Source: an uncultured Thermomicrobiales bacterium
GTDB taxonomy: Bacteria; Chloroflexota; Chloroflexia; Thermomicrobiales; UBA6265
DNA length: 64,000 bases
Reading direction: 5' to 3'
Assembly: GCA_964244115.1 (NCBI GenBank)
Contig: CAXTHM010000013.1
Location: forward strand, 1,035-65,034
In this document: in pieces, positions 1 through 64,000 of the stretch
Layout: each line of letters opens with the position of its first letter
Position numbering within the stretch: the first letter of the stretch is position 1
The notes under the pieces: model-generated
Told to the model about the DNA's origin: nothing
Database searches by the model: none
Seen by the model: the letters and a program-made list of their open reading frames with translations, nothing else
Position numbers and translations under genes: made by a program

Positions 1-159
1 TGCCTAGAATGTTGCGTTCACGCCAGCCACGCCGTCCATGCTGGCCCGGCCATACCGCAATCAGTGGGGGCGGTCCTCGACTCGGCCCGGGCGCGCCCGG
101 GCCGAACGGACGTCGATCCGCCGTCCGCCGCCCAGCCGAAACAAGGAAGCCACCTCGCC

Positions 160-1221
160 ATGAACACGCCAGACCCGACGCTCAACGGCCACAGTCACGG
201 CCAGGAGCCGCACCACGATCTCTACGACGTCACCATCATCGGTGCCGGTCCGACCGGCCTGTTCTCGGCCTTCTACGCCGGGCTCCGTGGCGCCCGCGTC
301 CAGATCATCGACTCCCTGGAGGAGGCCGGCGGAGCGCTGACCGCGATCTACCCGGAGAAGTACATCTACGACGTGATGGGCTTCCCGCGGGTGCTGGCCA
401 AGGACTTCGTCGAGCAGTGCCTGATCCAGTCCCGGCGTGGCGACCCGACGGTGCGCCTCAACGAGGAAGTCCGCGAGCTGGAGCGGATGCCGGACGGCAC
501 GATCCGGCTCGGGACGACCCGGGCCGACCGGTTCAGCAAGTCGGTCATCATCTGCGCCGGCGTCGGCGCCTTCGAGCCCAAGCGGCTCGAGACGCCTGGT
601 ATCGGCGATTTCGAGGGCCACGGCGTCCACTACTTCGCCAAGCGGGTCGAGGACTTCCGGGACAAGCACGTCGTCATCGTCGGCGGCGGCGACTCCGCGG
701 CGGACTGGGCGGTAACGCTCGAGCCGGTCGCCAAGCACGTCACGCTCGTCCACCGCTCGAAGTTTCGCGCCCACGAGTCGACCATCGCCGAACTCGAAAC
801 CTCGGACGTCGACCTCCGCTACCCTGGCTGCGAGATCGTCGCGGTGGGCGGCGATGCGACCGGGCATCTCTCGAACGTCACCTATCGCGATGCCGGCGGG
901 ATGGAGACGACGATCCCGGCCGAGGAACTGATCGTCGCGATCGGCTTCGTCGCCGACCTTGGCCCCCTGAAGACCTGGGGCTTCGATCTGCAGCGCAACC
1001 AGATCGTGGTCGACCCGATCACGATGGCGACGAACATCGCCGGCGTCTACGGGGCCGGCGACATCGTCGCCTACCCCGCCAAGTTCAAGCTGATCGCCAC
1101 CGGCGCGGCCGAGGCCGTCACCGCCGTGAATCACGCCATCACCCACATCGACCCGCGGGCCCGCCTCGACGCCGGCCACTCCACGACGATCATGGAGAAG
1201 CGTGAGAAGGCGACCCGCTAA
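160..1221 (+). CDS. Ferredoxin-NADP+ reductase, thioredoxin-reductase-like flavoprotein (YumC type)
   Basis: Within ORF 64..1221. FAD dinucleotide motif DVTIIGAGPTGL and a second motif VVIVGGGDSA. ATG at 160 is preceded by AAGGAAG. Strong GC3 bias. Confidence 0.85.
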   Translation: MNTPDPTLNGHSHGQEPHHDLYDVTIIGAGPTGLFSAFYAGLRGARVQIIDSLEEAGGALTAIYPEKYIYDVMGFPRVLAKDFVEQCLIQSRRGDPTVRLNEEVRELERMPDGTIRLGTTRADRFSKSVIICAGVGAFEPKRLETPGIGDFEGHGVHYFAKRVEDFRDKHVVIVGGGDSAADWAVTLEPVAKHVTLVHRSKFRAHESTIAELETSDVDLRYPGCEIVAVGGDATGHLSNVTYRDAGGMETTIPAEELIVAIGFVADLGPLKTWGFDLQRNQIVVDPITMATNIAGVYGAGDIVAYPAKFKLIATGAAEAVTAVNHAITHIDPRARLDAGHSTTIMEKREKATR

Positions 1222-1244
1222 GGCGGTTGTCCGGGAAGGACCCC

Positions 1245-1392
1245 ACGGCGGAGCAGGTTCACCCCAGCCGGGGTGAACCCGCTCGCTCACCCGCCCCATG
1301 CGGCGCTCGCTGCCCGGCGGCTTCGCAGGTGCCCGGAGCGGGGAGCACCTCTCGCTTGCTCTGACGCACCAAGCTTCAACCCGGATTCCGTA
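1245..1392 (+). repeat. Intergenic structured repeat, X-type, copy 1 (left end truncated, right TIR present)
   Basis: Shares blocks with the copies at 17533, 44658, 60244 and 61970: GGCGGAGCAG, CGCTCACCCGCC, GCAGGTGCCCGGAGCGGGGAGCA and CACCAAGCTTCAACCCGGATTCCGTA. Contains the hairpin GGTTCACCCC-AGCC-GGGGTGAACC at 1256-1279. Confidence 0.7.
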
Positions 1393-1641
1393 TCAGACCA
1401 CCTGTCCACTCATCCGCGATTTCCAGACGACCACGCGAGATCGAGAGACAGGAAGCGGACGGTTCTCCCGTTGCCGGGCGGTTTTAGCGACCGGTTTCAG
1501 GGGGCCGAATGACAGACGTCTGCCGGGAAGGGAACGGGGCCCTCTCCACATCACGCAGCGACGACCCGGGCGAAGGACGAAACGTCATTCATTCCCAGTA
1601 TGCTGGGCGGCTTCAGCGCCCGGTCACCGGGATCGAGTCGG

Positions 1642-4383
1642 TCAGCTTGCCCAACCAGTCCCGCGACGGCGCTGTCGCCGGGTGTGGGTCGCGAGCAGGC
1701 CGACGATCAGCAGGCCCGAGATCGCCGCGGCGATCGCGACCGCCCACGGCAACCAGCCAAGTTCCGGCTTCTCGTCGAGCGGGACCCCGGCGACGTAGCG
1801 GGACAGATGGGCCAGGGGAGCGGAGATTCCCGCCGCCTCCTGGTTCGTCACCCCGAGCTGGCTCAGCTCCCCGTCATCGACCCAGAAGACGACCGCATCA
1901 TCGCGGACGTTCACCGGTACATTGAGTCGCAGGACGACCCCGGCTGGAAGCGTCGTGACGACGCGACCATCGGAGCCGGTGATCTCGATGTCATAGCCGG
2001 AGGACGGCACCAGATCGACATCGGGCGAGACCGGGAGGTCCGCATCCGACACCTGAGCGATCGAGACGGTCATGGTCGAATCGAAGACGCCGGGCCCGAT
2101 GTGCAGCTCGGCCCCGGCCGGGTGGCGCACCGTCCCACCATCCGGCCCAATCTCCTGGGTCACCGCCTCGGCGGCCGGTGAGAGGGTCGGCGTCGCCAAC
2201 GGGGTCGAAACGACCGGCGAGGCAGGGGCAACGGTCGGACCATTGGTCGGACCGATCGTCGCCGTCGGGTACGCGGGCAGGGCACCACCGACCCGAGACC
2301 CCGGATCTGAACGGACCGGTGTCACGGTCGCCGTCGCCTGCGGTCGTCTCGTCGCGGTCGCCGTCGGCGGCACCACGGTCGGCGTGGGCGGCACTGCGGT
2401 CGCGGTCGGCGGCACCGCGGTCACTGTCGGCGGGACGGGCGATGCGGTCGGTATCGGCGGGACACTGGTCGCGGTCGGTGGGACGGGCGTCGGAGGAACG
2501 GCTGTCGAGGTCGGTGTCGGCGGGGTTGCGGTCGCGGTCGGAGGAGGCGTGGCCTGGACCGCCAGTGCCGCCTCTGTCACCGCGGAGGTCGCGGTCGGAG
2601 GGATCTGCGTCGGGACCGGGCTCGCTGGCGGCGAGGTCGCGGGAGGTGGAGGCGTCGCCGTCGGCGGCACGGGCACCGTCGTCAGGGTGGCCGTCGCGGT
2701 CGGCGGGACGCGTGTCTCGGTGGCTGGCGGACGGGAGTCGGGCGGGGTCGTGCCAACCACCGTTGCCGGTGGTGCCGTGCTCGCGGTGGTCGGCGCGGAT
2801 CGGGTCGGTCCCGCGGTGGCTCCAGTCGTGGGCGCGGTCGGCGCCCCACTGGCCGGCGGGACCGACGTCGGCGGTGCATCGGGCAGCGGTGCGCTGGTCG
2901 GGACGGACGGGTAGGTCGCTCCCGGCGGGACGGTCGCCGCTCCGCCGAAATCCGTGCCATCGCCGGGTCGGACGGTCGGCGAAGGCGCTGGTCCGTCGCC
3001 CGAATCGATCCCATCCCCCGTCCCGGTACCGGGGACGGTCGATGGGGGGTCACTCCCCGGGTCGGTGCCATCGGTGGGATCGGTACCGGGCACGGTGGCG
3101 GACGCGACGGGTTGCCCCGCGCCGACGGAGGCGGTCGGTCGAACCGTCGCCTCACCGGCGACTGGCAGCGTCGCCGTGATCGTGGCGGTCACGACGGCTC
3201 CGGTCGGCTCGCCGGTCGACGTGTCGCCGACGACCTCGACCCGACAGGAGCCGACGACCATCCCGCTCGTCCCGTATACCCGGATCGTGGCGGTCTGCGC
3301 GATCGCCGGAGCGCTCCAGGTCAGCACGGCGGTGCTGCCCTCACCGAGCGAGAACGCCAGCGCGGTGCCGTCGGTGCCAGGGTCGTAGTCGGTGTTCGGC
3401 GACGTCCGCGGCCACGAGCCGGCTGACGCGTCGAGCATGACGCTGCCGGCCCCCGTCACCGAGACCGGCAGGGGCTGCCCTACGCCGACCGACGGGGCGC
3501 AGGCGACCGACAACGCGACGGGGACTTCGACAGCGGTGACCAGGGTCGGCGTCGTGACGAGCACGGCGCCGCCGGCATCCAGGAGCGAGAAGGTCACGAC
3601 CGTATCGACCGTCACGTCCGGCGCCACCCACGCCACGGCCGCATCGCCGGCGCCGGGGTAGGACGCCGTGCCGGTGTCCGGGAAGTAGCCGCCATCCGCG
3701 GTCAGCGTTCCCGCGGTGCCGCCACCGCTGGCGGTAACGGTGCCGCTCCCGCCCGAGACGACTGCGTCAGGCGAGTAGAGGGTCGCGGGCGCAACGACGG
3801 TCGCGGTCGGCTCCGAGGCGGGCGCGGAGGCGGAGGTGAAGCCGTCAGCGTACGAGACGATGTCGGTCGAGAGCCCCTGGCTGTTGGCCCAGTAACTGAT
3901 GCCCCCCTCTCGCCAGTAGACCGCGTCGTAGATCGGGGTCGGGTCGTGATAGGCCGCATTGCCTCGAACGGTGGAATTGACCGTGAGTTCGACGTTGAGG
4001 TCGTAGGCCGATCCAGCCGGGATGTACCCGTTCAGGTAGCCCCGCACATCGAGGAACGTCGGTGCGCCACCGCCGACATACCAGTAGATGCGGTAGGAGG
4101 TCCCGTCGATCGAGATGGACGGGACGACGCCGGCGAACGGCTCGGGGACGTACGACGGCACAAGGGCGGGCCAGTCGTTGGCGAAGCGGGCGGCCTGCTC
4201 CGGTGTCATCCAGCCCGGATAGCTCTGGGCGGCTACGGATTCCAGGCCGGGCGCGACCGGTCCGACTGGCGCGTAGCCGCCGATCGGAAGCAGCACCGCC
4301 AGCACGACCAGCAGCGAGAGCACCGCTAACCGACCCCGTCCGCGCCATCCCAATCGAAGCTCGTCCACCCGTTCCCTCATCAC
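1642..4383 (-). CDS. Large Pro/Thr-rich surface protein with an N-terminal signal/TM segment and a C-terminal TM anchor
   Basis: 913-aa ORF. N-terminal hydrophobic LAVLSLLVVLAVLLPIGG. Long PPTATA/VPPTPT low-complexity linker. C-terminal WLPWAVAIAAAISGLLIVGLLA followed by the basic RRQRRR. No family recognised for the globular parts. Confidence 0.65.
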   Translation of the reverse strand: MMRERVDELRLGWRGRGRLAVLSLLVVLAVLLPIGGYAPVGPVAPGLESVAAQSYPGWMTPEQAARFANDWPALVPSYVPEPFAGVVPSISIDGTSYRIYWYVGGGAPTFLDVRGYLNGYIPAGSAYDLNVELTVNSTVRGNAAYHDPTPIYDAVYWREGGISYWANSQGLSTDIVSYADGFTSASAPASEPTATVVAPATLYSPDAVVSGGSGTVTASGGGTAGTLTADGGYFPDTGTASYPGAGDAAVAWVAPDVTVDTVVTFSLLDAGGAVLVTTPTLVTAVEVPVALSVACAPSVGVGQPLPVSVTGAGSVMLDASAGSWPRTSPNTDYDPGTDGTALAFSLGEGSTAVLTWSAPAIAQTATIRVYGTSGMVVGSCRVEVVGDTSTGEPTGAVVTATITATLPVAGEATVRPTASVGAGQPVASATVPGTDPTDGTDPGSDPPSTVPGTGTGDGIDSGDGPAPSPTVRPGDGTDFGGAATVPPGATYPSVPTSAPLPDAPPTSVPPASGAPTAPTTGATAGPTRSAPTTASTAPPATVVGTTPPDSRPPATETRVPPTATATLTTVPVPPTATPPPPATSPPASPVPTQIPPTATSAVTEAALAVQATPPPTATATPPTPTSTAVPPTPVPPTATSVPPIPTASPVPPTVTAVPPTATAVPPTPTVVPPTATATRRPQATATVTPVRSDPGSRVGGALPAYPTATIGPTNGPTVAPASPVVSTPLATPTLSPAAEAVTQEIGPDGGTVRHPAGAELHIGPGVFDSTMTVSIAQVSDADLPVSPDVDLVPSSGYDIEITGSDGRVVTTLPAGVVLRLNVPVNVRDDAVVFWVDDGELSQLGVTNQEAAGISAPLAHLSRYVAGVPLDEKPELGWLPWAVAIAAAISGLLIVGLLATHTRRQRRRGTGWAS
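2320..2720. repeat. Degenerate in-frame tandem repeats encoding the (V/T)PPTAT linker
   Basis: Repeated GGTCGCGGTCGGCGGCAC(C/T)GCG-like units visible on the + strand. They translate on the - strand to PPTATAVPPTPTVVPPTATAT. Confidence 0.55.
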
Positions 4384-4496
4384 CCTGGCCGGCCCGCTGG
4401 AGGCGAAGACCCATACGGACGAATGTTCGTTCCCACTGAGCCTACCACCGCCGGAAGTCGGTTTCGATGCGCGATCGTCCCCATCCCGTCGCGATG

Positions 4497-6749
4497 CTAT
4501 GTCAACTCCAGCGTTCCCTCGCCCAACAACAGGTACGGACCCTCGCCGACGACGCCGTCCGGGGCACCGTTCGTGATCGTGATCGTGTTCTCCCCGTCGA
4601 CGAACGCGACGGCTGGCAGCGTCGCGGTGAGCTGGGCGAACTGCGGCGGCGTACTCGCGTCCCAGTTCGGGAACGTCACATCGCCGGAGGCACTCCGCAG
4701 CGTCTGACCATTGACCGCGACGGTGAAGGGGTTCGCCGCCGCGTACTCGTCGTCGAGACCGGTGATGGTCAGCGTGAGGTCAGCGGTCGGGACGCCCTCC
4801 AGCGTGAAGGTCAGCGACGCCTGCTCATAGCCGCTGCCTTGGCCGTAGATCGCCACGCAGTCACGCCCGTACAGGTCGGTATCGAGGTCGGCGTAGGCGC
4901 CCTGCCAGTCCGACGGAGCGATGACGATGGAATCGCCGCCCTGCCCGGAGGCCGACAGCAGCCGGGCCGCGCTGCCGTTCACAGGATCACCATTCCCGTT
5001 AGCGGGGCCACCAGCGTCCTCGGGCTGGGTCGGATCGACCTCGACCACCGCTGGCGTCTCGCCCGGTACCGGGGCGATCGTCGGCGAGAGGGTGGCAGGT
5101 GGGATCGTGGCGGTAGCCGTGGCCGTCGGCGGCGTGGTCGGTCGCACCGTAGCGGTCGGTGGTGACGTAACGGTCGCGGGCGGCAGGGTCGCCGTCGCCA
5201 TCTCGGTTGCGGGCGGGTCGGTCTCGGTCGCCGGCACGACGGTTTCAGTCGGGGTCCGCGTCGGTGTCACGGCGGCCATCACGGTCGAGGTGGCGGCTGG
5301 CGCCTCGTTGGTCGGTCCGGCCGTGGCCGTGGCCGTCGGCTGATCGGTCGCGGCGGCGAGACCAGGCGATCGGTCATCACCGCCGCGATCGAAGGGGCCG
5401 AACTCGGTCGCGGCCGCCACGACGCCGACGGCCAGCAGACCGAACAGGATCGTCAGCAGCGCCGCCAGCCAGCCGCGACGGTGGCCCCCGGAACCCGCCG
5501 GGGCCAGCGCCGGCGGTGGCGTCCCGTCACCACCCTGCCCGGCCAGCCAGGGGGGCGTGGCCGGTCGCTGGGGCGGTAGCGCCTGCCCGTAGCCGCCAGC
5601 GCTAGGCCGAACGATCGTCCGGTCGCCTCCGATCGGAACCGCCTGGCCGACTGCGGCCGCGCCGACGACGGTGGTGGCCTCGTCGCCACGGCTGGCGACG
5701 GCCGGGGCGGCGGGTCCACCGGCGAGGGCCGTTGCCATCGCCGCGGAGGATGGGAACCGCTGCGCCGGGTCCTTCGCCATCGCCCGCAGGATGATCTGCT
5801 CGACCCACGGCGGGATCTGGACGCCCGGCGCCGCCTGGCTCGGTGGCGTCGGGCGGGACTGGAGGTGCGCCATCATGACGGCCATCGGGTTCTCGCCCGT
5901 GAACGGCACCCGGCCGGTCAGCATCTCGTAGAAGACCACCCCGACGGCGTAGATGTCGGTCGCCTGGGTGACAGGTTCCCCGCGGGCCTGCTCCGGCGCC
6001 ATGTACGAGGCGGTCCCGACCGTCATCCCCTGCGTCGTCAGCCCCTCGGAGAGCGCCGCGTAGGCGACGCCGAAGTCGGTCACCTGGGCGGTCCCGTCGG
6101 GCGTGATGAGGATGTTCTGCGGCTTGACGTCGCGGTGGACGATCCCGGCGGCGTGGATCGCCCCGAGACCGCGCAGCACCTGCTGGACCAGCGGCGTGGC
6201 CCGCGCCACCGGGAGCCGCCCCTGCTCCTGGATGACGTGCTTGAGGTCGCTGCCCGGGACCAGCCGCATCACGATGTACGAGACGTCGCCGTCGGTGCCG
6301 ACATCGTAGACATCGACCACATTCGGGTGGCTGATCGACGCGGCCAGCTCGGCCTCCCGGACGAACCGGGAGACCAGCTCGGTGTCGCCGGACAGGTGCG
6401 AGCGCAGGACCTTGATCGCGACCGTCCGCTTCAGGCGCGTGTCGTGGGCGCGATAGGTGATGGCGTGGGCGCCCTCACCGATCCGGGCCTGGATCGCATA
6501 GCGACCGCCGATCACCGTCTGGGCGCCGGACAGGGTCTGGCCGCTCGGACTGATCTGGTTCGGGTCGCCGCCGATGGGTGACTGGGCGCCGGTCCGCTGG
6601 GAGCCATCGACGCCGTTCGGCCGGGAGGGCTGGAAGCGCCGCTGTGATTCCGTCAAGCCGGAGTGCCTCTCATTCGCTGGTTCGATCGCGTCACGACGGC
6701 ACAGGGACGCTCGTGAGCGGGTCATCGACCTCGCGACCGGGACGATCAT
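4497..6749 (-). CDS. Ser/Thr protein kinase (Hanks type) with a TM segment, PT-rich linker and unknown extracellular C-terminal domain
   Basis: Glycine loop IGEGAHAITY, VAIKVL lysine, catalytic HRDVKPQNIL, DFG, APE. TM WLAALLTILFGLLAVGVVAA. The start codon is uncertain and could lie downstream of 6749. Confidence 0.85.
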   Translation of the reverse strand: MIVPVARSMTRSRASLCRRDAIEPANERHSGLTESQRRFQPSRPNGVDGSQRTGAQSPIGGDPNQISPSGQTLSGAQTVIGGRYAIQARIGEGAHAITYRAHDTRLKRTVAIKVLRSHLSGDTELVSRFVREAELAASISHPNVVDVYDVGTDGDVSYIVMRLVPGSDLKHVIQEQGRLPVARATPLVQQVLRGLGAIHAAGIVHRDVKPQNILITPDGTAQVTDFGVAYAALSEGLTTQGMTVGTASYMAPEQARGEPVTQATDIYAVGVVFYEMLTGRVPFTGENPMAVMMAHLQSRPTPPSQAAPGVQIPPWVEQIILRAMAKDPAQRFPSSAAMATALAGGPAAPAVASRGDEATTVVGAAAVGQAVPIGGDRTIVRPSAGGYGQALPPQRPATPPWLAGQGGDGTPPPALAPAGSGGHRRGWLAALLTILFGLLAVGVVAAATEFGPFDRGGDDRSPGLAAATDQPTATATAGPTNEAPAATSTVMAAVTPTRTPTETVVPATETDPPATEMATATLPPATVTSPPTATVRPTTPPTATATATIPPATLSPTIAPVPGETPAVVEVDPTQPEDAGGPANGNGDPVNGSAARLLSASGQGGDSIVIAPSDWQGAYADLDTDLYGRDCVAIYGQGSGYEQASLTFTLEGVPTADLTLTITGLDDEYAAANPFTVAVNGQTLRSASGDVTFPNWDASTPPQFAQLTATLPAVAFVDGENTITITNGAPDGVVGEGPYLLLGEGTLELT

Positions 6750-6981
6750 CGGGGCAAGGATAGCCGACGCGGTCGGAGCGGCAGGGACGGATCGTGCCCG
6801 GCTGGTGCGCCAGCCCGATCATGCGATGCGCCCAGTATCGCTAACGCACCACGCGGACACCCGGTGTCACTCACTATTGAAGACGAGGTCAAACGACGGA
6901 CGCGAAGGCGCCTACTTGGGCCCCGGCATCGTCATATCCCGTCGGCGATACTGTCCGGGTGCCTGCCTTTCGCCGGGACCG

Positions 6982-8325
6982 ATGCGATACGTCATGGTTG
7001 TTCTCAAGAGGGTGAGGCCAGTGCGCGGGTTCAGACGGCGCTCCGGCTCGGGCGAACCACTCGTCGATCGGCGGCGGGCGAAGATCCTTGCCTGGGCCTG
7101 CGTCCTGATCGCGGTCAACCAGATCGGTTTCGGGTCGGTCGTCCCGGTCCTGCCGCTCTACGCCGAGACGTACGGCGTCTCCGAGTTCGCCGTCGGTCTG
7201 ACGATCGCGATCTACGGCCTGGCCCGGTTCATCGCCAACGTCCCGGCCGGGCGGCTCGCCGATCTCCGGGGGCGGCGGGCGACGCTGGCCGTCGGCGGGA
7301 TCATCACCGTCGTGGGCAACCTGTTGACGGCGGTCGCGCCGAACTACGAGTTCTTCCTCGGGGCCCGGTTCCTCTCCGGCCTCGGCGCGGCGGCGGTGCT
7401 GACGGGCGGCCAACTGGTCGTCAACGACATCGCCTCCCCGCAGAACCGGGGTCGGCTGATGTCGATCTACCAGGGCGTCTTCGGCTTCGCCGTCGGCATC
7501 GGCCCCATCCCCGGCGGCTTCCTCGCCGACCGGTTCGGCCTCGAGCTCCCGTTCATCGCCTACGCGGTCCTCGCCGGGGGCGTCACTCTGATCGCCTGGT
7601 TCGCGATGCCGGAGACCCGCGACCTCCGTGCCCAGCAGACCGCCACGCCTTCGCCCGCATCCGACTTCGCCGGCTCGACACCCGCGGCCGACAGCAGCTC
7701 CGGGACGACGCTGCCCGCACCGCTGTCCCCCGCGACCCGGACCTCGTTCCTGCTCATCTGCGGCGTGAGCTTCAGCAGTTTCTTCGCCCGGACCGGCGCC
7801 CTGTTCAGCGTCATCCCGCTGATGGCGACCAACCAGATGGGCCTCTCGACCGGGCAGATCGGTCTGGGGCTCGGGATGAACAGCCTGATGAGCGTCCTGC
7901 TCGCCTACCCGTCCGGCTGGATGACCGATCGCTTCGGGCGCAAGGCGGTGATCGTCCCCTCGACGATCCTGACCGGGGCATCGCTGCTCCTGTTCGGGAT
8001 CGCGGACGGGTTCGGCGGCTACGTCTTCGCCGCGCTGATCTGGGGCACGGCCGGCGGGATCTCCTCGTCCGCCCCGGCGGCCTACGCCGCCGACCTCGCC
8101 CCACCGGGCCGCTCGGCCTGGCTCCTGAGCCGCTACCGGACCTTCGCCGACGCCGGCTACGTCGCCGGCCCGCTGACGCTCGGCTTCATCGCCACCGCCG
8201 TCAGCCCGGTCGCCGCGCTCTGGGCCTGCGCCGGGCTGCTCGTCGTCGCGGGCGCCACGTTCGCCGCCCGCGCACCGGAGACGCTCCCGGCGCGACTGCG
8301 AGCGGTCCGATCGGTCGGATCGTGA
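6982..8325 (+). CDS. MFS transporter
   Basis: In-frame part of ORF 6574..8325. About 12 hydrophobic segments. MFS loop motif GRLADLRGRR. ATG at 6982 chosen because the upstream part overlaps the kinase gene region. Confidence 0.8.
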   Translation: MRYVMVVLKRVRPVRGFRRRSGSGEPLVDRRRAKILAWACVLIAVNQIGFGSVVPVLPLYAETYGVSEFAVGLTIAIYGLARFIANVPAGRLADLRGRRATLAVGGIITVVGNLLTAVAPNYEFFLGARFLSGLGAAAVLTGGQLVVNDIASPQNRGRLMSIYQGVFGFAVGIGPIPGGFLADRFGLELPFIAYAVLAGGVTLIAWFAMPETRDLRAQQTATPSPASDFAGSTPAADSSSGTTLPAPLSPATRTSFLLICGVSFSSFFARTGALFSVIPLMATNQMGLSTGQIGLGLGMNSLMSVLLAYPSGWMTDRFGRKAVIVPSTILTGASLLLFGIADGFGGYVFAALIWGTAGGISSSAPAAYAADLAPPGRSAWLLSRYRTFADAGYVAGPLTLGFIATAVSPVAALWACAGLLVVAGATFAARAPETLPARLRAVRSVGS

Positions 8326-8477
8326 CCGGCCTCGCGTCACTGCGACCCGTCACCGACGCGAGGCCGGTCCCGGCGAGATCGGCAAGACGGCCGGGATGCG
8401 GCACGATCCGGTCCCGCCGAGCGGACCCGGCCGGGGACGACCGGTTCGGGAGATCCGGCCGACATCGAGACGACCAC

Positions 8478-10358
8478 TTATGACAACAGCGTCTCGGCGG
8501 CCTGGAGGTACCGACCCTCATGGGTCGCATCGGCCGTCCTCGTCGCCGCGATCGGCAAGGTGAAGAGGAATGTCGCCCCCTGGTCGAGGGTGCTCCGGGC
8601 GGCGATCGTGCCGCCGTGGATCATGACGATGTGCTTGGCGATCGCCAGACCGAGACCGGTCCCGTCCGAGCGCCGGGCCTTGTCCGTCTTGTAGAACCGC
8701 TCGAACAGGCGCGGCAGCTCCTCCGGCCCGATCCCGACCCCGGTGTCGCGGACCTTGACCAGCAGCATCTCGCCCTGGACCTCGGCCCGGACCGAGATCA
8801 CCCCGCCGGGCGGCGTGAACTTGATCGCATTGTGGACGAGGTTGAGCAGGACCTGCTCGATCCGGCTGCGGTCGGCCAGGACATCCGGTAGATCCGGGCT
8901 GATATCCACGTCCAGGGTCAGCCGGGCGCGGTCGACCTGCGGGAGCAGCCGCTGGGCGCCATGAGTTAGGAGATCGGCCGGGGAGAGCGGTTCCAGCCGC
9001 AGCGAGACCCGGCCCGATTCCAGCCGGGCGAGATCGAGGAGCTCATCGACCAGCGACGCCAGGCGATCGACCTCGACGACGATCCGGCCGAGGAAATCGT
9101 AGGCCAGCTCCGGCTCCTCGATCGCGCCGACCTCCAGCGTCTCGACCAGCGCCCGGATCGAGGCCAGCGGTGTCCGCAGCTCGTGGGAGACATTCGCGAC
9201 GAACTCCCGCCGGACCTGCTCCAGCCGGCGGAGCTCGGTCTGATCGCGCAGGACGACCAGGGTGAGCTGGTTGTCGTCGCCGATGACGGGCTGGGCGATC
9301 GCGTCGACCTTCCGGCGCTCGAACCCGAGCTCGATGCCGGTCCCGCGCGCGATCTGCCCGGTTCGCATCGACTGGCGATGCAACTCGTTCAGCTCGTGGT
9401 CACGCGTCACCATCACGAACGGCAGCCCGATGACCTCGTCGAGATCGACGTTCAGCAACCGGGCCGCCGAGGCATTGAGGCGGACCACTTCGCCGGCCAT
9501 CCCGGTCAGGATGACCCCGTCCGACAGCGTCGAGAGCGTGGATTCGAGCTGGGCGCGGGACTGACGGATCTCGGCGACCAGATCCTGGAGCTCGATCACC
9601 ATGGCGTTGAACGACGACCGGAGATCCCCGAGCTCGTCGAACCGGCTCGGCCGGACATCGATCTCCAGCCGGCCGGCGGCAATCCGCCGAACGTGAGTCC
9701 GTGTCTGCCCGATCCCGCGCGCGACGCGGTTGACGGCGAGCAGGGTGACGGCGGCGACGGCCAGCAGGGTGACGCCGGCGATCAGGAGGACGCGGTCTCG
9801 GACGGTCGCCACCCGGTCGTCGACCGTCGCGGTCGGCAGGCCGACGCGGATGATGAGGCCAGGCTCGGCGACGGTGCCGCCCGGGACCGGCACCGAGGCA
9901 TAGCGGTACCGCTCACCACCGGGGACGAGGGAGCCCTCGTTGATGGCCTCCAGCCCGGCCCCGGCGTCGATGACGGCCGGGTTGAGGCGGAGGTTGGCGA
10001 TCGTCTCGGGGTCGACCGCCGAGTCGCCGATCACCACGCCATCGGGGCGGACGACCGTCACGCGGGCACCGAGCGACACCGCGACGCCCGACGCGAACGC
10101 CTGCGCGTCGCCGGTCACCGTGTCGGCTCCGGCTGGAAGCGCCCCGGCCGCCTCGCTCGCGGCCAGCCGTCCCTCGGCGATCAGCGTCGTATCGAGCTGC
10201 CCCAGATAGAGGTCGCGACTGACGCCGACGATCGACGATGCGAGGACCGCCAGGCCGATCAGGAGGACGAGGAGGATCGGGACCACGACCTGTCCCCGGA
10301 GAGTCCGGGGCAGGAAGGGCAACCCGCCGGCGACCTCGACGACTCCGGGACGGGCCAC
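8478..10358 (-). CDS. Sensor histidine kinase (PhoR-like: TM, HAMP, PAS, HisKA, HATPase)
   Basis: H-box SHELRTPLASI, N-box LLNLVHNAIKFT, DTGVGI, GTGLGLAIAK. The ORF runs to 10559 but that part overlaps the upstream regulator. A GTG at 10358 is one possible start. The start is uncertain. Confidence 0.8.
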   Translation of the reverse strand: MARPGVVEVAGGLPFLPRTLRGQVVVPILLVLLIGLAVLASSIVGVSRDLYLGQLDTTLIAEGRLAASEAAGALPAGADTVTGDAQAFASGVAVSLGARVTVVRPDGVVIGDSAVDPETIANLRLNPAVIDAGAGLEAINEGSLVPGGERYRYASVPVPGGTVAEPGLIIRVGLPTATVDDRVATVRDRVLLIAGVTLLAVAAVTLLAVNRVARGIGQTRTHVRRIAAGRLEIDVRPSRFDELGDLRSSFNAMVIELQDLVAEIRQSRAQLESTLSTLSDGVILTGMAGEVVRLNASAARLLNVDLDEVIGLPFVMVTRDHELNELHRQSMRTGQIARGTGIELGFERRKVDAIAQPVIGDDNQLTLVVLRDQTELRRLEQVRREFVANVSHELRTPLASIRALVETLEVGAIEEPELAYDFLGRIVVEVDRLASLVDELLDLARLESGRVSLRLEPLSPADLLTHGAQRLLPQVDRARLTLDVDISPDLPDVLADRSRIEQVLLNLVHNAIKFTPPGGVISVRAEVQGEMLLVKVRDTGVGIGPEELPRLFERFYKTDKARRSDGTGLGLAIAKHIVMIHGGTIAARSTLDQGATFLFTLPIAATRTADATHEGRYLQAAETLLS

Positions 10359-10410
10359 CGGGCCGCGCGTCTGCCTGGCGGGAGATGGGTCCGGAATCGG
10401 CGGGAGGGCG

Positions 10411-11412
10411 CTACTCGTCGTGGACAAACCGGTATCCGTGCCCCCGAACCGTCTCGATCCGCTGCGGGGCGGCGTCCTCTTGCTCGATCTTCTGCCGCAG
10501 CCAGCGGATGTGGACATCGACCGTCCGAGTGTCGATCGGGTAGTCGTAGCCCCAGACATCGCGCAGGAGGGTCTCGCGGGAGTGGACGATGCCGGGCCGG
10601 CGGGCGAAGTGCAGGAGCAGATCGAACTCCTTGGGCTTCAGGACCAGCGGAGCATCGGCCCGCGTGGCCTGCCGCCGCAGTGGGTCGATCATGATGTCGC
10701 CGACCCGGACCGGACGGTCCCCCTGGGGCGGCTGATCAGGCCGGGTGGCCGGCGGTTCCGGCTCGGCCGAGCCCAGCGACCGGCCGGGCATCTGGGCCCG
10801 GCGGAGCATGGCCCGGATCCGCGCGACGAGTTCCCGGAACGCGAATGGCTTCGAGAGGTAGTCGTCCGCGCCGAGCTCCAGCCCGAGGACGCGGTCGAAC
10901 TCCTCGCCACGGGCCGAGAGCAGCAGGATCGGGACGGTCGATTCGGCCCGAATCGTCCGGCAGACCTGGAACCCGTCCATCTTGGGCAACATGATGTCGA
11001 GCACGATCAGGTCGGGATGGTCGGCCCGGGTCGCGGCGAGGGCGGCCGCGCCGTCCTCGACCGCCCGGACCTCGAACCCCTCCCGCCGCAGGTAGAAACT
11101 CAGGGTATCGCGAAGGGTCGGCTCGTCATCGACGATCAGGATGCGGGGTGGTGTCTCGGGGAGATCGGCGACCGAGCCACTCGCGGTGGCCGGGTTCGAG
11201 GATTCGCTCGCCAGGGCGATCTCCCCTGCCCGCCGGGCCTCGAGCGACGATCGGTCGGGTACGGCGCGGGGGCGGGGGGCCGGATTGGGTGTCAGCCACC
11301 CAGGGGCGACGGTCGCGCTGCCACCCCGAGCACCCGCGATGGTTGGCGATCCGGCCTGGTCGCCGTTCTGGGTTCGGACACCCGAGGACGACGGGACCTG
11401 GTCTCTCTGCAT
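10411..11412 (-). CDS. OmpR/PhoB-family response regulator with about 95 aa of N-terminal low-complexity extension
   Basis: Receiver RILIVDDEP...DLIVLDIMLPKMDG. Winged helix LKPKEFDLLLHF...VRGHGYRF. There is no ATG, GTG or TTG between 11412 and the receiver domain. Confidence 0.85.
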   Translation of the reverse strand: MQRDQVPSSSGVRTQNGDQAGSPTIAGARGGSATVAPGWLTPNPAPRPRAVPDRSSLEARRAGEIALASESSNPATASGSVADLPETPPRILIVDDEPTLRDTLSFYLRREGFEVRAVEDGAAALAATRADHPDLIVLDIMLPKMDGFQVCRTIRAESTVPILLLSARGEEFDRVLGLELGADDYLSKPFAFRELVARIRAMLRRAQMPGRSLGSAEPEPPATRPDQPPQGDRPVRVGDIMIDPLRRQATRADAPLVLKPKEFDLLLHFARRPGIVHSRETLLRDVWGYDYPIDTRTVDVHIRWLRQKIEQEDAAPQRIETVRGHGYRFVHDE

Positions 11413-11512
11413 GCCTGCACCGTCTACTGGTCGTGAAAACGCGTCCAGTGCGCAGTATATGGCCCACGGGGACGAATCGGCGCGCCCGGTTCGCTGTCCC
11501 GCTCCGATCGGG

Positions 11513-12589
11513 CTACCCCGCCACGGTGCGATGGGTATGCCGCGTTAACTCGGTCAGTACGCCCGGGTCGGTTTCGGGCAGGATGCCATGACCGAGGTTG
11601 AAGATGTGACCGGGCCGGCCGGCGGCCCGCCGGAGGATGTCGTCGGAGGCCCGACGGGTCACGTCCCAGCCGCCCATGAGCAGCGTCGGGTCCAGGTTGC
11701 CCTGGATCCCCTGCCCGGCGGCCAGCCGGGACCAAGCCGTGTCGAGCGGCAGGCGCCAGTCGACGCTGACGAGATCCGGCCCGGTCGAGGCGATCTGGTC
11801 GAGCAGATGGGACGTGCCGGTGCTGAAGTGGATCGTCGGCGCCAGCCCGCGCAACGCCGCGAAGATCCGAGTCGTGTAGGGCTGGACGAACTCGGCGTAG
11901 GCCTCGGTCCCGAGCAGCCCCAGCCAGGAATCGAACAGTTGGACCGCGTCGGCCCCGGCCGCGATCTGGGCGGTCAGGTAGCGGCTGACGACCTCGGTCA
12001 GCTTCTCCATCAGGAGGTGCCATGTCGCCGGGTCGCCGTACATCAGGGCCTTGGCACGAGGGTATTCCCGCGAGCCGTGGCCTTCGATCAGGTAGCAGGC
12101 CAGGGTGAACGGCGCCCCGCTGAACCCGAGCGAGGCCGCCCGGTCGCCGAGTTCGCGCCGCAGCAGCTTCAGCGCGTCCATCACGTAACCGGTCGCCTCG
12201 TCGGCGTCCGCGATGACGATCCGCTCGACGTCGGCCCGGGTCCGGATCGGCGCGTCGATTACCGGGCCGACCTTCGGCTCGATCCGGAACGGCACGCCCA
12301 TCCCGTCCAAGGGCAGCATGATGTCGGCGAACAGCACCGCCCCATCGACGCCGAAGCGCTCGATCGGCATCAGCGTCGCCTCGACGGCGAGTTCGGGCGT
12401 CTTCGCCACCTCCATGAACGGGTGCCGTGCCCGGAGCGCCCGGTACTCCGGCAGGCATCGGCCAGCCTGCCGCATGTACCAGACGGGGGTGACGTCGACC
12501 GCCGCCCCGCGGGTGGCGGCGAGCAGTCGGGCGCGACCCGTCATCGTTCCAGGCACCGCGATGCTGGTCGTCTCGGCGACGTCAGTCAT
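11513..12589 (-). CDS. hemE: Uroporphyrinogen decarboxylase
   Basis: PVWYMRQAGR motif and URO-D family features. ATG at 12589 with GGAGGAG upstream. Confidence 0.9.
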   Translation of the reverse strand: MTDVAETTSIAVPGTMTGRARLLAATRGAAVDVTPVWYMRQAGRCLPEYRALRARHPFMEVAKTPELAVEATLMPIERFGVDGAVLFADIMLPLDGMGVPFRIEPKVGPVIDAPIRTRADVERIVIADADEATGYVMDALKLLRRELGDRAASLGFSGAPFTLACYLIEGHGSREYPRAKALMYGDPATWHLLMEKLTEVVSRYLTAQIAAGADAVQLFDSWLGLLGTEAYAEFVQPYTTRIFAALRGLAPTIHFSTGTSHLLDQIASTGPDLVSVDWRLPLDTAWSRLAAGQGIQGNLDPTLLMGGWDVTRRASDDILRRAAGRPGHIFNLGHGILPETDPGVLTELTRHTHRTVAG

Positions 12590-12639
12590 ATCACTCCTCC
12601 GTTCAGAACCATCATCGGCCATGCAAATTGCCTGCATCG

Positions 12640-13647
12640 TCACCGCTTCTTCGCCAGCCAAACGGCCGCTTCCTTGGCGTGGTAGGTGATGATCCGGTCG
12701 GCGCCGGCTCGCTTCATCGACGTCAGTACTTCGAGCGTGACCCGCTCCCCGTCGATCCAGCCGGCCTGGCTGGCCGCCTTAACCATCGCGTATTCGCCCG
12801 AGACGTTGTAGGCCACGATCGGGACGTCGAAGCGGTCCCGCGCCTGCCGGACAATGTCCAGGTAGGCCATCGCCGGTTTGGCGATGATCAGGTCGGCGCC
12901 TTCGGTGAGGTCGGTCTCGATCTCGCGCATCGCCTCGCGGGCGTTGCCGGGGTCCATCTGGTGGCTACGCCGGTCCCCGAACGCCGGCTCGCTCCCGGCG
13001 GCCTCCCGGAACGGGCCGTAGAAGCCGCTGGCATACTTGGCGGCATAGGACATCACCGGGAGATCGACGAACCCGGCGCCGTCCAGCGCCGCCCGGATGA
13101 CGGCGACCCGCCCGTCCATCATGTCCGACGGCGCGACGATGTCGGCCCCGGCGGCGGCGTGGGAGACGGTCGTCCGGGCCAGCAGCGGCAGCGTCAGGTC
13201 GTTGTCGACCTGCCCGTCGACGAGGATGCCGCAGTGGCCGTGGCTGGTGTACTCGCAGGTGCAGACGTCGGTGATCACGACCATGTCCGGCGCGTGGGCC
13301 TTGATGGCCCGGACGGCCCGCTGGACGACGCCGTCGTCGTCGTAGGCACCGCTCGCCAGGTCGTCCTTGTGGTCCGGCAGCCCGAACAGGAGCACGGCGC
13401 CGATGCCCAGCCCGATCAGCTCGTCGATCTCAGCGCGCAACAGGTCGACCGAGCGCTGGAACTGGCCCGGCATCGAGCCGATCTCGCTCCGGCGCCCGGT
13501 CCCCTCGGTGACGAACAGCGGGTAGATGAAGTCCTCGGCCGAGAGCCGGGTCTCGCGGACGAGCGCCCGGATGCCCGCCGAGCGGCGTAGCCGGCGGTGC
13601 CGGGCAAACCCGGTCGCGATCTCCTGGGTCTGAATGGGCGATGTCAT
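12640..13647 (-). CDS. hemB: Porphobilinogen synthase (delta-aminolevulinate dehydratase), Zn type
   Basis: [14 protein letters not shown] cysteine-rich Zn site and active-site lysines context. The ATG at 13647 overlaps the hemC/D stop as ATGA. Confidence 0.9.
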
Positions 13648-15536
13648 GATTGCGATCCTGACTGGCATGTCTGCTGGGTGACGAGGGACGTGTCGCCGTC
13701 AGCATCTTCGAGTGCCCCACGAACGGCTTCGATCAGCCTCTCGTCGGATGGTCGTTCGGCGACCGCCGCCACATCGAGATCGAGTCGTCGAAGTTCGGCG
13801 GCGGTGGTCGGGCCGATCGCGACCAGCCGGACGTCCCCCAGTGTCGCCCAGTCCGGCCCGAGGAGACCGACGAGGTGGCGAACCGCGGAGGGCGACGCGA
13901 AGACCGCCACGTCGATGTCGCCTTGCAGCAGAGCGGCGCGGACCCCCGGTGAGAGACCAGCGGGCTGATCGACCCGGTAGACCTCGGTCGCGATGACGGT
14001 CGCGCCGGCCGATCGGAGACTGCTCGCGAGATCGTCCCCGGCGAGGTTCCCCTGCGGCAGCCAGATCGTCTGTCCGATCAGTCCCATGTCGGTCAGCTCC
14101 GCCGCCAGGCTGGCCGCATCGGCGCGTCGAGCGACCAGACTGGGCTCGACACCCAGCGACCGGAGCCGCGCCGCCGTCGCTTCGCCCACGACAGCCACCC
14201 GGACGGGCGCCAGGACATCACGCAGCCCCGTCCCGCTGGCCGTGTTGGCGAGGATGCCGTCGATCCCGTTAGCGCTAGTCAGCACGACCCAGTCGATCTC
14301 GCCCGCCTGAACGTGACCGATCATCGCCTCCGCCACAGGACCGCGGGACGGCTCGATGAGCAGCATCGGCTCGACCACGGCGCTGGCCCCGACCGACTCG
14401 AGCGCCGATCCCAGCGCGATACCGGCCCCGCCCGGTCTGGTGACGAGAACCGATGGCCGGGTCGGTCCGCCGAGCGTCGGTCGGCCTCTGGACCGGCGGT
14501 CCCCGCGGACGAGGCCGAGCATCTCCCGCGCGACCCGTCCGGCGCCGTCCTCGCTGCCCTCGGCGGCCATGTCGTAGAGGCCCCACCGGGCGTCGAGCAG
14601 ATTCGGCGAGGCGACCATCGCCCGGAGCCGGATCTCGTCGCCTTCGACGGTGACATGGGCGCCGACCGGGGTCGTGCATCCCGCCCCGATCGCGCGGAGG
14701 AAGGCCCGCTCGGCCCGGACGCACCGGGCGACATCGGGCTCGTCGAGGTCGGCCGCGTGACGGGCCATGCCCGGATCGTCCCGCCGGGTCTCCAGTGCCA
14801 ACGCGGCTTGCCCCGGCGCCGGGACGAACTGTCCCAGGGCCAGGTACTCGGTGATCCGGTCGTGCCAGCCGAGCCGGTGCAAACCGGCGGCGGCGAGGAC
14901 CACGGCGTCGAGGTCCCCTTCGGTCGCCCGCCGGATGCGAGTGTCGATGTTGCCGCGCAGGTCGACGATCGCCAGGTCCGGGCGGACGGCCATCACCTGG
15001 GCGATCCGGCGGCGGGAGGATGTGCCGATCCGGGCACCGACGGGGAGCGATCCGAAGTCGGCGCCGGTCTTCGAGATCAGGACGTCGCGCGGGTCCTGAC
15101 GGGAGAGGAACGCGACGAGCTCGAGATCGGGATGCTCGACGGTCGGCAGGTCCTTTGCCGAGTGGACGGCAATGTCGATCTCGTGCCGCAGCAGCGCCTC
15201 CTGCAGCGCCGAGGTGAAGACGCCCTGGCCCCCGAGGACCGCCAGCGAGGTCGTCTGGTCCGCGTCACCCTGCGTGCGGACGACGACGAGTTCCGATGGG
15301 ATCTGGCGTTCGGCCAGCATCCCGGCAACGAGACACGCCTGAGCGAGGGCGAGCGCGGACCCCCGCGTCCCGATCCTGACCGGGGTCACGTCGGTCTCGA
15401 CGTTCAACGACTGATACTGATCGGTACTCAAGGGAGACTTTCTCTCGATGTGGGTCTTCGCCGGTCGAGATCGATCCGCGGCCGATCGCCGGCCCGATGC
15501 AACCATCATGGTAGGTTCCGGAGAAAGGCCTGTCAC
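13644..15536 (-). CDS. hemC: Fused hydroxymethylbilane synthase / uroporphyrinogen-III synthase (HemC-HemD)
   Basis: N-terminal half has [13 protein letters not shown] and GNIDTR (HemC). C-terminal half has LVTRPGG...WVVLTSANG...VFASPSAV (HEM4/HemD). The start is uncertain, with an alternative TTG near 15431. Confidence 0.85.
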
Positions 15537-15683
15537 GCCGGCGGCGCCTCACCGTGGCAGCCCTGCCGGGGACCATCGGGAATGGTCCCGGCCAGATCCT
15601 GCCCTCCTGACCGAGCCACGTCCGTCCGGGTTCGATCGACAGCGTGATCGGCGGCGGCACCCTGCGACGATGCCGATGAAGTG

Positions 15684-15692
15684 TGATAGGAT
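15684..15692 (+). promoter_or_regulatory. Candidate extended -10 promoter (TGaTAGGAT) for rplU
   Basis: TGATAGGAT about 120 nt upstream of the rplU ORF start. No good -35. Confidence 0.3.
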
Positions 15693-15811
15693 GTCCCGTC
15701 TGCGGACGCCTGTGCGTCCCATTTCGTGTGCCCGCCGCACCCGGGCCGGGGTTGCGGGCGCGGGCAGCCGTGTCAGCTTGTCCAACGATCCAAGCCCGAA
15801 AGTGACAGAGC

Positions 15812-16504
15812 ATGAGCGATTCGACGAATGAGAACGCCCAGAACCCGATCCTGGCTGGCAGCGACGCGCCGGTTGCCCCGGACACCGCGCCGGAGACAGT
15901 CAGCGCCGAGCTGCTGACGGACGACGAGGCGGCCGTCGTCGGCTCCGTCGCGTCCCCCGGTGAGGCCGCCGACACGACGGACGACGCCGAGACCCTCGCT
16001 CCGACCGCCGCCGTCGCGTCGGACGACGCCGAGACCATCGCGCTGGCGGCTGTGGATGCGACGGGCGACGCCGAGACCATCGCGCCGACCGCTGTCACGC
16101 TGCCGGTCATGGCCGCGCCGGGACAGGGCAAGCGCTCGGCGGACCGCTCGAAGCGCGGGCCGATCCGCCCCGAGGGACCCAAGCCGCTCGGCCACTACGC
16201 GGTAATCGAGACCGGGGGCAAGCAGTACCGAGTCAGCGTCGGTGACCGGATCGCCGTCGAGCGGCTCGAAGGTGACGAGGGGTCCGAAGTCACCCTCGAT
16301 CGCGTACTGATGGTCGGCGGCGACGGAGCTCCCCAGATCGGGGCTCCGATGCTGGACGGCGTCGCCGTCACCGCCACGATCGAGAACCAGTACCGGGGCG
16401 AGAAGATCATCGTCTTCAAGATGAAGCCGAAGAAGCGCTACCGTCGTCGGACCGGCCATCGCCAGAACCTCACCCGTCTGTCGATCACGGCCATCAACGC
16501 CTAG
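15812..16504 (+). CDS. rplU: Ribosomal protein L21 with a long acidic repeat-containing N-terminal extension
   Basis: C-terminal 105 aa YAVIETGGKQYRV...KKRYRRRTGHRQ is canonical L21. The upstream 125 aa keep GC3 bias and contain three DDAET(L/I)A repeats. An alternative start at the ATG around 16109 would shorten the extension to about 29 aa. Confidence 0.85.
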   Translation: MSDSTNENAQNPILAGSDAPVAPDTAPETVSAELLTDDEAAVVGSVASPGEAADTTDDAETLAPTAAVASDDAETIALAAVDATGDAETIAPTAVTLPVMAAPGQGKRSADRSKRGPIRPEGPKPLGHYAVIETGGKQYRVSVGDRIAVERLEGDEGSEVTLDRVLMVGGDGAPQIGAPMLDGVAVTATIENQYRGEKIIVFKMKPKKRYRRRTGHRQNLTRLSITAINA

Positions 16505-16550
16505 TCCTACCCGACTGGTCCTGTTCGGTCTCGTCTGAGGGAGAACCCAC

Positions 16551-16922
16551 ATGGCTCACAAGAAGGGCGCCGGTAGTTCGCGCAACGGTCGCGACAGTCA
16601 GGCACAACGGCTCGGCGTCAAGCGCGCCGACGGCCAGCTGATCAACTGCGGCACGATCATCGTTCGCCAGCGTGGGACCGAGTTCCACGTCGGTGAGAAC
16701 GTCGGCATCGGCAAGGACCATACGATCTTCGCCAAGATCGACGGGGTCGTCCGGTTCGAGCCGATCAGCCGCTTCCGCCGCCGGATCAGCGTCTACCCGC
16801 CGGAGGTCTATCCCGTCGGTGGGGCCAAGGCCATGCTGATGACGCCGGGCGAAGCCCAGCGCCTGACGATGGCCGCCGCGATCCCGGTGGTCGCGACGCT
16901 GGACGAGCTCGCCGCCGACTAA
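16551..16922 (+). CDS. rpmA: Ribosomal protein L27 with about 35 aa C-terminal extension
   Basis: [24 protein letters not shown]... is canonical L27. Confidence 0.95.
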
Positions 16923-16950
16923 CGATCGGTGAGCGGCTGACCGCGAGACG

Positions 16951-16959
16951 TGGTATCAT
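16951..16959 (+). promoter_or_regulatory. Candidate extended -10 promoter (TGgTATCAT) for rpmE
   Basis: TGGTATCAT sits 98 nt upstream of the rpmE ATG. Confidence 0.35.
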
Positions 16960-16968
16960 TATGTCATT

Positions 16969-16998
16969 GAACCGGTCGGGCCCAGGTTCGGCCGGTTC
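16969..16998 (+). promoter_or_regulatory. Leader hairpin between rpmA and rpmE
   Basis: GAACCGGTCG...CGGCCGGTTC, a 10-bp stem with one mismatch. Could be an rpmA terminator-like element or an rpmE 5' UTR structure. Confidence 0.4.
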
Positions 16999-17056
16999 GT
17001 CTTGTGTGCAGGCTGGATGGCGATCAGTCTGTCGTAGATCAAGAGGTACTCCACCC

Positions 17057-17455
17057 ATGAAGCCAGGTCTCCACCCCACCTACACCACGGCCACCGTCAC
17101 CTGCGCCTGTGGCAACACCTTCGAGACCCGCTCCACGAAGGCGACGATCCGGACGGACATCTGCGGTGTCTGTCACCCGTTCTACACCGGTGAGCAGCGC
17201 ATCATCGACACGGCTGGTCAGGTCGAGCGCTTCATGAAGCGCATGGAAGCCGGCCAGTCGTCCGAGCGCAAGGTGTCCAAGCGCCAGCAGCGCCTCCAGG
17301 TCCGCAGCGCCGCCCAGATGGAAGCCGACGCCCGTCAGCGCGAGGCCGAGGCCCGCGAGCGAGAGGCGACCGCCGGTCGCAACCGCGCCGCCGCTCCGGC
17401 CGCCGGTGTCGAGGCTCAGGCCGAGGCCATCGAAACGGCCGACGCTCAGGCCTGA
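17057..17455 (+). CDS. rpmE: Ribosomal protein L31 (Zn-binding type) with a C-terminal charged extension
   Basis: MKPGLHPTY...CACGNTF...[13 protein letters not shown] at 17057 preceded by AAGAGG. Confidence 0.9.
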
Positions 17456-17475
17456 TCACTGCAACTACGACCAAC

Positions 17476-17519
17476 GAGAGCGGGACCGGCCGATGGCTGG
17501 TCCCGCTCTCGTCGTTTTT
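17476..17519 (+). terminator. Intrinsic terminator after rpmE
   Basis: GAGAGCGGGACC, 11-nt loop, GGTCCCGCTCTC, followed by GTCGTTTTT. Confidence 0.75.
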
Positions 17520-17532
17520 CCGCTGGACGGCG

Positions 17533-17655
17533 TTGCTCCCCTCTCCGGGCACCTGCGGAGCCGCAGCACAGCGAGCGCCGCGTGGGGCGGGGGAGCCAAG
17601 CAGGTGAGCCGGAGAGAGGTCTCGCTTCGCTGGGGGAAGCAGTCTGCGCCGCCAC
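17533..17655 (-). repeat. Intergenic structured repeat, X-type, copy 2 (reverse orientation, no TIRs seen)
   Basis: TTGCTCCCCTCTCCGGGCACCTGCGGAGCC...GCGAGCGCCGCGTGGGGCGGG...GTCTGCGCCGCCAC is the reverse complement of blocks in copies 1 and 4. Confidence 0.65.
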
Positions 17656-17680
17656 CGCGCGACGTTCGACAAGACACGCC

Positions 17681-18607
17681 TTACTCCGCTACCGCATCCG
17701 AGGCGGTATGTTGGCGGGATGATGACGCCCGGAAGCCCCGGAGTTGCCCGAGGCGCATGTTGCTCATCATCGCCGCCGAGGCGAGGATGACGGCGAACCC
17801 GACGAATGTGCCGAGCGAGAGTCTCTCGTCGAGCAGCAACGCGCCCCAGAGCACCCCGAAGGCCGGCGTGAAGTAGGTGGCGATGTTGGCCCGGAACGGA
17901 CCGATCCTCCGCATCAGGCGGAAGAACAGCAGGTAGGCCACCCCGGTCGTGAACAGGCCCAGCCCGAGTACCGACAGGATCGCCTCGTCCGACGGGCGGG
18001 ACGCCGGGACGGTGGCGGCGGCGAACGGCAGCAGCACCACGGCGGCCGTCAGTTGCTGCATGATCGGGATCGCCACTCCCGCCTTGGTCCGGAGCATCCG
18101 GGCCGAGTAGTGCGTCCCGATGCCGTAGCACAGCGCGGCCCCGACGACGGCGGCGATCGAGAGGATGACGCCGAGACCAAACGTCAGCGGCGTCCAGCCG
18201 ACGAGCAGGACCACCCCGCCCAGACCGAACGTGACTCCGGCCATCTGCCGGCCCGACAGCGGATCGCGCAACCAGACTCAGCCGACCAGGGCGGTGAAGA
18301 CCGGGGTCGTCGCGATCAGGATCGAGGAGATGGATGCGGGTAGCTCCGTCGCCGCGAACGAGATCAGCGTGAACGGGATCGCCGTGTTCATCGTTCCGAG
18401 CAGCAGGTACTGGCGCCAGCGGGTCCGGATGTCGAGGCTGATCCCACCCGGCAGCGCGACGGCGAGCAGCAGCAGTCCACCGATGATGACCCGGAGGTCG
18501 GCGACCGGCACCGGGTTGAACTCGGGGGACGCCACCCGCATGAAGAGGAACGACGCGCCCCAGAGCGCGCCGAGCGTGAACAGACCAGCGATGTCGATCG
18601 GCCGCAT
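17681..18607 (-). pseudogene. EamA/DMT-family transporter interrupted by one in-frame TGA (18278-18280)
   Basis: ORFs 18278..18796 and 17681..18271 are in the same frame and read ...TPVFTALVG*VWLRDPLSGRQMAG.... Together they give about 10 TM segments, typical of a two-EamA-domain protein. Confidence 0.7.
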
Positions 18608-18737
18608 GTGACCTGCTTCCCTGCTGGCAAAGGTGGGGCCGTCCGGCCTGAGATGATCGCGTATCCTTGCCACGCGCCGGAGACGAACGAATCGCGCCCG
18701 ACGCGCCCGTAGCTCCACCGAGGATGACCAGCCCGAC

Positions 18738-19301
18738 ATGACAGCGCCGCCGCCGTACCCCACCACCCGGACGTCGACCGGTGAGGTCCCCTGCACCTAT
18801 CACAAGGACGTCATGACACGGCTGCGCTGCTCCCGCTGCGCTAAGCCCATCTGCCCGAAGGAAGCGGTCCGGACGCCGGTCGGTCTGCGCTGCCCGGATT
18901 GCGCCGGCGTCCGCGGCCTGCCGACGTACCGCACCCCCTCGACCTCGATCGCCCGCGCGGCGGGACTCGGCCTCGCCGTGGCGGTGGTCGTCGGGGTCGT
19001 CTGGGGCTTCTTCCCGGCCTGGCAATTCTACCTTGCCCTCGCGCTCGGATTCGGCTCCGTCGAGGTCATGGCCCGGGCGGCCAAATTCAAGCGCGGCCGG
19101 GATCTCCAGTTGACGGCGATCGCGATCGTCGTCGTCGGGCTGGCCGTCAGCCGGATCGTGCTGTCGCAGCGGCTCGACATCCCGCTCGGCGAGATCAATC
19201 AACTCGGCGACTTCGCCACGTACTATCTCCAGTTGCGCCTGATCCCGGACCTGATCTACGCCGTCATCCCGATCCTGATCGCCTGGTTCCGGTTCCGGTG
19301 A
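18738..19301 (+). CDS. B-box/zinc-ribbon membrane protein
   Basis: N-terminal CTYH-x8-CSRCAKPIC-x11-CPDC followed by 4 hydrophobic segments. The stop overlaps the murJ GTG as GTGA. Confidence 0.6.
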   Translation: MTAPPPYPTTRTSTGEVPCTYHKDVMTRLRCSRCAKPICPKEAVRTPVGLRCPDCAGVRGLPTYRTPSTSIARAAGLGLAVAVVVGVVWGFFPAWQFYLALALGFGSVEVMARAAKFKRGRDLQLTAIAIVVVGLAVSRIVLSQRLDIPLGEINQLGDFATYYLQLRLIPDLIYAVIPILIAWFRFR

Positions 19302-21046
19302 GCCAGCCACCGGCGACGGCCGGTGGTCCACCATCGACCCCGACGCTCCCGCCCCGTGTCGACACCCCGCCGAACGGCCATCAGCGGGGGGGCCGGAGCG
19401 GCGCGGTCGACGGCATCCAGACATCAGGCGATGGGACACCGGAGCCGGTCGACCGGTCGACGCCGACCGGTCGCCTCGTCAACCTCGCCGTCATCCTGAT
19501 GATCGGGACGGCGCTGAGCCGGCTCCTCGGGCTGGTCCGGGAGGCGGTGATCTCGTCCCGGTTCGGCAGCGGCGCCGAGACTGACGCCTTCGTCCTCGCC
19601 GACAACGTCCAGAGCACCATCTTCGAGCTGACCAGCAACGGCGTCCTCCAGGCGGCGATGATCCCGGCGCTGGCCGGTCTGATGCTGGCCTCCCGCGGCG
19701 GCGTGGCCGAAGTCCGCCGGGCGATGGGCGCCCTGCTGACGCTGATCCTGATCGCGACGCTGGTCATGACGGTGGCCGGGATCGTCTGGGCGCCGCTGGT
19801 CGTCGATGCCCTGACCGGACTCCTCGATGTCGGTGAGCCGCCCGATCGGGCCACGGTCGACCTCACGGTCGAGCTGGTCCGCTGGATCCTGCCGGCCGTC
19901 CCCTTGCTCGGACTCGGTTCGGTCCTGATGGCGGGACTGCATGCCGCTGGCCGTCCGGCCGCGCCGTCGCTTGGCTCGGCCACCCGGAACGCCGTCTTCA
20001 TCGCTACCGCTCTAGCGCTCTCGGCGGCGATCGGGATCGAGAGCCTCGCCCTCGGGACGGTCCTCGGCGCCCTCGCGATCGTCCTGATCCAGCTTCCCGC
20101 CCTCCGCCGGGTCGGGCTGCTCGTCCCGCCGAACCTGCACCTGCGCCACCCTGCTGTCGGGACGGTCGTGCGCCTCAGCATCCCCGTCACCGGCAGTCTC
20201 ATCATCACGACCGCGGTGCTGGTGGTCGACCGGAACCTCGCCAGCGGCGTCTCCGAGGGCACGGTCGCGGTGATGCGCTTCGCGACGACGCTGGTCCAGA
20301 CGGTACTCGGGCTCGTCGCGGCGGCGGTCGCCCTGGCCGCACTGCCATCGCTCTCACGTCACCATGAGGACGAGGACCCGGTCGCCTTCGCCCGGACCCT
20401 GCGTCGCGCGCTCGTCTTCGTCACCCTCCTGATCATCCCGGTCACGCTGATGCTGGCCGTGCTGTCGGAACCGGTGGTCCGGCTGATCTTCGAGCACGGG
20501 GACACGGACGTGGCAGCGGCCGGTCAGATCCGGAGGGCGCTCCTCGGCTACCTACCCGGCACGCTCGCCGCCGGCTACGCCCAGGTGCTGCTGTTCGCGT
20601 TCTACGCCCGGAAGAACACCCATCTCCCGCTGCTGATCACCGTGGTCGGGGCGGTCGGCTACGCCATCGCGGCCTTCGGGCTGGTCGGACCGCTCGGGAT
20701 GGTCGGCCTCGTGCTCGCCAACTCGATCCAGTGGGGCGTGACGCTGGTCGGCGCGCTCCTGCTTGGACGAAGCATCTTCCGGGGCTGGCGGGTCCTGCCC
20801 TGGCCGGTGATCGCCCTCAGCACCGTCGGTGGCCTGCTGAGTTCCGCGATCGCGTGGGGCGGCGGGATCGCGCTGAGCGGGGTGGACGACGATGCCGCGC
20901 TCACAAGGCGGCTCTTGACCCTCGTCCTCGCTGCCCTCGTTCTCACCGTGATCTACCCGGCGACGATCGCCGTCGGCGTTCGCTTCGCCGGAATCGAGAT
21001 CGAGGTTCCGGATCGGCTCAAACGGCTCCTGCGGCGCCCGTCGTAG
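19298..21046 (+). CDS. murJ: Lipid II flippase MurJ (MviN family)
   Basis: LSRLLGLVREAVISSRFGSGAETDAF and about 14 TM segments. GTG at 19298 is in frame with ORF 18899..21046. Confidence 0.85.
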   Translation: MSQPPATAGGPPSTPTLPPRVDTPPNGHQRGGRSGAVDGIQTSGDGTPEPVDRSTPTGRLVNLAVILMIGTALSRLLGLVREAVISSRFGSGAETDAFVLADNVQSTIFELTSNGVLQAAMIPALAGLMLASRGGVAEVRRAMGALLTLILIATLVMTVAGIVWAPLVVDALTGLLDVGEPPDRATVDLTVELVRWILPAVPLLGLGSVLMAGLHAAGRPAAPSLGSATRNAVFIATALALSAAIGIESLALGTVLGALAIVLIQLPALRRVGLLVPPNLHLRHPAVGTVVRLSIPVTGSLIITTAVLVVDRNLASGVSEGTVAVMRFATTLVQTVLGLVAAAVALAALPSLSRHHEDEDPVAFARTLRRALVFVTLLIIPVTLMLAVLSEPVVRLIFEHGDTDVAAAGQIRRALLGYLPGTLAAGYAQVLLFAFYARKNTHLPLLITVVGAVGYAIAAFGLVGPLGMVGLVLANSIQWGVTLVGALLLGRSIFRGWRVLPWPVIALSTVGGLLSSAIAWGGGIALSGVDDDAALTRRLLTLVLAALVLTVIYPATIAVGVRFAGIEIEVPDRLKRLLRRPS

Positions 21047-21096
21047 CGGCAACGCTTGCGAGCCATCGAAGATGGTCGGGTCATCGCCAATATGAT

Positions 21097-21128
21097 CCCC
21101 TTGCGGGGCGGTGGCGCCCGCGGGCGCC
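21097..21128. terminator. Candidate bidirectional terminator structures between convergent murJ and acs
   Basis: CCCCTTGCGGGG hairpin (21097-21108) and the perfect 16-bp palindrome GGCGCCCGCGGGCGCC (21113-21128). No U-tract. Confidence 0.3.
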
Positions 21129-21321
21129 GGGCTCGCTTCGCCCCTCCATGAACGGGCGCTCATCCCACCCCGTCAGGTCGAAACGTGAGCAACGAACGTC
21201 GGTTGTTGCCCTGCGGGGCGATGGCCGCCGCGGCGACCCGGATGGGGCCAGCGATGCGAGAGCCCCACCCCTTCGATTCGGCCGCCACGTCACGCTTTCG
21301 ATCCGTGAGTCGAGCAGACGC

Positions 21322-23307
<1,986 letters not shown>

Positions 23308-23469
23308 TCGCGTCTCCTGATTCATAGCCCGCATCGGCCCGCATCGGCTCACATCGCTCCTGTCGGGCGGTCGATCACACCGCCGAAGTATTCCACGTCC
23401 CCGGCCAAGGGGGACGCTGGCCGGCGTTCCCCTGTCATGTCCATCGCGGGCGTCGACTGACGAATCGGA

Positions 23470-24075
23470 CTACTGGTCCTTGACGGTCACGACGTTCTGG
23501 AGATTCCGCTGCCGGATCCGGTCGGCGAAGGATGTCGGCGGGGCGACGTCCTCGACGAGGAGATCGTCGTCGTCATCCATGTCGTCGGAGCCGTCAGCCG
23601 GCTTGGGATGCGCCTCGTGCTCCGGCAGCACCCAGGAGGTCGTCGGCTTGATGATCCACGGCATCACGAAGGTCTCGGTCGAGCGGACGCCGTCGATGGA
23701 CGATAGCTTCTCGGTCAGGAGTCCGACGAGGTCCTCCTGCGACTCGACGATGATGTGGATCATGATGTCGAAGTTGCCGGTCAGGAAGGCGGCGAACGTG
23801 ACCTCGTTCATCGCCCGGAGCTGGTCGGCGATCTCCTCCAGCCGGTGGAGATCGACACGGAGGCCGATCATGGCCCGGAGCTCGTAGCCCAGTTTGCTCG
23901 GCTCAGCGACCATCGCGAACTCGATCACGCCGCGCTGCTGGAGACGATCCATCCGCCGCCGGACCGTCGATTCCGGCGTCCCGGTCGCCCGGCTGAGTTC
24001 CGCATAGGACATCCGGGCGTTGCGCTGGAGCAGACGGATGATCGCGCGGTCGGTATCGTTGACGCTTCGTGCCAT
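23470..24075 (-). CDS. Lrp/AsnC-family transcriptional regulator with an acidic C-terminal tail
   Basis: HTH DRAIIRLLQRNARMSYAELSRATGTPESTVRRRMDRLQQRGVI, an AsnC-type ligand domain, then the tail DGSDDMDDDDDLL. Confidence 0.85.
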   Translation of the reverse strand: MARSVNDTDRAIIRLLQRNARMSYAELSRATGTPESTVRRRMDRLQQRGVIEFAMVAEPSKLGYELRAMIGLRVDLHRLEEIADQLRAMNEVTFAAFLTGNFDIMIHIIVESQEDLVGLLTEKLSSIDGVRSTETFVMPWIIKPTTSWVLPEHEAHPKPADGSDDMDDDDDLLVEDVAPPTSFADRIRQRNLQNVVTVKDQ

Positions 24076-24375
24076 GCGGGGTTCCTCAGGTATCGGCGAC
24101 GGGTAAGATCGACCGACGTGGTGGACAGGGATCGGGAATGAACTGACCGCTCGCCGGATGCAGACAACGGTTCGCCCGGTCGGGGCACGATCGGCCGGGG
24201 GTTTCCCGGACGGGTGTCCAGCGATTCAGAACGGTCCGACAGACAAGGCGGCTCTCGCGAGAGTGGCGAAAGGCAGCACACAGCCTACCAGAAATGACGC
24301 GCTCCGTCGTCCCACCCGACGATCGGATACCTGACCTCCGCCGATCGGGTGTCGTGCGCGTGTCGACGTGACTCC

Positions 24376-24404
24376 CTGACAAGAAAATGTCCGTACACTA
24401 TGTA
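24376..24404 (+). promoter_or_regulatory. Candidate sigma-70-type promoter (cTGACA-17-TATGTA) with a GTACA-n3-TGTAC inverted repeat
   Basis: Sequence CTGACAAGAAAATGTCCGTACACTATGTA, about 225 nt upstream of the CDS at 24629. Confidence 0.3.
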
Positions 24405-24628
24405 CGATCGATGGTGTAAACCGTTCGAAACGGGTAGCCATGTTGGCGCGAAGTTGCTATTCTCACCTCGGGGATGGGGCAGGGGTCGTCTCGATCACGC
24501 TCCGGCCGGTCGCCAGCCGAAGGAAATCGGGTCCCCTCAACGGGAACCCAAGCCCTTCTGCCGGTATCGACCGTCATTCGGAGGGTGGTGCTCGATCGGA
24601 GTACCGACCATCTACGGGGGATTTCAGC

Positions 24629-25681
24629 ATGCGTCGACGGTTCATCCTGCCAGTGATCACCGCATTGGTCCTGTCCATGGGCGGCGCATCGCTGGCCCCC
24701 TCGTCGTCCTCGGCGAGCGCACGGTCCGTCAACGCCTGGGTAACGGTCAAGAGCGTCAGCCCGGCGGTCGGCTGCGTGATCCCGGTCGCGATCGAGGTCC
24801 GGGAGTCCGGTCAGCCGCTGTCGGGGGTTGACATCCTCACCGGGCTGGTCGTCGACGGCGCGGTCTACGCCTCCGAACGAGCCGCGACCGGGACCGACGG
24901 GGTCGGCTACGTCGATGTCGACACCAGCGGTGCCTACGCCGGCGGCGACGCCCGGATCGAGGTCAACCTGGCCGGGTCCTTCATCGGCCACGTCGCGGTG
25001 ACGCTGAACGACGGCGGTGGCTGCGAGAGCGCGACGTCCGTCCTCGACGCCCCGGCCCAGATCTGGTGGACCGAGCCGGCCGCGGCGGCCGTCGAGCCGG
25101 TCGCCGCCGGGACCGGGACGACCGCGACCAGCGGGGCCAGCATCCCGGTGCCGAACTATGTCCAGCAGCGCAACCTGAGCTGCGAGTACGCCTCGCTGCA
25201 GATCGCGACCGGCGCCTTCGGCGGCGGGATCAGCGAGTACGCCTTCGACAGCGTCGTCGGCTGGAGCGAGAACCCGCACTACGGGTACCGCGGGGACATC
25301 ACCGGCTGGTGGGGCAACACGGTGGACTACGGCGTCTACGTCGAACCGCTCGCCGCCGCCCTCCCCCAGTTCGGTTTCTATGGAGAAGCGTTCTACGGGC
25401 AGGGGAACTCGGCCGCGCTGACCAACCGCCTGGACGCGGGATCGCCAGTCCTCGTCTACCTGGGACTCTGGGGCGACACCGGCTTCTACGAGACCGGGTC
25501 CGACGGCAGCACCTACCTCCTCGTGCCGGGCTATCACGTCGTCGTCGCCTACGGATACGACCAGAGCGGCGTCTACGTGTCCGATCCGGCCATCGGCTCC
25601 AGCCGGTTCTACGACTGGGGCACGTTCATGTCGATGTGGAATGTGATGGACGGGATGGCCCTGGCGGTGAGTCCAGCCTAG
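24629..25681 (+). CDS. Secreted protein with a C-terminal peptidase C39-like (C39_2) cysteine peptidase domain
   Basis: Signal peptide MRRRFILPVITALVLSMGGASLA. Candidate catalytic Cys in QQRNLSCEYASLQIA and His in PGYHVVVAYGYD. Confidence 0.65.
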   Translation: MRRRFILPVITALVLSMGGASLAPSSSSASARSVNAWVTVKSVSPAVGCVIPVAIEVRESGQPLSGVDILTGLVVDGAVYASERAATGTDGVGYVDVDTSGAYAGGDARIEVNLAGSFIGHVAVTLNDGGGCESATSVLDAPAQIWWTEPAAAAVEPVAAGTGTTATSGASIPVPNYVQQRNLSCEYASLQIATGAFGGGISEYAFDSVVGWSENPHYGYRGDITGWWGNTVDYGVYVEPLAAALPQFGFYGEAFYGQGNSAALTNRLDAGSPVLVYLGLWGDTGFYETGSDGSTYLLVPGYHVVVAYGYDQSGVYVSDPAIGSSRFYDWGTFMSMWNVMDGMALAVSPA

Positions 25682-25843
25682 GCCGGACGTCGAACCGAGC
25701 GGCAACAGGGACGGCCCGGGCGAAATGCCCGGGCCGTCCCTGTTGCCGTCGACCCGATCCCGTGGTCTGCTGTCGCAGACGATCGAACCGGACCCGGACG
25801 CATCGCCGTGGACCGGATCTTCACCGATATGAAGGGATCAGCA

Positions 25844-26755
25844 ATGGCAGACACAGGGCCAGGGACGACGGTGGGATTCATCGGCCTCGGGATCATGGGG
25901 CGGCCGATGGCCCGGAATCTCGTCGAGGCCGGCTTCCGGCTCGTGATCCATAACCGCAGCCGCGACGTCGTGGACGAGCTGACCGCCGAGAGCGATGCCT
26001 TCACGGCCGCCGGGTCCCCTCGGGAGGTCGCCGAACGTGCTGACATCGTGATCACGATGCTGCCGGACACCCCGGACGTCGAGCGGGTCGTGGCCGGTGA
26101 CGACGGCGTCCTCGGGGCGGCCCGGCCGGGACTCCTCGTGATCGACATGAGCACGATCGCGCCGGCGGCGGCGATCCGGCTCGGCGAAGGACTGGCGGCG
26201 GCGGGCGCCTCGCTGCTCGACGCGCCGGTCAGCGGCGGCGAGGCCGGGGCGATCGCGGGCTCCCTGAGCATCATGGCCGGCGGCTCCGCCGCGGATTTCG
26301 AGCGGGCCCAGCCGGTCTTCGCGGCGCTCGGCCGGACGATCGTTCACGTCGGCGGTCCCGGTGCCGGGCAGACGGTCAAGATGTGCAACCAGATCGCGGT
26401 CGCCGTGAACCTGGCCGGGATGAGCGAGGCGCTCGTGCTCGGCGCCCGGGCCGGCGTCGACCCGGCGAAGATCATCGAGGTGCTGCGCGGCGGGCTGGCC
26501 GGCAGCCGGGTGATGGAGCTCAAGGCCGGCGCGATGATCGACCACGCCTTCGCCCCCGGTTTCCGGGTGGAGCTCCACCGCAAGGATCTCCGGATCGCCC
26601 GGGCCAGCGCCAGCCAGCAGCATGTCGCGCTCCCCGTCTCGGCCGTCGTCGCCGAGCTGTTCGAGTCCCTTGCCGCCAACGGTCACGACACCGACGACCA
26701 TTCCAGTCTGATCACCGCGATCGAACAGCTGTCCGGGTTCAGCCTGACGGCGTAG
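25844..26755 (+). CDS. NAD(P)-dependent beta-hydroxyacid dehydrogenase (tartronate semialdehyde / 3-hydroxyisobutyrate dehydrogenase family)
   Basis: VGFIGLGIMGRPMARNL Rossmann motif and a 6PGDH-like C-terminal domain. Confidence 0.85.
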   Translation: MADTGPGTTVGFIGLGIMGRPMARNLVEAGFRLVIHNRSRDVVDELTAESDAFTAAGSPREVAERADIVITMLPDTPDVERVVAGDDGVLGAARPGLLVIDMSTIAPAAAIRLGEGLAAAGASLLDAPVSGGEAGAIAGSLSIMAGGSAADFERAQPVFAALGRTIVHVGGPGAGQTVKMCNQIAVAVNLAGMSEALVLGARAGVDPAKIIEVLRGGLAGSRVMELKAGAMIDHAFAPGFRVELHRKDLRIARASASQQHVALPVSAVVAELFESLAANGHDTDDHSSLITAIEQLSGFSLTA

Positions 26756-26922
26756 AGCGCCTACCGGGAGAACGGGGAGTGCCACGGCTGGGCGTCGGCT
26801 GTCTTCGGCTGTCTTCGTCGGCGATGGCGTCCAATATGCTTCGTATTCGAGTCAGTATGGGTGGACTGCGAAGTCCTCCGGTTAGGCCCCCCCTCACCCC
26901 GCCGCCCCAAGGAGAGAGCATC

Positions 26923-27354
26923 ATGGTGCGCACCATCGCCGAATCCCTCTACGTCACGACCGCCACCGTCACGGGCGGGCGCAGCGGCCACGCCCGGACG
27001 GACGACGGCCTGCTCAACCTCGAGCTGAGCGGACCGAAGGAGACCGGCGGTCCCGGCACCGGCACGAACCCGGAGCAACTGTTCGCGGCGGGCTACGGCG
27101 CCTGCTTCCAGAGCGCCCTGACCAGCGTCGGCCGGGCGCATGACATCGACACGACGGAGTCGACCGTCGTCTCCACGGTCACCCTGGGCAAGGCCGAGGA
27201 CCACGGCTACGGCCTGGCCGTCACGCTCCGCGTCAGCATCCCGGGCGTCGATGAGGTCATGACGAAGACGCTGATCGAAGAGACCCACAAGGTCTGCCCG
27301 TACTCGCGAGCCATCGACGGGAACGTCGCCGTCACGCTGGAGGCCGGCTCCTGA
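26923..27354 (+). CDS. Ohr/OsmC-family organic hydroperoxide resistance protein
   Basis: 143 aa. Conserved Cys pair in GYGACF and KVCPYS. AAGGAGAG RBS at 26909-26916. Confidence 0.85.
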   Translation: MVRTIAESLYVTTATVTGGRSGHARTDDGLLNLELSGPKETGGPGTGTNPEQLFAAGYGACFQSALTSVGRAHDIDTTESTVVSTVTLGKAEDHGYGLAVTLRVSIPGVDEVMTKTLIEETHKVCPYSRAIDGNVAVTLEAGS

Positions 27355-27459
27355 CCGACCCGCCCCCGCCAGGATGCGTCGATGGCGAAGGGTGCGGCTC
27401 GGTCATACGCTCGCGAACGTCGAGCCGTGTCGACGGCGATGGATGAGGGAGGAAGACCG

Positions 27460-28449
27460 ATGGCGAAACGACTCGGGCTAGGGATCGACTACGGCGGCAC
27501 CAAGATCCTGGCGGCCGTCGTGGACATCGATACGGGCGAGGTGCTCGGCACGTCCAAGAAGAAATCACGTGCCGTCGACTCGTCGGATGAACTCCTCCGG
27601 CGCCTCTACGATCTCGGTGACGCGGCCCTGCGGGACGCCGGGATCGGCCCGGATGCGCTGAGCGGCATCGGCGTCGGGATCGCCGGACAGGTCGACGCCG
27701 CGCGGGGCATCCTGCTCGGCACCCCCAACCTCAGCCAGGCGACGGTCGACCTGCCGCTGGCGGCCGCGTTGACCGCCCACTTCGGCGTCCCGACCGCGCT
27801 GCGCAACGATGTCCAGATCGCCGCTTCCGGCGAACTCCACTTCGGCGCCGGCAAGGGTGTCGGCGACTTCCTCTGCGTCTTCGTCGGGACCGGCATCGGC
27901 GGCGCGATCGTCCAGAACGGTGAGCTCGTCACTGGCGCGACGGCGACGGCCGGCGAGATCGGGCACCTCGTCATCCAGGCCGACGGCCGGCTCTGCGGCT
28001 GCGGTGGCCGCGGCCACCTGGAGGCCTATGCCTCCCGGACCGCGATCACTCGCTCACTGCTCGGCGATCTCAAGCGCGGCCGAGCATCGATCCTGACGGA
28101 CCTGCTCCCCACACCCTCCGAGGACGCGCCGGGCGGGACGGCGATCCGCTCCGGCATCCTGGCGAAGGCGGTCGCCGCCGACGACCCGCTGGTCTCCGAG
28201 ACGATCATCCAGGCCGGACATTACCTCGGGCTGGGGATGGCTTCGGCGATCAACCTGCTCAACCCGACCCGGATCATCATGGGCGGCGGCGTGATCGAGG
28301 CCGTCGACCGGCTGTTCGAGGTCGCCAGCACCCACGCCCGGCGTGAGGCGCTGCCCGTCCCCGGCGCCGGGGTCGACATCGTCAAGGCGGAACTCGGCGA
28401 CAACGCCGGTGTGATCGGCGCGGCGCTGATCGGCGTCCATGCCGCCTGA
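27460..28449 (+). CDS. ROK-family sugar kinase (glucokinase-like)
   Basis: GIDYGGTKI ATP motif and the ROK Zn motif GHLVIQADGRLCGCGGRGHLE. GAGGGAGG RBS. Confidence 0.85.
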   Translation: MAKRLGLGIDYGGTKILAAVVDIDTGEVLGTSKKKSRAVDSSDELLRRLYDLGDAALRDAGIGPDALSGIGVGIAGQVDAARGILLGTPNLSQATVDLPLAAALTAHFGVPTALRNDVQIAASGELHFGAGKGVGDFLCVFVGTGIGGAIVQNGELVTGATATAGEIGHLVIQADGRLCGCGGRGHLEAYASRTAITRSLLGDLKRGRASILTDLLPTPSEDAPGGTAIRSGILAKAVAADDPLVSETIIQAGHYLGLGMASAINLLNPTRIIMGGGVIEAVDRLFEVASTHARREALPVPGAGVDIVKAELGDNAGVIGAALIGVHAA

Positions 28450-28638
28450 TCCCAGGTCTGACGCACGATCGGCGGGGGTCGCCGGCCGACCCCGTGCTAA
28501 ACTCCGCAGTGGTGAGGTTCGGCAACCATTCTGATTGTTCTCCTCCGCGTCTGGCAATCCCTTTCCCGGTTCCCATCCCCATAAGACGCGGCCGACGCTG
28601 GGCCGGAATTCCCGGTCGAACACGCGGTCAGCCCGGAG

Positions 28639-29991
28639 TTGTCCGGACGGACCAGAAGTCATACAGGTGAGATCGTGGACAATCGATCGTCGTCGATGGG
28701 CAGGGGCGACGGCCCCGACCGCCGGGTCCAGCCCGGTTACCGCCCGGTGCCGCCGCGTGTCAACCGGGGTCCGCGTCCCGGGGACGGCCCCAATCCGGCC
28801 AACCAGCCCGGCGGTCCGGGCGGGTTCAGCAACGAAGTCGCCGTCTTCGTCGACTTCGAGAATATTCGGTACTCCACGATCAACAGTTATGGTCGCGAGC
28901 CGGACCCGATCGCCTGGCGCGACAAGGCGCTCAAGTACGGGCTGATGGGTGTCGCCCGGGCGTACGCCGACTTCGACCAGCACCCGGTCCAGGTCCGGAT
29001 GCGGCTCGACGTGGCCGGCTTCGAGGCGCAGCACTATCCTGCCAAGCGCTCGACCGACGCCAGCGGCCGCGAGAAGATCGAGTCCCGCTCCGATCTCAAT
29101 TTCGCGATTGACATCATCAACACGGCCCTGACGCGCCCGGACATCCAGACGTTCCTGCTCTTCACCGGCGACAAGGACTTCATCCGCCTCGTGACGAGCC
29201 TGCGCAACCGGCTGGGCAAGCGGATCATCATCTGCGGCGTGCCGGGCTCGGTCAGCCCCGACCTGGTCGCGGCCGCCGGCGAGGAGGACCCGCTCCAGAT
29301 CGCGCAATCGGCCGAGGTCGACGCCGATGTGATCCGGGCGATCGCGGCCTACATCGATCAGCTCCACGACGGCTTCGTCCCGACCCAGAGCCACATGAGC
29401 CGGACGCTCTGGCGGTTCCTCGACCGGATGATCCTGCCCTCCGAGCACATCGAAGCCAAGGTGATGGAGTTCCTCCGCAAGGGGGTCCTGACCAAGCGGC
29501 CGACGATCAACGGCCAGGGGCAGGAACTCGTCACGACCGAGCTCAACATCTCGCACCCGCTCGTCCAGGAGACGCTTGGCATCTCGCCGCTGCCGCCGGA
29601 GTACGAAGCCGAGGCGGAGTACGACGAGTACAGTGAGGCCGAACCCGAACCCGCCGGCGCCACCTACGGGCAGGATGCCTACCGAGCCGGGCCGCAGTAC
29701 GCCGATCCGTACGATGACGACCCCCGGCCGCTGCTCACCGACCAGCCCGCCCGTGACGGAGACCAGCCGGCGAACGGGTACGCGAACCCGGTGGCCTACA
29801 CCGATGACGATGAGTACGGCGACGACTACGACGAGGAGGAGGACGAGGCCAGCGAACCCGGACCCGGAGCGTCGGCCTACGCCGCATCAGACGATCAGAA
29901 CGACCGTGATGACGGTTACGGGTACCACCACGAGCATGGGCACGATCATCACCAGCCGGATGAGCACACCGGCGCTAACGCCGACAAGTAA
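28639..29991 (+). CDS. NYN-domain (LabA/DUF88-like) putative RNase with a long acidic disordered C-terminal tail
   Basis: VAVFVDFENI...SDLNFAIDIINTA...LLFTGDKDFIRLV is typical of the NYN/LabA fold. The tail is rich in D/E/Y/H. The start is uncertain. Confidence 0.7.
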   Translation: MSGRTRSHTGEIVDNRSSSMGRGDGPDRRVQPGYRPVPPRVNRGPRPGDGPNPANQPGGPGGFSNEVAVFVDFENIRYSTINSYGREPDPIAWRDKALKYGLMGVARAYADFDQHPVQVRMRLDVAGFEAQHYPAKRSTDASGREKIESRSDLNFAIDIINTALTRPDIQTFLLFTGDKDFIRLVTSLRNRLGKRIIICGVPGSVSPDLVAAAGEEDPLQIAQSAEVDADVIRAIAAYIDQLHDGFVPTQSHMSRTLWRFLDRMILPSEHIEAKVMEFLRKGVLTKRPTINGQGQELVTTELNISHPLVQETLGISPLPPEYEAEAEYDEYSEAEPEPAGATYGQDAYRAGPQYADPYDDDPRPLLTDQPARDGDQPANGYANPVAYTDDDEYGDDYDEEEDEASEPGPGASAYAASDDQNDRDDGYGYHHEHGHDHHQPDEHTGANADK

Positions 29992-30014
29992 CCCGGTCCC
30001 ATCGGATCACCAGA

Positions 30015-30043
30015 ACGCCCCCGCCGGAAACTGGCGGGGGCGT
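30015..30043. terminator. Bidirectional terminator hairpin between the NYN gene and crtI
   Basis: ACGCCCCCGCC-GGAAACT-GGCGGGGGCGT. Confidence 0.5.
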
Positions 30044-30190
30044 CCTCGTTCACCGATACGACCGGGCGGCGGAGAGTCCAGGCAGTCGCTCCCTGGCTGA
30101 TTCCCCACTACGGTGCTCACGCCGGAAGAGGGGAGCGGACCTCGTCCTCGAAGCCAGTTGCGTCGCGCTGGGCGTGATGTAAACCCTCAA

Positions 30191-31897
30191 TCAACGTCCG
30201 AGGGTGCGGGACATCAGGCGGCCGAGGCGCTCGGCGGCCATGTCCTGCAGGGAGGTCGATGTCGTCTCGCCCCGGTCATCGGCGGCGATCAGGTCGTCGA
30301 CGATCTTGGCGGACGACAGCACGCCCGGCATCCCGGCACCGGGGTGCGTCCCGGCACCGGCGAAGAACAGGTTCGACAGCTCCTCGCTCCGGTTGTGCGG
30401 CCGGAACCAGGCCGACTGCGTCAGGACCGGCTCGACGGAGAAGGCGGAGCCGAGGTAGCTGTTCAGGTCGGTGTCGAAGTGGCGTGGGTCGATCATGTGC
30501 TCGGTGACGATGTGTTTGCTCAGGTCCGGCAGGTAGTTCTCTTCGAGGAAGCCCATGATCCGGTCACGGTAGGGCTTGGCCTGCGTCGCCCAGTCGATCC
30601 TGCCGCCGAGGTGGGGCACCGGCGAGAGCACGTAGAAGGCGTCGCAGCCCTCCGGCGCCAGCGACGGGTCGGTCAGCGTCGGCATGTGCAGATACAGCGA
30701 GAAGTCGTCCGAGAGCGTCTTCTTGGTGAAGATGTCCTTGAGCAGTCCACCGTAGCGGGGGCCGAGGATGATGTCGTGATGGGCCAGTTCCGGGCCGTCC
30801 GTGCCGCGGTACTGGCGGTCGGTACCGAAGTAGATCACGACCAGCGACATCGAGTACCGCATCCGGGCCAGGCGGCGGTCGGTGTACTTGCGCCGCACCG
30901 AGGCCGGCAGCAACTGCTGATAGGCCCGGGCGACATCGCCGTTGCAGACGACGCTGTCGGCCCGGATCTCCTCACCCGATTTCAGCCGGACACCGGTCGC
31001 CCGGCGTCCCTCGGTCATGATCTCGCCGACCTCGGTGTCGAGCCGGATCCGGCCGCCGAGCTCGCCGAACAGCCGGACCAGACCCTCGACGACGGCGCCC
31101 GTCCCGCCCATCGCGAACCAGACGCCCCACTCTCGCTCCAGGTAGTGGATCAGGGTGTAGATGCTCGTCGTCTGGAACGGGTTGCCGCCGACGAGCAGCG
31201 GGTGGAACGTCATGACCTGCCGAAGGCGGTCGTCCTTGACAAAGCGTGAGACGAGGCTGTGGACAGTCCGGTAACTCTCCAGCCGGATCAGGTCGGGCGC
31301 GACCCGGGCCATATCCAGCGGCGAGTCGAACGGCTGATCGGCCAGCTCGGTGAACCCCTTGGCGAAGATGCGCTCGGTGAGGCGGACGAATTCGAGGTAG
31401 CCGGTGACATCCGACTCGTGCGGCGAGATCCGACGGATCTCCCGGACCATCTCGGCCGCCCGGCCGGTGTAGTCGAAGTGCTCGCCATCGTGCTCGCCGC
31501 CGTTGAAGAAGATCCGGTAGAACGGGTTGACCGGGACCAGCGAGATGTAGTCCTCGGCCTTCCGACCGGCCAACTCGAACAGATCGGTCAGCATCCACGG
31601 GGCGGTGATGACCGTCGGGCCGCCGTCGAACGTGAAGCCGTCCTGGCGGTAGACGTAGGCGCGGCCGCCGGCCTGGTCACGCTTGTCGACCAGCGTGACG
31701 TCGTGGCCACGGGCGGCGAGCCGGACCGCCGCCGCCAGGCCGCCGAGCCCGGCCCCGATCACGACGATGCGCTGGGGTCGTTCGGCGCCGGGAAGCCGCC
31801 GCTCGCGGCCCGGCCAGACGCCGGGACCATCGACGGCGGCGGGTCGGACGATGGCGGGATCGGCGGTGAGTCCGGAGGCGGGGTGAAGGGTGTCCAT
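30191..31897 (-). CDS. crtI: Phytoene desaturase
   Basis: IVVIGAGLGGLAAAVRLAARGHDVTLVDKRDQAGGRA. CrtI-type C-terminal FFAGAGTHPGAGMPGV. Confidence 0.9.
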   Translation of the reverse strand: MDTLHPASGLTADPAIVRPAAVDGPGVWPGRERRLPGAERPQRIVVIGAGLGGLAAAVRLAARGHDVTLVDKRDQAGGRAYVYRQDGFTFDGGPTVITAPWMLTDLFELAGRKAEDYISLVPVNPFYRIFFNGGEHDGEHFDYTGRAAEMVREIRRISPHESDVTGYLEFVRLTERIFAKGFTELADQPFDSPLDMARVAPDLIRLESYRTVHSLVSRFVKDDRLRQVMTFHPLLVGGNPFQTTSIYTLIHYLEREWGVWFAMGGTGAVVEGLVRLFGELGGRIRLDTEVGEIMTEGRRATGVRLKSGEEIRADSVVCNGDVARAYQQLLPASVRRKYTDRRLARMRYSMSLVVIYFGTDRQYRGTDGPELAHHDIILGPRYGGLLKDIFTKKTLSDDFSLYLHMPTLTDPSLAPEGCDAFYVLSPVPHLGGRIDWATQAKPYRDRIMGFLEENYLPDLSKHIVTEHMIDPRHFDTDLNSYLGSAFSVEPVLTQSAWFRPHNRSEELSNLFFAGAGTHPGAGMPGVLSSAKIVDDLIAADDRGETTSTSLQDMAAERLGRLMSRTLGR

Positions 31898-32126
31898 TCG
31901 GGAATCGTCTCTCGTGGCGAAGTTCGGGATTCGAAGTCAGACTGAGACAGCGACTGGGGTGCCGGGCGACCACGCCGCCCAGTGATCGGCAGGCGGCGCC
32001 GTTCGGCACCGTGGTTGCGACAATGCCTCGGCGGGTCACCGTCTGGCGACCGTTCGGCCGGTGGGCACCACTGGCGAATCATCGCACGCAGCCATCCACG
32101 GCTGAGCATCCGAATGAGATCAACCC

Positions 32127-32984
32127 ATGCAGCAGAGCCCATCCGCCTTCGCCGGCGAGGACCACCGGCCGTTCGACTTCGCCCCGGACCCGTCGAACCC
32201 GCGCCCGCAACGCGTCGGGGCGCTGCTGCTGCACGGCTTCATGGGCACGCCGAAGGAACTGCGCCCCCTCGGGCAGGCGCTGGCAGCCGATGGCATCCGG
32301 GCAGTCGCCCCGCTGCTGCCGGGGTTCGGCCCGAACGTGCCGGACCTGCCCCGGACGACGGCCGAGGACTGGAGCCGGGCCGTCGACGAGGCGTGGGCGA
32401 CCGTCCGGACTGAGTCGGACGCCAGCGTCCTACTCGGGTTCTCGTTCGGGGGGGCCCTCGCGCTCGGGACCGCCAGCCAGTCCCCACCGGACGCGCTCAT
32501 CCTGATCTCGCCCTATGTCCGACTGATCGATCTCCCCTCGTGGCTGCTCGTCGCCGGGCTGCCGGTCCTGAAGCGGACGATCAGGACGTTCTCGCCCTAC
32601 GCGAAGGCGGATTTCGGCGACCCCGAGGTCCGGCGCTTCTTCCACGAGATGGACCCGACGTTCGACCTCGACGACCCGGCGACGCAGGACCTGCTCCGGG
32701 AACGCTCGACGATCCCGTTCAGCGTGATCGACCAGATGCGCCGGGTCACCGACCGGGGTCGGAAAGCGGCCCGATCGGTGACGGCGCCGACGCTGCTCGT
32801 CCAGGGTACCCGCGACGACACCTCGACCGTTGCCCGCAGCCGTCGGTTGGCCGGTTCGCTGCGCGGCCCGTTGACGCTGCGGGAACTGGATGCCGACCAC
32901 CTGATCGTCGATGACCAGAAGCCGTCCTGGCCGGCGCTCCGGGACAGCGTGCTCGCATTCGTCGATCAGCAGTATCCGAGATAG
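32127..32984 (+). CDS. Alpha/beta-fold hydrolase (esterase/lipase-like)
   Basis: LLLHGFMGTP oxyanion region, the GFSFGG nucleophile elbow, and a late D and H. Confidence 0.75.
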   Translation: MQQSPSAFAGEDHRPFDFAPDPSNPRPQRVGALLLHGFMGTPKELRPLGQALAADGIRAVAPLLPGFGPNVPDLPRTTAEDWSRAVDEAWATVRTESDASVLLGFSFGGALALGTASQSPPDALILISPYVRLIDLPSWLLVAGLPVLKRTIRTFSPYAKADFGDPEVRRFFHEMDPTFDLDDPATQDLLRERSTIPFSVIDQMRRVTDRGRKAARSVTAPTLLVQGTRDDTSTVARSRRLAGSLRGPLTLRELDADHLIVDDQKPSWPALRDSVLAFVDQQYPR

Positions 32985-33060
32985 CCAACTGAGGATCCGC
33001 GAGGTCGCGGTATCCTGCGGGATCAGGATCTGGCGTCCTCACCCTGGAGCAGCCCACGAC

Positions 33061-34314
33061 GTGTCGAACCGCTCAGGTCGCATCCCGCTCGCCTCATCGT
33101 CACCGGTCGTATCCGGCCTCTGCCTGCTGCTGGCGGTCCTTCAGCTCGGGCTGGCCGCGCGGGTCGTGCTGCGGCTGATCCGGTCCGCCAACCGGCCGAC
33201 GGTCAACCCGGTTGCCGGCGATGCATCCACCGCGTCGGGCTCCGTCACGGTGCTCGTACCGGTCCTGAACGAGGCCGAGCGACTCGGTCCGTGTCTGGCG
33301 GGGCTCACCCTTCAGGGTCCCGAGGTGGCGGCGATCCTCGTCATCGACGGCGGCTCGTCGGATGGGACGGTCGCGTTGGTGAGTCACCACGCCGGGCATG
33401 ACCCGCGCATCCGGGTCATCGATGCCGCCCCGGTCCCCGCGGACTGGAACGGCAAGGCCTGGAACCTCCAGCGCGGCCTGACAGACGGCGATGTCACGAC
33501 ACCGTGGGTGCTGACGATCGACGCCGACGTTCGACCCCGAGCCGGGCTGGTCGCGGCGCTGCTCGGTCGCGCCACGGCTGACGGCGTCGCGGTCCTCAGC
33601 GGCGCGACCCGGCAGCGGCTCTCCGGAGCGGCCGAGGGACTCGTCCATCCGGCCCTGCTGACATCACTGGTCTATCGCTACGGGATTCCCGGCGGCAGCA
33701 CGACCGACCCGGACGAGGTCCAGGCCAACGGCCAGTGCATGCTCATCCGCCGCGATGCCCTGGACGAGATCGACGGGTTCGCCGAGGGGCAGCGGTCGGT
33801 CTGCGAGGACGTCACCATCGCCCGGCGGCTGGCGATGGCCGGTCACCGGGTCGGGTTCGCCGAGACGGGCGACCTGGTCGATGTCGCGATGTACGGGAGC
33901 GCCGCCGAGGCCTGGCGAAACTGGCCGCGGTCGCTGACCATGCGGGATCAGTTCGCCGGCCACGCCGCGACGGTCCGGCTGGCGGAGGTCGCGCTGGTCC
34001 AGGGGCTGCCCCTCATCGTCACCGCCGCCGGTCTGGTCCGGCAGAGGCGGCATCACTACCCGAGCGCCCGCGGGCGAGACGCGATCCGGGGAGTTGGGGG
34101 TCGGTTTCGTGCGGTAGAGTTCCTCATCGGCCTGAACCGCGTCCTCGTCCTGCTCCGGCTGGGGGTGCTGGTCGGGATGGTCCGGGCCTACCGGCGCCCC
34201 CCGCTCACCTACTGGTTGTCCCCAGTACTCGACGCCCCCGTCGCGGTTCGCCTGATCCAGTCCGCGCTGCGTCGCACCCACACCTGGCGCGGTCGCCCGA
34301 TCACCCGCTCCTGA
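33061..34314 (+). CDS. Family 2 glycosyltransferase, carotenoid glycosyltransferase candidate (CruC/CrtX-like)
   Basis: VLVPVLNEAERL...VIDGGSSDGT...TIDADV (DxD). Flanking TM segments. GTG at 33061 chosen to avoid overlap with the hydrolase. Sits among carotenoid genes. Confidence 0.7.
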   Translation: MSNRSGRIPLASSSPVVSGLCLLLAVLQLGLAARVVLRLIRSANRPTVNPVAGDASTASGSVTVLVPVLNEAERLGPCLAGLTLQGPEVAAILVIDGGSSDGTVALVSHHAGHDPRIRVIDAAPVPADWNGKAWNLQRGLTDGDVTTPWVLTIDADVRPRAGLVAALLGRATADGVAVLSGATRQRLSGAAEGLVHPALLTSLVYRYGIPGGSTTDPDEVQANGQCMLIRRDALDEIDGFAEGQRSVCEDVTIARRLAMAGHRVGFAETGDLVDVAMYGSAAEAWRNWPRSLTMRDQFAGHAATVRLAEVALVQGLPLIVTAAGLVRQRRHHYPSARGRDAIRGVGGRFRAVEFLIGLNRVLVLLRLGVLVGMVRAYRRPPLTYWLSPVLDAPVAVRLIQSALRRTHTWRGRPITRS

Positions 34315-34390
34315 TCCCGGATGCGTACCCGCGTCTCCCACCGTTCCCACCGCCGTTCGACGTCCCATCGACGTCCCAGGAGATCCCACC

Positions 34391-35434
34391 ATGACGACTG
34401 CCGAGGGCCACATCACCTCCGACCAGCGCGCCGTGTCGGCGACGGTCGATCAGCCAGAGGATACCGGTCCGGTCACGCTCTGGGGCTCGCTCTCGTCGTT
34501 CTCCGCGAAGCTCTCGTGGCTGGGCCTGGCGGCACACATCATGGCGATGCTGTTCGCCCTCGGCGGCATCCTCTATGTGATCCCGAACATCGGCAAGGTC
34601 ATCGCCGACAACCCCGGTGCGGCCGACATCTACAACTGGGGCATGAACTACGGCGGCGCCACCCACATGATCCTCGGCGCGATCGCCGTCTTCATGATGG
34701 GCGTCCTGATCGTCGGACTCCGCCGCACGACGCTGTTCTTCGTGCTCGCCTACCTGATCTCGGCCTCGTCCGAACTCGTCGGCACCAGCACCGGCTGGCC
34801 GTTCGGCAACTACAGCTACACCAGCTACCTCGGCTACCGGCTGGTCGACCACGTCCCCTTCACGATCCCGCTGTCATGGTTCTACATGGGCATGGCGTCC
34901 TACTTCCTCGCCCGGCTGATCGTCTGGATGGTCGGGCACCGCCTCAGCAGCACGGGACGGGAAGCCGCGACGATCCTGATCGGCGGCTACCTCGTCGTCG
35001 TCTGGGATCTCGTCCTGGATCCGGCGATGGCACACGACGATCTCGTCGTCCGGTTCTGGGAGTGGAACGTCGACGGTGTCTACTTCGGGATGCCGGTCCA
35101 GAACTACGTCGGCTGGCTGTTCACGGCGGTCCTGTTCATGGGCCTGGGCCGGCTGTCCTGGAACGGAGGCATCGCCCCGAGCCGGATCCCGGTGATGCTC
35201 CCGGTGATCCTCTACGGTTCCAACATCGTCTTCGCCTCCGTGCTCAGCCTTAGTGTCGGTCTCTGGGTCCCGATCGTCCTCTGCGTCGCGCTGATCCTCC
35301 TGCCGGCCGTGATCGCCTGGTCGATCCGGCGGTCGCACCCGCCGGTCGGTCGCCCGGTCGTACGCTCGACCGCGTCGTCCACGCTCGTCACGGACGGCCA
35401 GACCCGCGGCGCCGAGATCATGGGTCAACGATAG
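34391..35434 (+). CDS. Carotenoid biosynthesis membrane protein (PF04240-like; CruF-type 1,2-hydratase candidate)
   Basis: Polytopic membrane protein. The motif GWPFGNYSYTSYLGYRLVDHVPFTIPLSWFYM resembles the Caroten_synth family. AGGAGA RBS. Confidence 0.6.
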   Translation: MTTAEGHITSDQRAVSATVDQPEDTGPVTLWGSLSSFSAKLSWLGLAAHIMAMLFALGGILYVIPNIGKVIADNPGAADIYNWGMNYGGATHMILGAIAVFMMGVLIVGLRRTTLFFVLAYLISASSELVGTSTGWPFGNYSYTSYLGYRLVDHVPFTIPLSWFYMGMASYFLARLIVWMVGHRLSSTGREAATILIGGYLVVVWDLVLDPAMAHDDLVVRFWEWNVDGVYFGMPVQNYVGWLFTAVLFMGLGRLSWNGGIAPSRIPVMLPVILYGSNIVFASVLSLSVGLWVPIVLCVALILLPAVIAWSIRRSHPPVGRPVVRSTASSTLVTDGQTRGAEIMGQR

Positions 35435-35453
35435 GGTCGGGATAGGGCTGAGG

Positions 35454-36218
35454 ATGCCACCCAACTCTCCGGCAAGCCCATCGTCGCCCGCCCAGTCGAG
35501 GTCGATCCCGACGGTGATGGCGAACCGGACCATCCGGCTGGCGTCCGGCCGCCTGATGACCGGCAAGGTCGATCTCGCGGTCTCGGGGGAGGGCAACGTC
35601 CCGGCGACCGGACCGGTCGTGCTGGCCGCCCGCCACTATCATCACCTGTTCGATGGGACGAGCATCCTCACGACGCTCAAGCGTCCGCTACGGGTCATGG
35701 TGGCGCTGGACTGGGTCACCGCTGGCGCCCAGCGCCGGATCGCCGAAAGGCTCTGCTCGGTAGCCGGCTGGCCGGTCGTGCTGCGACCGGACGCCGAGAA
35801 GTACCGACCCGAGCTGGCGGCTGACCCGGCAAGAACCGCCGAGTATCAGCGCGACACGACCCGGTACCTCAAGCGAGCGGCGGTCCAGAGCGTCGAGATC
35901 CTCTCGCGGGGCGGTGCCCTGCTGATGTTCCCGGAGGGGTATCCGAACATCGACCCCTCCTTCACCCCGAAGAGCGACCGCAACGACGACTTCCTGCCGA
36001 CCCTGCCCGGCGCCGTCAGGATTCCCCTCCTCGCCCAGTCCGCCGGTCTGGCACCCGTCCCCATCGTCCCGGTCGGCCTGCACTATCGACGCGTCGGCGA
36101 CGACCGCTGGGCGATCCAGCTGCGGTTCGGCGAGCCGCTGTTCGCCACCGATCGTCGTCGGGTCGATAGCACCGTCGCCCATCTCGGTGCGACGATCCGG
36201 CGCCTGTCGGTGGAGTAG
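35454..36218 (+). CDS. PlsC-type acyltransferase, carotenoid glycoside acyltransferase candidate (CruD-like)
   Basis: HxxxxD-type block HYHHLFDG and the FPEGYPN block. The start is uncertain, with an alternative ATG at 35517. Confidence 0.65.
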   Translation: MPPNSPASPSSPAQSRSIPTVMANRTIRLASGRLMTGKVDLAVSGEGNVPATGPVVLAARHYHHLFDGTSILTTLKRPLRVMVALDWVTAGAQRRIAERLCSVAGWPVVLRPDAEKYRPELAADPARTAEYQRDTTRYLKRAAVQSVEILSRGGALLMFPEGYPNIDPSFTPKSDRNDDFLPTLPGAVRIPLLAQSAGLAPVPIVPVGLHYRRVGDDRWAIQLRFGEPLFATDRRRVDSTVAHLGATIRRLSVE

Positions 36219-36242
36219 CGTGGGTGAGCTGAAACACGTCTG

Positions 36243-36692
36243 GTGGCGGAGCAGACCTATCCTACGATCCCTTCCCCGCTCATACGGAATCCGGTTGAAG
36301 AGCCGTCATTCTCCCGAAGCCAGTCGGTAGCAGACCTCTCCCCCGACCCCTCTCCGGCTCGGCTCGTCGCTCACCCGCCAAAGGCGGCTTCGGCTCCTCA
36401 CCGCCCGGAGAGGGGAGTCCTCACCCGGATTCGGTATCACCTCCAGCGCGGTTCATAGCGGTTGACGGTGGAGCGAGCTCCCCCTCTCCATCCGGTCCGG
36501 ACGGAGTCGCCCGCAGGTGACGGAGGCGAACCGAGATGGGGAGGGAGTCGGGGGGTGGGGCTGACCGCTCGCGCCGACGAGGGCCATGAGATCCGCTCTA
36601 GTGGTCTGTCAGGGCTCATCGGCTTCCCCGGAGTTGACCTCTCCCCCGAGGGGTCACGAGTCCACCGACCATCTACCCGGATCCGGTATCAG
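36243..36692. repeat. Composite array of intergenic repeats (an X-type element with TIRs plus a Y-type hairpin module)
   Basis: GTGGCGGAGCAGACC (36243). TIR CATACGGAATCCGGTTGAAG (36281-36300) and its partner CACCCGGATTCGGTATCAC (36422-36440). Y module at 36461-36598, matching 62120-62258. Terminal TACCCGGATCCGGTATCAG (36674-36692). Confidence 0.7.
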
Positions 36693-36711
36693 GCGGCCGC
36701 GGCAAACCGTT

Positions 36712-37749
36712 CTAGACGCCGCGCGTCCAGAGGCTCCCGCCGAGCTGCAACGACAGGAAATCGACCGTGATCAGCGGCATCGCCCGGAGCTTGCGGCGGG
36801 TGCTGACGTGGGCGCGACCATGGAACGGGTCGCAGTCCTGCTCCTCGATCCGGTCGAGGATCTTGCTGTAGAGGCGGCTGATCGCGATCGTCGTGAGTTG
36901 ACCGGACGGGCAGAGTGCCGGAATGCCCAGCCGGCCAGAGCGGTAGTAGCTCCGGGCCCGATCGATCTGGAACCGCATCAGCCCCGACATGTCCCCCGTC
37001 GGACGGCCACCGAGCAACGACGCCGGGTCGATCCCGAACCGGGCCAGTTCCCCATGCGGGAGATAGAGCCGTCCGACGCTGGCATCCTCGGCCACGTCGC
37101 GGAGGATGTTCGTCAGTTGCATCGCGATCCCCAGGTCGACGGCGTGGGTCAGGGCGCGTTCGTCGCGGCAGCCGAAGACGGGCGCCGCGATCAACCCGAT
37201 CGTCCCGGCGACGCAGTAGCAGTACTCCCGCAGGTCGTCCCAGTCGGCGTAGCTGCGCGGCGCCAGGTCGTGCCGCATGCCCCGGAGCAGGTCGAGGACC
37301 GGCCCCAGCGGGATGTCGTACCGTCGCCGGGCGACAGCGAACGCTACCGCGACCGGGTGTTCCGGACGGTAGAGTTCGGCCTCCCAGCGGTCGAGCGAGG
37401 CCGAGATGTCGGCCGGACTGACCTCGCCGGCGAGGTCGACGATGTCATCGGCGATCCGGCAGTAGGCATAGGCGGCGGCGATCGCATTACGGCGGTCGAT
37501 CGCGAGGAACCGGCTCCCGAACGAGAAGGTCCGGGCGTGCAGGCGGAGCAGATCCCAGCATGGCTGCCAGTCGGGTTCGATGCCGGGATCGATCGACGCC
37601 GCTCCCGTGTCGACCGGAGCCAGGGCGGAGGGATCGATGTCGGCCGAGCGATCGGACCGGGTCGGATGGCCCTCCGGCGCTCCGGTGACTCCTCGATAGC
37701 TCACTCGTGGACTGGATGAAGGCGTGATGGTGCGACCGGCCCGCGACAA
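36712..37749 (-). CDS. crtB: Phytoene synthase
   Basis: FSFGSRFL...AYAYCRIADDIVD (first Asp-rich motif) and NILRDVAED (second). Confidence 0.85.
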   Translation of the reverse strand: MSRAGRTITPSSSPRVSYRGVTGAPEGHPTRSDRSADIDPSALAPVDTGAASIDPGIEPDWQPCWDLLRLHARTFSFGSRFLAIDRRNAIAAAYAYCRIADDIVDLAGEVSPADISASLDRWEAELYRPEHPVAVAFAVARRRYDIPLGPVLDLLRGMRHDLAPRSYADWDDLREYCYCVAGTIGLIAAPVFGCRDERALTHAVDLGIAMQLTNILRDVAEDASVGRLYLPHGELARFGIDPASLLGGRPTGDMSGLMRFQIDRARSYYRSGRLGIPALCPSGQLTTIAISRLYSKILDRIEEQDCDPFHGRAHVSTRRKLRAMPLITVDFLSLQLGGSLWTRGV

Positions 37750-38550
37750 AGCTTCACCTCTTCAGCGATCACCCTGATCAGGGGAAGGAGCCGTCCTGTT
37801 GGCCGGCCGCTCCGGGCGCCGTTCAGGGAATAGAGACGTGGCATCCGGTCCGGACTCTCTTCGCGAGAGCCGGCGCGTCCATGATACCCGCGCGGCGTCT
37901 TCGTCAATCGATCCCCGGTCGAGACGCGTTCCGATCCCGGATCGTCCGTGGATCGTTCCTGATACGCCGCTACGTCGTGTACCGGTGGCGAACCGGCCGA
38001 TCGACCGATACGTCTCGGACGCAAATTCCTTACCGGGAGTAGTCCTGACGACCCGACAGGCGAACCCCGGGCCAGGCGGCCGGGGCGGGTCCGGAGGTAG
38101 TCCCCGGCCCGGGCCGCGTCGTCACGACCGGGATCGCCCGGCGTCCGCGCCAGGATACCCGCTTCGATGACCGCGCCGATGACCGCGCCGCGATCGAGAT
38201 CATGGCTTCCGGCGAGGACTCGAAGGCGCCGTCCTCGCTTCGCCGCACGGGCGCTTCGGAGCGGATGGACCGTCCGGCGAACAGGCGACCTCCGTCGGAG
38301 TCGATGCCCACTCGGCGAAGGCCGGAGGGCGCACCGTCGCGACCTTCATCCGGTTGGCTTGGCGCCCCTCCCCCGCTCGCCCACGCTCATCGGTACCGAC
38401 GCTCCAGCCGAACGCCTAAGCTCCCTGGGGTCAGCCTGAGCCATCCCGGGAGACCGACTGCGAGGACGGGCTATGCCGACCTCCTCTCCATCGATCGCCC
38501 GACCGGCCGCGATCCGAGATGCACTGACAACGGGCTCGACCGCGGACTCG

Positions 38551-38578
38551 TTGACCCGAGAGGACGATCTGCTATAGT
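38551..38578 (+). promoter_or_regulatory. Near-consensus sigma-70 promoter (TTGACC-16-TATAGT)
   Basis: TTGACC at 38551-38556, 16-nt spacer, TATAGT at 38573-38578. About 135 nt upstream of the CDS at 38713. Confidence 0.45.
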
Positions 38579-38588
38579 GTACGTACAC
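38577..38588. promoter_or_regulatory. Perfect 12-bp palindrome GTGTACGTACAC overlapping the -10/TSS (candidate operator)
   Basis: Read directly from the sequence. It overlaps the last 2 nt of the TATAGT box. Confidence 0.4.
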
Positions 38589-38712
38589 CGCAGGGAGCCG
38601 ATGACAGGCGGCGGTGAGGTCCTCCCCAGGCCGCACGAAACGCGTCACTCCGGCCCACCACTCCCCGCTCGTCTCCGTCCCATCGAGTCAGCCTCGTTCA
38701 CGGGAGTCCGTC

Positions 38713-41031
38713 ATGGCGCGCGAATGGCAGCCTGCCTCGTCCTACCGTCTCACGCCGAGCGACGTCGACGAGTTCGCCGGATCGCACCTGGCACTGGCCC
38801 ATCCGGTCAGCCGGAACTGGTCAGCAGCCCGCGGTGCCGTGCTCTGGGAGGGCGCCGTCGATCTGGCGGGGAGCTTCCCCGGCTTCGCCAGTTGGGGAAG
38901 CCGTGCCCGCTCCGTTCGTCTGACACTGACCGACCGATTCCTGCTGGTCGACGAGGAGACGGAGTACGGCTTCGGTCTCCCGATAGGCTGGCTGTCGGCA
39001 GCCCTGGCGCTGACTGGCGTCGAGCCGATCGCCCTAGAGACAGGCGATCACCTCCGGGTCTGCTATCTCGACGGTCACCAGGTCCGCGGGTTCTCGCTCC
39101 GGGTCCAGGGTGGCCGCTTCGGCAGCCGGTCGGGTCGCCGGGCCAACCAGTTCCGGGCCGCGGCGATCTCACTGGGACTCGCCTCCCCGACGTCGTACCC
39201 CGATCGGCTCCTTCCACCCGAGCACGATCTGTCACTGGGGTGGGATGCCTTCGCGTCATATGAGAGCGAGCCGGTGATCTGGTCGGGACGGGCCGCGATG
39301 CCCATCGGCAGCGGGCTGGAATCGGCCCTCTGCGATGTCTGGCTGACGAGCGCTTCGCTGATCTGGGCGGCGACGTCACGCGCCGGGATCTACCGGATCG
39401 CGACCGGATCGCTCGCCGGGATCACCACAGCCGAAACCCCTGGCCACGAGCCGGTGATCTACTGGACCGTCGACGCGGCCGATCAGACCTACGTCGATCT
39501 CCCGATGATCTTCGGGCGTCCGAACCGTAACGACCCGGACCCGGCAACCCGGGAATCCCTCATCGACCTGCTCGAGGCGCGCGGACACCGCATCGCCATC
39601 CCGGCCAGCCCGCCACAGCCCTGGCGGGCCGTCACGGCCTCCGTCGAGCTCGCCGAACCGACGGTCATCCCGCTGGACGCCGAGATCCCGACCCTGGACA
39701 CCAGAGGCCAGCCGGAGTCCGAGCAGAGTGGGACCACCGATGCCGGTCAGCCAGGGTCCGGCGGCGCGATCAGGCCTGTCGATACCGGGAGACGCCGGCT
39801 GATGGATGACGGTCTCTTCGCGGAGCGCGTGCCTTCGACGCTGCCACCCTCGACGCCCCGACCCTGGGGCGAGCGCGTGGAGCGGGTCAGGGAGGACGTT
39901 TCGGCGGCGAGGACCTCCGAGGAGATGGTCGCCCGTCCGAGCGACCTCCGCCAGCCGCCACTCCCGCCCGGCTCGGTCGTCGATCGGCTCCGGATCTGGT
40001 CCCCCACCGCCACCCATCGGCAGGCGCCCCCGTCTGGCCGAGACGCGACCGCGATGCTGGTTCGGCGTCCGCGCGTCCGGGCAACGACGACCGAGGAGTT
40101 CCTTGCCTCCGAACAGGCCGCGCACGCCGCCAGGTCGGCGGGTATCGCGGCTTCCTCGATCGAAACCGCTCCCGATCCCCGGTCATCCGCCGCTCGACCC
40201 ACCCCTCCGGACCGCGGCGTCATCGTCAGCTTCCGCCGTCCGCGGACCGCGGTCGCCGGCCTCGCGGAGACGGTTCACCGCGCCGAGGGAACAGCGGCGG
40301 CGCGATCGACCTCGTCCTTCGCCACCGTGGGGGGTGCGAGGGCGGCTGGAACCGGCGTCGCGTCCGGGACGGCGGCCGGCCAGCCGAAGGGTGGTGAGTC
40401 GAACGCGATCGTCTCCGACGCCTCGTCGGGCGTTGATCTGGATCTCCCCTCGTCAACGCGGGATGCCTGTGACGCGCTCGGGGCGCCGGAGCGGTCCGGG
40501 CGACCCCTCCCCGGCGCAGCCACGGAAGCGGCTTCGGATCCGCAGGTGTCCGCGGAGGGGAGCCGCCAACCCGACCGTGATGTGGCCACCGACCGGGACT
40601 CCGCTGCGATGTCGCCCGATGCTGCGGTCACCGAGGCACCCTCCGGAATCGGCCAGTCCGTGCCGGACACATCGGCCTCGAATCGACCGACCCATCTGCC
40701 GATCATGCGGTCCGCCCTGTCGGCGATCGACGCGCAACTGCTGATCGCGATGCGCGCGACATCGGGTCCGGCGATTCCGGCCGGTGAGACGGCGATCGCG
40801 GCGACCGCCCCGTTCCTGGCCGAGGCGCTCGTCGAACTCGATGCGGCCGTGTCCGAAGGCGAGTTGGCGCCGAGCGCGGCCGAGACCCACCGCCACGCGA
40901 TGACCCGCTCCGCTGACACGACCGAACGCCTCCGGTCGCTACTGGAGCTCCATGCCCACGGCTACCTGTCGGCCGCAGACCTCGATCGGCGATGCACAGC
41001 CCTGCTCGGTCGCGCTGGCATCCTGAGCTAG
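38713..41031 (+). CDS. Hypothetical 772-aa protein with a structured N-terminal third, a long disordered P/S/A/R-rich middle and a SHOCT-like C-terminus
   Basis: ATG at 38713 with GGGAG upstream. The C-terminus ERLRSLLELHAHGYLSAADLDRRCTALLGRAG resembles the SHOCT short C-terminal domain. No other family recognised. Confidence 0.6.
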   Translation: MAREWQPASSYRLTPSDVDEFAGSHLALAHPVSRNWSAARGAVLWEGAVDLAGSFPGFASWGSRARSVRLTLTDRFLLVDEETEYGFGLPIGWLSAALALTGVEPIALETGDHLRVCYLDGHQVRGFSLRVQGGRFGSRSGRRANQFRAAAISLGLASPTSYPDRLLPPEHDLSLGWDAFASYESEPVIWSGRAAMPIGSGLESALCDVWLTSASLIWAATSRAGIYRIATGSLAGITTAETPGHEPVIYWTVDAADQTYVDLPMIFGRPNRNDPDPATRESLIDLLEARGHRIAIPASPPQPWRAVTASVELAEPTVIPLDAEIPTLDTRGQPESEQSGTTDAGQPGSGGAIRPVDTGRRRLMDDGLFAERVPSTLPPSTPRPWGERVERVREDVSAARTSEEMVARPSDLRQPPLPPGSVVDRLRIWSPTATHRQAPPSGRDATAMLVRRPRVRATTTEEFLASEQAAHAARSAGIAASSIETAPDPRSSAARPTPPDRGVIVSFRRPRTAVAGLAETVHRAEGTAAARSTSSFATVGGARAAGTGVASGTAAGQPKGGESNAIVSDASSGVDLDLPSSTRDACDALGAPERSGRPLPGAATEAASDPQVSAEGSRQPDRDVATDRDSAAMSPDAAVTEAPSGIGQSVPDTSASNRPTHLPIMRSALSAIDAQLLIAMRATSGPAIPAGETAIAATAPFLAEALVELDAAVSEGELAPSAAETHRHAMTRSADTTERLRSLLELHAHGYLSAADLDRRCTALLGRAGILS

Positions 41032-41151
41032 GAACGCGTTCGTCCCCTCTATGTTGAGCTGGTGCGGGGAATGACGGCCGTTCGCCCAGCGGCTTCGGCG
41101 ACCGGCCGGGAACGCCCGATTCCCGGGATCTCGCCGATGGCGGATCGGACC

Positions 41152-41973
41152 CTAGGCCGACGCCGGCGCGGCGATCCCGGCGAGGTCGACCGCCGTCCGG
41201 GCCAGCCGGCCCAGGATGGCGTCGACGTCGTACGGTCGCGTCACGCCGCTCGTCAGGGCGGCGATGATGACCCTGCCGCCGGGGCCATCGAGGATGGCGG
41301 CATCGTGGACGTTCCCGCTGAGGGAACCGCTCTTGCCGGCGAACGCGACCCCGTCCGGCAGATCGCGGCCGAGCCGCTCGACGTGTTGCTGTTGCGCCAG
41401 CAGCGACCGCATCCATCGGCAAGACTCGGCCGACGCGGCCCGGTCGTCGACGATCGCCGCCAGCGCCCCGACCAGGTCGCTGGCCGTGATCTGGTTGCGG
41501 GGCAGGTCATCGGAGGGCAGAGCGCCGAGGAACGGCCGCCGCAGGTGCGTCCCGTCGAGACCGAGGCTCGTCGCGGCGGTCCTGACGCCATCGAGCCCGA
41601 CCGCCTCGATCAGGACGTTGGACGCGGTGTTGTCCGAGATCGCGATCATCAGGTAGGCGTGGTCGTCGATCGTCAGCGACAGCCCCGGCTCCATTCCCTT
41701 GAGCACGCCCGAGCCCGCGATCGTATCGACGGGCCGCGCCGAGCGCCGATCATCATGCCGGAGTCCACCCCGGTCGATCGCCCGGGCGACGGCGATCAGG
41801 ATCGCCACCTTGATGGTGCTGGCCGAGAGGAACGGGATATCCCCGTGACGCGCCCAGGTGATCGGCTCGCCTCCCGTCGGGCGGATCTCGACCGCGATCG
41901 CCATCCGCCCGACAGTGCCGCCGCGCTCCGCCTCGTCGGCGATCTCCTCGAGCCGTCCCCAGTCACTCGACAT
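41152..41973 (-). CDS. Class A beta-lactamase-like serine hydrolase with no signal peptide seen
   Basis: SxxK (SASTIKV), SDN (ISDNTASN) and KSG (GKSGSL) motifs. ATG at 41973 with GGAGGA upstream. Confidence 0.75.
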   Translation of the reverse strand: MSSDWGRLEEIADEAERGGTVGRMAIAVEIRPTGGEPITWARHGDIPFLSASTIKVAILIAVARAIDRGGLRHDDRRSARPVDTIAGSGVLKGMEPGLSLTIDDHAYLMIAISDNTASNVLIEAVGLDGVRTAATSLGLDGTHLRRPFLGALPSDDLPRNQITASDLVGALAAIVDDRAASAESCRWMRSLLAQQQHVERLGRDLPDGVAFAGKSGSLSGNVHDAAILDGPGGRVIIAALTSGVTRPYDVDAILGRLARTAVDLAGIAAPASA

Positions 41974-42119
41974 CACGCTGTCCTCCGGGCCGAACGATTG
42001 CGCCGTTTTCCCCGCGGTCCCTCGGATCGCGAGTGGTACCATCATACGGACGATCGGTTTCCGATGGGCCGACCGGCCCGGCGACTCGATCGCTACCCCC
42101 CTCCTGGAGAACCTCGCGT

Positions 42120-44657
42120 ATGAGTTCAGGCCGGATCACCCGTGCCCGCATGCGTCACCCGTCCGCCCGGCGCCGCGCCGCGATCTATTCCCGCAGCCAG
42201 TACGGCACCCGGCTCCGCTCCCTGCCGCCGCACCTCCTGCCCGGGGTCTCGGGCCGCGGGCAGAAGCGGTCGCGCAAGCTGCCCATCTTCCTCGTCGCCT
42301 TCGCCCTGGTCGGCATCGCGTTCACCGCCGTCGCGGGCGTCGCACTGACGGCCTCGTCAGCAGTCGGCGTCAACATGACCATCGACGAATACCAGGACGT
42401 GACCGGCTCCCTGCCCGACGCGGAGAACATCTTCTCGGAGACGTTCCAGACCACCCGGATCTATGACCGGGACGGGAACCTGCTTCAGGACGTCGACGAC
42501 CCCAACGGCTACTGGCGGACCTTCGTCCCCTACGACCAGATCTCGCCCGACCTCGTCAACGCGACGATCGCCGCCGAGGACGCCACCTACTGGACCCATG
42601 AAGGGGTCGAACCGATCGCGATCGTCCGCGGCGCCTTCATCATCTTCACCGGGGCCGGGTCGTCCGGCGGTTCGACGATCACCCAGCAGCTCGTCCGCGC
42701 GCTCTACCAGGAGGAGATCGGCAACGACTACGCCGTGTCGCGCAAGGTGCGCGAGGCGATGGCGGCCATCAAGCTGAATCAGGACTTCACCAAGACCGAC
42801 ATCCTGACCATGTACCTCAACCAGATCTTCTACGGGCAACGCTCGTACGGGATCGAGGCGGCCTCGGTGATGTACTTCGACAAGCACGCCTCCGAGCTGG
42901 ACCTGGCCGAGGCCTCGCTGCTGGCCGGCATCCCGCAGCTCCCGACCGCCTACAACCCGGTCGTCAACCTCGACTTCGCCAAGCAGCGCCAGGAGTACGT
43001 GCTCGACCAGATGGTCAAGCTCGGCTACACGACCCGGGCCGAAGCCGACGCGGCGTTCGCGGAGACGCTGAACATTCGCGGCGATCGCTCCGGCCAGGTC
43101 CTCGACGACCCGCACTTCACCCAGTACGTCCGCGAGTTCATCACGCAGAAGTACGGCGAGGACGCCCTCTACCGCGGCGGGCTCCGGGTCTACACCTCGA
43201 TCGACAGCGAGCTCCAGGACGCCGCCGAGCAGATCGTGCAGGAGGGTGTGGCGGAGGCCGGGCCATACAGCGTCTCGAACGGGGCGGCGGTGATCGCTTC
43301 GCCGGACACGGGCGAGATCCTGGCGATGGTCGGTTCAGCCGACTTCGACGACCCGCTGATCTCCGGGGAGGTCAACATGGCGACTTCCCCGCGACAGCCG
43401 GGCTCGACGATGAAGCCAATCGTCTACGCTGCCGCCTTCGAGCAGATGCACTGGAACCCCGGCACGGTCCTGCTCGACACCCCGTTCGAGCGCCCGACGG
43501 ATGATCCGAACGAACCATACGCTCCGGGCAACTTCACAGGAAGCTTCTATGGGGCGGTTACCATCCGGACAGCACTCTCCAACTCCCTGAACATCCCGGC
43601 TCTGAAGGCTGCCGACAATGTTCAACCGTCGGCCGTCATGGAGATGTCGACCCGCCTCGGCAACTCGACGCCGTTTCCTGAGGACGCCAATTACTACGGT
43701 TTACAGATCGCCCTGGGTGGTGCCGAGATCCCGCTGGTCGACATGGTGAACTCCTACGCCACGATCGCGAACGAGGGCAGGTACGTCCCCTTCAACCCGA
43801 TTACGAGGATCGAGGACGCGCAGGGCAACGTCCTCTACCAGCTCGACCCGGCGACGTCGCTCACCAACGCCCCGCAGGTCCTGCGGTCCGAGTACGCCTA
43901 CCAGCTGATCGACATCCTGAGCGACAACCAGGCCCGGCAGATGCTGTTCGGGCAGGGCAACATCGCCGAGACGACCCAGCAGGCGCTCGGTCGGCAGATG
44001 GGCACCAAGTCCGGTACGACCAACGACGTCAAGGACAGCCTTCGGATGGGCTTCACGACGGCAGCCGTCGTCGGGGTCTGGACGGGCAACACGGACACCT
44101 CGCCGATGCAGCCGACGCCCGGCAATATCGGGACCGACGCGATCTGGAGCGAGCTGATGCTCCTGATCCACCAGGACCCGCGCTTCACGGACCTGATCGA
44201 GGACGCCGGCGGCAACGCCTACCCGTCGGACTTCGCCCGGCCCGAAGGCATCTACGAGGGGCCGGTCTGCGCCGGGACGAGCCACAACCCCGGTGACGGC
44301 GACGCGACCCGGACCGAACTGCTCGCCCGCGGCAATGAGCCCGTCCTGCTCTGCGACCAGATGTCAGACTGGGAGCAGCGCGACCTGCAGGAGGCCCTCG
44401 ACGGCATCGGCGACCGTCGGCTGGTCGGTGGCGCGGCCGACAGCGTCCGGGAATACGCCAACGAGATCAGCGGCGGCCGGCAGGGCGGCGGTCGCAGCCC
44501 GAGCCAGTCGATCACCTCGACCAACTCCGGCCAGCCCGACCCGAGCGACAGTGGCAACGGGACCGGCAACCCAGCCGGTCCCAGCTCGCCGGCAGATGGC
44601 ACCCAGCCGGGTCAGCAACCGAGTAGCCAACCGTCGATCCAGCCGGTCAACGGGTAA
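42120..44657 (+). CDS. Bifunctional penicillin-binding protein 1A (glycosyltransferase 51 + transpeptidase)
   Basis: GT51 motifs EDATYWTHEGV and GGSTITQQLVR. Transpeptidase motifs STMKP, SNS and KSGTT. N-terminal TM anchor and a low-complexity C-terminal tail. Confidence 0.9.
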   Translation: MSSGRITRARMRHPSARRRAAIYSRSQYGTRLRSLPPHLLPGVSGRGQKRSRKLPIFLVAFALVGIAFTAVAGVALTASSAVGVNMTIDEYQDVTGSLPDAENIFSETFQTTRIYDRDGNLLQDVDDPNGYWRTFVPYDQISPDLVNATIAAEDATYWTHEGVEPIAIVRGAFIIFTGAGSSGGSTITQQLVRALYQEEIGNDYAVSRKVREAMAAIKLNQDFTKTDILTMYLNQIFYGQRSYGIEAASVMYFDKHASELDLAEASLLAGIPQLPTAYNPVVNLDFAKQRQEYVLDQMVKLGYTTRAEADAAFAETLNIRGDRSGQVLDDPHFTQYVREFITQKYGEDALYRGGLRVYTSIDSELQDAAEQIVQEGVAEAGPYSVSNGAAVIASPDTGEILAMVGSADFDDPLISGEVNMATSPRQPGSTMKPIVYAAAFEQMHWNPGTVLLDTPFERPTDDPNEPYAPGNFTGSFYGAVTIRTALSNSLNIPALKAADNVQPSAVMEMSTRLGNSTPFPEDANYYGLQIALGGAEIPLVDMVNSYATIANEGRYVPFNPITRIEDAQGNVLYQLDPATSLTNAPQVLRSEYAYQLIDILSDNQARQMLFGQGNIAETTQQALGRQMGTKSGTTNDVKDSLRMGFTTAAVVGVWTGNTDTSPMQPTPGNIGTDAIWSELMLLIHQDPRFTDLIEDAGGNAYPSDFARPEGIYEGPVCAGTSHNPGDGDATRTELLARGNEPVLLCDQMSDWEQRDLQEALDGIGDRRLVGGAADSVREYANEISGGRQGGGRSPSQSITSTNSGQPDPSDSGNGTGNPAGPSSPADGTQPGQQPSSQPSIQPVNG

Positions 44658-44861
44658 TACGGAATCCGGGTAAACGGTTGTTGGCCCCTTGACACCTGGG
44701 TGGCGGAGCAGACCGCTCCCCCAGCAGAGCGAGACCCCGCTCCGGCTCACCTGTTCGCTCACCCGCTGGCTCGGCTCTCGCTGCGCTGCGGCTCGCAGGT
44801 GCCCAGAGCGGGGAGCAGCACCCACCTGCGGTCACGCACCAAGCGTCAACCCGGATTCCGT
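44658..44861 (+). mobile_element. MITE-like full-length copy of the X-type repeat with terminal inverted repeats
   Basis: 204 bp starting immediately after the PBP1A TAA. TIRs are TACGGAATCCGGGT (44658-44671) and ACCCGGATTCCGT (44849-44861). Internal blocks GTGGCGGAGCAGACCGCTCCCC and GCAGGTGCCCAGAGCGGGGAGCA are shared with the other copies. No transposase ORF. Confidence 0.7.
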
Positions 44862-44988
44862 CTAATCGCCAGCGTTCGTCCTGATCTCACAAAACCGCGA
44901 TCGCAGGCAAGCGACGAGCCGCACGCTCATCCCAGCGTGCGGCTCGTCTCATGGCCGAGGAAAGCGTTCTGATCGTGCCGGGAGAGGA

Positions 44989-45597
44989 TCAGGACCGGGA
45001 CGCCGGCTGAACCTTCCGGGAGCCCTTCGGCCGGCCCGGACCTCGTCGAACGGTCGGCTGACCGTCGACCGTCGTAGTCCGGAGTGCCGCGCTGGGTGAT
45101 CCGGTCGCGTCCTCCCGACGGGACAGTCGGGTGCGAACGCGGACGGTGCCGTCCGGCGCGGTCAGTGCCCGCCACGGGACGGGTGTCGACAGGACCAGGT
45201 CGGCGTCGCAGCGAGCGCCCGTCGATCCGAGGGAATCGATCAACGCCTCCAGGGCCGCCGCATCGGCGACATGCGCCTTGAGGATGAAATTCACCAGACC
45301 ACTGGTCCGGTGCGCTTCGACGACACTCGGCTCATCGGCAATGACGGCGACGAAGGCCTCGATCGCCGTTCGATCCACCTCGGCCCGGACGACAGCGGTC
45401 AGCGGTCGGCCGATCGCGGCGGGCGACACGACCCCGCGGTAGCCGGCGATCACGCCGCGCTCCTCGAGGCGCCGGACCCGTTCGATCATCGCCGGGCTGG
45501 AGAGCCCCACATGCTCGGCGAGTGCCTTCATCGTCAGGCGCCCGTTAGTCTGAAGTTCGTCGATGATCCGCTCGTCGAGCGTATCGATACCGGTCAT
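44989..45597 (-). CDS. Lrp/AsnC-family regulator with a basic AT-hook-like C-terminal tail
   Basis: HTH DERIIDELQTNGRLTMKALAEHVGLSSPAMIERVRRLEERGVI and an AsnC ligand domain. The tail contains RRGPGRPKGSRK. ATG at 45597 with GGATGGAG upstream. Confidence 0.8.
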   Translation of the reverse strand: MTGIDTLDERIIDELQTNGRLTMKALAEHVGLSSPAMIERVRRLEERGVIAGYRGVVSPAAIGRPLTAVVRAEVDRTAIEAFVAVIADEPSVVEAHRTSGLVNFILKAHVADAAALEALIDSLGSTGARCDADLVLSTPVPWRALTAPDGTVRVRTRLSRREDATGSPSAALRTTTVDGQPTVRRGPGRPKGSRKVQPASRS

Positions 45598-46156
45598 TCT
45601 GCATACTCCATCCGTGATCCGGGTAGACCGGATCGAGCGGCACGCCACATCGGCGTCACCGGGGCCGTGCGTTTCCAGAACAAGAGTTGATAAGCCGAGG
45701 ACCGACTTCCGGTTCCTGACAACGTTGTGCGTCAATGGACGACGCAAGAAGTTCGAATTCCATTCCTATCGTAACGAGCAAAGGATCGCTTCGCAACTAT
45801 CGCCAGCGATTATTCAGAATAGTGGTCGGTTCGGGCCGTTCCCACGCAGATCAACTGCGAGACAAACGGCAACCATTCGAAATCCGACACCACGGGTCAG
45901 GCCATGAGAGCATCGGTCAGAACGGTTGGATGTCGGAGTCGGCGGAAACGTCCGCCCGAGGGGTCTGACTCGGAAGAGGATCGCGTCACATCGGAGCGAC
46001 CGTCGATCACGGGGGGCGCCGGTCGCCGCGAGCGGGTTCGGCCGGGGGCGGGTTCATGGGACTCGGCGGAATGGTCGACCGAAGTCGATCGGAGGCTCCC
46101 CGGGATCGCCCACGTTTGCCAGTGGCCGCCAACGCGACCGTGATCGGTCGGAGTCC

Positions 46157-46888
46157 CTACCCGGAACGAGCCGCCGGCTCATCGGAGACCAGCCGGACCG
46201 CCGCGTAGGGCTGCGGGCCGATCTCCGCCCAGCCGCGGGTGACCGCGTAGCGCAGCGCGGCGACCCGGTCGTCGACCTGGAGCTTGCGCAGCACTGACGT
46301 CATGTGGTTCTTGACGGTCTGCTCGGTGATATAGAGCCGCGAGGCGATCTCCTTGTTGGAGTTGCCCATGATCAGGCAGTCCAGCACCTCGAGTTCCCGT
46401 GGCGACAGCGTCGGTCCGAGGTCGGGAGCCTCCCCGCCCTGACTCATGGTCCGGAACTCCTCCAGGACCTTCTGGGCCAGCGCCGGGCTCCTGAGCACGG
46501 ACTGATGGAGCAGGTTCTCGCCGTCGAGGACCGCCACGACCGAGTCGATAATGGTCGCGGGATCGCTGTCCTTGGTCAGGAACCCGAGCGCCCCGGCCCG
46601 GATGGCGGCGAAGAGGCGTTCATCGTCGACATGCATCGAGAGGAAGATGATCGCGACGTTCGGCAGCTGGCGCCGGAGGGCGCTCGCGATCTGCAAGCCG
46701 GTGACGCCGGGCAACTGCACATCCATGATCACCAGATCAGGACGCTCGACCTCGGCCAGGTGCAGCGCCTGATAGCCGCTCGCGGCCTCGCCGATGACGC
46801 TGAGCCGGTCATCGGACGAGAGGATCCGACGGAGTCCCACCCGGAAGAACGGGTGGTCGTCGACGATGAGCAGACGCCGTGTGTCCAT
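46157..46888 (-). CDS. NarL/LuxR-family response regulator (orphan)
   Basis: Receiver LLIVDDHPFF...DLVIMDVQLPG. C-terminal LuxR HTH LSPRELEVLDCLIMGNSNKEIASRLYITEQTVKNH. Confidence 0.85.
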   Translation of the reverse strand: MDTRRLLIVDDHPFFRVGLRRILSSDDRLSVIGEAASGYQALHLAEVERPDLVIMDVQLPGVTGLQIASALRRQLPNVAIIFLSMHVDDERLFAAIRAGALGFLTKDSDPATIIDSVVAVLDGENLLHQSVLRSPALAQKVLEEFRTMSQGGEAPDLGPTLSPRELEVLDCLIMGNSNKEIASRLYITEQTVKNHMTSVLRKLQVDDRVAALRYAVTRGWAEIGPQPYAAVRLVSDEPAARSG

Positions 46889-47234
46889 GACGTGACCCTC
46901 GGTTGCATCCCGGTCCAACGAGTCGTCGTCCGATACGTCACTATCGCGTGGGGGAGCGACCGGCTAAAACGGCGAGGGAAATCAAATCCGTGCCCCGGTT
47001 GACGTTCTACCTGTCTCACTGTACTCGTCCAGGCGGGATAAACTCAGTCCCCCATCTCTCCTATGACTTTCAGCGTTTTGCGCAATACCGGACCAGCACC
47101 CCCATCCGGACCGTCGACCACGCGTATACTTCGCGGCGATTCCTCGCCGCGCCAGCGACGCTCCACCTCCGGACACCGATCATGAGGTGACCACCGGGCT
47201 GGCTGCGCAGAACGCCCGTACGAAAGGTTCCCCC

Positions 47235-48536
47235 GTGTCCAGCGATCGCCCGTCATCCGCGGCCGCGCACCGCCGTGTCGTCGTCACCGGTCTGGGTTCC
47301 ATCACCGCGCTCGGTCCCGATGCGACCAGCACCTGGCGACGGCTCACCGCCGGGGAGACCGGCATTGACCGGGTCGCCGGTCTGGACCCGGACGAGTACG
47401 GCTGCGTGCTCCGCGCCGACATCGACGACGCCACCGAACCCCATCGGTTCCTGACCGGCAAGGCCGCCCGAACGACCTCCCGGTTCTCACGGCTCGCGGT
47501 CGAGGCGGCCGGCGAGGCGCTGATCGACGCCGGGCTGGTCGGCGACGACCTGCAGCCCGTCGAGACGGCGGACCTCTCCGAAGGCGGGGCGCTGATGGGA
47601 ACCTGCCTCGGCGGGACCTACGACGATCTCCTGCCGGCTTACGAGACCTTCCTGGCCCGTGGGGCGAGCCGGGTCCCGCCGCACCTCCACGTCATGTTTC
47701 CGCACAACCTCGCCGCCTACACGATCCAGCACCGGTTCGGGATGGGCGGACCGAGTTCGACCGTGGTGACCGCCTGCTCCACCGGTGCGCAGGCGATCGG
47801 CGATGCGTTCCTGGCCGTCCGGGACGGCCGGGCCCCGATCATGGTCGCCGGCGCGGTGGAGTCGCATCGCAACCCGTTCTTCATCGCCGGGTTCGCGGCG
47901 ATGCGGGCCCTCGTCACGGACAGCAACGACGACCCCGGCGCCGCCGTCCGGCCGTTCGACGTCACCCGGGCCGGGTTCGTCCTCGGCGAGGGCTGCGGGA
48001 TGGTCGTCCTGGAGGACCGCGAGCGCGCCGAGCGACGCGGGGCCCGGATCTACGGCGAGATCGTCGGCTACGCGACGACCAACGATGCCTATCACCCGAT
48101 CGCCCCGCTGCCGGATGGTTCCGGAGCCGCCCGGGCGATGCGCAACGCGATCGCGGACGCCGGGATCAGCCCGGACCGGATCGGACTCGTCAACGCCCAC
48201 GCCGCCTCGACGCCGGCCGGCGACCTCGCGGAGGCGATCGCGATCGCCGATGTGTTCGGTGAGCGGGCGACCTCGATCCCGGTCACGTCCTACAAGGGGG
48301 CGTTCGGCCACTGCATGGGTGGGTCCGGCGCGATCGAGACGGTCGCGACCATCCAGGCGCTCGTCCATGGGACGATCCCGCCGACGCGGAACTTCCACGA
48401 CCACGACCCGGAGGTCCCGGTCCGACTCGATATCGTCGCCGGGTCGGCCCGGCCGACTTCGGCCGAATGGGCGATCAAGAACTCGTTCGGGCTCGGCGGG
48501 CAGAACGCTTCCCTGGTGCTCCGTCGGGAAGGTTGA
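47235..48536 (+). CDS. Beta-ketoacyl-ACP synthase II-like condensing enzyme (second KAS paralog)
   Basis: Active-site TACSTGAQAIG (Cys), NAHAASTPAGD (His) and GHCMGGSG (His). GTG at 47235 preceded by GAAAGG. The ORF could start at 47187. Confidence 0.8.
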   Translation: MSSDRPSSAAAHRRVVVTGLGSITALGPDATSTWRRLTAGETGIDRVAGLDPDEYGCVLRADIDDATEPHRFLTGKAARTTSRFSRLAVEAAGEALIDAGLVGDDLQPVETADLSEGGALMGTCLGGTYDDLLPAYETFLARGASRVPPHLHVMFPHNLAAYTIQHRFGMGGPSSTVVTACSTGAQAIGDAFLAVRDGRAPIMVAGAVESHRNPFFIAGFAAMRALVTDSNDDPGAAVRPFDVTRAGFVLGEGCGMVVLEDRERAERRGARIYGEIVGYATTNDAYHPIAPLPDGSGAARAMRNAIADAGISPDRIGLVNAHAASTPAGDLAEAIAIADVFGERATSIPVTSYKGAFGHCMGGSGAIETVATIQALVHGTIPPTRNFHDHDPEVPVRLDIVAGSARPTSAEWAIKNSFGLGGQNASLVLRREG

Positions 48537-48609
48537 TGCCGCATTCCTGGGCGGTAGGGACCGCCGAGGCGGCCTCGTCGGCCGCGGAGCGTCGCTCGCT
48601 GTCTGAACG

Positions 48610-49977
48610 TCAGGCCGACGGCGCGTGCGACGGGTCGACCGCCGCCGCCGGGGCGATCCTGGGCCACTGGAACTTCTCGGTCGCCTCCACCCCGAGATGG
48701 TCGAGCATCGCGGCGACCACATCCGGATCCCACTGGATCCCGGCGCCCTCCATCAGGATCGCGACGGCCCGCTCGTGGGGCATCGCGCCCCGGTAGGAGC
48801 GGGCGCTGGTCATGGCGTCGTAGGAATCGGCCACCGCGATGATGCGGGCGCCGATCGGGATCAGCTCCGCGGCGAGACCGTCAGGGTAGCCGCCGCCGTC
48901 CCAGCGCTCGTGATGATGACGCACCATGAGATGCCCGTCACCATAAGAGGCGAACGTCGAGACGATGCTGGCCCCGAAGACGGGATGCTGCTTGATGAGA
49001 GCGAACTCCTCTTCCGTGAGGCGGGCGGTCTTGTGGAGGACATCGGGCTCGATGATGATCTTGCCGATGTCATGGACCTCACCGGCGCTCTCGATCACGA
49101 CCGCCTCCTCCGGAGTGAAGCCGAGCTTCAGAGCGAGGACGCCCGACGTCTCGGCCACCCGGCGGGAGTGGCCGGCCGTGTAGGCATCGCGCAGTTCGAG
49201 CAACTCGACCAGACGCGTCAGCGCGTCGTGGGTATCCGTCTCGAGCTGCGATGCCCGCCGCGAGGAGATCGAGATCAGCACGACCGGAACGGCCAGGATC
49301 GGGACGACGAGCGGTTCGACGAGCGCGAGGATGGCGGCGACGATCCCGATCCCGAGCTGGGTAGCCTCGGTCGGAAGGTCCCGGACGAGGTGTGCTCGCC
49401 AGACCCGGAACACGTTCACGCCCATCTGGAGAGCCGACGCCACCGAGACCAGACCGTAGTTCACGACCGTCAGCACCATCGCCGCGATCACGATCGCCCC
49501 GACCGAGCCGAGCCCGGCGAGGTGCGGGCCGAGCCACGTCGCATCCTTGAGGACGACGTAGACGGAGCCGCTGATCATGACGTGAGCGATGGACTGGCTG
49601 ACGTTGAAGATAGTCTCGGTTGGGTCTTCCGGACGGAGCATCAGGTACCCGACCAGAGCCGGGAGGCCGACCGCGAGACCAAGGAGCGGGAGGGGCGTCG
49701 TCAGGACGAGTGCCGTGTACGGAACGGTGATCATGAAGAGTTCGACGCCGGACCGCACCACGATGGGAAATCGGATCGCGAGGACCGTCATGACCATCAG
49801 AACCGAGACAGCGGGAAGGTCGAGACCAGAAAAGGCGTTCGGTACGAGCAATGGCGGGAGAACCGCCAGTGTCGTACCGAACGCCGCGCAGATCAGGATG
49901 TACCACTTGAGAGACGCGGGTATCGCACCCACTCGCTTGTCCTGACCAGCCTGCTGGTATCCGGTTCGCCAGATCAC
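48610..49977 (-). CDS. Membrane-bound HD-GYP domain phosphodiesterase (c-di-GMP signalling) with an N-terminal sensor of about 8 TM segments
   Basis: HSRRVAE, EVHDIGKI and HHERWDGGGYPDGL. Multiple N-terminal hydrophobic segments. GTG start at 49977. Confidence 0.8.
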   Translation of the reverse strand: MIWRTGYQQAGQDKRVGAIPASLKWYILICAAFGTTLAVLPPLLVPNAFSGLDLPAVSVLMVMTVLAIRFPIVVRSGVELFMITVPYTALVLTTPLPLLGLAVGLPALVGYLMLRPEDPTETIFNVSQSIAHVMISGSVYVVLKDATWLGPHLAGLGSVGAIVIAAMVLTVVNYGLVSVASALQMGVNVFRVWRAHLVRDLPTEATQLGIGIVAAILALVEPLVVPILAVPVVLISISSRRASQLETDTHDALTRLVELLELRDAYTAGHSRRVAETSGVLALKLGFTPEEAVVIESAGEVHDIGKIIIEPDVLHKTARLTEEEFALIKQHPVFGASIVSTFASYGDGHLMVRHHHERWDGGGYPDGLAAELIPIGARIIAVADSYDAMTSARSYRGAMPHERAVAILMEGAGIQWDPDVVAAMLDHLGVEATEKFQWPRIAPAAAVDPSHAPSA

Positions 49978-50027
49978 CCCGACCAGAGCCGACCGGAGAT
50001 GGGAGCCGCCAGCGTCAAAGACGGCGG

Positions 50028-50291
50028 CTAGTTGACCGAAGCATACACGTTATGGCGAACGGTGTACACGCTGGCCTTGCCGATGGCGGTCGGCTCGACG
50101 GCCGACGACTTGATGACGCACTTGCGGCACCAACCGATGCCGGCCTCGGCCTGCGGGACGCTCGCGCCGAAGGCGCCGAAGGCGACACCGGCGGTGATCG
50201 CCACCGCGGCGACGACGCGGCGGGAACGCCAGACGCCCCCGACCATGATGCTCTTGATGGAAGCGGCCTGGGTCTTGGTGGTGGTAGCCAT
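50028..50291 (-). CDS. Small secreted peptide precursor (87 aa) with a predicted 37-aa mature CxxC peptide
   Basis: ATG at 50291 with AAGGGGA about 10 nt upstream. Signal-like RSRRVVAAVAITAGVAFGAFGASVPQAEA. Mature region GIGWCRKCVIKSS.... Very strong GC3 codon bias supports translation. Confidence 0.55.
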   Translation of the reverse strand: MATTTKTQAASIKSIMVGGVWRSRRVVAAVAITAGVAFGAFGASVPQAEAGIGWCRKCVIKSSAVEPTAIGKASVYTVRHNVYASVN

Positions 50292-50557
50292 GTGGTCTCG
50301 TTCCCCTTGTGGATGGTCGCCCGGCGGCCAGCGCCATGGTCGACGGATCGGTATGTCGGAGGGAGACGTCCGGCGGATGGACCACGGAAGCCCGATGAGG
50401 CTCCTGGTGCGGTGCCGCGGCGAGACACCGATCACTCCGTGTCCGGTGAGATCTCCCTGACGTGACGTGCCCGCGAGGAGCGCCCCAAAGGCGACTTCTG
50501 ACGGAAATGACCCGTTCGGGTCATCCGATCAGGCTAGTACTGATCGGCACTCCATCC

Positions 50558-50585
50558 ATTCTACCTATCCAATGGTCATAGTCAA
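50558..50585 (-). promoter_or_regulatory. Near-consensus sigma-70 promoter (TTGACT-16-TAGAAT) on the minus strand in an AT-richer patch
   Basis: The minus strand reads TTGACTATGACCATTGGATAGGTAGAAT. It would give a leader of about 260 nt before the peptide ATG. Confidence 0.5.
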
Positions 50586-51016
50586 TAGGTCCTGTCTCCG
50601 AATACCTCAATAGGGGCGAATTTGCCTGCCACGATCGGGTCCTGACGATAATCTCGCTAGCGGAGGCGTTCAGTAGCCGATGACGTGCGAAAATTGGCAA
50701 TATTGCGGATATATTGATCAGGATTTCGGTCACGTCCGCTGCTATCCGATCGGCCCGTACGGTTCCGGCGAATTGGCTCCGACTTCGTGTTCGCCCCTCG
50801 CCCATCCCGGAGATCCGCCTGGCCTGCAGAGGACGACGTCCGGCTCGGGATCGCCGGGGCGACTGGCTGATCAGGCGATCCCCGTGAGCACGGGGGCGCA
50901 TCGGGACCGGACGCTGTCCGGTTCGAGCGCGCGGCGGTAGGATTTCGCTCATCGCGCGTGGGTTTCGCATCGAGCAGACCCGGGCTTGCGGTCGACTCAA
51001 CGGAGGATCAGGACTG

Positions 51017-51964
51017 ATGGAATCCGCGACGAGCCCCCTGGATCGGACCCGCGCCTTCCTCCGCGATCACCTGCGGATGCCGGGCGCCGACGCCCACGAC
51101 CTGCCCGACTCACCCCACCGGTTCGTGGACGGCGGCCAGTACCGCGTCGAGATCCCGTCCGTGGAGGGTCCGGCCTGTGTCCGGGCGGTCTATGAGACGG
51201 CGGACGCGCTCGGGGTGCCGATCCATCGCGTCAGCCAGGGCAGTGGAGTCATGCTGCTCACGGATGACGAACTCGACGAGATCGCCGCCCTCGCCCGCCA
51301 GCGGGGGATCGAGGTCAGCCTGTTCGTCGGCCCCCGGGCGGGCTGGGACACCGGCGCCATGAGCCAGGCTCCGGCCGGGCGGGTCGTCGCCCCGAAGATC
51401 CGGGGCATGGACCAGCTCGTCCATGCCGTCGAGGATGTCCGGCGGGCCTGCGAGCACGGGATCACCAGCGTCCTGATCACGGACGAGGGGCTACTCTGGG
51501 TGCTGGACGCGATGAAGCGGGCCGGTGAGCTGCCCGCCGAACTGATCCTCAAGGGGTCGGTCATGATGGCGGCCAGCAACCCCGTCTCCATCCGGCTGCT
51601 GGCGGACAACGGCATGACGACGTTCAACGTCCCGACCGACCTGTCGCTGGCCCACCTCGCCGCCATCCGGCAAGCGACGGCGATCCCGCTCGACATCTAC
51701 ATCGAAGCGCCGGATGACATCGGCGGTTTCATCCGGCACTACGAGATCGCCGAGATCATCCGCGTCGCGGCTCCGGTCTATGTCAAGTTCGGGCTGCGGA
51801 ACGCGCCGAACATCTATCCGTCCGGCACCCATCTGGAGGCGACGGCGGTCGCGCTCACCCGGGAGCGCGTCCGGCGGGCGAAGCTCGGGCTCGACCTGTT
51901 GCATCGGCTCGACCCCGACGCCGTCATATCTCCACTCCCCACCCGGAGCGAGGCGGTCACGTAG
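51017..51964 (+). CDS. Conserved hypothetical protein of unassigned function
   Basis: 315-aa ORF with GGAGGA RBS and good GC3 bias. No catalytic motif recognised with confidence. Confidence 0.6.
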   Translation: MESATSPLDRTRAFLRDHLRMPGADAHDLPDSPHRFVDGGQYRVEIPSVEGPACVRAVYETADALGVPIHRVSQGSGVMLLTDDELDEIAALARQRGIEVSLFVGPRAGWDTGAMSQAPAGRVVAPKIRGMDQLVHAVEDVRRACEHGITSVLITDEGLLWVLDAMKRAGELPAELILKGSVMMAASNPVSIRLLADNGMTTFNVPTDLSLAHLAAIRQATAIPLDIYIEAPDDIGGFIRHYEIAEIIRVAAPVYVKFGLRNAPNIYPSGTHLEATAVALTRERVRRAKLGLDLLHRLDPDAVISPLPTRSEAVT

Positions 51965-52111
51965 GACGGAGGTGGAGACCTCCGGCTGCTAGCATTGCCT
52001 CAGGGCAAGGCGGATACTGGCCGAATGCCGTTGCCCGGTGACGGCGACCGGCCAGTGCCACCCGGTCGCCGGGTCAGTCACCGTCCCGCCGATTCAGCCA
52101 GAGGGTCGCCT

Positions 52112-53071
52112 GTGCAGCTGTCCGAACTCCCCGCCGACACGCTTGCCTTCGTCTTTCCCGGTCAGGGCAGCCAGCATCCCGGCATGGGTCAGGCCGTCCA
52201 CGACGCCTCGCCGGCGGCCCGGGCCGTCTTCGCCGAGGCCGACCGTATCCTCGACCGGCCGCTGACCGAGCTCTGCCTGACCGCGCCCGCCGACGTCCTC
52301 GAAGACACGGCCACGGCCCAACCGGCCATCCTCACCGTCAGCGTCGCGATCCTGGCGGCGATCCGGGAGCGCACGGAGACAGACGGCACGACCGTGACAC
52401 CGCGGGTGGTCGCCGGACACTCGCTCGGGGAGTTCACGGCGATGGTAGCCGCGGGCGTCCTGGACTTTCCCACCGCCCTCCGGCTCGTCCAAGAACGTGG
52501 CACGCTGATGCGGCAGGCCGGCATCGAGCGGCCCGGGGGGATGGCCGCGGTCATCGGGCTGGACGACGACACCCTCGACGCGATCTGCCGGACGGCCTCG
52601 GAGCTCGGCATCGTCGGGGTCGCCAACGCGAACTGCCCGGGGCAGGTCGTGATCAGCGGCGAGTTGCCGGCCCTGGCGCGGGCGATGGGCCTCGCGAAGG
52701 AGGCGGGCGCCAAGCGGGTCCTCCGCCTTCCGGTCAGCATCGCGTCACACTCGCCGCTCATGAGCGCCGTCGCGGCCCGGATGGGCGAACTCGTCGCGCG
52801 GGTCGCCCTGCGCATGCCGGCCATGCCGATCGTCGCCAACGCCTCCGGGCAGCCGATCGTCACGATCGACGCGATCAGGACCGAGCTGAGGACGCAGGTC
52901 GAGCAGCCGGTCAACTGGACGACGTCCGTCCGGGAGATGATCGCCAGCGGAGCGACGACCTTCGTTGAGATCGGCCCCGGGCAGGTCCTGGGGGGCCTGA
53001 TCCGGCGGATCGACCGCAACGTCACGGTCGTGACGGGCCAGGATCTGCTCACCGGCCAGACGACCGACTGA
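52112..53071 (+). CDS. fabD: Malonyl-CoA:ACP transacylase
   Basis: FVFPGQGSQ and GHSLGEF motifs. GTG at 52112 preceded by GAGGG. Confidence 0.9.
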   Translation: MQLSELPADTLAFVFPGQGSQHPGMGQAVHDASPAARAVFAEADRILDRPLTELCLTAPADVLEDTATAQPAILTVSVAILAAIRERTETDGTTVTPRVVAGHSLGEFTAMVAAGVLDFPTALRLVQERGTLMRQAGIERPGGMAAVIGLDDDTLDAICRTASELGIVGVANANCPGQVVISGELPALARAMGLAKEAGAKRVLRLPVSIASHSPLMSAVAARMGELVARVALRMPAMPIVANASGQPIVTIDAIRTELRTQVEQPVNWTTSVREMIASGATTFVEIGPGQVLGGLIRRIDRNVTVVTGQDLLTGQTTD

Positions 53072-53282
53072 CGGTTCACCCACGGGAGCGGGGCGGTGGC
53101 GGTGCTACCCTTCGTTTCGTACACTGTCAGCTTGACTTCTCCGGAGTCTCCGGCCGATGGGTCAGGACGAGTCCGGGTCAAGTGAGTGCCCGACCGGACC
53201 GGTCAACGATGGGCGCTGTCCCGAAACCTCCCGACAAGCACATGGATTCTCCCGAGTCGAGACGTACGGAAGGGTGTAAACC

Positions 53283-54524
53283 GTGACGCGGCGAGTCGTT
53301 GTAACAGGAGTGGGCGCGGTCTCCCCGCTCGGGATCGGGGCGGAGACGCTCTGGCGAGAATTGCTGGCCGGTCATTCGGGGATCCGGACGATCCAGAACT
53401 TCGACGCGTCCGAACTGGAAGTCAAGATCGCCGGCGAGGTCCCCGGGTTCGTTCCGAAGGACCACATGGATGCGAAGCTGGCCAAGCGTATGGGGCGCTT
53501 CGCCCAGTTCGCGGTCGCCGCGTCGCGCGAGGCACTCGAGAGCGCCGGCCTGACGATCACCGATGACAACCGGGAGCGCGTCGGCATCGTCCTGAACACC
53601 GGCGGCGGTGGCGTGCCACTCATCGAGGAGGAGACCCGCAACTCCCTGGCGAAGGGCCGGCGTGGCGTCGGTCCCTTCCTGATCCCCATGTTCTCGCCGA
53701 ACATGGCCAGTAGCCAGGTCGGCATCAGCTTTGGCATCAAGGGTCCGACGACGACGTCGGTCGCTGCCTGCGCCGCCGGCACCCAGGCGTTCGTCGACGC
53801 CGTCCATACTCTCGAGCGTGGAGACGCCGACGTGCTCCTGACCGGCGGGACCGAGGCCGCGCTCTCGGCGGTCGCGATCACATCGCTGGCCCACATGGGA
53901 GCCCTAAGCCGCTGGGACGGCGACCCCAACGCCGCGAGCCGGCCGTTCGATGCCGAGCGCAACGGCTTCGTCTTCTCCGAGGGCGCAGTCGTGATGGTGC
54001 TCGAGACGGAGGAGCATGCCCTGGCTCGCGGCGCGACGCCGATCGCGATCGCATCCGGCGGTGCCTACACCGCCGATGCGTTCCATATGACCGCGCCAGA
54101 CCCGAGCGGCGAAAGCGCGGCCCGGGCGATGGCGGGGGCCGTCCGGCGCGCCGGGCTCGAGATGAACCAGATCGACTACATCGCCGCCCACGCGACTGCG
54201 ACGCAAATCGGTGACGCGGCCGAGACCAAGGCGATCCGGAAGGCGTTCGGCGCCCACGCCGACGCCCTGGCGATCTCCGCCAACAAGTCCATGATCGGCC
54301 ACCTCCTCGGGGCGGCCGGCGCCGTCTCCGCGATGGCCTGCGTCTTCGCGATCCGCGACGGCCGGATCCCCCCGACGATCAACCTCGAGACGCCGGACCC
54401 GATGTGCGACCTGGACTACACGCCCAACGTGATGCGCGAGTTGCCCGTCCGGGCGGCACTCGCCAACGGCTTCGGCTTCGGCGGCCAGAATGCCTGCGCC
54501 GTCTTCCGCGCCTACGACCGCTGA
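53283..54524 (+). CDS. fabF: Beta-ketoacyl-ACP synthase II
   Basis: RVVVTGVGAVSPLG, AACAAGTQA (Cys), HATATQIGD and GHLLGAAG. Confidence 0.9.
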   Translation: MTRRVVVTGVGAVSPLGIGAETLWRELLAGHSGIRTIQNFDASELEVKIAGEVPGFVPKDHMDAKLAKRMGRFAQFAVAASREALESAGLTITDDNRERVGIVLNTGGGGVPLIEEETRNSLAKGRRGVGPFLIPMFSPNMASSQVGISFGIKGPTTTSVAACAAGTQAFVDAVHTLERGDADVLLTGGTEAALSAVAITSLAHMGALSRWDGDPNAASRPFDAERNGFVFSEGAVVMVLETEEHALARGATPIAIASGGAYTADAFHMTAPDPSGESAARAMAGAVRRAGLEMNQIDYIAAHATATQIGDAAETKAIRKAFGAHADALAISANKSMIGHLLGAAGAVSAMACVFAIRDGRIPPTINLETPDPMCDLDYTPNVMRELPVRAALANGFGFGGQNACAVFRAYDR

Positions 54525-54564
54525 TGGGTCGGCCCACTCCACGTCCCGCCCGTCGAATCCGACC

Positions 54565-54602
54565 CTGACGACGGGCTCCCCAGCCGGGGAGCCCGTCGTC
54601 AG
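54565..54602 (+). terminator. Perfect 17-bp stem hairpin after fabF (no U-tract)
   Basis: CTGACGACGGGCTCCCC-AGCC-GGGGAGCCCGTCGTCAG. Confidence 0.55.
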
Positions 54603-54711
54603 ACCATCGGTATCGCCCGTGACACGCACGCGACGACGCGCACGGATTGCGCGGGTTGCTATCATCGTGGGACGCAGCGCGCCCGACCCCCCGCGGTGCC
54701 CGGAGGCAACG

Positions 54712-55392
54712 ATGACTCAGCGAGACGATCCCTCTGACGACGTGGATACGACCGGCGAGGACCCGAAAGGCTTCGCCCTGCACCGACGCCTGCTGGAGCG
54801 GGACCCCGTGGCCCGACGCCAGTTCTGGAATCGCTATTTCGACGCGCTCGCTCACTATGCGACCAGCCGGATCTTCGACACCGTCAGCCGTGAGGATGCG
54901 GGCCGCACCCTCTCCATGCACGTCATCGAGGCCATGATCGACCGCCCGGAGCGATTCGATCCGACCCGCGGCAAGAGCCTCTACGGCTATCTGATGATGG
55001 ACCTCAAGGGCGACATCGCGAACTACCTCGCCAAGCTCACGCGGGAGCCGCGGCCGATCCGGCTGGACGCACCGATCGGTGGTGACGGCGACGATGTCGG
55101 AAACCAGGACCTGGGTGGGAACCTTCCTTCGGGCGAACCTGGCCCCCAGGAGATCGCCGAATCCGCCGAGAGCCAGGCCCGGGTCGACGCGATCCGGAGA
55201 CGGGTCGTCGAGACGGACGAGGAGGGCATCGTCTTCGACCTGCAGTACGTCGCGGGGGAACGCGCGACCGACGCCTTCGCCACCGCCCTGGGGCTCACCG
55301 GGGTGCCCTCGGGCGAGCAGGCCCTGGTCGTCCAGAAACTGAAGGATCGACTGGCGAAACGACTTCGCCGGATGCGAGAGGACGAACGATGA
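54712..55392 (+). CDS. Sigma-70 family (ECF-like) protein
   Basis: Region 2-like RFDPTRGKSLYGYLMMDLKGDIANYL. Region 4-like IVFDLQYVAGERATDAFATALGLT...LKDRLAKRLRR. GGAGG RBS. The stop overlaps the next ATG (ATGA). Confidence 0.6.
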   Translation: MTQRDDPSDDVDTTGEDPKGFALHRRLLERDPVARRQFWNRYFDALAHYATSRIFDTVSREDAGRTLSMHVIEAMIDRPERFDPTRGKSLYGYLMMDLKGDIANYLAKLTREPRPIRLDAPIGGDGDDVGNQDLGGNLPSGEPGPQEIAESAESQARVDAIRRRVVETDEEGIVFDLQYVAGERATDAFATALGLTGVPSGEQALVVQKLKDRLAKRLRRMREDER

Positions 55393-55874
55393 ACGAGGAC
55401 GCGAACAACGTCGCGACTCGACCAGACGATGACGCGGACGATGAGACGTTCAGACCGACCCCACTCACGGCGGATCAGCTCGCCTGGCTGCGGGATCGGG
55501 CGGCGATCCGGGACTCCGCCCTCGGCAGCCAGCTGCTCCGGTTCCGGGAGCAGGAAGGCTGGACGCACGAACAGCTCGCCGACCACCTCGGCCTGACGCC
55601 CGAGGGGCTTGATCGGCTCAGTCTCTCCGGCCGGCCGCGCAAGGACCGGTTCGCCGCCGATGTCCGGGCCATCGCCGCCGACAGTGGCGTCCCCGACCTA
55701 CAACTGATGCAGCTCCTCCGGGCGGTCGAGAGCCGGGACGCCTTCGTCGGCTCCCAGGCGGCCCGACGGATCGTCGCGGCCGCCCGTGACCACGACGACC
55801 AGACACCATCGCCCGCCGAGCAGCGCCTCCGCGAGGCGAGCGAACCGGAGCAGTCCGAAGACGATCACCGGTGA
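55389..55874 (+). CDS. XRE-family helix-turn-helix protein
   Basis: LLRFREQEGWTHEQLADHLGLTPEGLDRLSLSGRP fits the HTH_3 pattern. Coupled to both neighbours by 4-nt overlaps. Confidence 0.6.
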   Translation: MNEDANNVATRPDDDADDETFRPTPLTADQLAWLRDRAAIRDSALGSQLLRFREQEGWTHEQLADHLGLTPEGLDRLSLSGRPRKDRFAADVRAIAADSGVPDLQLMQLLRAVESRDAFVGSQAARRIVAAARDHDDQTPSPAEQRLREASEPEQSEDDHR

Positions 55875-56590
55875 CCCGAGCGGAACTGGTCGGTGTCGCC
55901 GAGCGATTCTGGTCGCGGTCCGGCATGGAACCGCCCGAGCCGCGCTCGGTCCGGATCGCCATCTCCTGGGTCCACTCCGTCCGCGTCGAGACCCAGCCGG
56001 CGCTGTCGATCGCGACGATCCAGTCCTGGATGGCCGGGCAGGGGTTCACCGTCCCGATCGACGACCCGAACCGGCGGCTGCGCGGCTGCGCGGTCGCCTC
56101 GGCTGGTTGCGGCCTGATCTTCGTCGACGCCAGCGACCCGGCCGATGAGCGCGAGTTCACGGTCGCCCATGAGGTCGCCCACCTCCTCCTCGACTACTAC
56201 GGTCCCCGCGACCACGCGACGGACCTGATCGGTGAGGGTGCCCACGAGGTCTTCGATGGCGCCCGTGACGCGTCGTACTCCGAGCGACTCGCCGCCGCCC
56301 TGCACGGGGAAGCCCTCCAGCCCTTCGTCCACCTCCTCGCCCGCGATGCCAACTTCGTCGCCTCCGCCGCGGTCCTGGCGCGTGAGGCCCTCGCCGACGA
56401 ACTCGCCTGCGAACTCCTCGCCCCGCTGGCGGCCGTCCGCTCCGCCCTCCCGCCCTCCTGGGACCAGGCCGACGCGACCGCCATGCTGGTCAGCCGGTTC
56501 CGCTTGCCCGAGGGCGCCGCCCGGGACTACGCCCGGCGGCTGGCTCACCGCTTCCAGCCCACCCCGACCTTCGTCGACTGGCTTGGCTGA
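55871..56590 (+). CDS. ImmA/IrrE-family zinc metallopeptidase (M78)
   Basis: HEXXH in FTVAHEVAHLLLDY. The downstream EALADELACELLAP matches the family E..A..FA..LL.P block. Confidence 0.75.
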   Translation: MTRAELVGVAERFWSRSGMEPPEPRSVRIAISWVHSVRVETQPALSIATIQSWMAGQGFTVPIDDPNRRLRGCAVASAGCGLIFVDASDPADEREFTVAHEVAHLLLDYYGPRDHATDLIGEGAHEVFDGARDASYSERLAAALHGEALQPFVHLLARDANFVASAAVLAREALADELACELLAPLAAVRSALPPSWDQADATAMLVSRFRLPEGAARDYARRLAHRFQPTPTFVDWLG

Positions 56591-56692
56591 GGCCCTTCAT
56601 CGCCCGGCGACACGGTCTGGTTCCCGTCCCGGCTGGCCGTGCGGTACGCTGACCGGTACGCGAAGGTCCCGACCGTATGACGAAGGCGATGC

Positions 56693-57910
56693 ATGTCGAT
56701 CTCTGGACAGGACTCCGACGGCGCGATCGGCCCCGACGACGGGCTCGACGGTCCGATGGTCGACAACGAGCTGATCGACGACATCGCCTTCCAGCGTGCC
56801 TTCAATGAGCCGCTCGCCCAGACGCTCGACCTGGCGACCTGGCCCCGTGGCGGCGACATGATCGCCCTCTACCATCAACTCGAGCGCGAGATCGTCTCGG
56901 CGGCGCGGGATGAGGAGTCCCACCTCGACGAGATCCGGCGAACCGTCCTGCCGCACCTGAGCCAGCGCCCCAACCGGCCCGAGCAGACCGGTGTCTATCA
57001 CCTGACCCTGGATGATCTCCGCCGGGCGCACCGATCGATCCTGTTCAACGGCGGCGTCGAGGCCGCCCGCGGCACCGTCGCCGCCCACGACACGCTCGCC
57101 CTGACCGTGACCCAGCTCGGCGTCAGCCTCGTCAACTACCAGGGCGACCGCGGGACCTGGGGACACCGCCTGTTCCGGCGTGACCTGCGCTTTTCGGCCG
57201 GGGAGGTCGAGGACCTCGCGCTCCGCGTGATCCGGCAGCGGCAGGCCGGCGCCGCCGAGGACAGCGTCGCCGAGCGCCGGCTGACCCAGCTCGCCAGGCG
57301 GGGAATCCTGATGTACGCCGAGCGGTCCGCCCTGACCGACCAGGCGACGGCCCCCTGGCGCATGGGCTCCGGCACCCCGATCCCGTTCGAACTGGTGACC
57401 GGTGGCGGGAGCATGGAACTGGCGCTGCGGAGCGTCGACCTGCTCGACCGGCTCATCAATGGCCACAGGCGGTTCGTCTTCGTCTCGCCCGACACGCGCG
57501 AGCGCGGACTGATGACGATCGGCCACGCCCTCAAGCCGCTGGAATACGCCATCGTCGACGACGGCCTGCCCCGGCTCCGCTCGCTGGTCGATCGCGCCAA
57601 CTACACCCGGCGCGAACGCGATCGCATCGAGACCTTCATCGCGGAGACCGGCCCGGTCCTGCGTCTTGGGGTCTACCGGGCTTCCGAGATCGGTCCGCCG
57701 CGGCTGTTCTACGGGCATCAGGACCACATCCATGAGGCGGCGCTGGTCGCGATCGCCGATAGTGTCCTGCATGAGCACCGGGCCTTCCCGATGTTGCTGG
57801 ACCTGGCCGAACAGGTCTGCCGCGGGATGTTCCCCGCCAGTGAGCTGGCCGAGACGACCCGACTGGCCTACCTCGATGCCGGAGCGCCCCCGCGCTACGG
57901 GCTCGACTGA
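56693..57910 (+). CDS. Hypothetical protein, NurA-like nuclease candidate (partner of the HerA-like ATPase)
   Basis: 405 aa with GAAGG RBS. The stop lies 11 nt before the HerA-like start. Weak resemblance to NurA blocks (VAAHDTLALT...QLGVSLVNY and C-terminal AFPMLLDLAEQV). The assignment rests mainly on gene context. Confidence 0.4.
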   Translation: MSISGQDSDGAIGPDDGLDGPMVDNELIDDIAFQRAFNEPLAQTLDLATWPRGGDMIALYHQLEREIVSAARDEESHLDEIRRTVLPHLSQRPNRPEQTGVYHLTLDDLRRAHRSILFNGGVEAARGTVAAHDTLALTVTQLGVSLVNYQGDRGTWGHRLFRRDLRFSAGEVEDLALRVIRQRQAGAAEDSVAERRLTQLARRGILMYAERSALTDQATAPWRMGSGTPIPFELVTGGGSMELALRSVDLLDRLINGHRRFVFVSPDTRERGLMTIGHALKPLEYAIVDDGLPRLRSLVDRANYTRRERDRIETFIAETGPVLRLGVYRASEIGPPRLFYGHQDHIHEAALVAIADSVLHEHRAFPMLLDLAEQVCRGMFPASELAETTRLAYLDAGAPPRYGLD

Positions 57911-57921
57911 GGACGAGGACG

Positions 57922-60030
57922 ATGGTGCGTAGCTGGTTCAACTCCCCGAAGGACAAGTCGCAGGCGAAGGACGAAGAGGCGGAAGCGCCCTCGTTCTGGC
58001 CGCCCCTCAAGGCCGACCTGCCCGAGGCGCCCGCGCCCGCGCTCTGGCCCCCGCCGGCCGCACCGGCCGATTCCACCGACGACATCGCGTCCGAAGTCGT
58101 CGCCGGGACCGATCCGGCGCCAGCTGCCACCCCGGTCAAACCCGATCCGGCGGTTGCGTGGTCCGAGCCCGTGTCAGTGTCTCCGGCACCTGCTGTTCCG
58201 TCATTCGCCCCGGAATTGCCGGTGGACGAGTGGAGCAGCACCCCGACCCCCAGCGAGACCGCGGCGCGACTCGAACAGACCGGCCTCTCGAACAGCCTCG
58301 ATCCCTGGATTCCCGACACGGTCAACGGCGTGGTCGGGCACACGATGTACGACCTGCCCAACAGCGAGGACGGGACGATCACCGTCCTGCTGCCCCGCGA
58401 GCACATCGCCGCGACGCCGAGCCAGGCCCTCGTCCGGATCGCCAGCGGCGACCGGCGCACCTACCTCGGCATCGTCGTGGCCGGGCCGTTCGCCGAGCCG
58501 GACGGGCTCCGGGCCGACGCCAACCTGATCGTCACGACCAGCGTCCGCAGCCAGCCGTTCCAGCCCCAGTTCCACGGCCGGATCAAGGTCGAACTGCTCG
58601 GCGAGGAGATCAACCGCGTCATCCAGGCGCCCCGGTTCCGGCCGCTGCCCGGAAGCCCCGTCACCGTCCTCGACGACGAGGAGACGACCCGCGTCCTGCA
58701 GGTCTCGGGCGACCTCCGCCTCGGGCGGGCGGTCGGCCACGACGATGTCCCGGTCGGCCTGCCGTCGCGGAGCAAGAACATCCTGCCCCGGCACCTCGGC
58801 ATCGTCGGCACGACCGGCGGCGGCAAGTCGACCACCGTCGCCGGGCTGCTGGCGGAGGGTCAGCGGGCCGGCCTCGCCATCGTGCTGCTGGATGTCGAGG
58901 GCGAGTACACCCACGTCCATGAGCCGACGAGCGACCCGACGATGGTCCGGCTCCTCGCCCACGATGGCCGTGAGCCGGCTGGCATCCCCGGCACCCACCT
59001 CTATCGCCTGGTCGGGCGAGACACGACCAATGAGGCCCATCCGAACTCCCACGAGTTCAGCCTCCGGTTCAGCGATCTCTCGCCCTACACCGTCGCCGAG
59101 ATCCTCGATCTGAACGAGGTCCAGCAGGAGCGCTACCTGCAGGCGTACGATGTCGCCAAGTCGCTCGCCGCCGAGGGGAGACTCCGCGGCGGCACCCCGA
59201 ACGTCGACATCGCCGAGCTGGACGACTTCGAGCAGGGCTGCCCCGGCGTCACCCTCGCCATCATGCGGAGCCTGATCGGCGCGTTCATCGGCGTGGCGGA
59301 CAAGGGCGAGCCCACGATCACCGAGCCGGCCATCGCGGACCAGTCCGCCACGATCCTGGCCAGGATCCGGGACCGCAAGCCTTCCAGCCCGGTGAGCTGG
59401 AAGGCTGTCCAGAGCCGGCTGGGCCGACTGCAACGCCTCCGGGTCTTCGACACCGCCCGGGGGCAGGCCGTGCCGCTGGACCTCGACACGCTGCTGGCGC
59501 CGGGCCGGGTCAACATCTTCGACCTCTCCGACATCGACGGGACCGACCTGCGCAACATCGTCATCGCGGACCTGCTGCGCGGCCTCCAGACCGCCCAGGA
59601 GCGTCGCTACGCGGCCTACGAGCGCGCTGACAAGGCCGACGGGCCGCCGCGGACCCTGGTCATCATCGAGGAGGCCCACGAGTTCCTGGCCCGGAACCGG
59701 GTCTCGAGCATGCCGGTCCTGTTCGCCCAGGTCGAGCGGATCGCCAAGCGGGGCCGGAAGCGCTGGCTCGGGCTTGCCTTCGTCACGCAGTTGCCGCAGC
59801 ATCTCGCTCCGCAGGTCTCGGCCCTGATCAACAACTGGGTGATCCACAAGGTCGCCGACCCGGCCGCGATCAGCGACCTGCGTCAGTCCGTCAGCGGCGT
59901 CGATGACAGCCTCTGGCAGACCGTCCGTGGCCTCGCGCCCGGTCAGGCCGTGGTCGCCTGCGGCCACATGACCCGCCCCGTCCTGACCGCGATCCACCCG
60001 GCCGCCGCCCAGCTCCGGATGGTGGACTAG
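57922..60030 (+). CDS. HerA/FtsK-like hexameric ATPase (DUF87-type) with a HAS-barrel and a Pro-rich N-terminal extension
   Basis: Walker A GIVGTTGGGKST and Walker B TLVIIEEAHEFL. Barrel-like region VGHTMYDLP...ALVRIAS...YLGIVVAG. The N-terminal approximately 125 aa are P/A-rich. Confidence 0.8.
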   Translation: MVRSWFNSPKDKSQAKDEEAEAPSFWPPLKADLPEAPAPALWPPPAAPADSTDDIASEVVAGTDPAPAATPVKPDPAVAWSEPVSVSPAPAVPSFAPELPVDEWSSTPTPSETAARLEQTGLSNSLDPWIPDTVNGVVGHTMYDLPNSEDGTITVLLPREHIAATPSQALVRIASGDRRTYLGIVVAGPFAEPDGLRADANLIVTTSVRSQPFQPQFHGRIKVELLGEEINRVIQAPRFRPLPGSPVTVLDDEETTRVLQVSGDLRLGRAVGHDDVPVGLPSRSKNILPRHLGIVGTTGGGKSTTVAGLLAEGQRAGLAIVLLDVEGEYTHVHEPTSDPTMVRLLAHDGREPAGIPGTHLYRLVGRDTTNEAHPNSHEFSLRFSDLSPYTVAEILDLNEVQQERYLQAYDVAKSLAAEGRLRGGTPNVDIAELDDFEQGCPGVTLAIMRSLIGAFIGVADKGEPTITEPAIADQSATILARIRDRKPSSPVSWKAVQSRLGRLQRLRVFDTARGQAVPLDLDTLLAPGRVNIFDLSDIDGTDLRNIVIADLLRGLQTAQERRYAAYERADKADGPPRTLVIIEEAHEFLARNRVSSMPVLFAQVERIAKRGRKRWLGLAFVTQLPQHLAPQVSALINNWVIHKVADPAAISDLRQSVSGVDDSLWQTVRGLAPGQAVVACGHMTRPVLTAIHPAAAQLRMVD

Positions 60031-60243
60031 GCGCAGCGAGTTCGAAGCGATCGGGTGGACCGTAGGCGACGGTGCGGCCCTGAGGGGACCGGCTGAACGA
60101 CATCGGTGGCGCTCATGGCTGGCCGTTGGGTGGCGTGACGTCACAACGACAATGGTGTCGCAACGAGGCGCAGAGGTCAGTTTGGTTGAGCCGGTCGCTG
60201 GCGGCAGGCTCCAGGCGAAGTCGTCGAACTGCATGGGCGGGTG

Positions 60244-60353
60244 TTGCTCCCCGCTCCGGGCACCGGTGAGCCGTAGCGCGGCGAGAGCCGCCTGTAGCGG
60301 GTGACCGAACAGGTGAGCCGAAGAGGGGCTAGGGGAGCGGTCTGCTCCGCCAC
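60244..60353 (-). repeat. Intergenic structured repeat, X-type, copy 5 (reverse orientation)
   Basis: TTGCTCCCCGCTCCGGGCACC...GGGGAGCGGTCTGCTCCGCCAC is the reverse complement of blocks at 44700-44820. Confidence 0.6.
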
Positions 60354-60673
60354 AATGCAGCTGCAATCACGACCACTCCCACCGGTTGCCGGTGAGACAG
60401 TCCCGCGAACTCGCGATGGTCATGGGTCGTTCGTCGATACCAGGAGGGACCTCTGGATCGGCAAACGGCATTGCTGCCGTTACCGTCATGCTGTCACCCT
60501 GACTACGTTGTCTACCCCGAATGGAGTCGAGACCGGCCGGCGACCGGTGCGGTCGGTGCCCCGTCACAACGCACATGCCGTCAGCGCGTAGCCAGCAGGG
60601 ACCTTCACCAGCGTCCCCAGTCCCGCGACACGTCCGTACGGCGATCTGATGTCCAGCTCGAGGCCGGGATGGT

Positions 60674-61039
60674 GTGGAGAGAGATGTGAGCTATTCAGGC
60701 GCCGGCGATCCCCTCCTCCAGTCGCTTCCCGAATCGCATTCCCTGGTCCCGCGCCGCTCGACCCGGACCGACGACGATCGCCCTCCCTACTGCCCGACCT
60801 GCCATCGCCGACTCGTGATCCTGACGACGCATGTCGACCGGACCGCCAGCGCGAGCGGTCAGCGAAACCGCTACCAGCTCTGGGGCTGCCCGCGTGGCCA
60901 CGCGACGTCACGACGGGTCATGGGCAGCTTCTCCGCCGTGGAGGTCCTGCCCGACCCCCTGAGCCAGGACGACGACTATCGCCTCGGCAGCTCATCTCAG
61001 CGGGCTTCGAACGGATCGGACGACCGCCAACTGCGCTAG
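60674..61039 (+). CDS. Small zinc-ribbon-like hypothetical protein
   Basis: 121-aa ORF with CPTCH...WGCPRGH and good GC3 bias. The start is uncertain. Confidence 0.4.
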   Translation: MERDVSYSGAGDPLLQSLPESHSLVPRRSTRTDDDRPPYCPTCHRRLVILTTHVDRTASASGQRNRYQLWGCPRGHATSRRVMGSFSAVEVLPDPLSQDDDYRLGSSSQRASNGSDDRQLR

Positions 61040-61128
61040 GATGCCGGCATGTCGTCGCGGACGGGCCGCATCGACTCGAGACGCGGGCCGGGGAACACAG
61101 CGATGACCCGGCCAGGGGAGTCACCTGG

Positions 61129-61938
61129 ATGATCTTCAACACGCCGGACCGGATCAGGGCACTGACGCCGTCGAACCCGTTCGGCCGGATGCCGGACGGT
61201 CGGCCGATGGTTCCGGATGATCTCCTCGAGCGGATGAAGCTCGTGACCAACGACGAGGCCTGGGCGACCATGGAGTCCGGCCACGGCTACAGGTACCAGT
61301 TCTCGGGCGGGTGGTTGAACATGCACCCGGACCGCATCCTGGTCGGGCGCGTCGTCACGGCCCAGTTCGTCCCGATCCGGCCGGACTTCCACGATGTCGT
61401 CGCCGGGATCGGCGAGCGCTAGGGTCGCAGCGGCGGCCAGAACACCTGGGTGATCGACTCGCTCGGCCCCCACGACGTCCTCGTCGTCGACATCTTCGGC
61501 AAGATCCGCGACGGCACGGTGATCGGCGACAACCTCTCGACCGCGATCGCGTCGAAGACGAAGGCCGGCATCGTCATCAACGGCGCCGTCCGGGACTACG
61601 TCCGGATCCGCGAGCTGGAGAACTTCAACGTCTTCCACAAGGGCATGGACCCGACCCCGATCCGGGAGGTGACGCTGGCTGCGGTCAACGTCCCGATCCG
61701 GATCGACGACGTCACCGTCATGCCCGGCGACGTCGTCCTCGGGACACCGGAGGGGATCTCGTTCGTCCCGCCGCACCTTGCCCAGCAGGTCGTCGAGGAA
61801 TCCGAGAACACGCGCCAGCGGGACGTCTTCGGCAAGCTCCGCCTGCATCAGGGCACGTACACGACCGGCGAGATTGACCGGCCAGAGTGGGCCGACCACA
61901 TCGAGGCCGACTATCTGGCCTGGGTGAAGACCAGCTAA
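61129..61938 (+). pseudogene. RraA-like / HMG aldolase-family protein interrupted by one in-frame TAG (61420-61422)
   Basis: ORFs 60649..61422 and 61450..61938 share a frame and read ...DVVAGIGER*GRSGGQNTWVIDSLGPHDVLVVDIFGK...GIVINGAVRD...MPGDVVLG.... ATG at 61129 with GGGGAG upstream. Confidence 0.7.
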
Positions 61939-61969
61939 CGGTCTGGCCCATAGCCACCACGCTGGCGCC

Positions 61970-62103
61970 GAGGCAGGTTCACCCCCGGCCGGGCAGGAAC
62001 CTGCTCACTCACCCGCCCCATGCGGCTCCCCCTGCGTCCCGGCTATCAGGTGGCCGCAGAGGGGAGCCATAACATCTCTTTCGCCTGAGCAACCCGGTGT
62101 CTC
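61970..62103 (+). repeat. Intergenic structured repeat, X-type, copy 6 (degenerate)
   Basis: GAGGCAGGTTCACCCC...CTCACTCACCCGCCCCATGCGGC...CAGGTGGCCGCAGAGGGGAGCC...AACCCGGTGTCTC is collinear with copy 1. Confidence 0.6.
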
Positions 62104-62119
62104 TAGCGCGGCTCATGGA

Positions 62120-62258
62120 GGTCGACGGTGAAACTGCCTCCCCCTCTCCATCCGGGTCCGCCTCCGTCCCCTGCCGGCGACTCCGTCCGGACCCGGATGG
62201 AGAGGGGGCCGGGGATTGGGCTCGCCGCTCGCGAGCGACAAGGACCAGGAGATCCGCT
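62120..62258 (+). repeat. Y-type hairpin repeat module (partner of 36461-36598)
   Basis: The flanks GTCGACGGTG...CTCCCCCTCTCCATCCGG and GCCGCTCGCG...GAGATCCGCTC are co-oriented with the copy at 36461. 19-bp stem, 62139-62157 paired with 62189-62207. Confidence 0.7.
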
Positions 62259-62485
62259 CGAAGCCGCTGGAGAACGTCCCAGACACCGGGGGGTATCCCT
62301 CTGACCGTCCCGTACGCCACGGGTCGGCATCGTCCGGACCGGTTTCCCCGCGCGACCGGTCGGCGAAGCTGCGATCAACCGATCGATCGATGGGAACCAG
62401 CCTGACGACACACCGCGGTCAGCGCGTCTGCGCTGTCGGCTCACCCGGAACAGGGTACGATCGTGGCTGACGGCTGAAGACCATG

Positions 62486-62525
62486 CCCGGTCCGATCCGG
62501 CCCGATCCGGCCCGGCCCGGCCCGG
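62486..62525. repeat. Short tandem repeats (CCGATCCGGC x2, CCCGG x3)
   Basis: cccggTCCGATCCGGCCCGATCCGGCCCGGCCCGGCCCGG, read directly. About 15 nt upstream of the aldehyde dehydrogenase RBS. Confidence 0.6.
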
Positions 62526-62553
62526 ACGATCCTGCGAATAGGAGCGACCTCCC

Positions 62554-64000
62554 GTGACGACGACCGCCATCCCAGCGCCCGGCAACCTGATCAACGGCAC
62601 CTGGCAGCCCGCCGCCTCCGGGCAGACCTTCGAGAACCGCAACCCGGCGGACACCGACGACATCGTCGCCCACCACGCCGCCTCGGACGACTGCGATCTC
62701 GACGCCGCCTTCGGGGCCGCCGCGGCCGCCTTCCCGGCCTGGCGCCGGACGCCCGGCATCGCCCGCGGCAACATCCTCTACAGGGCGGCCGAGCTCCTCG
62801 CCAGCCGGGCCGAGTCCGTCGCCCGCGAGCTGACCCGCGAGGAGGGCAAGACGCTCAAGGAGGCGACCGGCGAGACGCTGCGGGCCGTCGCCATCCTGCG
62901 CTATTTCGCCGGCGAGACCGCCCAGCCCAGCGGCGAGACCTACCCCTCGGCCAACCCGAACACGATGCTCTACACCCTGCGCGAGCCGCTCGGCGTGATC
63001 ACGATCATCACGCCCTGGAACTTCCCGATCGCGATCCCGGCCTGGAAACTCGTCCCGGCACTGGCCTACGGCAACTGCGTCGTGATCAAGCCGGCCAGCG
63101 ACGCGCCGCTCTGCACGATCCGGCTGGCCGAGTGCCTGGTCGAGGCGGGGCTGCCGGCCGGGGTCCTCAACGTCGTCACCGGCAGCGCCAGCGCCCTCGG
63201 CGACCGGCTCGTCACCGACGAGCGGTCGGTCGCGGTCTCCTTCACCGGCTCCGACGCGACCGGCCGCCACATCCAGCAATTGGCGACGACCCACCACAAG
63301 AAGGTCCAGCTCGAGCTCGGCGGCAAGAACCCGGCGATCGTCCTGGCCGACGCCGACCTCGAGCACGCCCTGACCCAGGTCATCAACGGCGCGATGATGA
63401 GCACCGGCCAGAAGTGCACCGCCACCAGCCGGGCGATCGTCGACCGCCACATCGCGGCCGAGTTCACCGAGCGGCTCGCCCAGAAGATCGGCGCTCTGAC
63501 CGTCGGCAACGGGCTCGACGGCGCCACGCAGGTCGGACCGCTGATCAACGCCGCCGCCGCGAAGAGCGTCGCCGACGGGGTGGCGGCGGCCCGGAGCGAG
63601 GGCGCCAAACTGCTGGTCGGCGGGGCCCGGCTGGGTGGCGATGGCCACGCCCGCGGTCATTTCGTCGCCCCGGCTCTATTCAACGAGGTCTCCCCGACCT
63701 CGACCCTCGGACAGGACGAGCTGTTCGGCCCGGTCCTCGGTGTGATCCCGGTCGACGGGATGGACGAGGCGATCAGCGTCGCCAACAACGTCCGCTACGG
63801 CCTCTCGGCGTCACTGTTCACCCGTGACCTGACCCGGGCGCTCCGCTTCGTCCAGGAGATCCAGGCCGGTATCGTCCACGTCAACAGCGAGACGGCCGGC
63901 GCTGAGCCGCAGGTACCGTTCGGCGGCTACAAGGGCAGCAGCTCCTACAGCCGTGAGCAGGGCAAGTCCGCCCGCGAGTTCTTCACCCAGCTCAAGACCG
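62554..64000 (+). CDS. NAD(P)+-dependent aldehyde dehydrogenase (alpha-ketoglutaric/succinic semialdehyde dehydrogenase-like), 3' end outside the window
   Basis: GTG at 62554 with AGGAG upstream. VQLELGGKNP (catalytic Glu), GQKCTATSR (catalytic Cys) and EELFGPV-like DELFGPV. The ORF is open to the window end. Confidence 0.9.
   Translation, partial: MTTTAIPAPGNLINGTWQPAASGQTFENRNPADTDDIVAHHAASDDCDLDAAFGAAAAAFPAWRRTPGIARGNILYRAAELLASRAESVARELTREEGKTLKEATGETLRAVAILRYFAGETAQPSGETYPSANPNTMLYTLREPLGVITIITPWNFPIAIPAWKLVPALAYGNCVVIKPASDAPLCTIRLAECLVEAGLPAGVLNVVTGSASALGDRLVTDERSVAVSFTGSDATGRHIQQLATTHHKKVQLELGGKNPAIVLADADLEHALTQVINGAMMSTGQKCTATSRAIVDRHIAAEFTERLAQKIGALTVGNGLDGATQVGPLINAAAAKSVADGVAAARSEGAKLLVGGARLGGDGHARGHFVAPALFNEVSPTSTLGQDELFGPVLGVIPVDGMDEAISVANNVRYGLSASLFTRDLTRALRFVQEIQAGIVHVNSETAGAEPQVPFGGYKGSSSYSREQGKSAREFFTQLKT

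Follow-up and report, generated by a model that had tools for sequence, protein, structure and literature searches.

An inverted loop and a perfected stem in one copy of a dispersed intergenic hairpin repeat of Thermomicrobiales: a probable product of a single template switch

The window, that is, the whole 64-kb stretch of DNA analyzed, is chromosomal, has a G+C content of about 70%, and carries (Pfam scans) genes for haem biosynthesis, ribosomal proteins L21, L27, and L31, MurJ, acetyl-CoA synthetase, a carotenoid cluster, and fatty-acid synthesis. Two of its intergenic spacers are described here. At locus A, 493 nt separate a convergent acyltransferase gene (end at 36218) from the phytoene synthase gene crtB (stop at 36712); at locus B, 615 nt separate an RraA-like gene (end at 61938) from an aldehyde dehydrogenase gene (start at about 62554). 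Relatives of the aldehyde dehydrogenase are 83–94% identical, several lower-ranked matches (83% or less) being source-labelled Thermomicrobiales, and the contigs that carry these relatives are syntenic with the window at 82–91% nucleotide identity.

Several coding regions of the window have peculiarities of their own. The RraA-like gene has an in-frame TAG at 61420–61422, where two orthologues have GAG (Glu); the protein (269 aa) is otherwise highly conserved, and the gene is either a very recent pseudogene or contains a sequence error. A G-rich tandem repeat with a period of 21 nt occupies 2336–2710 within a 913-aa ORF on the minus strand (1642–4383) that has no Pfam match; ribosomal protein L21 is extended N-terminally by about 127 aa, encoded by a 42-nt tandem repeat at 15955–16095. 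Two EamA-domain ORFs on the minus strand, 17681–18271 and 18278–18796, lie 6 nt apart; they may represent one 10-TM transporter gene split by a frameshift or else a pair of half-size genes. The four-gene block at 55389–60030 (HTH_31, IrrE-like M78 peptidase, a 405-aa protein without family, HerA/DUF87 ATPase) is syntenic in all relatives examined and may be a defence or stress module.

Each of the two spacers contains one copy of Y, an intergenic mosaic repeat of about 160 nt composed of a 5' flank (AGCGCGGCTCAY.GGGGTTGACGG...), a hairpin, a G-rich tail (YCGGGGGGTGGGGC), and a 3' flank (...CCGCTCGC..CGACAAGG...ATGAGAYCCGCTCTA). Both copies are adjoined upstream by an element of another repeat family, X:

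36280–36439, plus strand: X-family element adjoining Y copy A, with inverted ends of the ACCCGGATTCCGTATCA type; self-BLAST and end-motif matches.
36441–36603, plus strand: Y module, copy A; nhmmer with the five-copy profile, E=2e-41.
61966–62098, plus strand: X-family element X5 adjoining Y copy B, with a degenerate end motif, CAACCCGGTGTCT; self-BLAST and end-motif matches.
62101–62263, plus strand: Y module, copy B, flanks co-oriented with those of copy A; nhmmer, E=1e-37, and flank tests.

The five-copy Y profile finds five full copies in the window and the retrieved sequences of relatives: A, B, L046:4053–4213, L004:169–327, and L176:17204–17363. L046 and L004 are loci of a Thermomicrobiales metagenome-assembled genome (MAG; OZ244595/OZ244596), both on OZ244596; L176 is a metagenome contig syntenic with the carotenoid cluster of the window. 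Copy A is 84.9% identical to the MAG copy at L046:4053–4210. Conservation is uneven along the module: the 5' arm of the hairpin, hereafter L (the 3' arm is R), is invariant (17/17 positions in 5/5 copies), the cores are 81–92% conserved against 60–77% for the flanks, and in every pair of copies the hairpin is better conserved than its flanks. The termini of copy A, AGCGCGGTTCAT ... ATGAGATCCGCTCT, are weakly complementary, the complementarity of the Y ends being partial (z=4.5, shuffle test). A rod-like structure is possible in the consensus fold of the five modules; the covariation term is unfavourable, and therefore no structured RNA gene is claimed for Y. Rfam at the gathering threshold gave nothing in the window; at a permissive threshold, both loci gave only sub-threshold miRNA-like hairpin look-alikes, plus an M23 match in the X element.

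X is likewise dispersed and intergenic, up to about 210 nt long, with inverted ends ACGGAATCCGGGT...ACCCGGATTCCGT. Six copies were located in the window: 1246–1391, 17520–17656 (minus strand), 36280–36439, 44655–44865 (the fullest copy), 60236–60328 (minus strand), and 61966–62098. The distance from the end of X to the start of Y is 3–5 nt at both Y loci. A further copy of an X end is found at 36675–36691, downstream of Y copy A.

The hairpin of copy A extends over 36478–36547 and that of copy B over 62138–62210, within co-oriented flanks that are about 75% identical. A preliminary description of this DNA had reported a 32-nt core inverted between two repeat copies; this is confirmed by self-BLAST and shuffle tests, the two cores being reverse complements at 30 of 32 positions. 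The same description had placed the start of copy B at 62137; the copy is present there, and the exact match of its arm moves the start to 62138. The 18-nt arm CTCCCCCTCTCCATCCGG occurs exactly at 36478–36495 and 62138–62155, and its complement occurs with two mismatches at 62193–62210 (chance expectation, 0.26 matches). A 22-nt pattern from the core matches the plus strand at 36496–36517 and the minus strand at 62170–62191. Self-BLAST aligned 36441–36598 directly with 62101–62259 (73.8% over 160 nt), and 36480–36545 in inverted orientation with 62208–62142 (89.6% over 67 nt). In shuffle tests the upstream flanks aligned directly (28/38, z=8.8), as did the downstream flanks (41/57, z=12.8), and the cores aligned only after one had been reverse-complemented (32/37, z=12.5; direct, z=2.5). 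Since direct flanks and an inverted core both stand far above shuffled sequence, the flip is real and not an alignment artefact; the concern that the flanks might prove not to be co-oriented is thereby settled. The parts of the two hairpins are as follows (rc, reverse complement):

36478–36495, plus strand: L arm of copy A, CTCCCCCTCTCCATCCGG; exact match, identical (17/17 compared) in 5/5 Y modules.
36496–36530, plus strand: core of copy A, loop class ii, in the presumed ancestral orientation; orientation as in L004:204 and L046:4175, and fold.
36531–36547, plus strand: R arm of copy A, CCGAGATGGGGAGGGAG, canonical, with a G opposite the T of the L arm and a bulged A; family census and fold.
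36548–36561, plus strand: G-rich tail of copy A, TCGGGGGGTGGGGC, conserved family-wide 3' of the hairpin; 14/14 identical to the MAG Y copies.
62138–62155, plus strand: 5' arm of copy B, of canonical L type and not rc(R); arm match and model comparison.
62156–62192, plus strand: core of copy B, the reverse complement of the core of copy A; 30/32 over the 32-nt core, by BLAST, pattern search, and shuffle tests.
62193–62208, plus strand: 3' arm of copy B, CCGGATGGAGAGGGGG, the exact complement of L, with neither wobble nor bulge; arm match and fold.
62209–62222, plus strand: degenerate tail of copy B, CCGGGGATTGGGCT; 9/14 identical to the family tail.

The preliminary description had arms and flanks keep the same orientation in both copies. 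The flanks do align directly; the arms, however, are not the same, L and R being imperfectly matched in copy A, whereas in copy B the 3' arm complements the 5' arm exactly. Relative to the R arm, copy B has an A in place of the G that faces T, and the bulged A is absent. Its stem is consequently a perfect 21 bp, 62140–62160 pairing with 62188–62208, and as DNA it folds at -30.4/-33.4 kcal/mol (z about -7.5), compared with -17.4 kcal/mol (z -1.5) for copy A, in whose core an inner stem GTCGCC/GGTGAC closes a CGCA loop. Around this perfect stem copy B is decayed: its flanks are identical to those of A at 27/37 and 33/43 positions (73–77%) and its tail at 9/14 to that of the family. Its core, 35/43 identical to that of A, is within the family norm.

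The hairpin is found beyond the Y module, in a family whose census (MAG loci, L176, and the window) amounts to about 19 hairpins. A scan of a genome collection with the 18-nt arm placed the family in one genome only, the Thermomicrobiales MAG (7 loci), 41 of the 48 loci obtained being chance matches; one related metagenome contig, L176, also has it. Three proteins encoded in the window had no exact match on record, which places the genome of the window outside that collection. A match at L045 was rejected as a member, being a chance match in coding sequence. The degenerate core pattern, too short for the metagenome collection, gave chance matches only among the matches listed, and the family was not found in scans of viral contigs or by plasmid BLAST. 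The canonical hairpin consists of an L arm, CCCCCTCTCCATCCG / (C)CCCCTCTCCATCCG, a loop, an R arm, CGAGATGGGGAGGGGG, and a tail, YNGGGGGGTGGGGC; L is C-rich and 16–18 nt long, R is G-rich, the loop is variable, and the G-rich tail is conserved. L and R are not exact complements: a T of L faces a G of R, as a T·G wobble, and R has an A that bulges out. In 12 of the 19 family hairpins R has the form CGAGATGGGG, with both features. Folded as RNA, the tail-bearing strand is the more stable one: -72.1 vs. -61.8 kcal/mol for the complement in copy A, -86.5 vs. -73.7 kcal/mol in L046. All family copies are intergenic; by rough GC3 gene calls, 14 contexts could be scored, none of them divergent (6 convergent, 8 co-directional).

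The loops inside these shared arms fall into classes that are unrelated in sequence: ten copies have a short loop, TGARGACCNNAGGGAYGAA or a variant of it; four, A and B among them, share the 35-nt loop; and L038:3804 and L176 have a 40-nt loop, ATTCCAGC...CTGGAAT. Minimal tetraloop versions also occur, the minimal hairpins, with loops of 4–17 nt, being L030:4690–4717, L038:6224–6251, and L006:6068–6108; in L030:4690 both arms are of R type, and this perfect palindrome is another homogenized copy of the family. In L046:535 an arm reads GGAGAG with the bulge retained, that is, the arm is partially corrected and the loop is not flipped. Arrays or inverted pairs with conserved linkers are present in the MAG at L030 (4477–4720), L038 (6220–6860), L007 (4514–4690), and L006 (6050–6240), where hairpin and tail invert as one, rc(tail)-rc(R)...rc(L); the window has single hairpin units only. 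The R arm and tail together (36534–36560 in the window; GGGGAGGGAGTCGGGGGGTGGGG in copy A, family consensus GGGGAGGGGGTCGGGGGGTGGGG) have, in the consensus, four G-runs of at least 4 with spacers of 1–2 nt, a strong G-quadruplex motif that would rival the hairpin. Copy B does not have this motif (GGAGAGGGGGCCGGGGATTGGG).

The spacers orthologous to loci A and B differ in their repeats. In L171, whose aldehyde dehydrogenase is 90% identical, the spacer between the RraA-like and aldehyde dehydrogenase genes is 241 nt and has neither X nor Y, its similarity to the window spacer being no better than that of shuffles; other relatives have four unrelated genes at this position, and no Y orthologue at locus B was found among the relatives examined. 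The spacer between crtB and the acyltransferase gene is empty in L176 (40 nt) and L180 (45 nt); in L175 and L181 it holds an X element that borders on the crtB stop codon or runs into it; L177 has REPs of GTAG type; the window has X, Y, and a further X end. Such presence and absence at orthologous spacers indicates that the repeats are dispersed and are gained and lost, as REP- or MITE-type elements are. No insertion boundaries or target duplication could be defined against the empty site of L171, the empty sites being too diverged. The convergent spacer (36219–36711 in the window) is thus a hot spot for differing repeats. The X at the crtB stop (L175:4785–4899, L181:4953–5200) is opposite in orientation to X-A of the window (36278–36387), and among the X copies it is X-A that the L175 copy resembles most, at 87% identity. 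The whole end-bounded block (36280–36691) could have been inverted, or the insertions could be independent; the L175 contig breaks off before the two can be distinguished.

Core orientation was tallied over the five copies of the Y module, as had been proposed at the outset, and it proved comparable in four of them. Copies A, L004:204, and L046:4175, from two genomes, have the 35-nt loop in one common orientation, B has it flipped, and L176 has another loop in the same frame. As the loop class of B has a single orientation in the three others, we infer from these paralogues that theirs is the ancestral orientation and that B is derived. The flip is accordingly confined to one of five Y modules and to none (0/10) of the short-loop hairpins. 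The arms single out the same copy: four of the five Y hairpins have canonical L and R arms and only B differs, and in the census only B has had both wobble and bulge replaced by the complement of L, and only B is flipped.

Copy B thus reads L + rc(core) + rc(L) + tail. Compared with models derived from A, it is 20 edits away if there was no event (direct alignment), 11 if the whole hairpin was inverted, 8 if the inversion was limited to the core (7 when the consensus R is used), and 7 from the product of a template switch; 2 of these last 7 are a terminal overhang and are gone if the return switch falls inside the G run. Template switch and core-only inversion differ at only two arm positions (7 vs. 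8 edits), and the pattern occurs in a single flipped copy; both points count against the template switch. A reciprocal crossover between the arms is excluded as the source of L...rc(L), because an outer crossover would place rc(R) 5' of the core and an inner one would leave R 3' of it. That the stem of B is perfect amid decayed flanks and a decayed tail fits an event that renewed the hairpin; the stem could also have been perfected separately, by selection or conversion, the arms being near-invariant family-wide.

We consider it probable that the flip in B arose by a one-off template switch during replication, which inverted the loop and perfected the stem, and that it is now a fixed fossil and not a switch. 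The nascent strand would have completed the L arm; nascent L would then have paired with R, its complement, either on the opposite strand or on a template that had folded, and the core and the L arm would have been copied backwards. The new rc(L) would have re-annealed at the position of R, and copying of the original template would have resumed at the end of the stem. The expected product has an inverted loop, an imperfect R overwritten by the perfect complement of L, and untouched flanks. Of the origins listed in the preliminary description, the anatomy, with its inverted core and rc(L) 3' arm, supports the first, an exchange across the inverted arms by recombination or template switching, and within it template switching specifically.

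The loop and the arm may instead have separate histories, the loop having been inverted by intramolecular recombination or cruciform processing, with a crossover beside the loop, and the R arm perfected on another occasion by point mutations, a 1-nt deletion, or quasi-palindrome correction. The core-only model costs just one more edit than the template switch, and L046:535 (GGAGAG, bulge kept, unflipped) demonstrates that the arm can change on its own. We nevertheless hold this course of events to be rather unlikely: it needs three independent changes, all restoring pairing, in a copy with decaying flanks and tail, and the sole fully homogenized L/L hairpin is also the sole flipped one. An ectopic source appears unlikely to a greater degree, whether gene conversion or an inter-locus template switch from a family copy aligned in reverse, or an L/L submodule inserted reversed into the Y frame. 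The hairpin does occur in several flank contexts, and in both orientations within arrays, and its conservation above that of the flanks in every pair would suit exchange between loci; but the array hairpins invert together with their tail, whereas B retains the tail 3' and L 5', no L/L donor copy was seen among the census sequences, and the 35/43 identity of the B core to that of A, being the family norm, does not require a recent donor. The earlier proposal of a palindromic submodule inserted in both orientations is disfavoured likewise, as a canonical hairpin placed in reverse would have rc(R) on the 5' side, where B has L. Incorrect assembly, with the spacer between perfect inverted repeats joined in the wrong orientation, might be suspected in view of the possible sequence error in the neighbouring RraA-like gene (a single TAG vs. 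GAG in orthologues). Such an error presupposes arms no shorter than the assembly k-mer, and those here measure 21 bp; moreover, a hairpin of 73 nt fits within single reads, and the conversion of R to rc(L) would be left unexplained. We regard it as very improbable.

Less probable still is a programmed flip-flop, in which an invertible or phase-variable element, or an intermediate of hairpin replication or single-stranded DNA transposition, would alternate between two states. Perfect inverted repeats of 21 bp would permit repeated inversion, and the MAG that carries the hairpin family also has a RAYT-like Y1 transposase. Pfam scans of about 50 ORFs in the 64-kb window, however, detected no recombinase, invertase, integrase, transposase (Y1 transposases included), or Rep; there is no promoter in the 35-nt spacer, no match to a sigma-70-type promoter in 61900–62600, and no promoter or terminator consensus in the spacer of either locus. 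To our knowledge, a spacer of 35 nt is far below the size of any known invertase substrate. With flipping limited to 1/5 Y copies and 0/10 short-loop copies, these findings speak against the invertible or phase-variable element that had been envisaged. The analogy with the flip/flop termini of hairpin-replicating elements fails as well, both copies lying at syntenic loci internal to a housekeeping chromosome and not at replicon ends, with no match in viral contigs. As to the proposed link with Y1 or RAYT enzymes, the RAYT-like gene of the MAG (L004:3638–4423; 29.9 bits vs. Pfam Y1_Tnp, 56.7 bits vs. NCBIfam REP_Tyr_transpos, cut-off 80) is flanked by REPs of its own GTAG kind (TCGTAGGGGCGACGC...), absent from the window, and not by the Y hairpin; it was rejected as the cognate of the latter. 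A slight chance is left to a related reading in which the conserved arms serve as a frame for active exchange or flipping of loops, suggested by the three unrelated loop classes within identical arms and tail; copy B, with its perfect 21-bp arms, might then undergo repeated flipping, driven either by strand switching independent of recA or by an enzyme that processes hairpins. If so, the transcript would have two loop states 350 nt ahead of the aldehyde dehydrogenase gene, and the hairpin would represent a novel type of very small element, invertible or cassette-bearing.

Two arrangements of Y1 genes were noted in the relatives. In L004:3500–4420 (MAG OZ244596), the RAYT-like Y1 gene has on either side an array of a GTAG-tagged REP (TCGTAGGGGCGACGCTTGCGAGCCCGG), the two arrays being inverted; this REP type is also present in L177:11040–11450 and not in the window. 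In L171:9950–10535, a close relative of the window genome, a 95-aa Y1_Tnp (IS200-like) fragment lies between inverted copies of a short palindrome (TCGGGCCTAAAGACCCGA / TCGGGTCTTTGGGCCCGA).

The hairpin lies downstream of genes, its G·T pairing differs between the strands, its L arm is invariant, and its core is better conserved than the flanks. These four traits suggest a REP-like role that depends on the stem, either as an RNA stem at 3' ends or as a DNA hairpin recognized by a protein or polymerase. If it is the stem that matters, inversion of the loop would be tolerated as long as the stem is kept or strengthened; the flip in B was probably tolerated for this reason, the function of the element depending on the stem and not on loop polarity. 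The family is apparently an undescribed REP/BIME-like mosaic of Thermomicrobiales, accompanied by the MITE-like family X. We know of no catalogue of the intergenic repeats of Thermomicrobiales. The mechanism of template switching is itself already known; the locus adds a clean bacterial case of one of its rarely documented outcomes, in which a single event would invert a loop as long as 35 nt and repair the stem. A flip/flop between repeat copies thus need not mean an invertase or hairpin-replication machinery. Uses are modest: strain-typing markers, a natural substrate of quasi-palindrome mutagenesis, and a candidate 3'-end RNA element.

Among known repeats, the Y hairpin resembles REP/BIME elements in being an imperfect palindrome with conserved asymmetry (wobble and bulge) and strand-favouring G·T pairs, in combining one stem with several loop variants, some of them self-complementary, and in lying between convergent or co-directional genes, with inverted pairs and arrays joined by linkers. 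REP families similarly have one stem with several loops, G·T pairing, and positions downstream of genes with inverted dimers (PMC3733652). The Y hairpin differs from them in the absence of a consistent GTAG or CGTC tag beside either arm (criteria of PMC3733652), in its longer stem (16–18 bp) and longer unit (50–70 nt plus the 14-nt tail), in its low copy number, and in that no cognate RAYT was found for it in the window and the retrieved loci. The module as a whole is similar to MITE-like mosaics (ERIC, Correia, BOX, RUP): about 160 nt, non-coding, with weakly complementary ends, a rod-like fold, a second repeat (X) as partner, and presence or absence at orthologous sites. Unlike these, Y has no definable target-site duplication or known parent IS, and the complementarity of its ends is imperfect and without covariation support.

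For the flip itself, hairpin-associated small inversions of 4–50 bp are common in plastid spacers (PMC12371153). In these non-coding inversions of the type of Kelchner & Wendel, loops of tens of bases flip between inverted repeats and the surroundings are unchanged, as in B; the plastid inversions are often recurrent and homoplasious at one locus, whereas B is a single flipped copy. The likeness is closer to template switching at quasi-palindromes (Ripley model), where the spacer is inverted, one arm is overwritten, and the flanks are left untouched, all as in B. In yeast genes, switches between imperfect inverted repeats have caused arm homogenization together with spacer inversion (PMC8604942, Figs 3–4), and the same pattern has been termed 'CM + loop inversion' in RNA hairpins (PMC8794818); the yeast REG2 case (PMC8604942, Fig 4) and the RNA pattern (PMC8794818) match the anatomy of B exactly. 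The spacer of B, at 35 nt, is longer than the 2–8 nt of those cases (PMC8604942, PMC8794818) and is within the range of the plastid inversions, which reach about 50 bp (PMC12371153). The published events are in a gene or in rRNA, and that of B is in a dispersed bacterial repeat.

Follow-up and report, generated by a model that had tools for sequence, protein, structure and literature searches.

Bacterial MITEs are shorter than 200 bp, have terminal inverted repeats (TIRs) with 5'-TA-3' at their termini, are flanked by target-site duplications and give rise to transcripts with long stem-loops (PMC2229807). RUP, the repeat unit of pneumococcus, and Nezha, of cyanobacteria, are non-coding elements of ~100-200 bp with inverted termini that insert at TA by means of a transposase acting in trans, and both are found as many dispersed, mostly intergenic copies that nest in one another (PMC2229807; PMC10969869). 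RUP has been linked to IS630-Spn1 (PMC2229807), and other bacterial MITEs have been found in clusters and fused in frame to genes (PMC10969869; PMC2229807). The Correia/NEMIS elements of Neisseria have TA termini, TIRs of ~24 nt and long stem-loop transcripts; they come in two size classes of 107 and 155 bp that differ by an internal segment of ~50 bp, and some copies form in-frame fusions with ORFs (PMC2229807). MITEPsy1 of Pseudomonas syringae is a short TIR element of ~100 nt that inserts at CTAG or YTAA with a 4-nt duplication, and its suggested parent is the IS5-family element ISPsy2 (PMC3189936). A different class is formed by the REP/BIME/REPIN repeats moved by RAYT. These repeats are extragenic, GC-rich and hairpin-forming, lie at gene ends and have been suggested to serve as terminators or mRNA stabilisers (PMC3733652). 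Each unit is a palindrome of 20-40 nt headed by GTAG or CGTC, and TA is not duplicated.

Here we describe a repeat family found in a 64-kb stretch of Thermomicrobiales (Chloroflexota) DNA, referred to below as the window. The family shows most of the defining features of TA-targeting bacterial MITEs such as RUP, Nezha and Correia, and is neither a REP/REPIN family, nor a set of intrinsic terminators, nor a curated RNA family. No report of this MITE superfamily was found in the literature searched; the host order is little studied and mostly uncultured. The family differs from RUP and Nezha in having no sequence similarity to them, in being GC-rich where they are AT-rich, in its host, in carrying at least three sets of terminal repeats around one core, and in that its partner IS is presumed. 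It is likewise unrelated to Correia in sequence, phylum and base composition, and no IHF-type motif was recognised in it, although elements with a short core (L138 and L153) and with a long core may be compared, by analogy, to the two Correia size classes. MITEPsy1 is unrelated in sequence and host, and its 4-nt duplication contrasts with one of our end types that fits only a 2-nt TA. Compared to the REP palindrome, the unit here is ~170 bp with true TIRs.

Results

A repeat family in the 64-kb window

A sequence-only reading of the window had listed six related sequences. All six were found in place, and reading of the regions together with alignment revealed a common collinear sequence. A profile built from the six returned just those six from the window in an nhmmer search, with E-values from 1e-20 to 1e-32. 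Dinucleotide shuffles of the window bore out three of the four blocks said to be shared, with 0-0.5 matches expected against 3-6 seen. Block GGTGCCCGGAGCGGGGAGC had 5 matches with at most 3 mismatches against 0.21 expected, block GTGGCGGAGCAGACCGCTCCCC had 3 against 0.00, and block ACCCGGATTCCGTA had 6 with at most 2 mismatches against 0.47, whereas block TCGCTCACCCGC, with 5 against 1.84, is weak taken alone. The window is 69% GC and contains many weak GC-rich repeat pairs, which could suggest that the similarity is a by-product of low-complexity sequence with no true family behind it. This explanation is refuted by the shuffle controls, and it is contradicted by the lowest of the nhmmer E-values and by ~80 collinear copies with defined ends in other genomes; we assign it practically no probability.

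Altogether the window contains nine copies or fragments of the family and two copies of a second MITE family (MITE2). Three of the nine lie beyond the six listed earlier, and one of these three is in frame within a gene. Full-length copies of the family measure 154-205 bp. The elements are as follows (the end types A, B and C are described in the next section).

1219..1392, + strand: c1, core at 1245-1347; nhmmer E 1.4e-26
17517..17683, - strand: c2, core at 17533-17655; nhmmer E 6.8e-29
36243..36282, + strand: c3a, 5' fragment of an older copy (GGTGGCGGAGCAGACC...CCCCGCTCA) split by the insertion of c3b
36283..36436, + strand: c3b, complete type A element of 154 bp; nhmmer E 1.1e-20
36442..36600, + strand: MITE2 copy 1, with type-B-like ends (CAGCGCGGTTCAT.../...ATGAGATCCGCTC-TA)
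36599..36689, + strand: internally deleted family copy; profile search seedC, E 3.2e-4
40453..40608, + strand: intragenic family copy of 156 bp, or 52 codons; profile E 3e-7 and 1.7e-7
44658..44862, + strand: c4, the focal copy, core at 44700-44818; nhmmer E 1.5e-32
60206..60372, - strand: c5; nhmmer E 2e-32, seedB positions 10-163 with E 2.1e-20
61936..62105, + strand: c6, with a form 2 core; nhmmer E 6.2e-23
62104..62261, + strand: MITE2 copy 2, hairpin centre inverted compared to the MITE2 copy at 36.4 kb

The focal copy is 204 bp long, has inverted ends as originally described and follows the PBP1A stop codon (TAA, 44655-44657) directly. Its ends read TA-CGGAATCCGGG ... CCCGGATTCCG-TC. The 13-14-nt TIRs attributed to it are indeed inverted, but the outer TA is best read as duplicated target, which leaves CGGAATCCGGG and CCCGGATTCCG as the repeat proper.

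Most window copies have degenerate arms that can still be aligned to types B and C, and recognisable termini are absent in c2 and c5. In c1 the core has a 5' hairpin variant termed form 2 (GGTTCACCCC/GGGGTGAACC), and the right end is ...CCCGGATTCCG-TA. The right arm of c2 is truncated beside the rpmE terminator hairpin. Copy c5, ~180 nt downstream of the HerA-like gene, consists of a core with degenerate type B arms and has no recognisable terminal TA. The left arm of c6 is related to the type C end, and its right TA is common to c6 and the second MITE2 copy.

What had been taken as one copy at 36.2 kb is a nest of a fragment, a complete element, a MITE2 copy and a deleted copy. The complete element, c3b, ends in TA-CGGAATCCGG...CCGGATTCGG-TA with TCA on either flank, and carries a compact core with a C(UUCG)G loop. 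The cargo hairpin of MITE2 (CCCCCTCTCCATCCGG...) differs from the core of the main family. The internally deleted copy combines a type C left end (TA-GTGGTCTGTCAGGG) with a type A right end (CCCGGATCCGG-TA), and its left TA is shared with MITE2 copy 1. The intragenic copy lies in frame within the ORF at 38614-41031, in a hypervariable linker, and the orthologue of this ORF in the relative L108 lacks the 156-bp copy.

The gene names given in the sequence-only reading agree with Pfam, which identifies the neighbours as pyridine-nucleotide oxidoreductase, L31, acyltransferase, phytoene synthase, HerA/DUF87 and RraA-like. The copy at 17.5 kb, which that reading had placed at rpmE, abuts the minus-strand EamA stop codon instead.

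Three sets of ends around one core

A full copy consists of inverted termini of ~11-25 nt, two arms of ~35-45 nt and a GC-rich central core of ~90 nt. The core folds on itself (CCCCTCTCCGG..CACCTGC / GCAGGTG..CCGGAGAGGGG) and is capped by CCGC-UGAA-GCGG and often by C(UUCG)G. In the copies from metagenome assembly JAABUN01 the ~90-nt core is constant and contains ...GGCGGAGCAGACCTCTCCCCCAGCCCCTCTCCGGCTCACCTGCTCGCTCACCCGCTGAAGCGGCTTCGGCTCGCAGGTGCCCGGAGAGGGGAGCAG...

At least three types of ends were found around this one core. Type B is ~169 bp with 26 full-length copies of the form C-TA-nAGCGGGTTGC...AACCGCTG-TA-G, or more fully C-TA-nAGCGGGTTGCAtgTGAAGCG ... CACcTGAAAACCGCTG-TA-G; its TIR is CAGCGGGTTGCAtgTGAAGCG and the complement. 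Type C is ~174 bp and is represented by eight full-length copies of the form C-TA-GTGGTCTGTCACGG...TGACAGACCAC-TA-G, also rendered as C-TA-GTGGTCTGTCACGGCTGATTGG ... ATGATCGTTGACAGACCAC-TA-G. Type A, with the window copies c4 and c3b, has the form TA-CGGAATCCGGG ... CCCGGATTCCG-TA, and the JAABUN01 elements L138 and L153 combine type A ends with a short version of the core. Three end sequences of the family can be written as TA-CAGCGGGTTGCATGTGAAGCG, TA-GTGGTCTGTCACGGCTGATTGG and TA-CGGAATCCGGGTAAA. Ends resembling type B were also found with other cargo, namely in MITE2.

The termini of a MITE are usually its best conserved part. Among 30 full-length type B copies the mean pairwise identity was 59% for each arm compared to 85% for the core, the latter measured on the 73 core columns outside the search pattern. 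This reversed conservation, together with the presence of one core within three end types, remains odd compared to typical MITEs. We found no co-evolution of the arms within elements; the mean score was 5.0 for a left arm against its own right arm and 4.9 against the right arms of other elements. Conservation of the core may reflect recombination or gene conversion between copies, a role in cis during transposition, or selection by the host. Recombination is supported by the orthologous elements L119/L127 and L147, which have different arms and, in the core, alternative versions of the whole 5' half.

Target site and placement at gene ends

The flanks bear the footprint of insertions that enter CTAG and duplicate its central TA, which is the hallmark of IS630. 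The flanks of type B have TA on the left in 18 and on the right in 14 of the 26 copies, preceded by C in 15/26 and followed by G in 20/26. Among the eight type C copies, seven have CTAG at the left flank and six at the right. In the loci examined, CTAG is ~7 times rarer in coding DNA (0.15 per kb) than in non-coding DNA plus stop codons (1.13 per kb), and 58 of 461 stop codons lie within a CTAG.

Both ends are defined in 37 elements, and in 12 of these a flanking gene's stop codon contains the terminal TA. This applies to six of the eight type C copies, where TA and the first base of the element, G, rebuild a TAG stop, to several type B copies in which the first base is changed to A or G, and to c1 of the window. 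Copy c1 starts in the TAA stop of the same-strand gene that immediately precedes it, its left TA being the first two bases of the reductase stop (1219-1221), and by direct reading the same holds for c2, which on its own strand begins at the EamA stop TAA (17681-17683), and for c6, with its left TA in the RraA-like stop TAA (61936-61938). Contact with a stop codon is thus found for ~32% of the defined elements compared to ~25% of all CTAG sites, so that target availability and loss of gene-disrupting insertions are enough to explain the pattern. With respect to orientation of the neighbouring genes, 30 copies are in convergent, 33 in tandem and 4 in divergent spacers, against a baseline of 85, 274 and 71 such spacers, and 5 are genic.

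The placement of the copies at gene 3' ends can be explained by the concentration of the TA/CTAG target at the stop codons and in the spacers of a 69% GC genome, and this is a simpler explanation than a role as terminators or stabilisers. According to the mechanism we propose, an element would insert into TA, which becomes duplicated, with a preference for CTAG. In this lineage of 66-69% GC, CTAG is seldom found within genes and is concentrated at TAG stops and in spacers; the bias of TA itself is milder than that of CTAG, TA being present in TAA as well as TAG stops. Surviving insertions would then accumulate at gene 3' ends, and the TA would often be re-used within the stop codon.

Nesting, spread and copy number

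Several observations point to mobility. The convergent spacer between the acyltransferase and phytoene synthase genes is 39 bp in the closest relative, L108, whose flanking genes are ~82% identical; the spacer of the window measures 493 bp and is occupied by the nested elements. The two spacers are too diverged to show an insertion junction. Within this spacer c3b sits inside the older copy represented by c3a, and the window, L172 and L143 each have a type C element at the terminal TA of an element resembling type B. The PBP1A downstream spacers of three relatives align too poorly with c4 to define a junction, and the c5 site is likewise unclear.

Homologues of PBP1A place the window in an uncultured Thermomicrobiales genome; a protein with 100% identity is encoded on a 66.8-kb contig, and the matches with names are MAGs of Thermomicrobiales or Chloroflexota. 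A 21-nt core pattern matched 61 metagenome loci, nearly all from assembly JAABUN01, and nhmmer gave 79 matches in these 508 kb of JAABUN01 loci. The loci have no long identity with the window and therefore come from different organisms, and since L119, L127 and L147 are orthologous, JAABUN01 contains at least three related strains. The Thermomicrobiales MAG chromosome L072 has two inverted copies. The family is thus present in at least three Thermomicrobiales lineages. In the closest relative, 22.5 kb of synteny gave no family match at E <= 1. An initial pattern for scanning the genome collection (TCACCCGC N25-55 CCNNAGMGGGGAG) was too loose and gave 107 matches, of which one was real (L072), with L041 marginal at E 7.6e-4. 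The core pattern had no match in viral contigs, and the plasmid collection gave none for a type B copy or for the focal copy. The earlier estimate of hundreds of copies per genome is plausible as an extrapolation from 64 kb.

A probable non-autonomous family and the enzyme presumed to move it

The repeats are likely a non-autonomous MITE family of Thermomicrobiales with a TA/CTAG target and the footprint of an IS630/Tc1-mariner-type (or some IS5-type) transposase. That they are non-autonomous MITEs had been proposed from the window alone, and agrees with the short non-coding units, the inverted termini, the TA flanks, the nesting, the expanded spacer compared to the compact one, the many copies in relatives and the failure to find a transposase among the window's genes. 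No transposase was found by Pfam among the 50 ORFs scanned, which represent the 44 called genes except PBP1A (typed from its homologues). The family copies have no Pfam match and are short, non-coding and bounded by TIRs, as described for bacterial MITEs (PMC2229807). They are dispersed, with positions that differ between lineages, and the type B and C flank counts fit the TA duplication and NTAN/CTAG target of IS630/Tc1-mariner MITEs.

A cognate transposase with the same TIRs, which the sequence-only reading had suggested looking for, was found neither in the window nor in the ~570 kb of sequence examined; searches for an autonomous IS with matching ends by paired TIRs, by unpaired TIRs and by multi-copy segments (>=300 bp) were all negative there. 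An all-against-all blastn of the loci examined gave orthologous regions only, and no multi-copy segment of at least 300 bp fit for an IS. A candidate autonomous element of 1.6 kb between two type-B-like ends in L159 was rejected, as it lies inside the genes for a substrate-binding protein and a gamma-glutamyltranspeptidase. The type of transposase is therefore deduced from the footprint, and the flank statistics together with nesting suggest that TA is a true target-site duplication.

The footprint can also be read as that of IS5-family enzymes, in which case type C would have duplicated 4 bp (CTAG) and type A 3 bp (TNA). CTAG is found on both sides of six of the eight type C copies, the type A copies c4 (TAA/TAA) and c3b (TCA/TCA) have perfect 3-bp flanks, and MITEPsy1, with its suggested IS5-family parent, duplicates CTAG or YTAA (PMC3189936). 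The flanks of type B (CTAn ... nTAG) are inverted and not direct, however, and only a 2-bp TA duplication fits them. The L143 element (TTAG ... CTAC) fits a TA duplication in TTAC with no mutation but needs two changes under the 4-bp model, and the type A elements L138 and L153 lack matching 3-bp flanks. For type C taken alone, a 4-bp CTAG duplication fits almost as well as TA. In type A, two of the four copies agree with a 3-bp TNA duplication and the case is ambiguous; by the example of types B and C, TA duplication is the more likely. We consider movement by IS5-family enzymes unlikely. Transposition by a RAYT (Y1 HUH) rather than a DDE enzyme, which would make the repeats of the REP/REPIN type, is much less probable still. 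The elements are GC-rich, extragenic, hairpin-forming and abundant, and the type B ends CTAC...GTAG recall the GTAG tag of REP superfamilies (PMC3733652). This GTAG is explained by ...G-TA-G, the element end followed by target, and the tag is absent in types A and C. The earlier label REP-like is not supported, since the units are ~170 bp with inverted termini of 11-25 nt and single arms form neither hairpins nor 20-40-nt palindromes. No Y1_Tnp-type protein was seen in scans of the window proteins, and to our knowledge TA flanks are no feature of RAYT-mediated insertion.

The core as a possible RNA element

The copies had also been suggested to act as terminators or mRNA stabilisers, a role which the sequences do not support. 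A related explanation is that the core is a selected cis-acting RNA (a terminator, an RNase barrier or a processing site) and that the transposon-like ends are only its delivery vehicle. The focal copy folds better than shuffled sequence (-102.8 kcal/mol, z = -3.96), but its complement folds about as well (z = -3.49), as is expected of any palindromic DNA. The core has UGAA and C(UUCG)G loops, and its identity among paralogues exceeds that of the arms, as given above. Copies show a mild co-orientation with the nearest upstream gene (42 vs 24, p = 0.036) and are enriched in convergent spacers, and effects on transcripts have been published for ERIC and Correia elements (PMC2229807). On the other hand, no terminator-like site was found at 44400-45200 and the sequence after the core has no T-runs, while rpmE keeps its own terminator, a hairpin with T5 at ~17468-17520 that lies next to c2 but outside the repeat. 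Among 57 cores 94.6% of cells pair, and both partners are changed in seven pairs, compared to 1.4 in shuffles; when 30 full-length copies were analysed with RNAalifold, however, no compensatory pairs were found, and at the two stem positions that vary most the changes are for the most part uncompensated (9 unpaired vs 2 compensated and 21 unpaired vs 2 G-U). The 3' strand of the stem was set by the search pattern, and its apparent invariance is a matter of ascertainment. Selection on the RNA is also at variance with the single orthologous pair found, c6 and a type C element of the relative L173 located after the same RraA-like stop codon, which are 68% identical over aligned positions and have thus drifted faster than the flanking genes (86-87%); this looks like neutral decay. 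Rfam 15 had no matches in the window, and two copies gave chance-level matches only (E > 1). We regard a selected RNA core as improbable, and any effect of the copies on transcripts would be incidental.

Discussion

The TA/CTAG-targeting MITE family described here has a core better conserved than its ends. One way to read this would be that the ~90-nt core has a function of its own, whether as an element for RNA 3' ends or processing or as a DNA hairpin that binds protein and is required in cis, and that at least three MITE shells with different termini captured or retained it and kept it nearly constant while these termini diverged. Transposition would then disperse a regulatory hairpin to stop codons throughout the genomes of Thermomicrobiales. 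This reading builds on the odd conservation of the core, and we consider it unlikely.

The present understanding of transposition is left unchanged by these results. For annotators, the family explains recurrent structured spacers, spurious small ORFs and one in-frame insert of 52 codons. Those studying how MITE families originate may find the reversed conservation of interest, as well as the exchange of ends and cargo among families. The family is a clear example of how a preference for TA/CTAG in a high-GC genome directs insertions onto stop codons, with the type C elements regenerating the TAG stop of the gene that they abut.

Copies and neighbouring genes in the window

The repeat copy near rpmE (c2, 17517-17683, reverse strand) was found to be distinct from the terminator of that gene, a canonical structure lying immediately 3' of rpmE:

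about 17468-17520, GC-rich hairpin followed by T5

Ribosomal protein L21 (gene at 15812-16504, forward strand) is extended by about 125 aa at its N-terminus, and this part holds three tandem repeats of 42 nt each (15955-16092). An extension is present in the L31 ORF as well: of its 164 aa, the domain occupies residues 33-94.

One copy of the main family was located inside a gene:

40453-40608, forward strand, 156 bp or 52 codons, in frame in ORF 38614-41031

The product of this ORF has 805 aa and no Pfam match, and the 52-codon insert lies in a hypervariable, low-complexity linker of the protein. The orthologue from L108, a locus of a relative of the window organism, is 744 aa long and lacks the insert. 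ORF 1642-4383 (reverse strand, 913 aa) is also without a Pfam match and contains 21-nt periodic repeats at about 2336-2706, which correspond to families D1, D3, and D4 of the window repeat search. The gene run 54490-60030 (forward strand) encodes unknown proteins, a protein with a Peptidase_M78 (IrrE-like) domain and a HerA/DUF87 ATPase, and may represent a defence-like cluster.

A second MITE family, MITE2, with type-B-like ends, has two copies in the window:

36442-36600, forward strand
62104-62261, forward strand

MITE2 carries a long hairpin that differs from that of the main family (CCCCCTCTCCATCCGG...CCGGATGGAGAGGGGG), and the hairpin centre has opposite orientations in the two copies. 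At both sites MITE2 is immediately preceded by a main-family copy.

Copies outside the window

A diverged element with type C ends was found in L173, a second locus from a relative:

3489-3690, directly 3' of the TAG stop codon of the RraA-like gene

It is the orthologue of c6, the window copy at the RraA-like stop codon (61936-62105, forward strand), with an identity of just 68% compared to 86-87% in the flanking genes. By eye only, a short-core look-alike, GACGACCCCGCCCTTACCCCGCTGCCGCGGAGCGGGGAG, was spotted 3' of the PBP1A orthologue in L108 (about 12640-12740); the profile derived from the window copies gave no match to it.

One copy (L113, about 1735-1905) has the 14-bp direct repeat CTGTAGGCCGTCTG on both sides, and in L141 4313-4520 and L132 964-1100 the 3' half of the core and the right arm are partially duplicated internally.

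Three orthologous copies were found in an operon-like spacer of the JAABUN01 metagenome strains:

L119, 4904-5071
L127, 6326-6493
L147, 1609-1773

Each occupies the whole spacer, from the stop codon of one gene to the ribosome-binding site of the next. Since the core of the L147 copy has the alternative form 2 in its 5' half, and its arms differ from those of L119 and L127, the sequences suggest that replacement or gene conversion took place at this fixed orthologous site.

Follow-up and report, generated by a model that had tools for sequence, protein, structure and literature searches.

A conserved small cysteine-pair protein gene ahead of a MASE9-like HD-GYP gene in uncultured Thermomicrobiales, a candidate functional pair

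It is largely unknown what MASE-type membrane domains sense. The locus described here provides a concrete pair on which this question can be put: a gene for a small cysteine-containing protein, followed on the same strand by a gene for a MASE9-like HD-GYP enzyme. Both lie in a stretch of 64,000 nucleotides from an uncultured Thermomicrobiales bacterium, called the window below. Does the small protein act on the enzyme, and if so, in what role? A sequence-only reading of this DNA had proposed that it is an exported peptide sensed by the membrane domain, or alternatively a bacteriocin-like product with an unrelated neighbour.

The first matter to settle is whether the small gene exists. The 87-codon ORF is found as it had been read, from the ATG at 50291 to the TAG at 50028 on the minus strand, and its quoted translation is exact. 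The strong bias for GC in third codon positions is there (GC at the three positions is 0.56/0.57/0.90), and so is the good ribosome binding site.

50028..50291, minus strand: small ORF, ATG to TAG, 87 amino acids plus stop; member of a conserved family of hypothetical proteins
50300..50307, minus strand: Shine-Dalgarno sequence of the small ORF, AAGGGGAA, 9-16 nt before the ATG (direct reading of the sequence)

The small ORF is a real, conserved gene under purifying selection. It is not a chance ORF, since a sequence search delivers 24 homologues at 54-96% identity, a profile search delivers 32, and dN/dS is 0.24-0.37 except in one variable stretch. All small-ORF orthologues have Shine-Dalgarno-like purine runs and a MA(D)TTTK start. 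Readings on the opposite strand or in a longer ORF were rejected because GC3, the conserved start and dN/dS favour the 87-codon minus-strand frame, and the N-terminal extensions that some databases annotate (P0006, P0018, P0028, P0033) lack conservation. Searches of Pfam and NCBIfam with the small protein matched no model, and a profile search of the PDB returned noise, with no sequence match.

The protein can be divided into a signal region and a part that carries the cysteine pair.

50142..50291, minus strand: codons 1-50, signal region: a signal peptide resembling those of Tat or Sec, or else a signal anchor (invariant columns, hydropathy, AF2)
50031..50141, minus strand: codons 51-87, the predicted extracytoplasmic part of 37 amino acids (invariant residues, dN/dS by segment)
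50118..50129, minus strand: CxxC within G-x-G-W-C-x-x-C
50070..50117, minus strand: hypervariable stretch, codons 59-74 (dN/dS)

That the N-terminus resembles a signal, as had been suggested, is borne out by the alignment. There is no variation at S23, R24, R25, A48 and A50, and almost none at Q47; hydropathy gives one hydrophobic core, rich in A and G, at residues 26-45. The n-region holds a conserved SIKSIMxGGVW, and PQA[ED]A, with the invariant A48 and A50, closes the signal region. This agrees with the pattern of a Tat signal: S23-R24-R25-V-V/I-A, an n-region of 25 amino acids, an A/G/T-rich h-region of 20 and A48-x-A50. The c-region has no basic residue. At pattern level the small protein appears to bear a twin-arginine-type signal; it could go via Sec instead, or keep the segment as an uncleaved anchor. 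The product is almost certainly inserted into the membrane or exported across it.

The first 50 residues are more conserved than the 'mature' part. The n- and h-regions, with dN/dS of 0.27-0.34, are as constrained as the CxxC segment (0.24). So much constraint would be uncommon in a signal peptide that is discarded, which suggests that the small protein has a role within or at the membrane. Over codons 2-25, dS is only 0.36. The AF2 model (pLDDT 55) has helices at 12-22 and 24-40, and no confident fold in the C-terminal part (pLDDT ~50).

In the C-terminal part W54, C55, C58, Y76 and Y83 are invariant, and the chain ends in a conserved VYTVRHNVYAS tail. By segment, dN/dS within codons 51-87 is 0.24 for GWCxxC, 1.17 for the variable stretch and 0.37 for the tail. 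One homologue, P0035, has its GWCMRCY-plus-variable module duplicated, with two CxxC modules in one chain, which fits a two-CxxC site, for example a dimer, a metal site or a disulfide bridge. Some other uses of such a motif were tried and rejected: a cytochrome-c CxxCH because no His follows the second Cys, a thioredoxin fold because the part is only 37 amino acids long, and a lone Fe-S site because there are only two Cys.

The downstream gene is indeed an HD-GYP gene on the minus strand (Pfam: HD_5 8.5e-34, HD 5.5e-17).

48610..49932, minus strand: MASE9-like/HD-GYP gene, 440 amino acids from a conserved GTG (start conservation, Pfam, AF2)
49237..49932, minus strand: N-terminal membrane sensor domain of eight helices, residues 1 to ~232, probably a divergent MASE9 (phmmer, Pfam on relatives, AF2, Foldseek)
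48673..49209, minus strand: cytoplasmic HD-GYP phosphodiesterase domain, residues ~242-420 (Pfam, motifs, alignments, Foldseek)
49940..49947, minus strand: Shine-Dalgarno sequence of the HD-GYP gene, GGTCAGGA

The distance between the genes had been given as 50 nt, which rests on the longest ORF (GTG 49977) and has to be revised. In 14 of 14 orthologous loci the conserved start is a GTG, TTG or ATG preceded by a Shine-Dalgarno sequence that is itself conserved, GGTCAGGR. The window has the GTG at 49932 in this place, which gives a protein of 440 amino acids (MGAIPASLKWY...) and a gap of 95 nt.

The HD-GYP motifs GHS254, HDIGK287, QHP315, HHERWDGGGYP340, DSYDA369 and RSYR are present, and H254, HD287-288, H316, HHE340-342, GYP348-350 and D369/D372 are intact, while the KPG motif is degenerate (KTA). 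Foldseek matches the domain to PA4781, PmGH and DvhD (E ~1e-9), and phmmer to PmGH, PA4781 and V-cGAP3 (1e-25 to 1e-32), with the motifs aligned. The best PDB sequence match is V-cGAP3, which is cGAMP-specific. Under the RxY[K/R] rule of Galperin and Chou (bioRxiv 10.1101/2021.11.05.467447), the RxYR motif of the window enzyme fits the c-di-GMP class. Motifs and fold together predict a catalytically intact c-di-GMP phosphodiesterase.

What, then, is the membrane domain? The eight membrane segments counted before are seen again, as ~8 hydrophobic segments by hydropathy and as eight helices in the AlphaFold model (pLDDT 92). The label 'uncharacterised', conversely, can be replaced by a domain type, that of a divergent MASE9, through relatives that match PF20972. 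A phmmer search with the domain finds 148 relatives, fused to the same HD-GYP, GGDEF, EAL or HisKA outputs as MASE9 proteins. Among 85 relatives scanned, PF20972 (MASE9) is matched by 27 and PF07155 by 3. The full-length homologue P0037 (phmmer E 2.6e-30) reaches 24.4 bits with PF20972, against a gathering threshold of 24.3. The orthologue P0036 (81% identical) reaches 14.4 bits (E 0.036), and the window protein has no match at E <= 0.1. Because the window protein stays below the threshold that P0037 and the 27 relatives pass, its probable MASE9 membership is transitive, by way of relatives, and not direct.

The traits of MASE9 are eight transmembrane segments, of which two are too short to span the membrane, and short outer loops (bioRxiv 10.1101/2021.11.05.467447). 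The AF2 model of the window domain also has eight helices, with a short one at 69-78, N-terminal to the output, and its predicted outward loops are only ~8 and ~15 residues long (hydropathy, AF2). The same domain of eight helices, two of them short, is fused to a complete HD-GYP in T. maritima TM1467 and S. venezuelae HdgA/Vnz_24090. The paper that defines MASE9 has one studied member only, a poorly expressed enzyme from Streptomyces venezuelae, and proposes that the ligand is bound inside the membrane (bioRxiv 10.1101/2021.11.05.467447). Neither that paper nor a literature search brought up an upstream small-protein partner of a MASE9 protein.

In predicted fold, the MASE9-like domain resembles the vitamin-binding ECF S-components (RibU, FolT, ThiT). 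Foldseek superposes the model on TmRibU, FolT and 4huq_S with TM-scores of 0.60-0.69, normalised to the S-component, and a profile search of the PDB lists TmRibU at a sub-threshold E of 0.73. The 3 of 85 relatives that match PF07155 are a further weak link by sequence. The likeness is thus one of a predicted model and weak, sub-threshold sequence scores. ECF S-components have six helices, whereas the window domain has eight and forms one protein with an enzyme; near its gene, ECF T or A components are absent. Given the tiny outer loops and the S-component-like fold, the sensor may have a ligand of its own. More generally, the fold suggests that small molecules similar to vitamins may be the intramembrane ligands of MASE9-like sensors.

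A check proposed earlier was whether the small gene accompanies HD-GYP orthologues elsewhere. It does: it adjoins every true orthologue, on the same strand, in 14 of 14 distinct loci, including that of the most divergent member, P0035 (38% identity). The small-protein family is closed, as its weakest member scores E 3e-27 and the profile search finds nothing further up to E = 1. The HD-GYP orthologues form one 50%-identity cluster only (P0036). Pattern scans of GTDB genomes and JGI metagenomes find the same Thermomicrobiales clade only, and both families appear to be limited to it. What we have is a lineage-specific two-gene unit in a narrow clade of uncultured Thermomicrobiales, with a functional link as a candidate.

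The adjacency in itself is little independent evidence for such a link, because all loci share synteny over the entire neighbourhood of 12 kb. Conserved around the pair are a U32-like protein, FabD, two KAS genes, an HTH/M78 pair, a REC-LuxR regulator, an AsnC regulator and a PBP. At the loci of the two nearest MASE9-HD-GYP relatives, P0037 and P0039, the small gene is absent; there is no room for it since other genes end upstream at distances of 8 and 18 nt. On the T. roseum megaplasmid the U32 orthologue is present, and both the small gene and the HD-GYP gene are missing, in keeping with the narrow distribution of the two families. A distance-matrix (mirror-tree) test of co-evolution over 9 taxa gave no signal specific to MASE9: the partial r of the small protein is 0.69 with MASE9, against 0.63-0.78 with KAS1, U32 and RR. 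The p-distance is 0.35 for the MASE9 domain and 0.14 for the HD domain.

The signals around the genes bear on whether they are expressed together.

50558..50585, minus strand: sigma-70-type promoter, -35 TTGACT (50585..50580), 16-nt spacer, -10 TAGAAT (50563..50558)
50292..50551, minus strand: putative 5' leader of ~260 nt, its start placed from the -10 box
49933..50027, minus strand: intercistronic spacer of 95 nt (from the conserved HD-GYP start)
50006..50027, minus strand: candidate GC-rich hairpin after the stop, CCGCCGTC-TTT-GACGCTGGCGG, by eye and RNAfold only

The promoter matches 10 of 12 positions, and is the sole promoter-like site in 48400-51100. Its core TTGAC...TA...T recurs in 14 of 14 orthologous loci. 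From the small stop to the HD-GYP start there are 86-99 nt in 13 of the 14 loci (where measured), and within this spacer only the Shine-Dalgarno is conserved in sequence. In it, neither a promoter-like site nor one resembling a U-tract terminator was found. A single conserved promoter, together with such a spacer, suggests that the two genes form an operon and would be co-transcribed, so that they probably have a common promoter.

The explanation we put first, tentatively and with clearly less than even confidence, is that the small protein, exported or anchored in the membrane, acts as an accessory modulator on the MASE9-HD-GYP enzyme encoded next to it, as a Cys-pair protein after the manner of MgrB, YfiR and DbfQ. 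A strong sigma-70 promoter would drive a leader of ~260 nt, the 87-amino-acid pre-protein, the 95-nt spacer and then the enzyme. The small protein would insert N-in/C-out by its twin-arginine-type signal or anchor, and be either cleaved after AEA or retained as a signal anchor. The segment of 37 amino acids outside the cytoplasmic membrane would present the GWCxxC pair, a linker that evolves fast, and a conserved tail rich in tyrosine. Through the CxxC pair it would relay the thiol/disulfide or metal status outside the cytoplasm, and c-di-GMP hydrolysis would be tuned accordingly. Contact with the sensor would be made at the outer face of the membrane, through the unusually conserved A/G-rich helix, or by both. 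Of these steps, we infer the co-transcription, the cleavage, the export route, the physical interaction and the redox or metal signal.

The invariance of SRR, AxA, W-C-x-x-C and the C-terminal Tyr speaks for such a modulator, as do the conserved spacing and promoter, the narrow distribution that both families share, and the precedents named below. Against it can be held that the closest MASE9-HD-GYP relatives manage without a small gene of this kind, that the tiny outer loops and S-component-like fold leave the sensor a probable candidate for a ligand of its own, that the adjacency lies within 12 kb of synteny, that the co-evolution is non-specific, and that the C-terminal part has no confident predicted structure.

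Likeness to known accessory regulators is proposed at the level of function and architecture only; searches of Pfam, NCBIfam and the PDB found no homology to any of them. MgrB is a redox-sensitive bitopic membrane protein of 47 amino acids whose periplasmic cysteines are required to inhibit the sensor kinase PhoQ (PMC8404706). The small protein would similarly be N-in/C-out, with a conserved extracytoplasmic Cys pair and an association with a membrane sensor. It has no sequence similarity to MgrB, however, and is encoded beside the sensor, whereas MgrB is in the sensor's regulon. The partner is a c-di-GMP phosphodiesterase and not a histidine kinase. Unlike MgrB, the window protein has an AxA cleavage site, so release is possible, and its interaction with the partner is a proposal.

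YfiR and DbfQ are small periplasmic proteins that are encoded with a sensor and control a membrane diguanylate cyclase and a sensor kinase, respectively; YfiR responds to redox state (PMC3375315, PMC4992967, PMC12714742). In YfiR-YfiN(-YfiB) and DbfQ-DbfS, as in the window's probable operon, a small exported protein comes first, before a membrane signalling enzyme, and the output is c-di-GMP or biofilm control. YfiR and DbfQ, on the other hand, are folded domains in the periplasm and bind to a part of the sensor that is itself periplasmic. MASE9 exposes hardly any extracytoplasmic surface, the 37-amino-acid part has no confident predicted fold, and there is no homology.

The next reading, almost as probable and again well short of even, holds that the small protein, exported or in the membrane, has no functional relation to the enzyme. 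The two would share a promoter and a syntenic place, and MASE9 would sense an intramembrane ligand of its own. Gene order over the full 12 kb is the same in every locus, which can explain the co-location without any functional tie. Outgroup MASE9-HD-GYP genes do without the small ORF, the co-evolution signal is non-specific, and both the S-component-like fold and the proposed intramembrane ligand binding agree with an independent sensor. This reading sits less well with the tight same-strand layout, in which the 86-99-nt spacing is conserved and an internal promoter is absent. The identical narrow phyletic distribution of both families also speaks against it, as does the lack of any family member in another context among 14 distinct loci.

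That the 37-amino-acid peptide is cleaved off, diffuses as an autoinducer or pheromone, binds MASE9 and gates c-di-GMP hydrolysis is unlikely, and less likely than the accessory modulator. It would account for the predicted export with an invariant AxA site, and for a central stretch with dN/dS of ~1.2 between conserved flanks, which looks like pherotype diversification. MASE9 also evolves fast compared to the HD domain, and a peptide gene ahead of a membrane receptor gene, probably in one operon, recalls Agr and Com, where an exported peptide with a hypervariable region is encoded beside a polytopic membrane receptor. Yet no AgrB or ComAB-like gene, nor any other dedicated processing or export gene, is present in the conserved neighbourhood; the presumed receptor is no histidine kinase, the leader belongs to the Sec/Tat type, and no feedback or autoinduction circuit is evident. 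The outward loops of MASE9 are very short and its ligand binding was proposed to be inside the membrane, an S-component-like pocket is better suited to small molecules than to a 37-mer, the signal region is more strongly conserved than the 'mature' peptide, and specific covariation with MASE9 was not found. Of the originally proposed pair, the gene, its export signal, the adjacency and the likely operon stand, and the peptide as a signal to the enzyme is not supported: nothing indicates that it is a ligand of the membrane domain.

The bacteriocin alternative fares worse still. A RiPP or bacteriocin precursor, with conserved leader, variable core and conserved follower beside an unrelated HD-GYP gene, is very improbable. 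The conserved-variable-conserved pattern does fit it, and the tandem motif-plus-variable cassette of P0035 recalls multi-core precursors. The conserved 12 kb, though, contain no maturase (radical-SAM enzyme, cyclodehydratase or lanthipeptide synthetase), no peptidase-ABC exporter or other transporter for it and no immunity gene. The N-terminus is Sec/Tat-like with AxA, unlike a double-glycine or RiPP leader, and the gene is single-copy and strictly syntenic, without a patchy distribution.

Should the accessory modulator be true, it would add HD-GYP enzymes, and the Chloroflexota/Thermomicrobiota, to the cases in which small proteins (MgrB, YfiR, DbfQ) tune membrane sensors. In a bolder form, which we consider improbable, the small protein would be the first partner or ligand to become known for a MASE9 domain, either as a redox or metal co-receptor or as a pherotype-variable peptide signal. 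As an exported co-receptor, it would let a sensor that otherwise works inside the membrane respond to the redox or metal state outside the cytoplasm; as a peptide signal, it would be translated directly into c-di-GMP hydrolysis. Either form, partner or ligand, would provide a route from peptide to second messenger without an intervening two-component system.

The leader is a subject of its own. Its length is conserved among the orthologous loci, with 235-269 nt from the -10 box to the ATG. A riboswitch or other known RNA family, for example a c-di-GMP riboswitch, was considered and dropped: Rfam has nothing at gathering score in the whole window and chance-level matches only at E <= 5 in 49800-51200, and RNAalifold on 13 leaders shows local hairpins with no global conserved structure. 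Near its 5' end the leader has stable hairpins, CCGATCAG/CTGATCGG and ATGACCC/GGGTCAT; a further hairpin, short and conserved, lies ~35-50 nt ahead of the ATG. The only stem that RNAalifold finds conserved is one of 7 bp near the 3' end. Every orthologue leader carries 5' hairpins, with -19 to -37 kcal/mol over the first 75 nt, in an architecture that differs among orthologues and between sub-clades. With no Rfam match and hairpins that are local and variable, the leader is regarded as an extended 5' UTR stabilised by hairpins.

The small ORF upstream of the MASE9-HD-GYP gene is a real gene. The sequence-only reading had described an 87-codon ORF with a good ribosome-binding site and strong GC3 bias, and this held up: GC at codon positions 1, 2 and 3 is 0.56, 0.57 and 0.90, there is a Shine-Dalgarno sequence, and homologues are conserved. 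The small ORF also lies upstream of the HD-GYP gene on the same strand, as claimed.

Features of the two genes
50585..50558, minus strand: sigma-70 promoter (TTGACT, 16 nt, TAGAAT)
50292-50551, minus strand: putative leader of ~260 nt, length conserved
9-16 nt 5' of the small-ORF start, minus strand: Shine-Dalgarno sequence AAGGGGAA
ATG 50291 to TAG 50028, minus strand: small ORF, 87 residues, identical to the sequence first read
GTG 49932, minus strand: conserved start of the HD-GYP gene (440-aa protein, 95-nt spacer)

A single-sequence search with the small protein yields 24 homologues at 54-96% identity, and a profile search yields 32. Since the weakest of these has an E-value of 3e-27 and no further members appear up to E = 1, the family is narrow and closed, and those sources that carry a name are Thermomicrobiales MAGs. 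Neither Pfam, NCBIfam nor the PDB sequences hold a relative, and the family is undescribed so far. Conservation was analysed by segment, using alignments and codon analysis.

Segments of the small protein
n-region: SIKSIMxGGVW, then invariant S-R-R; dN/dS 0.34, dS only 0.36
h/c-region: A/G-rich hydrophobic stretch, then PQA[ED]A, with A48 and A50 invariant; dN/dS 0.27
GxGWCxxC segment: invariant W54, C55 and C58; dN/dS 0.24
codons 59-74: variable length; dN/dS 1.17 (approximate, as saturated and gapped), neutral or diversifying
C-terminal tail: VYTVRHNVYAS, with invariant Y76 and Y83; dN/dS 0.37

Codons 2-25 (50217-50288, minus strand) have a dS of 0.36, against 0.6-1.07 in the other four segments. 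This low value hints at nucleotide-level constraint besides that on the protein, for example from RNA structure or translation initiation.

The N-terminal 50 residues resemble a long signal peptide of the Tat type, with a Z-R-R-x-hydrophobic-hydrophobic pattern, an n-region of 25 aa, an h-region of weak hydrophobicity and an AxA site. This agrees with the signal-like N-terminus ending in AEA that had been noted earlier. The signal region is conserved as strongly as the Cys motif, which suggests a role beyond export targeting. AlphaFold (pLDDT 55) places helices at residues 12-22 and 24-40, and leaves residues 41-87 without a confident fold. The gene is under selection, and from its sequence the product is predicted to be membrane-targeted, with an outward CxxC segment. 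In P0035, the most divergent homologue (L014 303-653), a SVGWCMRCY-plus-variable module is tandemly duplicated, giving two CxxC pairs per chain. Its n-region differs from that of the family, with SRSRRVV retained, and a MASE9-HD-GYP gene starts 93 nt after it.

The intergenic region upstream of the small ORF spans 725 nt and contains one sigma-70-like site; within 48400-51100 there is no other, and no U-tract terminator was found. This promoter is kept in 14 of 14 distinct orthologous loci, 235-269 nt before the small-ORF ATG. The leader matches no Rfam family. Its 5' hairpins are stable in every orthologue, with compensatory changes in close relatives and other architectures in distant ones, and one 7-bp stem ahead of the ribosome-binding site is conserved across leaders. 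It is read as a long structured 5' UTR with no recognisable riboswitch.

The gap between the genes had been given as 50 nt, a figure that stems from the longest HD-GYP ORF, starting at GTG 49977. Across all orthologous loci, conservation starts at V/M-G-S/A-x-P-A-x-L-K/R-x-Y, and a conserved GGTCAGGR Shine-Dalgarno sequence lies 7-9 nt before a GTG, TTG or ATG start; with the conserved start the gap becomes 95 nt. The spacer measures 86-99 nt in 13 of the 14 loci (those measured), and apart from the Shine-Dalgarno its sequence is not conserved. A GC-rich hairpin often directly follows the small-ORF stop, which in 69%-GC DNA is not callable as significant. The pair has one conserved promoter and fixed spacing, and co-transcription is the simplest reading.

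The ORF downstream has Pfam matches to HD_5 (8.5e-34) and HD (5.5e-17), and carries all hallmark HD-GYP motifs: GHS, HDIGK, QHP, HHERWDGGGYP, DSYDA and RSYR. The last fits the RxY[K/R] rule that Galperin and Chou (bioRxiv 10.1101/2021.11.05.467447) linked to c-di-GMP specificity. The model's C-terminal domain superposes on the solved HD-GYP structures PA4781, PmGH and DvhD (Foldseek E ~1e-9). The window encodes a complete MASE9-HD-GYP enzyme, with activity predicted from these motifs.

The membrane domain had been called an uncharacterised 8-TM domain. Hydropathy and AlphaFold (pLDDT 92) do place eight helices in residues 6-248, one of them short (69-78), with only two outward loops of ~8 and ~15 residues; its type is known. 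Exhaustive phmmer with residues 1-241 gave 148 cluster representatives that align along the full domain with 25-36% identity. C-terminal outputs among 85 of these are HD-GYP (~40), GGDEF (24), HisKA/HATPase (16) and EAL (14), and 27 of the 85 match Pfam MASE9. P0037, the closest non-orthologue, barely passes the MASE9 threshold; the E-value of the orthologue P0036 is 0.036. In the definition of Galperin and Chou, MASE9 has eight TM segments and an intramembrane hairpin and occurs in TM1467 and HdgA, with ligand binding proposed to take place inside the membrane. This definition and the relatives' matches point to a divergent MASE9 rather than a domain of unknown type. The architecture has been described before, and the enzyme is a new, divergent example of it.

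The AlphaFold model of this MASE9-like domain (49237-49932, minus strand) also matches the ECF-transporter S-components TmRibU, FolT and 4huq_S, with target-normalised TM-scores of 0.60-0.69 and probabilities of 0.96-1.0 over its TM part. A TM-domain profile against the PDB (E <= 10) found two sequences only, one being TmRibU (E 0.73, weak), and 3 of the 85 relatives match PF07155 (ECF-ribofla_trS). The MASE9-defining paper does not mention this similarity. The modelled fold suggests that MASE9 sensors may bind small molecules inside the membrane, a separate lead from the small-protein question.

Co-occurrence of the small ORF with HD-GYP orthologues, an earlier proposed check, is complete: the orthologue lies directly downstream on the same strand in all 14 distinct small-gene loci, including the most divergent. 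The window has no second small-gene copy. Both families appear restricted to one clade, and neither gene occurs on the Thermomicrobium roseum megaplasmid, where the U32-like neighbour lies in a different context. Gene order across the entire 12-kb block is the same at every locus (M78 peptidase, HTH, unknown, KAS, FabD, U32-like, pair, convergent KAS, REC-LuxR, AsnC, PBP), so adjacency is not independent evidence. In a mirror-tree analysis, the partial correlation of small protein and MASE9 is 0.69, not above KAS1, U32 or the response regulator. That the small protein is unrelated to the enzyme and merely co-transcribed is nearly as probable as the favoured reading below.

The favoured reading, held tentatively, is an accessory modulator of the MASE9-HD-GYP enzyme. 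The small protein would act at or in the membrane on its neighbour, and its Cys pair would report thiol/disulfide or metal state, analogous to MgrB-PhoQ (PMC8404706), YfiR-YfiN (PMC3375315, PMC4992967) and DbfQ-DbfS (PMC12714742). The conserved signal/anchor helix, the minimal MASE9 outer surface and the two-CxxC variant fit this. The diffusible autoinducer or ligand proposed earlier draws support from the hypervariable stretch, but is improbable given how MASE9 is built and given that genes for processing or export are lacking. Far less probable still is the earlier alternative of a RiPP or bacteriocin, given the absence of maturase, exporter and immunity genes and a strictly syntenic, single-copy distribution. 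Should the pair prove functional, it would add a new variant to the theme in which small exported proteins tune membrane signalling enzymes, in a narrow, uncultured lineage.

The two nearest MASE9-HD-GYP relatives have other genes in the upstream position, which counts against a link within the pair. At the locus of P0037, an unrelated gene ends 8 nt before the MASE9-HD-GYP gene. At that of P0039, the second nearest, a gene (L021 3-791) that is EAL-like by eye ends 18 nt upstream; if it does encode an EAL domain, two c-di-GMP phosphodiesterase types would stand in tandem.

Neighbourhood of the pair
46157-56590: conserved block around the pair
46157-46918: REC-LuxR response regulator, beside the pair's block
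47187-48536 and 53283-54524: two beta-ketoacyl synthases, conserved block
51017-51964: U32-family TIM-barrel protein (weak match), conserved block
51995-53071: FabD-like acyltransferase, conserved block

Conceivably, and as a candidate only, the membrane sensor could respond to a lipid-derived signal. Near the T. roseum U32 orthologue, the megaplasmid (NC_011961.1) carries an annotated small 'PCYCGC motif-containing (lipo)protein' (L022 14884-15201) and a diguanylate cyclase gene. An HMM search found no sequence relation between this region and the window's small protein; the (lipo)protein is a further case of a small protein with a Cys motif in a c-di-GMP-rich setting. Within 55389-60030 (plus strand), an HTH_31 gene is paired with a Peptidase_M78 (ImmA/IrrE-like) gene, followed by a 405-aa protein without a Pfam match and a HerA-like ATPase of 702 aa (DUF87/HerA_C). 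Together these genes could represent a module of the mobile-element or defence type.

Follow-up and report, generated by a model that had tools for sequence, protein, structure and literature searches.

HerA and NurA form the end-resection machine of archaea and of Deinococcus-Thermus, and HerA has lately been recognised as the motor of several anti-phage systems. Among the latter, Sir2-HerA, DUF4297-HerA and MADS (mad8) pair a HerA-type ATPase with an effector gene, as does the locus described here. In the NurA family a dimer with Mn2+-dependent 5'-3' exo- and endonuclease activity joins a HerA hexamer. The catalytic core of NurA is an eight-strand RNase-H-like domain (PMC9960219). A NurA-family gene also lies directly upstream of a HerA/FtsK-like ATPase gene in the tdtA operon of ICETh1 (Tth111II, NurA-like TTC1878, TdtA, N4/N6 methylase), in which Tth111II is a type IIG restriction enzyme (PMC5365140). 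On the regulatory side, CapH and CapP regulate immune operons in response to DNA damage; their combination with a sigma factor is a known arrangement, and 24 CBASS systems have an extra sigma factor of the sigma-70 family (10.1101/2022.04.27.489752).

Within the window (the whole 64-kb stretch of DNA that was analysed), a 405-aa ORF directly precedes a HerA-type gene. Both belong to a cassette in which an ECF-like sigma factor, a CapH-like HTH protein, a CapP/ImmA-like M78 peptidase, the NurA-like protein and HerA follow each other in this order and in the same direction:

54490..55392, forward strand: gene for an ECF-like sigma factor, which opens the cassette (Sigma70_r2, orthologues)
55389..55874, forward strand: XRE/CapH-like helix-turn-helix protein, overlapping the sigma gene by 4 nt
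55871..56590, forward strand: M78 (ImmA/IrrE/CapP-like) zinc metallopeptidase with the motif HEVAH, overlapping the HTH gene by 4 nt
56591..56692, no strand: intergenic stretch separating the M78 and NurA-like genes, without the motif TGTCG[A/C]ACTT-N13-14-GGAATA
56693..57910, forward strand: predicted NurA-fold protein, 405 aa (AF2 model, Foldseek NurA matches)
57922..60030, forward strand: HerA-type hexameric translocase/ATPase, 702 aa (Pfam, PADLOC and PDB sequence matches)

The original prediction had described a 405-aa protein with an acidic N-terminus, encoded 11 nt from the ATPase gene, and the ORF coordinates and composition confirm this. Translation of the window gives an ORF that starts with ATG, the 11-nt gap to the HerA gene contains a GAGGA Shine-Dalgarno sequence, and the first 30 residues include nine D/E and no K/R; residues 1–23 are predicted to be disordered (pLDDT <50 in the AF2 model). 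The ORF is a genuine gene, because it has 474 homologues at E<=1e-3 (best E=1e-253), its profile matched 596 clusters in a search of 1.84 billion cluster representatives, and its dN/dS is low. Within the close clade of the window protein dN/dS amounts to 0.12–0.20, as low as that of HerA, and the window gene evolves under purifying selection. A long antisense ORF (56597..57778, reverse strand) is an ordinary by-product of DNA with 70% G+C.

Fold of the HerA partner

No model of Pfam, NCBIfam or PADLOC matches the window NurA-like protein, and neither a PDB sequence search (phmmer) nor a profile search with it returned a match. The Pfam NurA model (PF09376) matches none of 59 family members and none of 10 divergent representatives even at E<=10 (0/69 in all), and a bridge to canonical NurA was not found, as the best 150 of the 596 cluster matches all lie inside the NurA-like family. 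Profile alignment with hhalign gave a non-significant E of about 0.09 against haloarchaeal NurA, though in a sensible register, and E=0.6 against a Methanococcales/Archaeoglobus NurA profile, with motif IV alone in register. The high divergence claimed earlier is thus borne out. Such silence is normal for NurA, since a bona fide, Pfam-positive haloarchaeal NurA likewise misses the PDB NurA structures by sequence and by profile.

We compared two AF2 models with the PDB by Foldseek, one of the window protein (pLDDT 84.5, pTM 0.81) and one of P0065, a relative that is 44% identical to it (pLDDT 87.9, pTM 0.86). For the window model ranks 1–9 are all archaeal NurA (2ygk, 9x1n/m/l, 3tal/tai/taz; E=2.8e-6, probability 1.0), and the same is true of ranks 1–10 for the relative (E=5.5e-7, probability 1.0). 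The best NurA chains come from three archaea; EndoV, Argonaute-PIWI and RNase H follow after NurA in both lists. TM-scores against NurA are modest in both runs (0.44–0.56), and the order of strands and helices in the models is compatible with the eight-strand RNase-H core of NurA. Because both models rank archaeal NurA structures first, the 405-aa protein is, as far as predicted structures tell, a very divergent member of the NurA fold, RNase-H/PIWI-like with N- and C-terminal helical extensions, and no new effector fold. The proposal of an RNase-H-fold, NurA-like partner is thereby supported, while that of an alternative or novel effector family, in the sense of a new fold, found no support.

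A protein unrelated to NurA, i.e. a new HerA-associated effector whose fold match is an artefact of the generic alpha/beta topology of RNase-H-like proteins, would agree with the TM-scores of just 0.44–0.56 and with the failure of all sequence and profile methods to connect it to NurA. We nevertheless regard this as extremely improbable: two independent models put NurA chains of three archaea above all other RNase-H-like proteins, the genuine haloarchaeal NurA is equally silent against the PDB NurA structures, motifs I and IV are matched at the expected distances, and the gene partner, HerA, is the same.

The 702-aa partner matches the Pfam DUF87/HerA central domain (PF01935; E=3e-21, 76.9 bits, cut-off 23.2) and the PADLOC HerA models (E down to 4e-23; the mad8 model also matched). 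It carries Walker A GTTGGGKST at residues 296–304 (window 58807–58833) and Walker B LVIIEEAH at residues 579–586 (window 59656–59679), and its residues 1–130 form a Pro/Ala/Ser-rich extension. Its best PDB sequence matches are archaeal HerAs that partner NurA, namely 4d2i (E=1e-21) and 9x1l (E=2e-19), which rank above the HerAs of defence systems; these nearest solved relatives are from Sulfolobus and Thermococcus, and Deinococcus HerA is absent among the matches at E<=1e-3. Bacterial NurA-HerA pairs share with the window pair the adjacency of NurA and HerA and the RNase-H-like catalytic core (PMC9960219); structures of bacterial NurA (Deinococcus radiodurans 7F6D, Thermotoga maritima 1ZUP, Thermus) are absent from the top 50 Foldseek matches of both models. 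The window pair looks nearer to the archaeal than to the bacterial NurA-HerA type.

Archaeal HerA-NurA (Sulfolobus 2YGK/4D2I, Pyrococcus 3TAI, Thermococcus 9X1L-P) accordingly gives the best structural match to the 405-aa protein and the best sequence match to the ATPase. As there, the genes lie side by side and their translation is probably coupled, and the NurA-like family has a motif I (DGS/DGT), a conserved putative counterpart of the alpha1 Glu and a C-terminal Y/F-x7-[H/D] block. Unlike the archaeal pair, the family is bacterial, patchy and horizontally spread, lacks detectable sequence or profile similarity to archaeal NurA, and has His in place of the beta4 Asp, the window protein lacking both that His and the motif-I Asp. 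Furthermore, the window pair has no Mre11/Rad50 neighbours and is set in a sigma/HTH/M78 (plus methyltransferase in relatives) cassette.

Putative active site of the NurA-like protein

Canonical NurA motifs were taken from alignments of Mj, Tko and Pfu NurA (Methanocaldococcus jannaschii, Thermococcus kodakarensis and Pyrococcus furiosus), and the published catalytic residues from PMC3326311 and PMC3300031. The corresponding candidate positions in the window are:

57068..57070, forward strand: R126, codon CGC, putative NurA motif-I position, where the family consensus has D (alignment column 126, hhalign)
57320..57322, forward strand: E210 in AYAER, helix alpha1, an invariant Glu (59/59 sequences)
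57368..57370, forward strand: S226, end of beta4, where the family consensus WRMGHG has His (alignment, covariation)
57785..57811, forward strand: FPMLLDLAE (residues 365–373), NurA C-terminal block Y-x-x-x-L-x-x-A-[H/D] (spacing, hhalign)

Of 59 sequences, 49 have D in column 126; the window protein and its eight closest relatives have R there. Motif I, VEAcDGT in the family consensus, reads VEAARGT in the window protein. As hhalign pairs this column with the Asp of AADGS in haloarchaeal NurA, residue 126 would be the equivalent of Pfu D51 and Sso D58. The three strings quoted in the original prediction were located at residues 127–139 (GTVAAHDTLALTV), 141–152 (QLGVSLVNYQGD) and 360–375 (HEHRAFPMLLDLAEQV). 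The second, described there as beta-strand-like, corresponds to beta2 and the start of beta3 in the AF2 model; the Asp put forward as catalytic, D133, is not that of motif I, as it lies at the beta1-beta2 turn, with the DGT consensus seven residues upstream.

E210 is located in helix 192–217, 16 residues ahead of the end of beta4 (compared with a Glu-to-Asp spacing of 17 residues in Sso and Tm NurA), and would be the counterpart of the Glu of motif II (Pfu E105, Sso E116). Canonical NurA carries its second catalytic Asp where beta4 ends (h-h-D-G-T/P-L; Pfu D126, Sso D133), and an alignment check of the window protein found no Asp at or adjoining this position. Column 226 is H in 48 of 50 sequences of the D clade and A or S in all nine of the window clade. 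Among 178 columns it is the strongest covariation partner of column 126 (phi 0.75), and the two are lost jointly: both residues are present in 133 of 182 family members and absent from 33, with 16 discordant. The C-terminal likeness to NurA seen earlier by eye proved to be exact in spacing, F365-P-M-L-L-D-L-A-E373 against Y-x-x-P/L-L-x-x-A-[H/D] of Pfu, Tko and Mj NurA. The family version FPmLIDLAD aligns to GYPEiLQQAD of haloarchaeal NurA, colinear with the pairing of VEAcDGT and AADGS in a single hhalign path, and across both hhalign runs the block aligns to GYPEiLQQAD and GYP..L..AH. E373 occupies the site of the family D (or H) and of Pfu H411; further equivalents of the block in known NurA are Sso Y298 and Tm E280, and Tm NurA thus has an acidic residue at the position matching E373 (PMC3300031).

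The spacing of the motifs, secondary structure, covariation and a profile alignment short of significance lead us to infer that positions 126/210/226/373 correspond to D/E/D/H of NurA and that the active site of the family consists of D126, E210, H226 and D373. Since even 'intact' members carry His and not Asp at the beta4 position, the chemistry of the family may differ from that of canonical NurA. R126, A/S226 and E373 are fixed throughout the window clade, and judged by its residues the nuclease activity of the window protein is doubtful. Of the divergent RNase-H-fold nuclease initially proposed, the fold therefore stands, whereas the nuclease is called into question by R126 and S226.

The protein could still be an active NurA-type nuclease with a rearranged site that, together with HerA, carries out damage-induced DSB end resection under IrrE/DdrO-like control. 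E210, E233, E284, D356, H362 and D370 are invariant or nearly so, and position 126 lies between E123 and D133; one of the conserved residues E123, D133, E233 and D356 might compensate for R126, or the Arg might simply be tolerated. The purifying selection on the gene would fit as well. However, the motif-I Asp is a ligand of both metals in Pfu NurA (PMC3300031) and its mutation abolishes activity (PMC3300031, PMC3326311), E123 would, from the geometry of a beta-strand, face the side opposite to residue 126, and the joint loss of positions 126 and 226 looks like decay of the site and not like remodelling. We consider such an active enzyme unlikely, though it deserves to be kept in view. With a probability of about 0.6 we favour a catalytically impaired NurA that HerA retains as a cofactor, structural or regulatory, which would help to bind DNA ends or stimulate ATPase and unwinding activity, because active-site residues are replaced and yet purifying selection persists. 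Nuclease-dead Sulfolobus NurA (D58A) still activates unwinding by HerA (PMC3326311).

The cassette and its distribution

The sigma gene is colinear in nearly every related locus. Its true start is probably near 54712, since the homologues have ~205–260 aa. The protein gives a weak Sigma70_r2 match in the window, and 16 of 26 orthologues match Sigma70_r2 (best E=7.7e-9); its best PDB profile matches are the ECF sigma factors RpoE and SigK, which are weak (E 0.18–0.6). For the HTH protein we found Pfam HTH_31 (E=2.5e-5), a weak match to PADLOC capH (E=9e-4) and, with a profile of its orthologues, a weak match to the HTH of HipB/SinR. The peptidase matches Pfam Peptidase_M78 (E=2.9e-8; 34 bits, cut-off 22) and PADLOC capP (E=4.9e-7), HMM matches that suggest a CapP-like protein, and the HExxH motif as well as a nearly invariant Cys (C73) are kept across 36 orthologues. 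An XRE-type HTH gene followed by an M78 HExxH peptidase gene is also found in CapH/CapP, ImmR/ImmA and DdrO/IrrE, and PADLOC capH and capP are the best, though weak, matches of the two window proteins. In contrast to the window genes, which are co-directional, the described CapH/CapP pair precedes the operon that it regulates and points away from it, and NurA-like/HerA is not among the effectors given for it (10.1101/2022.04.27.489752).

Colinearity of the five genes extends to about 80 genomes or loci of many phyla, and in about 50 of the 80 a type-II-like DNA methyltransferase (MTase) gene lies directly upstream. Adjacency to herA, on which the original prediction of a HerA partner was based, thus holds, but the two-gene view does not, as the pair ends a conserved cassette of five to six genes. 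In 38 related loci the gap between the M78 and NurA-like genes contains a promoter-like motif, TGTCG[A/C]ACTT-N13-14-GGAATA (also written TGTCGAACTT-N-GGAATA). The motif occurs at two fixed places, one copy being embedded within the coding sequence of the sigma gene, and the A/C position covaries perfectly between them (18 A/A, 7 C/C, 0 mixed). This conserved, putatively regulated cassette is apparently undescribed.

In the window, a relaxed search of 54300–56800 did not find the promoter-like motif; no sigma-70 promoter or intrinsic terminator was detected in 54000–60800, an Rfam scan of the operon was also empty, and no homologue of the cassette MTase is present anywhere in the 64 kb. The missing MTase and promoter motif, the exchange of two of the four residues of the inferred active site (D126R, H226S) and D373E set the window lineage (Thermomicrobiales-like) apart, and we regard its cassette as a reduced, chromosomally fixed version. 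D126 is associated with the MTase (contingency table [[49,16],[0,7]], p=1.7e-4): all loci that have lost D126 are without MTase, and 15–16 MTase-less loci keep D126 and H226. On the tree the losses fall in MTase-less lineages and represent just ~4–5 phylogenetically independent events. In a check of loci scored as MTase-less for a hidden methyltransferase, one of them (L049) proved to have an inserted CBS-DRTGG-DHH gene instead and another (L009) to have housekeeping neighbours.

The NurA-like family occurs patchily, in 230 of about 185,000 species (>10 phyla, 42–50% identity between phyla), and is horizontally spread. Several related loci are flanked by defence genes (type I RM, SMODS/Cap17, BsuBI RM, PIN/Tsp45I); the plasmid and phage collections searched contain no homologues. 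The window cassette is located in conserved housekeeping synteny, with fabD/fabF upstream and an RraA-like gene downstream, which would also fit a role in DNA repair. This chromosomal setting between fabF and the RraA-like gene, kept in the window clade, speaks for the active resection nuclease considered above, as do the closeness of both window proteins to the archaeal repair pair and the M78 and XRE pairs that govern DNA-repair regulons in Deinococcus (PMC12828697, PMC10904395). The patchiness of the family and its frequent adjacency to methyltransferase and defence genes speak against a core repair function.

By gene content the cassette can also be likened to the tdtA operon of Thermus thermophilus ICETh1, which has a NurA-family gene directly upstream of the ATPase gene and a DNA methylase, and in which DNA donation requires the NurA-like gene (PMC5365140). 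NurA-like/HerA could accordingly be a module for DNA export or mobilisation, as in this 'transjugation', and the horizontal spread of the family would suit it. The tdtA operon, however, resides in an excisable ICE with an integrase, serves DNA donation and is without sigma/HTH/M78 genes, whereas the surroundings of the cassette in the inspected loci showed neither an integrase or conjugation gene nor a direct repeat or tRNA-flanked insertion; plasmid and phage homologues are missing from the collections searched, and no membrane or secretion features were detected in the window HerA. We therefore judge DNA export to be very unlikely.

As regards the anti-phage systems, methylation is tied to the system in most loci of the NurA-like family, as in MADS. 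MADS comprises eight genes, including a kinase and a specificity subunit, and membership of the window cassette in it was rejected on the basis of PADLOC and the MADS description, since the gene set differs. In contrast to Sir2-HerA and DUF4297-HerA, the window effector has a predicted NurA fold, no Sir2 or DUF4297 gene adjoins HerA, and the window HerA is nearer to archaeal repair HerAs.

Proposed role and meaning

By analogy with archaeal HerA-NurA, the NurA-like protein would cap the ring of the HerA translocase, and the pair would act as the output module of the cassette. In such a scheme ssDNA or DNA damage would activate the M78 peptidase, which in turn would remove the HTH repressor, as in the analogous switches; the cassette sigma factor could then fire the TGTCG[A/C]ACTT-N-GGAATA promoter ahead of nurA-like/herA, the NurA-like nuclease would receive DNA ends from HerA, and self DNA would be marked by the methyltransferase. 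The whole cassette might thus be a defence module that degrades DNA in a regulated way, much like restriction systems or RecBCD. Its defence role is suggested by guilt by association, and complex formation and the regulatory logic are likewise proposed from the make-up of the cassette.

A wider proposal, which we offer tentatively as one that may well turn out otherwise, is that of an undescribed, horizontally mobile, restriction-like immune system of six genes, in which MTase-losing lineages repeatedly convert NurA to a conserved nuclease-dead subunit. Its parts would be the MTase, the ECF-type sigma factor with its co-evolving promoter, the CapH/CapP-like switch responding to damage and, as nuclease motor, a cryptic NurA-HerA pair. 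If true, this would imply a second, non-nucleolytic role for bacterial NurA-HerA machines.

A sizeable family of predicted NurA-fold HerA partners (about 600 clusters at 50% identity) is missed by current sequence models. For annotation this means that structure can reveal the identity of a 'hypothetical protein next to HerA', and that Pfam NurA overlooks the NurA-like clade. As a concrete candidate for a new defence system, the cassette would degrade DNA in a regulated manner and bring along its own pair of sigma factor and promoter, and the window copy, a natural 'catalytic-site knockout' under selection, could reveal what NurA contributes to HerA besides the cutting of DNA.

A HerA-type ATPase and its NurA-fold partner

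The original prediction had linked an acidic-N-terminus protein tightly to an ATPase gene. In the window the two ORFs read as follows:

56693-57910, + strand: NurA-like ORF, ATG start, 405 codons
57922-60030, + strand: HerA-type ATPase ORF, 702 codons

Both points hold, with 11 nt between the NurA-like stop and the HerA ORF (a GAGGA ribosome-binding site lies in this gap), and 9 D/E but no K/R in residues 1-30, a stretch predicted to be disordered; all three peptide strings quoted earlier also occur in the 405-aa protein. The downstream product is HerA-type: it matches the Pfam DUF87/HerA central domain (E=3e-21), PADLOC HerA models (down to 4e-23) and, partially, the NCBIfam HerA equivalogs, and carries Walker A (GTTGGGKST) and Walker B (LVIIEEAH) motifs. 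Among solved structures, sequence comparison brings it closest to two NurA-partner HerAs, 4d2i of Sulfolobus (E=1e-21) and 9x1l of Thermococcus (E=2e-19), and the Sir2- and DUF4297-associated defence HerAs rank behind these. HerA residues 1-130 (window 57922-58320) form a Pro/Ala/Ser-rich low-complexity extension (25 P, 22 A and 15 S) preceding the HAS-barrel region; most orthologues (~610-630 aa) are without much of it, and only in the closest relatives, loci L007 and L008, is HerA similarly long.

The 405-aa ORF is a real gene, as is evident from 474 homologues (all unnamed or 'hypothetical', none with a Pfam domain), from 596 clusters that a profile retrieved among 1.84 billion cluster representatives, and from a dN/dS of 0.12-0.20 against close relatives (0.21-0.25 for HerA in the window clade). 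Two antisense ORFs (56597-57778, - strand, 393 aa; 58201-60366, - strand, 721 aa) lie opposite the NurA-like and HerA genes; long antisense ORFs are a chance expectation in 70% G+C DNA, and these two are without support as genes.

Searches of Pfam, NCBIfam and PADLOC returned no match for the 405-aa protein, nor did phmmer and profile searches of the PDB, and Pfam NurA matched none of 59 family members and 10 divergent representatives even at E<=10. This silence is unsurprising, since a haloarchaeal NurA that scores 1e-25 against Pfam NurA also finds no PDB NurA by phmmer or profile. Fold comparison, however, was informative. With an AlphaFold2 model of the window protein built from the 59-sequence alignment (pLDDT 84.5, pTM 0.81), Foldseek against the PDB placed NurA at ranks 1-9, i.e. 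Sulfolobus 2ygk at the top (E=2.8e-6, TM 0.45/0.56) and, among the others, the Thermococcus HerA-NurA cryo-EM structures 9x1l/m/n and Pyrococcus 3tai/3tal/3taz. They were followed by endonuclease V and by PIWI domains of Argonaute, the relatives named for NurA in its own literature (PMC3300031). A second model, made independently for the 44%-identical relative P0065 of the same family (pLDDT 87.9, pTM 0.86), gave archaeal NurA at ranks 1-10 (2ygk, E=5.5e-7), with PIWI, EndoV and RNase H next; 1ZUP and 7F6D, the bacterial NurA structures, were absent from the top 50 matches of both models. The protein had been proposed to be either a divergent NurA or a new effector. It may be a non-NurA effector, but both fold searches contradict this half of the proposal while favouring the other. 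Taken together, the models lead us to regard the protein as a NurA-fold partner of HerA, with a probability of roughly 0.85; the ATPase agrees with this identity through its closest solved relatives.

As references for canonical NurA we used the sequences from two haloarchaeal plasmids (L005:1022-4633, L006:1016-4789) and an M. jannaschii plasmid (L091:2972-5802), in which Pfam-positive NurA accompanies HerA-like ATPases; in the haloarchaeal loci an SMC/Rad50-like gene and a small ORF lie between the two.

Candidate catalytic residues

The NurA active site of Sulfolobus (Sso), Pyrococcus furiosus (Pfu) and Thermotoga maritima (Tm) comprises a beta1 Asp (Sso D58, Pfu D51), an alpha1 Glu (Sso E116, Pfu E105), a second Asp where beta4 ends (Sso D133, Pfu D126) and, in the C-terminal block, a His or acidic residue (Pfu H411, Tm E280) 8 after a conserved Tyr (Sso Y298), and mutation of the first Asp abolishes nuclease activity (PMC3326311, PMC3300031). 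Alignments of Methanocaldococcus, Thermococcus and Pyrococcus NurA show aVDGS, eTLE, lmDGTL and gYxxPLxxAH. From sequence patterns and the secondary structure of the model we infer these equivalents:

Position 126: motif I in beta1 (VEAcDGT; beta1 spans 122-133)
Position 210: alpha1 Glu (AYAER), E210 invariant; beta4 ends 16 residues further on (17 in Sso and Tm NurA)
Position 226: end of beta4 (WRMGHG), where the family has His, not Asp
Position 373: C-terminal block (FPmLIDLAD), F365 and D373, spacing identical to NurA

When the family was compared with haloarchaeal NurA by hhalign at low stringency, a single colinear path paired motif I with AADGS and the C-terminal block with GYPEiLQQAD, at a score that is not significant (E ~0.09). 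D133, originally put forward as the candidate catalytic Asp, is located at the beta1-beta2 turn, 7 residues past motif I, and we therefore reject it as the motif-I residue.

The window protein carries R126, S226 and E373 and thus departs from the family at precisely the inferred active-site positions. In its 8 closest relatives (60-95% identical) we found R126 in 8/8, A/S226 in 8/8 and E373 in 7/8, and the other conserved residues are all retained in this clade. These substitutions notwithstanding, the NurA-like gene of the clade is under purifying selection, its dN/dS (0.12-0.20) being as low as that of HerA. Among 182 full-length members, D126 and H226 are both kept in 133, both lost in 33 and discordant in 16; of 178 testable columns, column 226 covaries most strongly with column 126 (phi 0.75), and columns 206, 360, 365, 369 and 373 likewise rank high. 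Such covariation would be expected of residues in one site that decays as a unit, although the sequences are phylogenetically non-independent. R126 and S226 have probably abolished the metal site, and the protein would therefore be retained for a non-catalytic contribution to HerA, for which Sulfolobus NurA D58A provides a precedent: it has no nuclease activity, yet switches on HerA unwinding (PMC3326311). Alternatively, the protein may still cut DNA through a rearranged site and act in damage-induced end resection, as E123, D133, E233 and D356 are all conserved. We lean slightly towards a nuclease-impaired window copy. The fold, the HerA partner and two or three of the four motifs are common to this protein and NurA, but the NurA sequence model misses it and this copy lacks two catalytic features; we therefore do not count it among the regular NurA nucleases.

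A cassette with its own regulators and promoter-like motif

Three co-directional genes precede the NurA-like ORF, and sigma/HTH and HTH/M78 each overlap by 4 nt. They encode an ECF-like sigma factor (weak Sigma70_r2 match in the window protein; 16/26 orthologues match, best E=7.7e-9), an XRE-type HTH protein (HTH_31 2.5e-5, PADLOC capH 9e-4) and an M78 ImmA/IrrE-type metallopeptidase with HEVAH (Peptidase_M78 2.9e-8, PADLOC capP 5e-7):

55871-56590, same strand as the NurA-like gene: M78 peptidase, Peptidase_M78 and capP matches

The first ~74 codons of the sigma-like ORF (window 54490-54711), Pro/Ser/Thr/Arg-rich, have no counterpart in orthologues of ~205-260 aa, and translation probably begins instead at the ATG near 54712 (MTQRDD...). 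In the alignment of the M78 family (A6) a Cys, C73 in 'LRGCLVA', is nearly invariant ~27 residues before HExxH; it might be the same device as the 'cysteine switch loop' by which CapP is reported to be autoinhibited (PMC13228613). Together the regulators look like CapH/CapP with an added sigma factor, but they run in the same direction as the genes they would control, and the gene set is not MADS, Sir2-HerA or DUF4297-HerA.

In a scan of one genome per species, the order sigma-HTH-M78-NurA-like-HerA was colinear in essentially all of 80 loci, and contigs from an exact-protein look-up have the same order. The NurA-like family occurs in 230 of ~185,000 species genomes (Chloroflexota, Planctomycetota, Acidobacteriota, Latescibacterota, Nitrospirota, Verrucomicrobiota, Desulfobacterota, Cyanobacteria, Actinomycetota and others), with only 42-50% identity to the window protein across phyla; this patchy spread suggests horizontal transfer. 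Plasmid and phage collections contained no homologue of the NurA-like protein. In one Chloroflexia lineage (L049:4559-6265, also L071 and L054) a CBS-DRTGG-DHH-DHHA2 gene is inserted between M78 and NurA-like, and ~1.4 kb separates NurA-like from HerA, so that their tight coupling is not universal. Several loci have defence genes as neighbours: a type I RM system; SMODS/Cap17 and a BsuBI RM system; and PIN, Tsp45I and a second methyltransferase (MTase).

Directly upstream of sigma, ~50/80 loci have a sixth gene for a DNA MTase of 360-420 aa (motifs FxGxG and SPPY; PADLOC type II MTase 2e-29; Pfam N6_N4_Mtase/UPF0020), e.g.:

L087:5886-7058
L003:3106-4194
L089:5729-6985, - strand

No homologue of it was found in window 1-64000, and it is absent in the window clade (L007, L008, L011) and in the more distant L009, L010, L013, L050, L063 and L075. 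Every locus that has lost D126 is without MTase ([[49,16],[0,7]], Fisher p=1.7e-4, non-redundant loci). In a neighbour-joining tree the losses fall within MTase-less lineages in ~4-5 events (to R in the window clade, to N on two occasions and to K on one, with L075, R226/A373, in addition); as 15-16 MTase-less loci retain D126 and H226, this is a tendency, not a rule. The window cassette is flanked upstream (51017-54524) by a peptidase U32-like gene, fabD and fabF and downstream (60649-61938) by an RraA-like gene. The clade as a whole shares this housekeeping setting, and the same neighbours in a 61%-identical Thermomicrobiales MAG locus (L001/L002) indicate vertical inheritance of the reduced cassette in the window clade; such synteny would also fit damage-induced end resection.

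A bipartite, non-palindromic motif, TGTCG[A/C]ACTT-N13-14-GGAATA, occurs in the M78-to-NurA-like gap of 38/80 loci, and a second copy within the sigma ORF in 36 loci (e.g. L018 ~6830-6870 and ~5390-5430; L041, L057, L072). Inside called sigma ORFs there are 34 copies; 33 of these keep the reading frame, at ~345 nt from the ORF start, and encode V-[E/A]-[L/H/Q]-x4-[G/R]-N. In 1 Mb (both strands), 74/97 matches fall at the two fixed cassette places. The A/C base agrees between both copies of a locus (18 A/A, 7 C/C, 0 mixed, p=2e-6), and therefore the constraint acts on DNA. The motif includes 'AAC', the -35 hallmark of ECF promoters; it looks like an ECF-type promoter with one copy inside the coding sequence of its own sigma gene, and the cassette's sigma factor would be its obvious reader. 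Neither copy is present in window 54300-56800; both are lost in the window clade, its more distant loci included.

Proposed function of the cassette

M78 peptidases such as CapP, IrrE and ImmA remove repressors on damage or ssDNA (PMC12828697, PMC10904395, 10.1101/2022.04.27.489752). Similarly, the cassette peptidase would remove the HTH repressor upon DNA damage or ssDNA; the sigma factor would then drive nurA-like and herA from the conserved motif, HerA would thread DNA ends into a NurA-like dimer cutting with D126/E210/H226/D373, and the MTase would protect self DNA. We give slightly less than even odds to the tentative view that the family serves in defence and not in repair or DNA transfer. 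It may also act in DNA donation, as do the NurA-like/TdtA genes of Thermus ICETh1, which likewise come with a methylase (PMC5365140). Among the papers searched, none describes the gene set of the cassette. We see here a cryptic NurA clade in an apparently undescribed cassette, of which the window holds a degenerate but conserved derivative.
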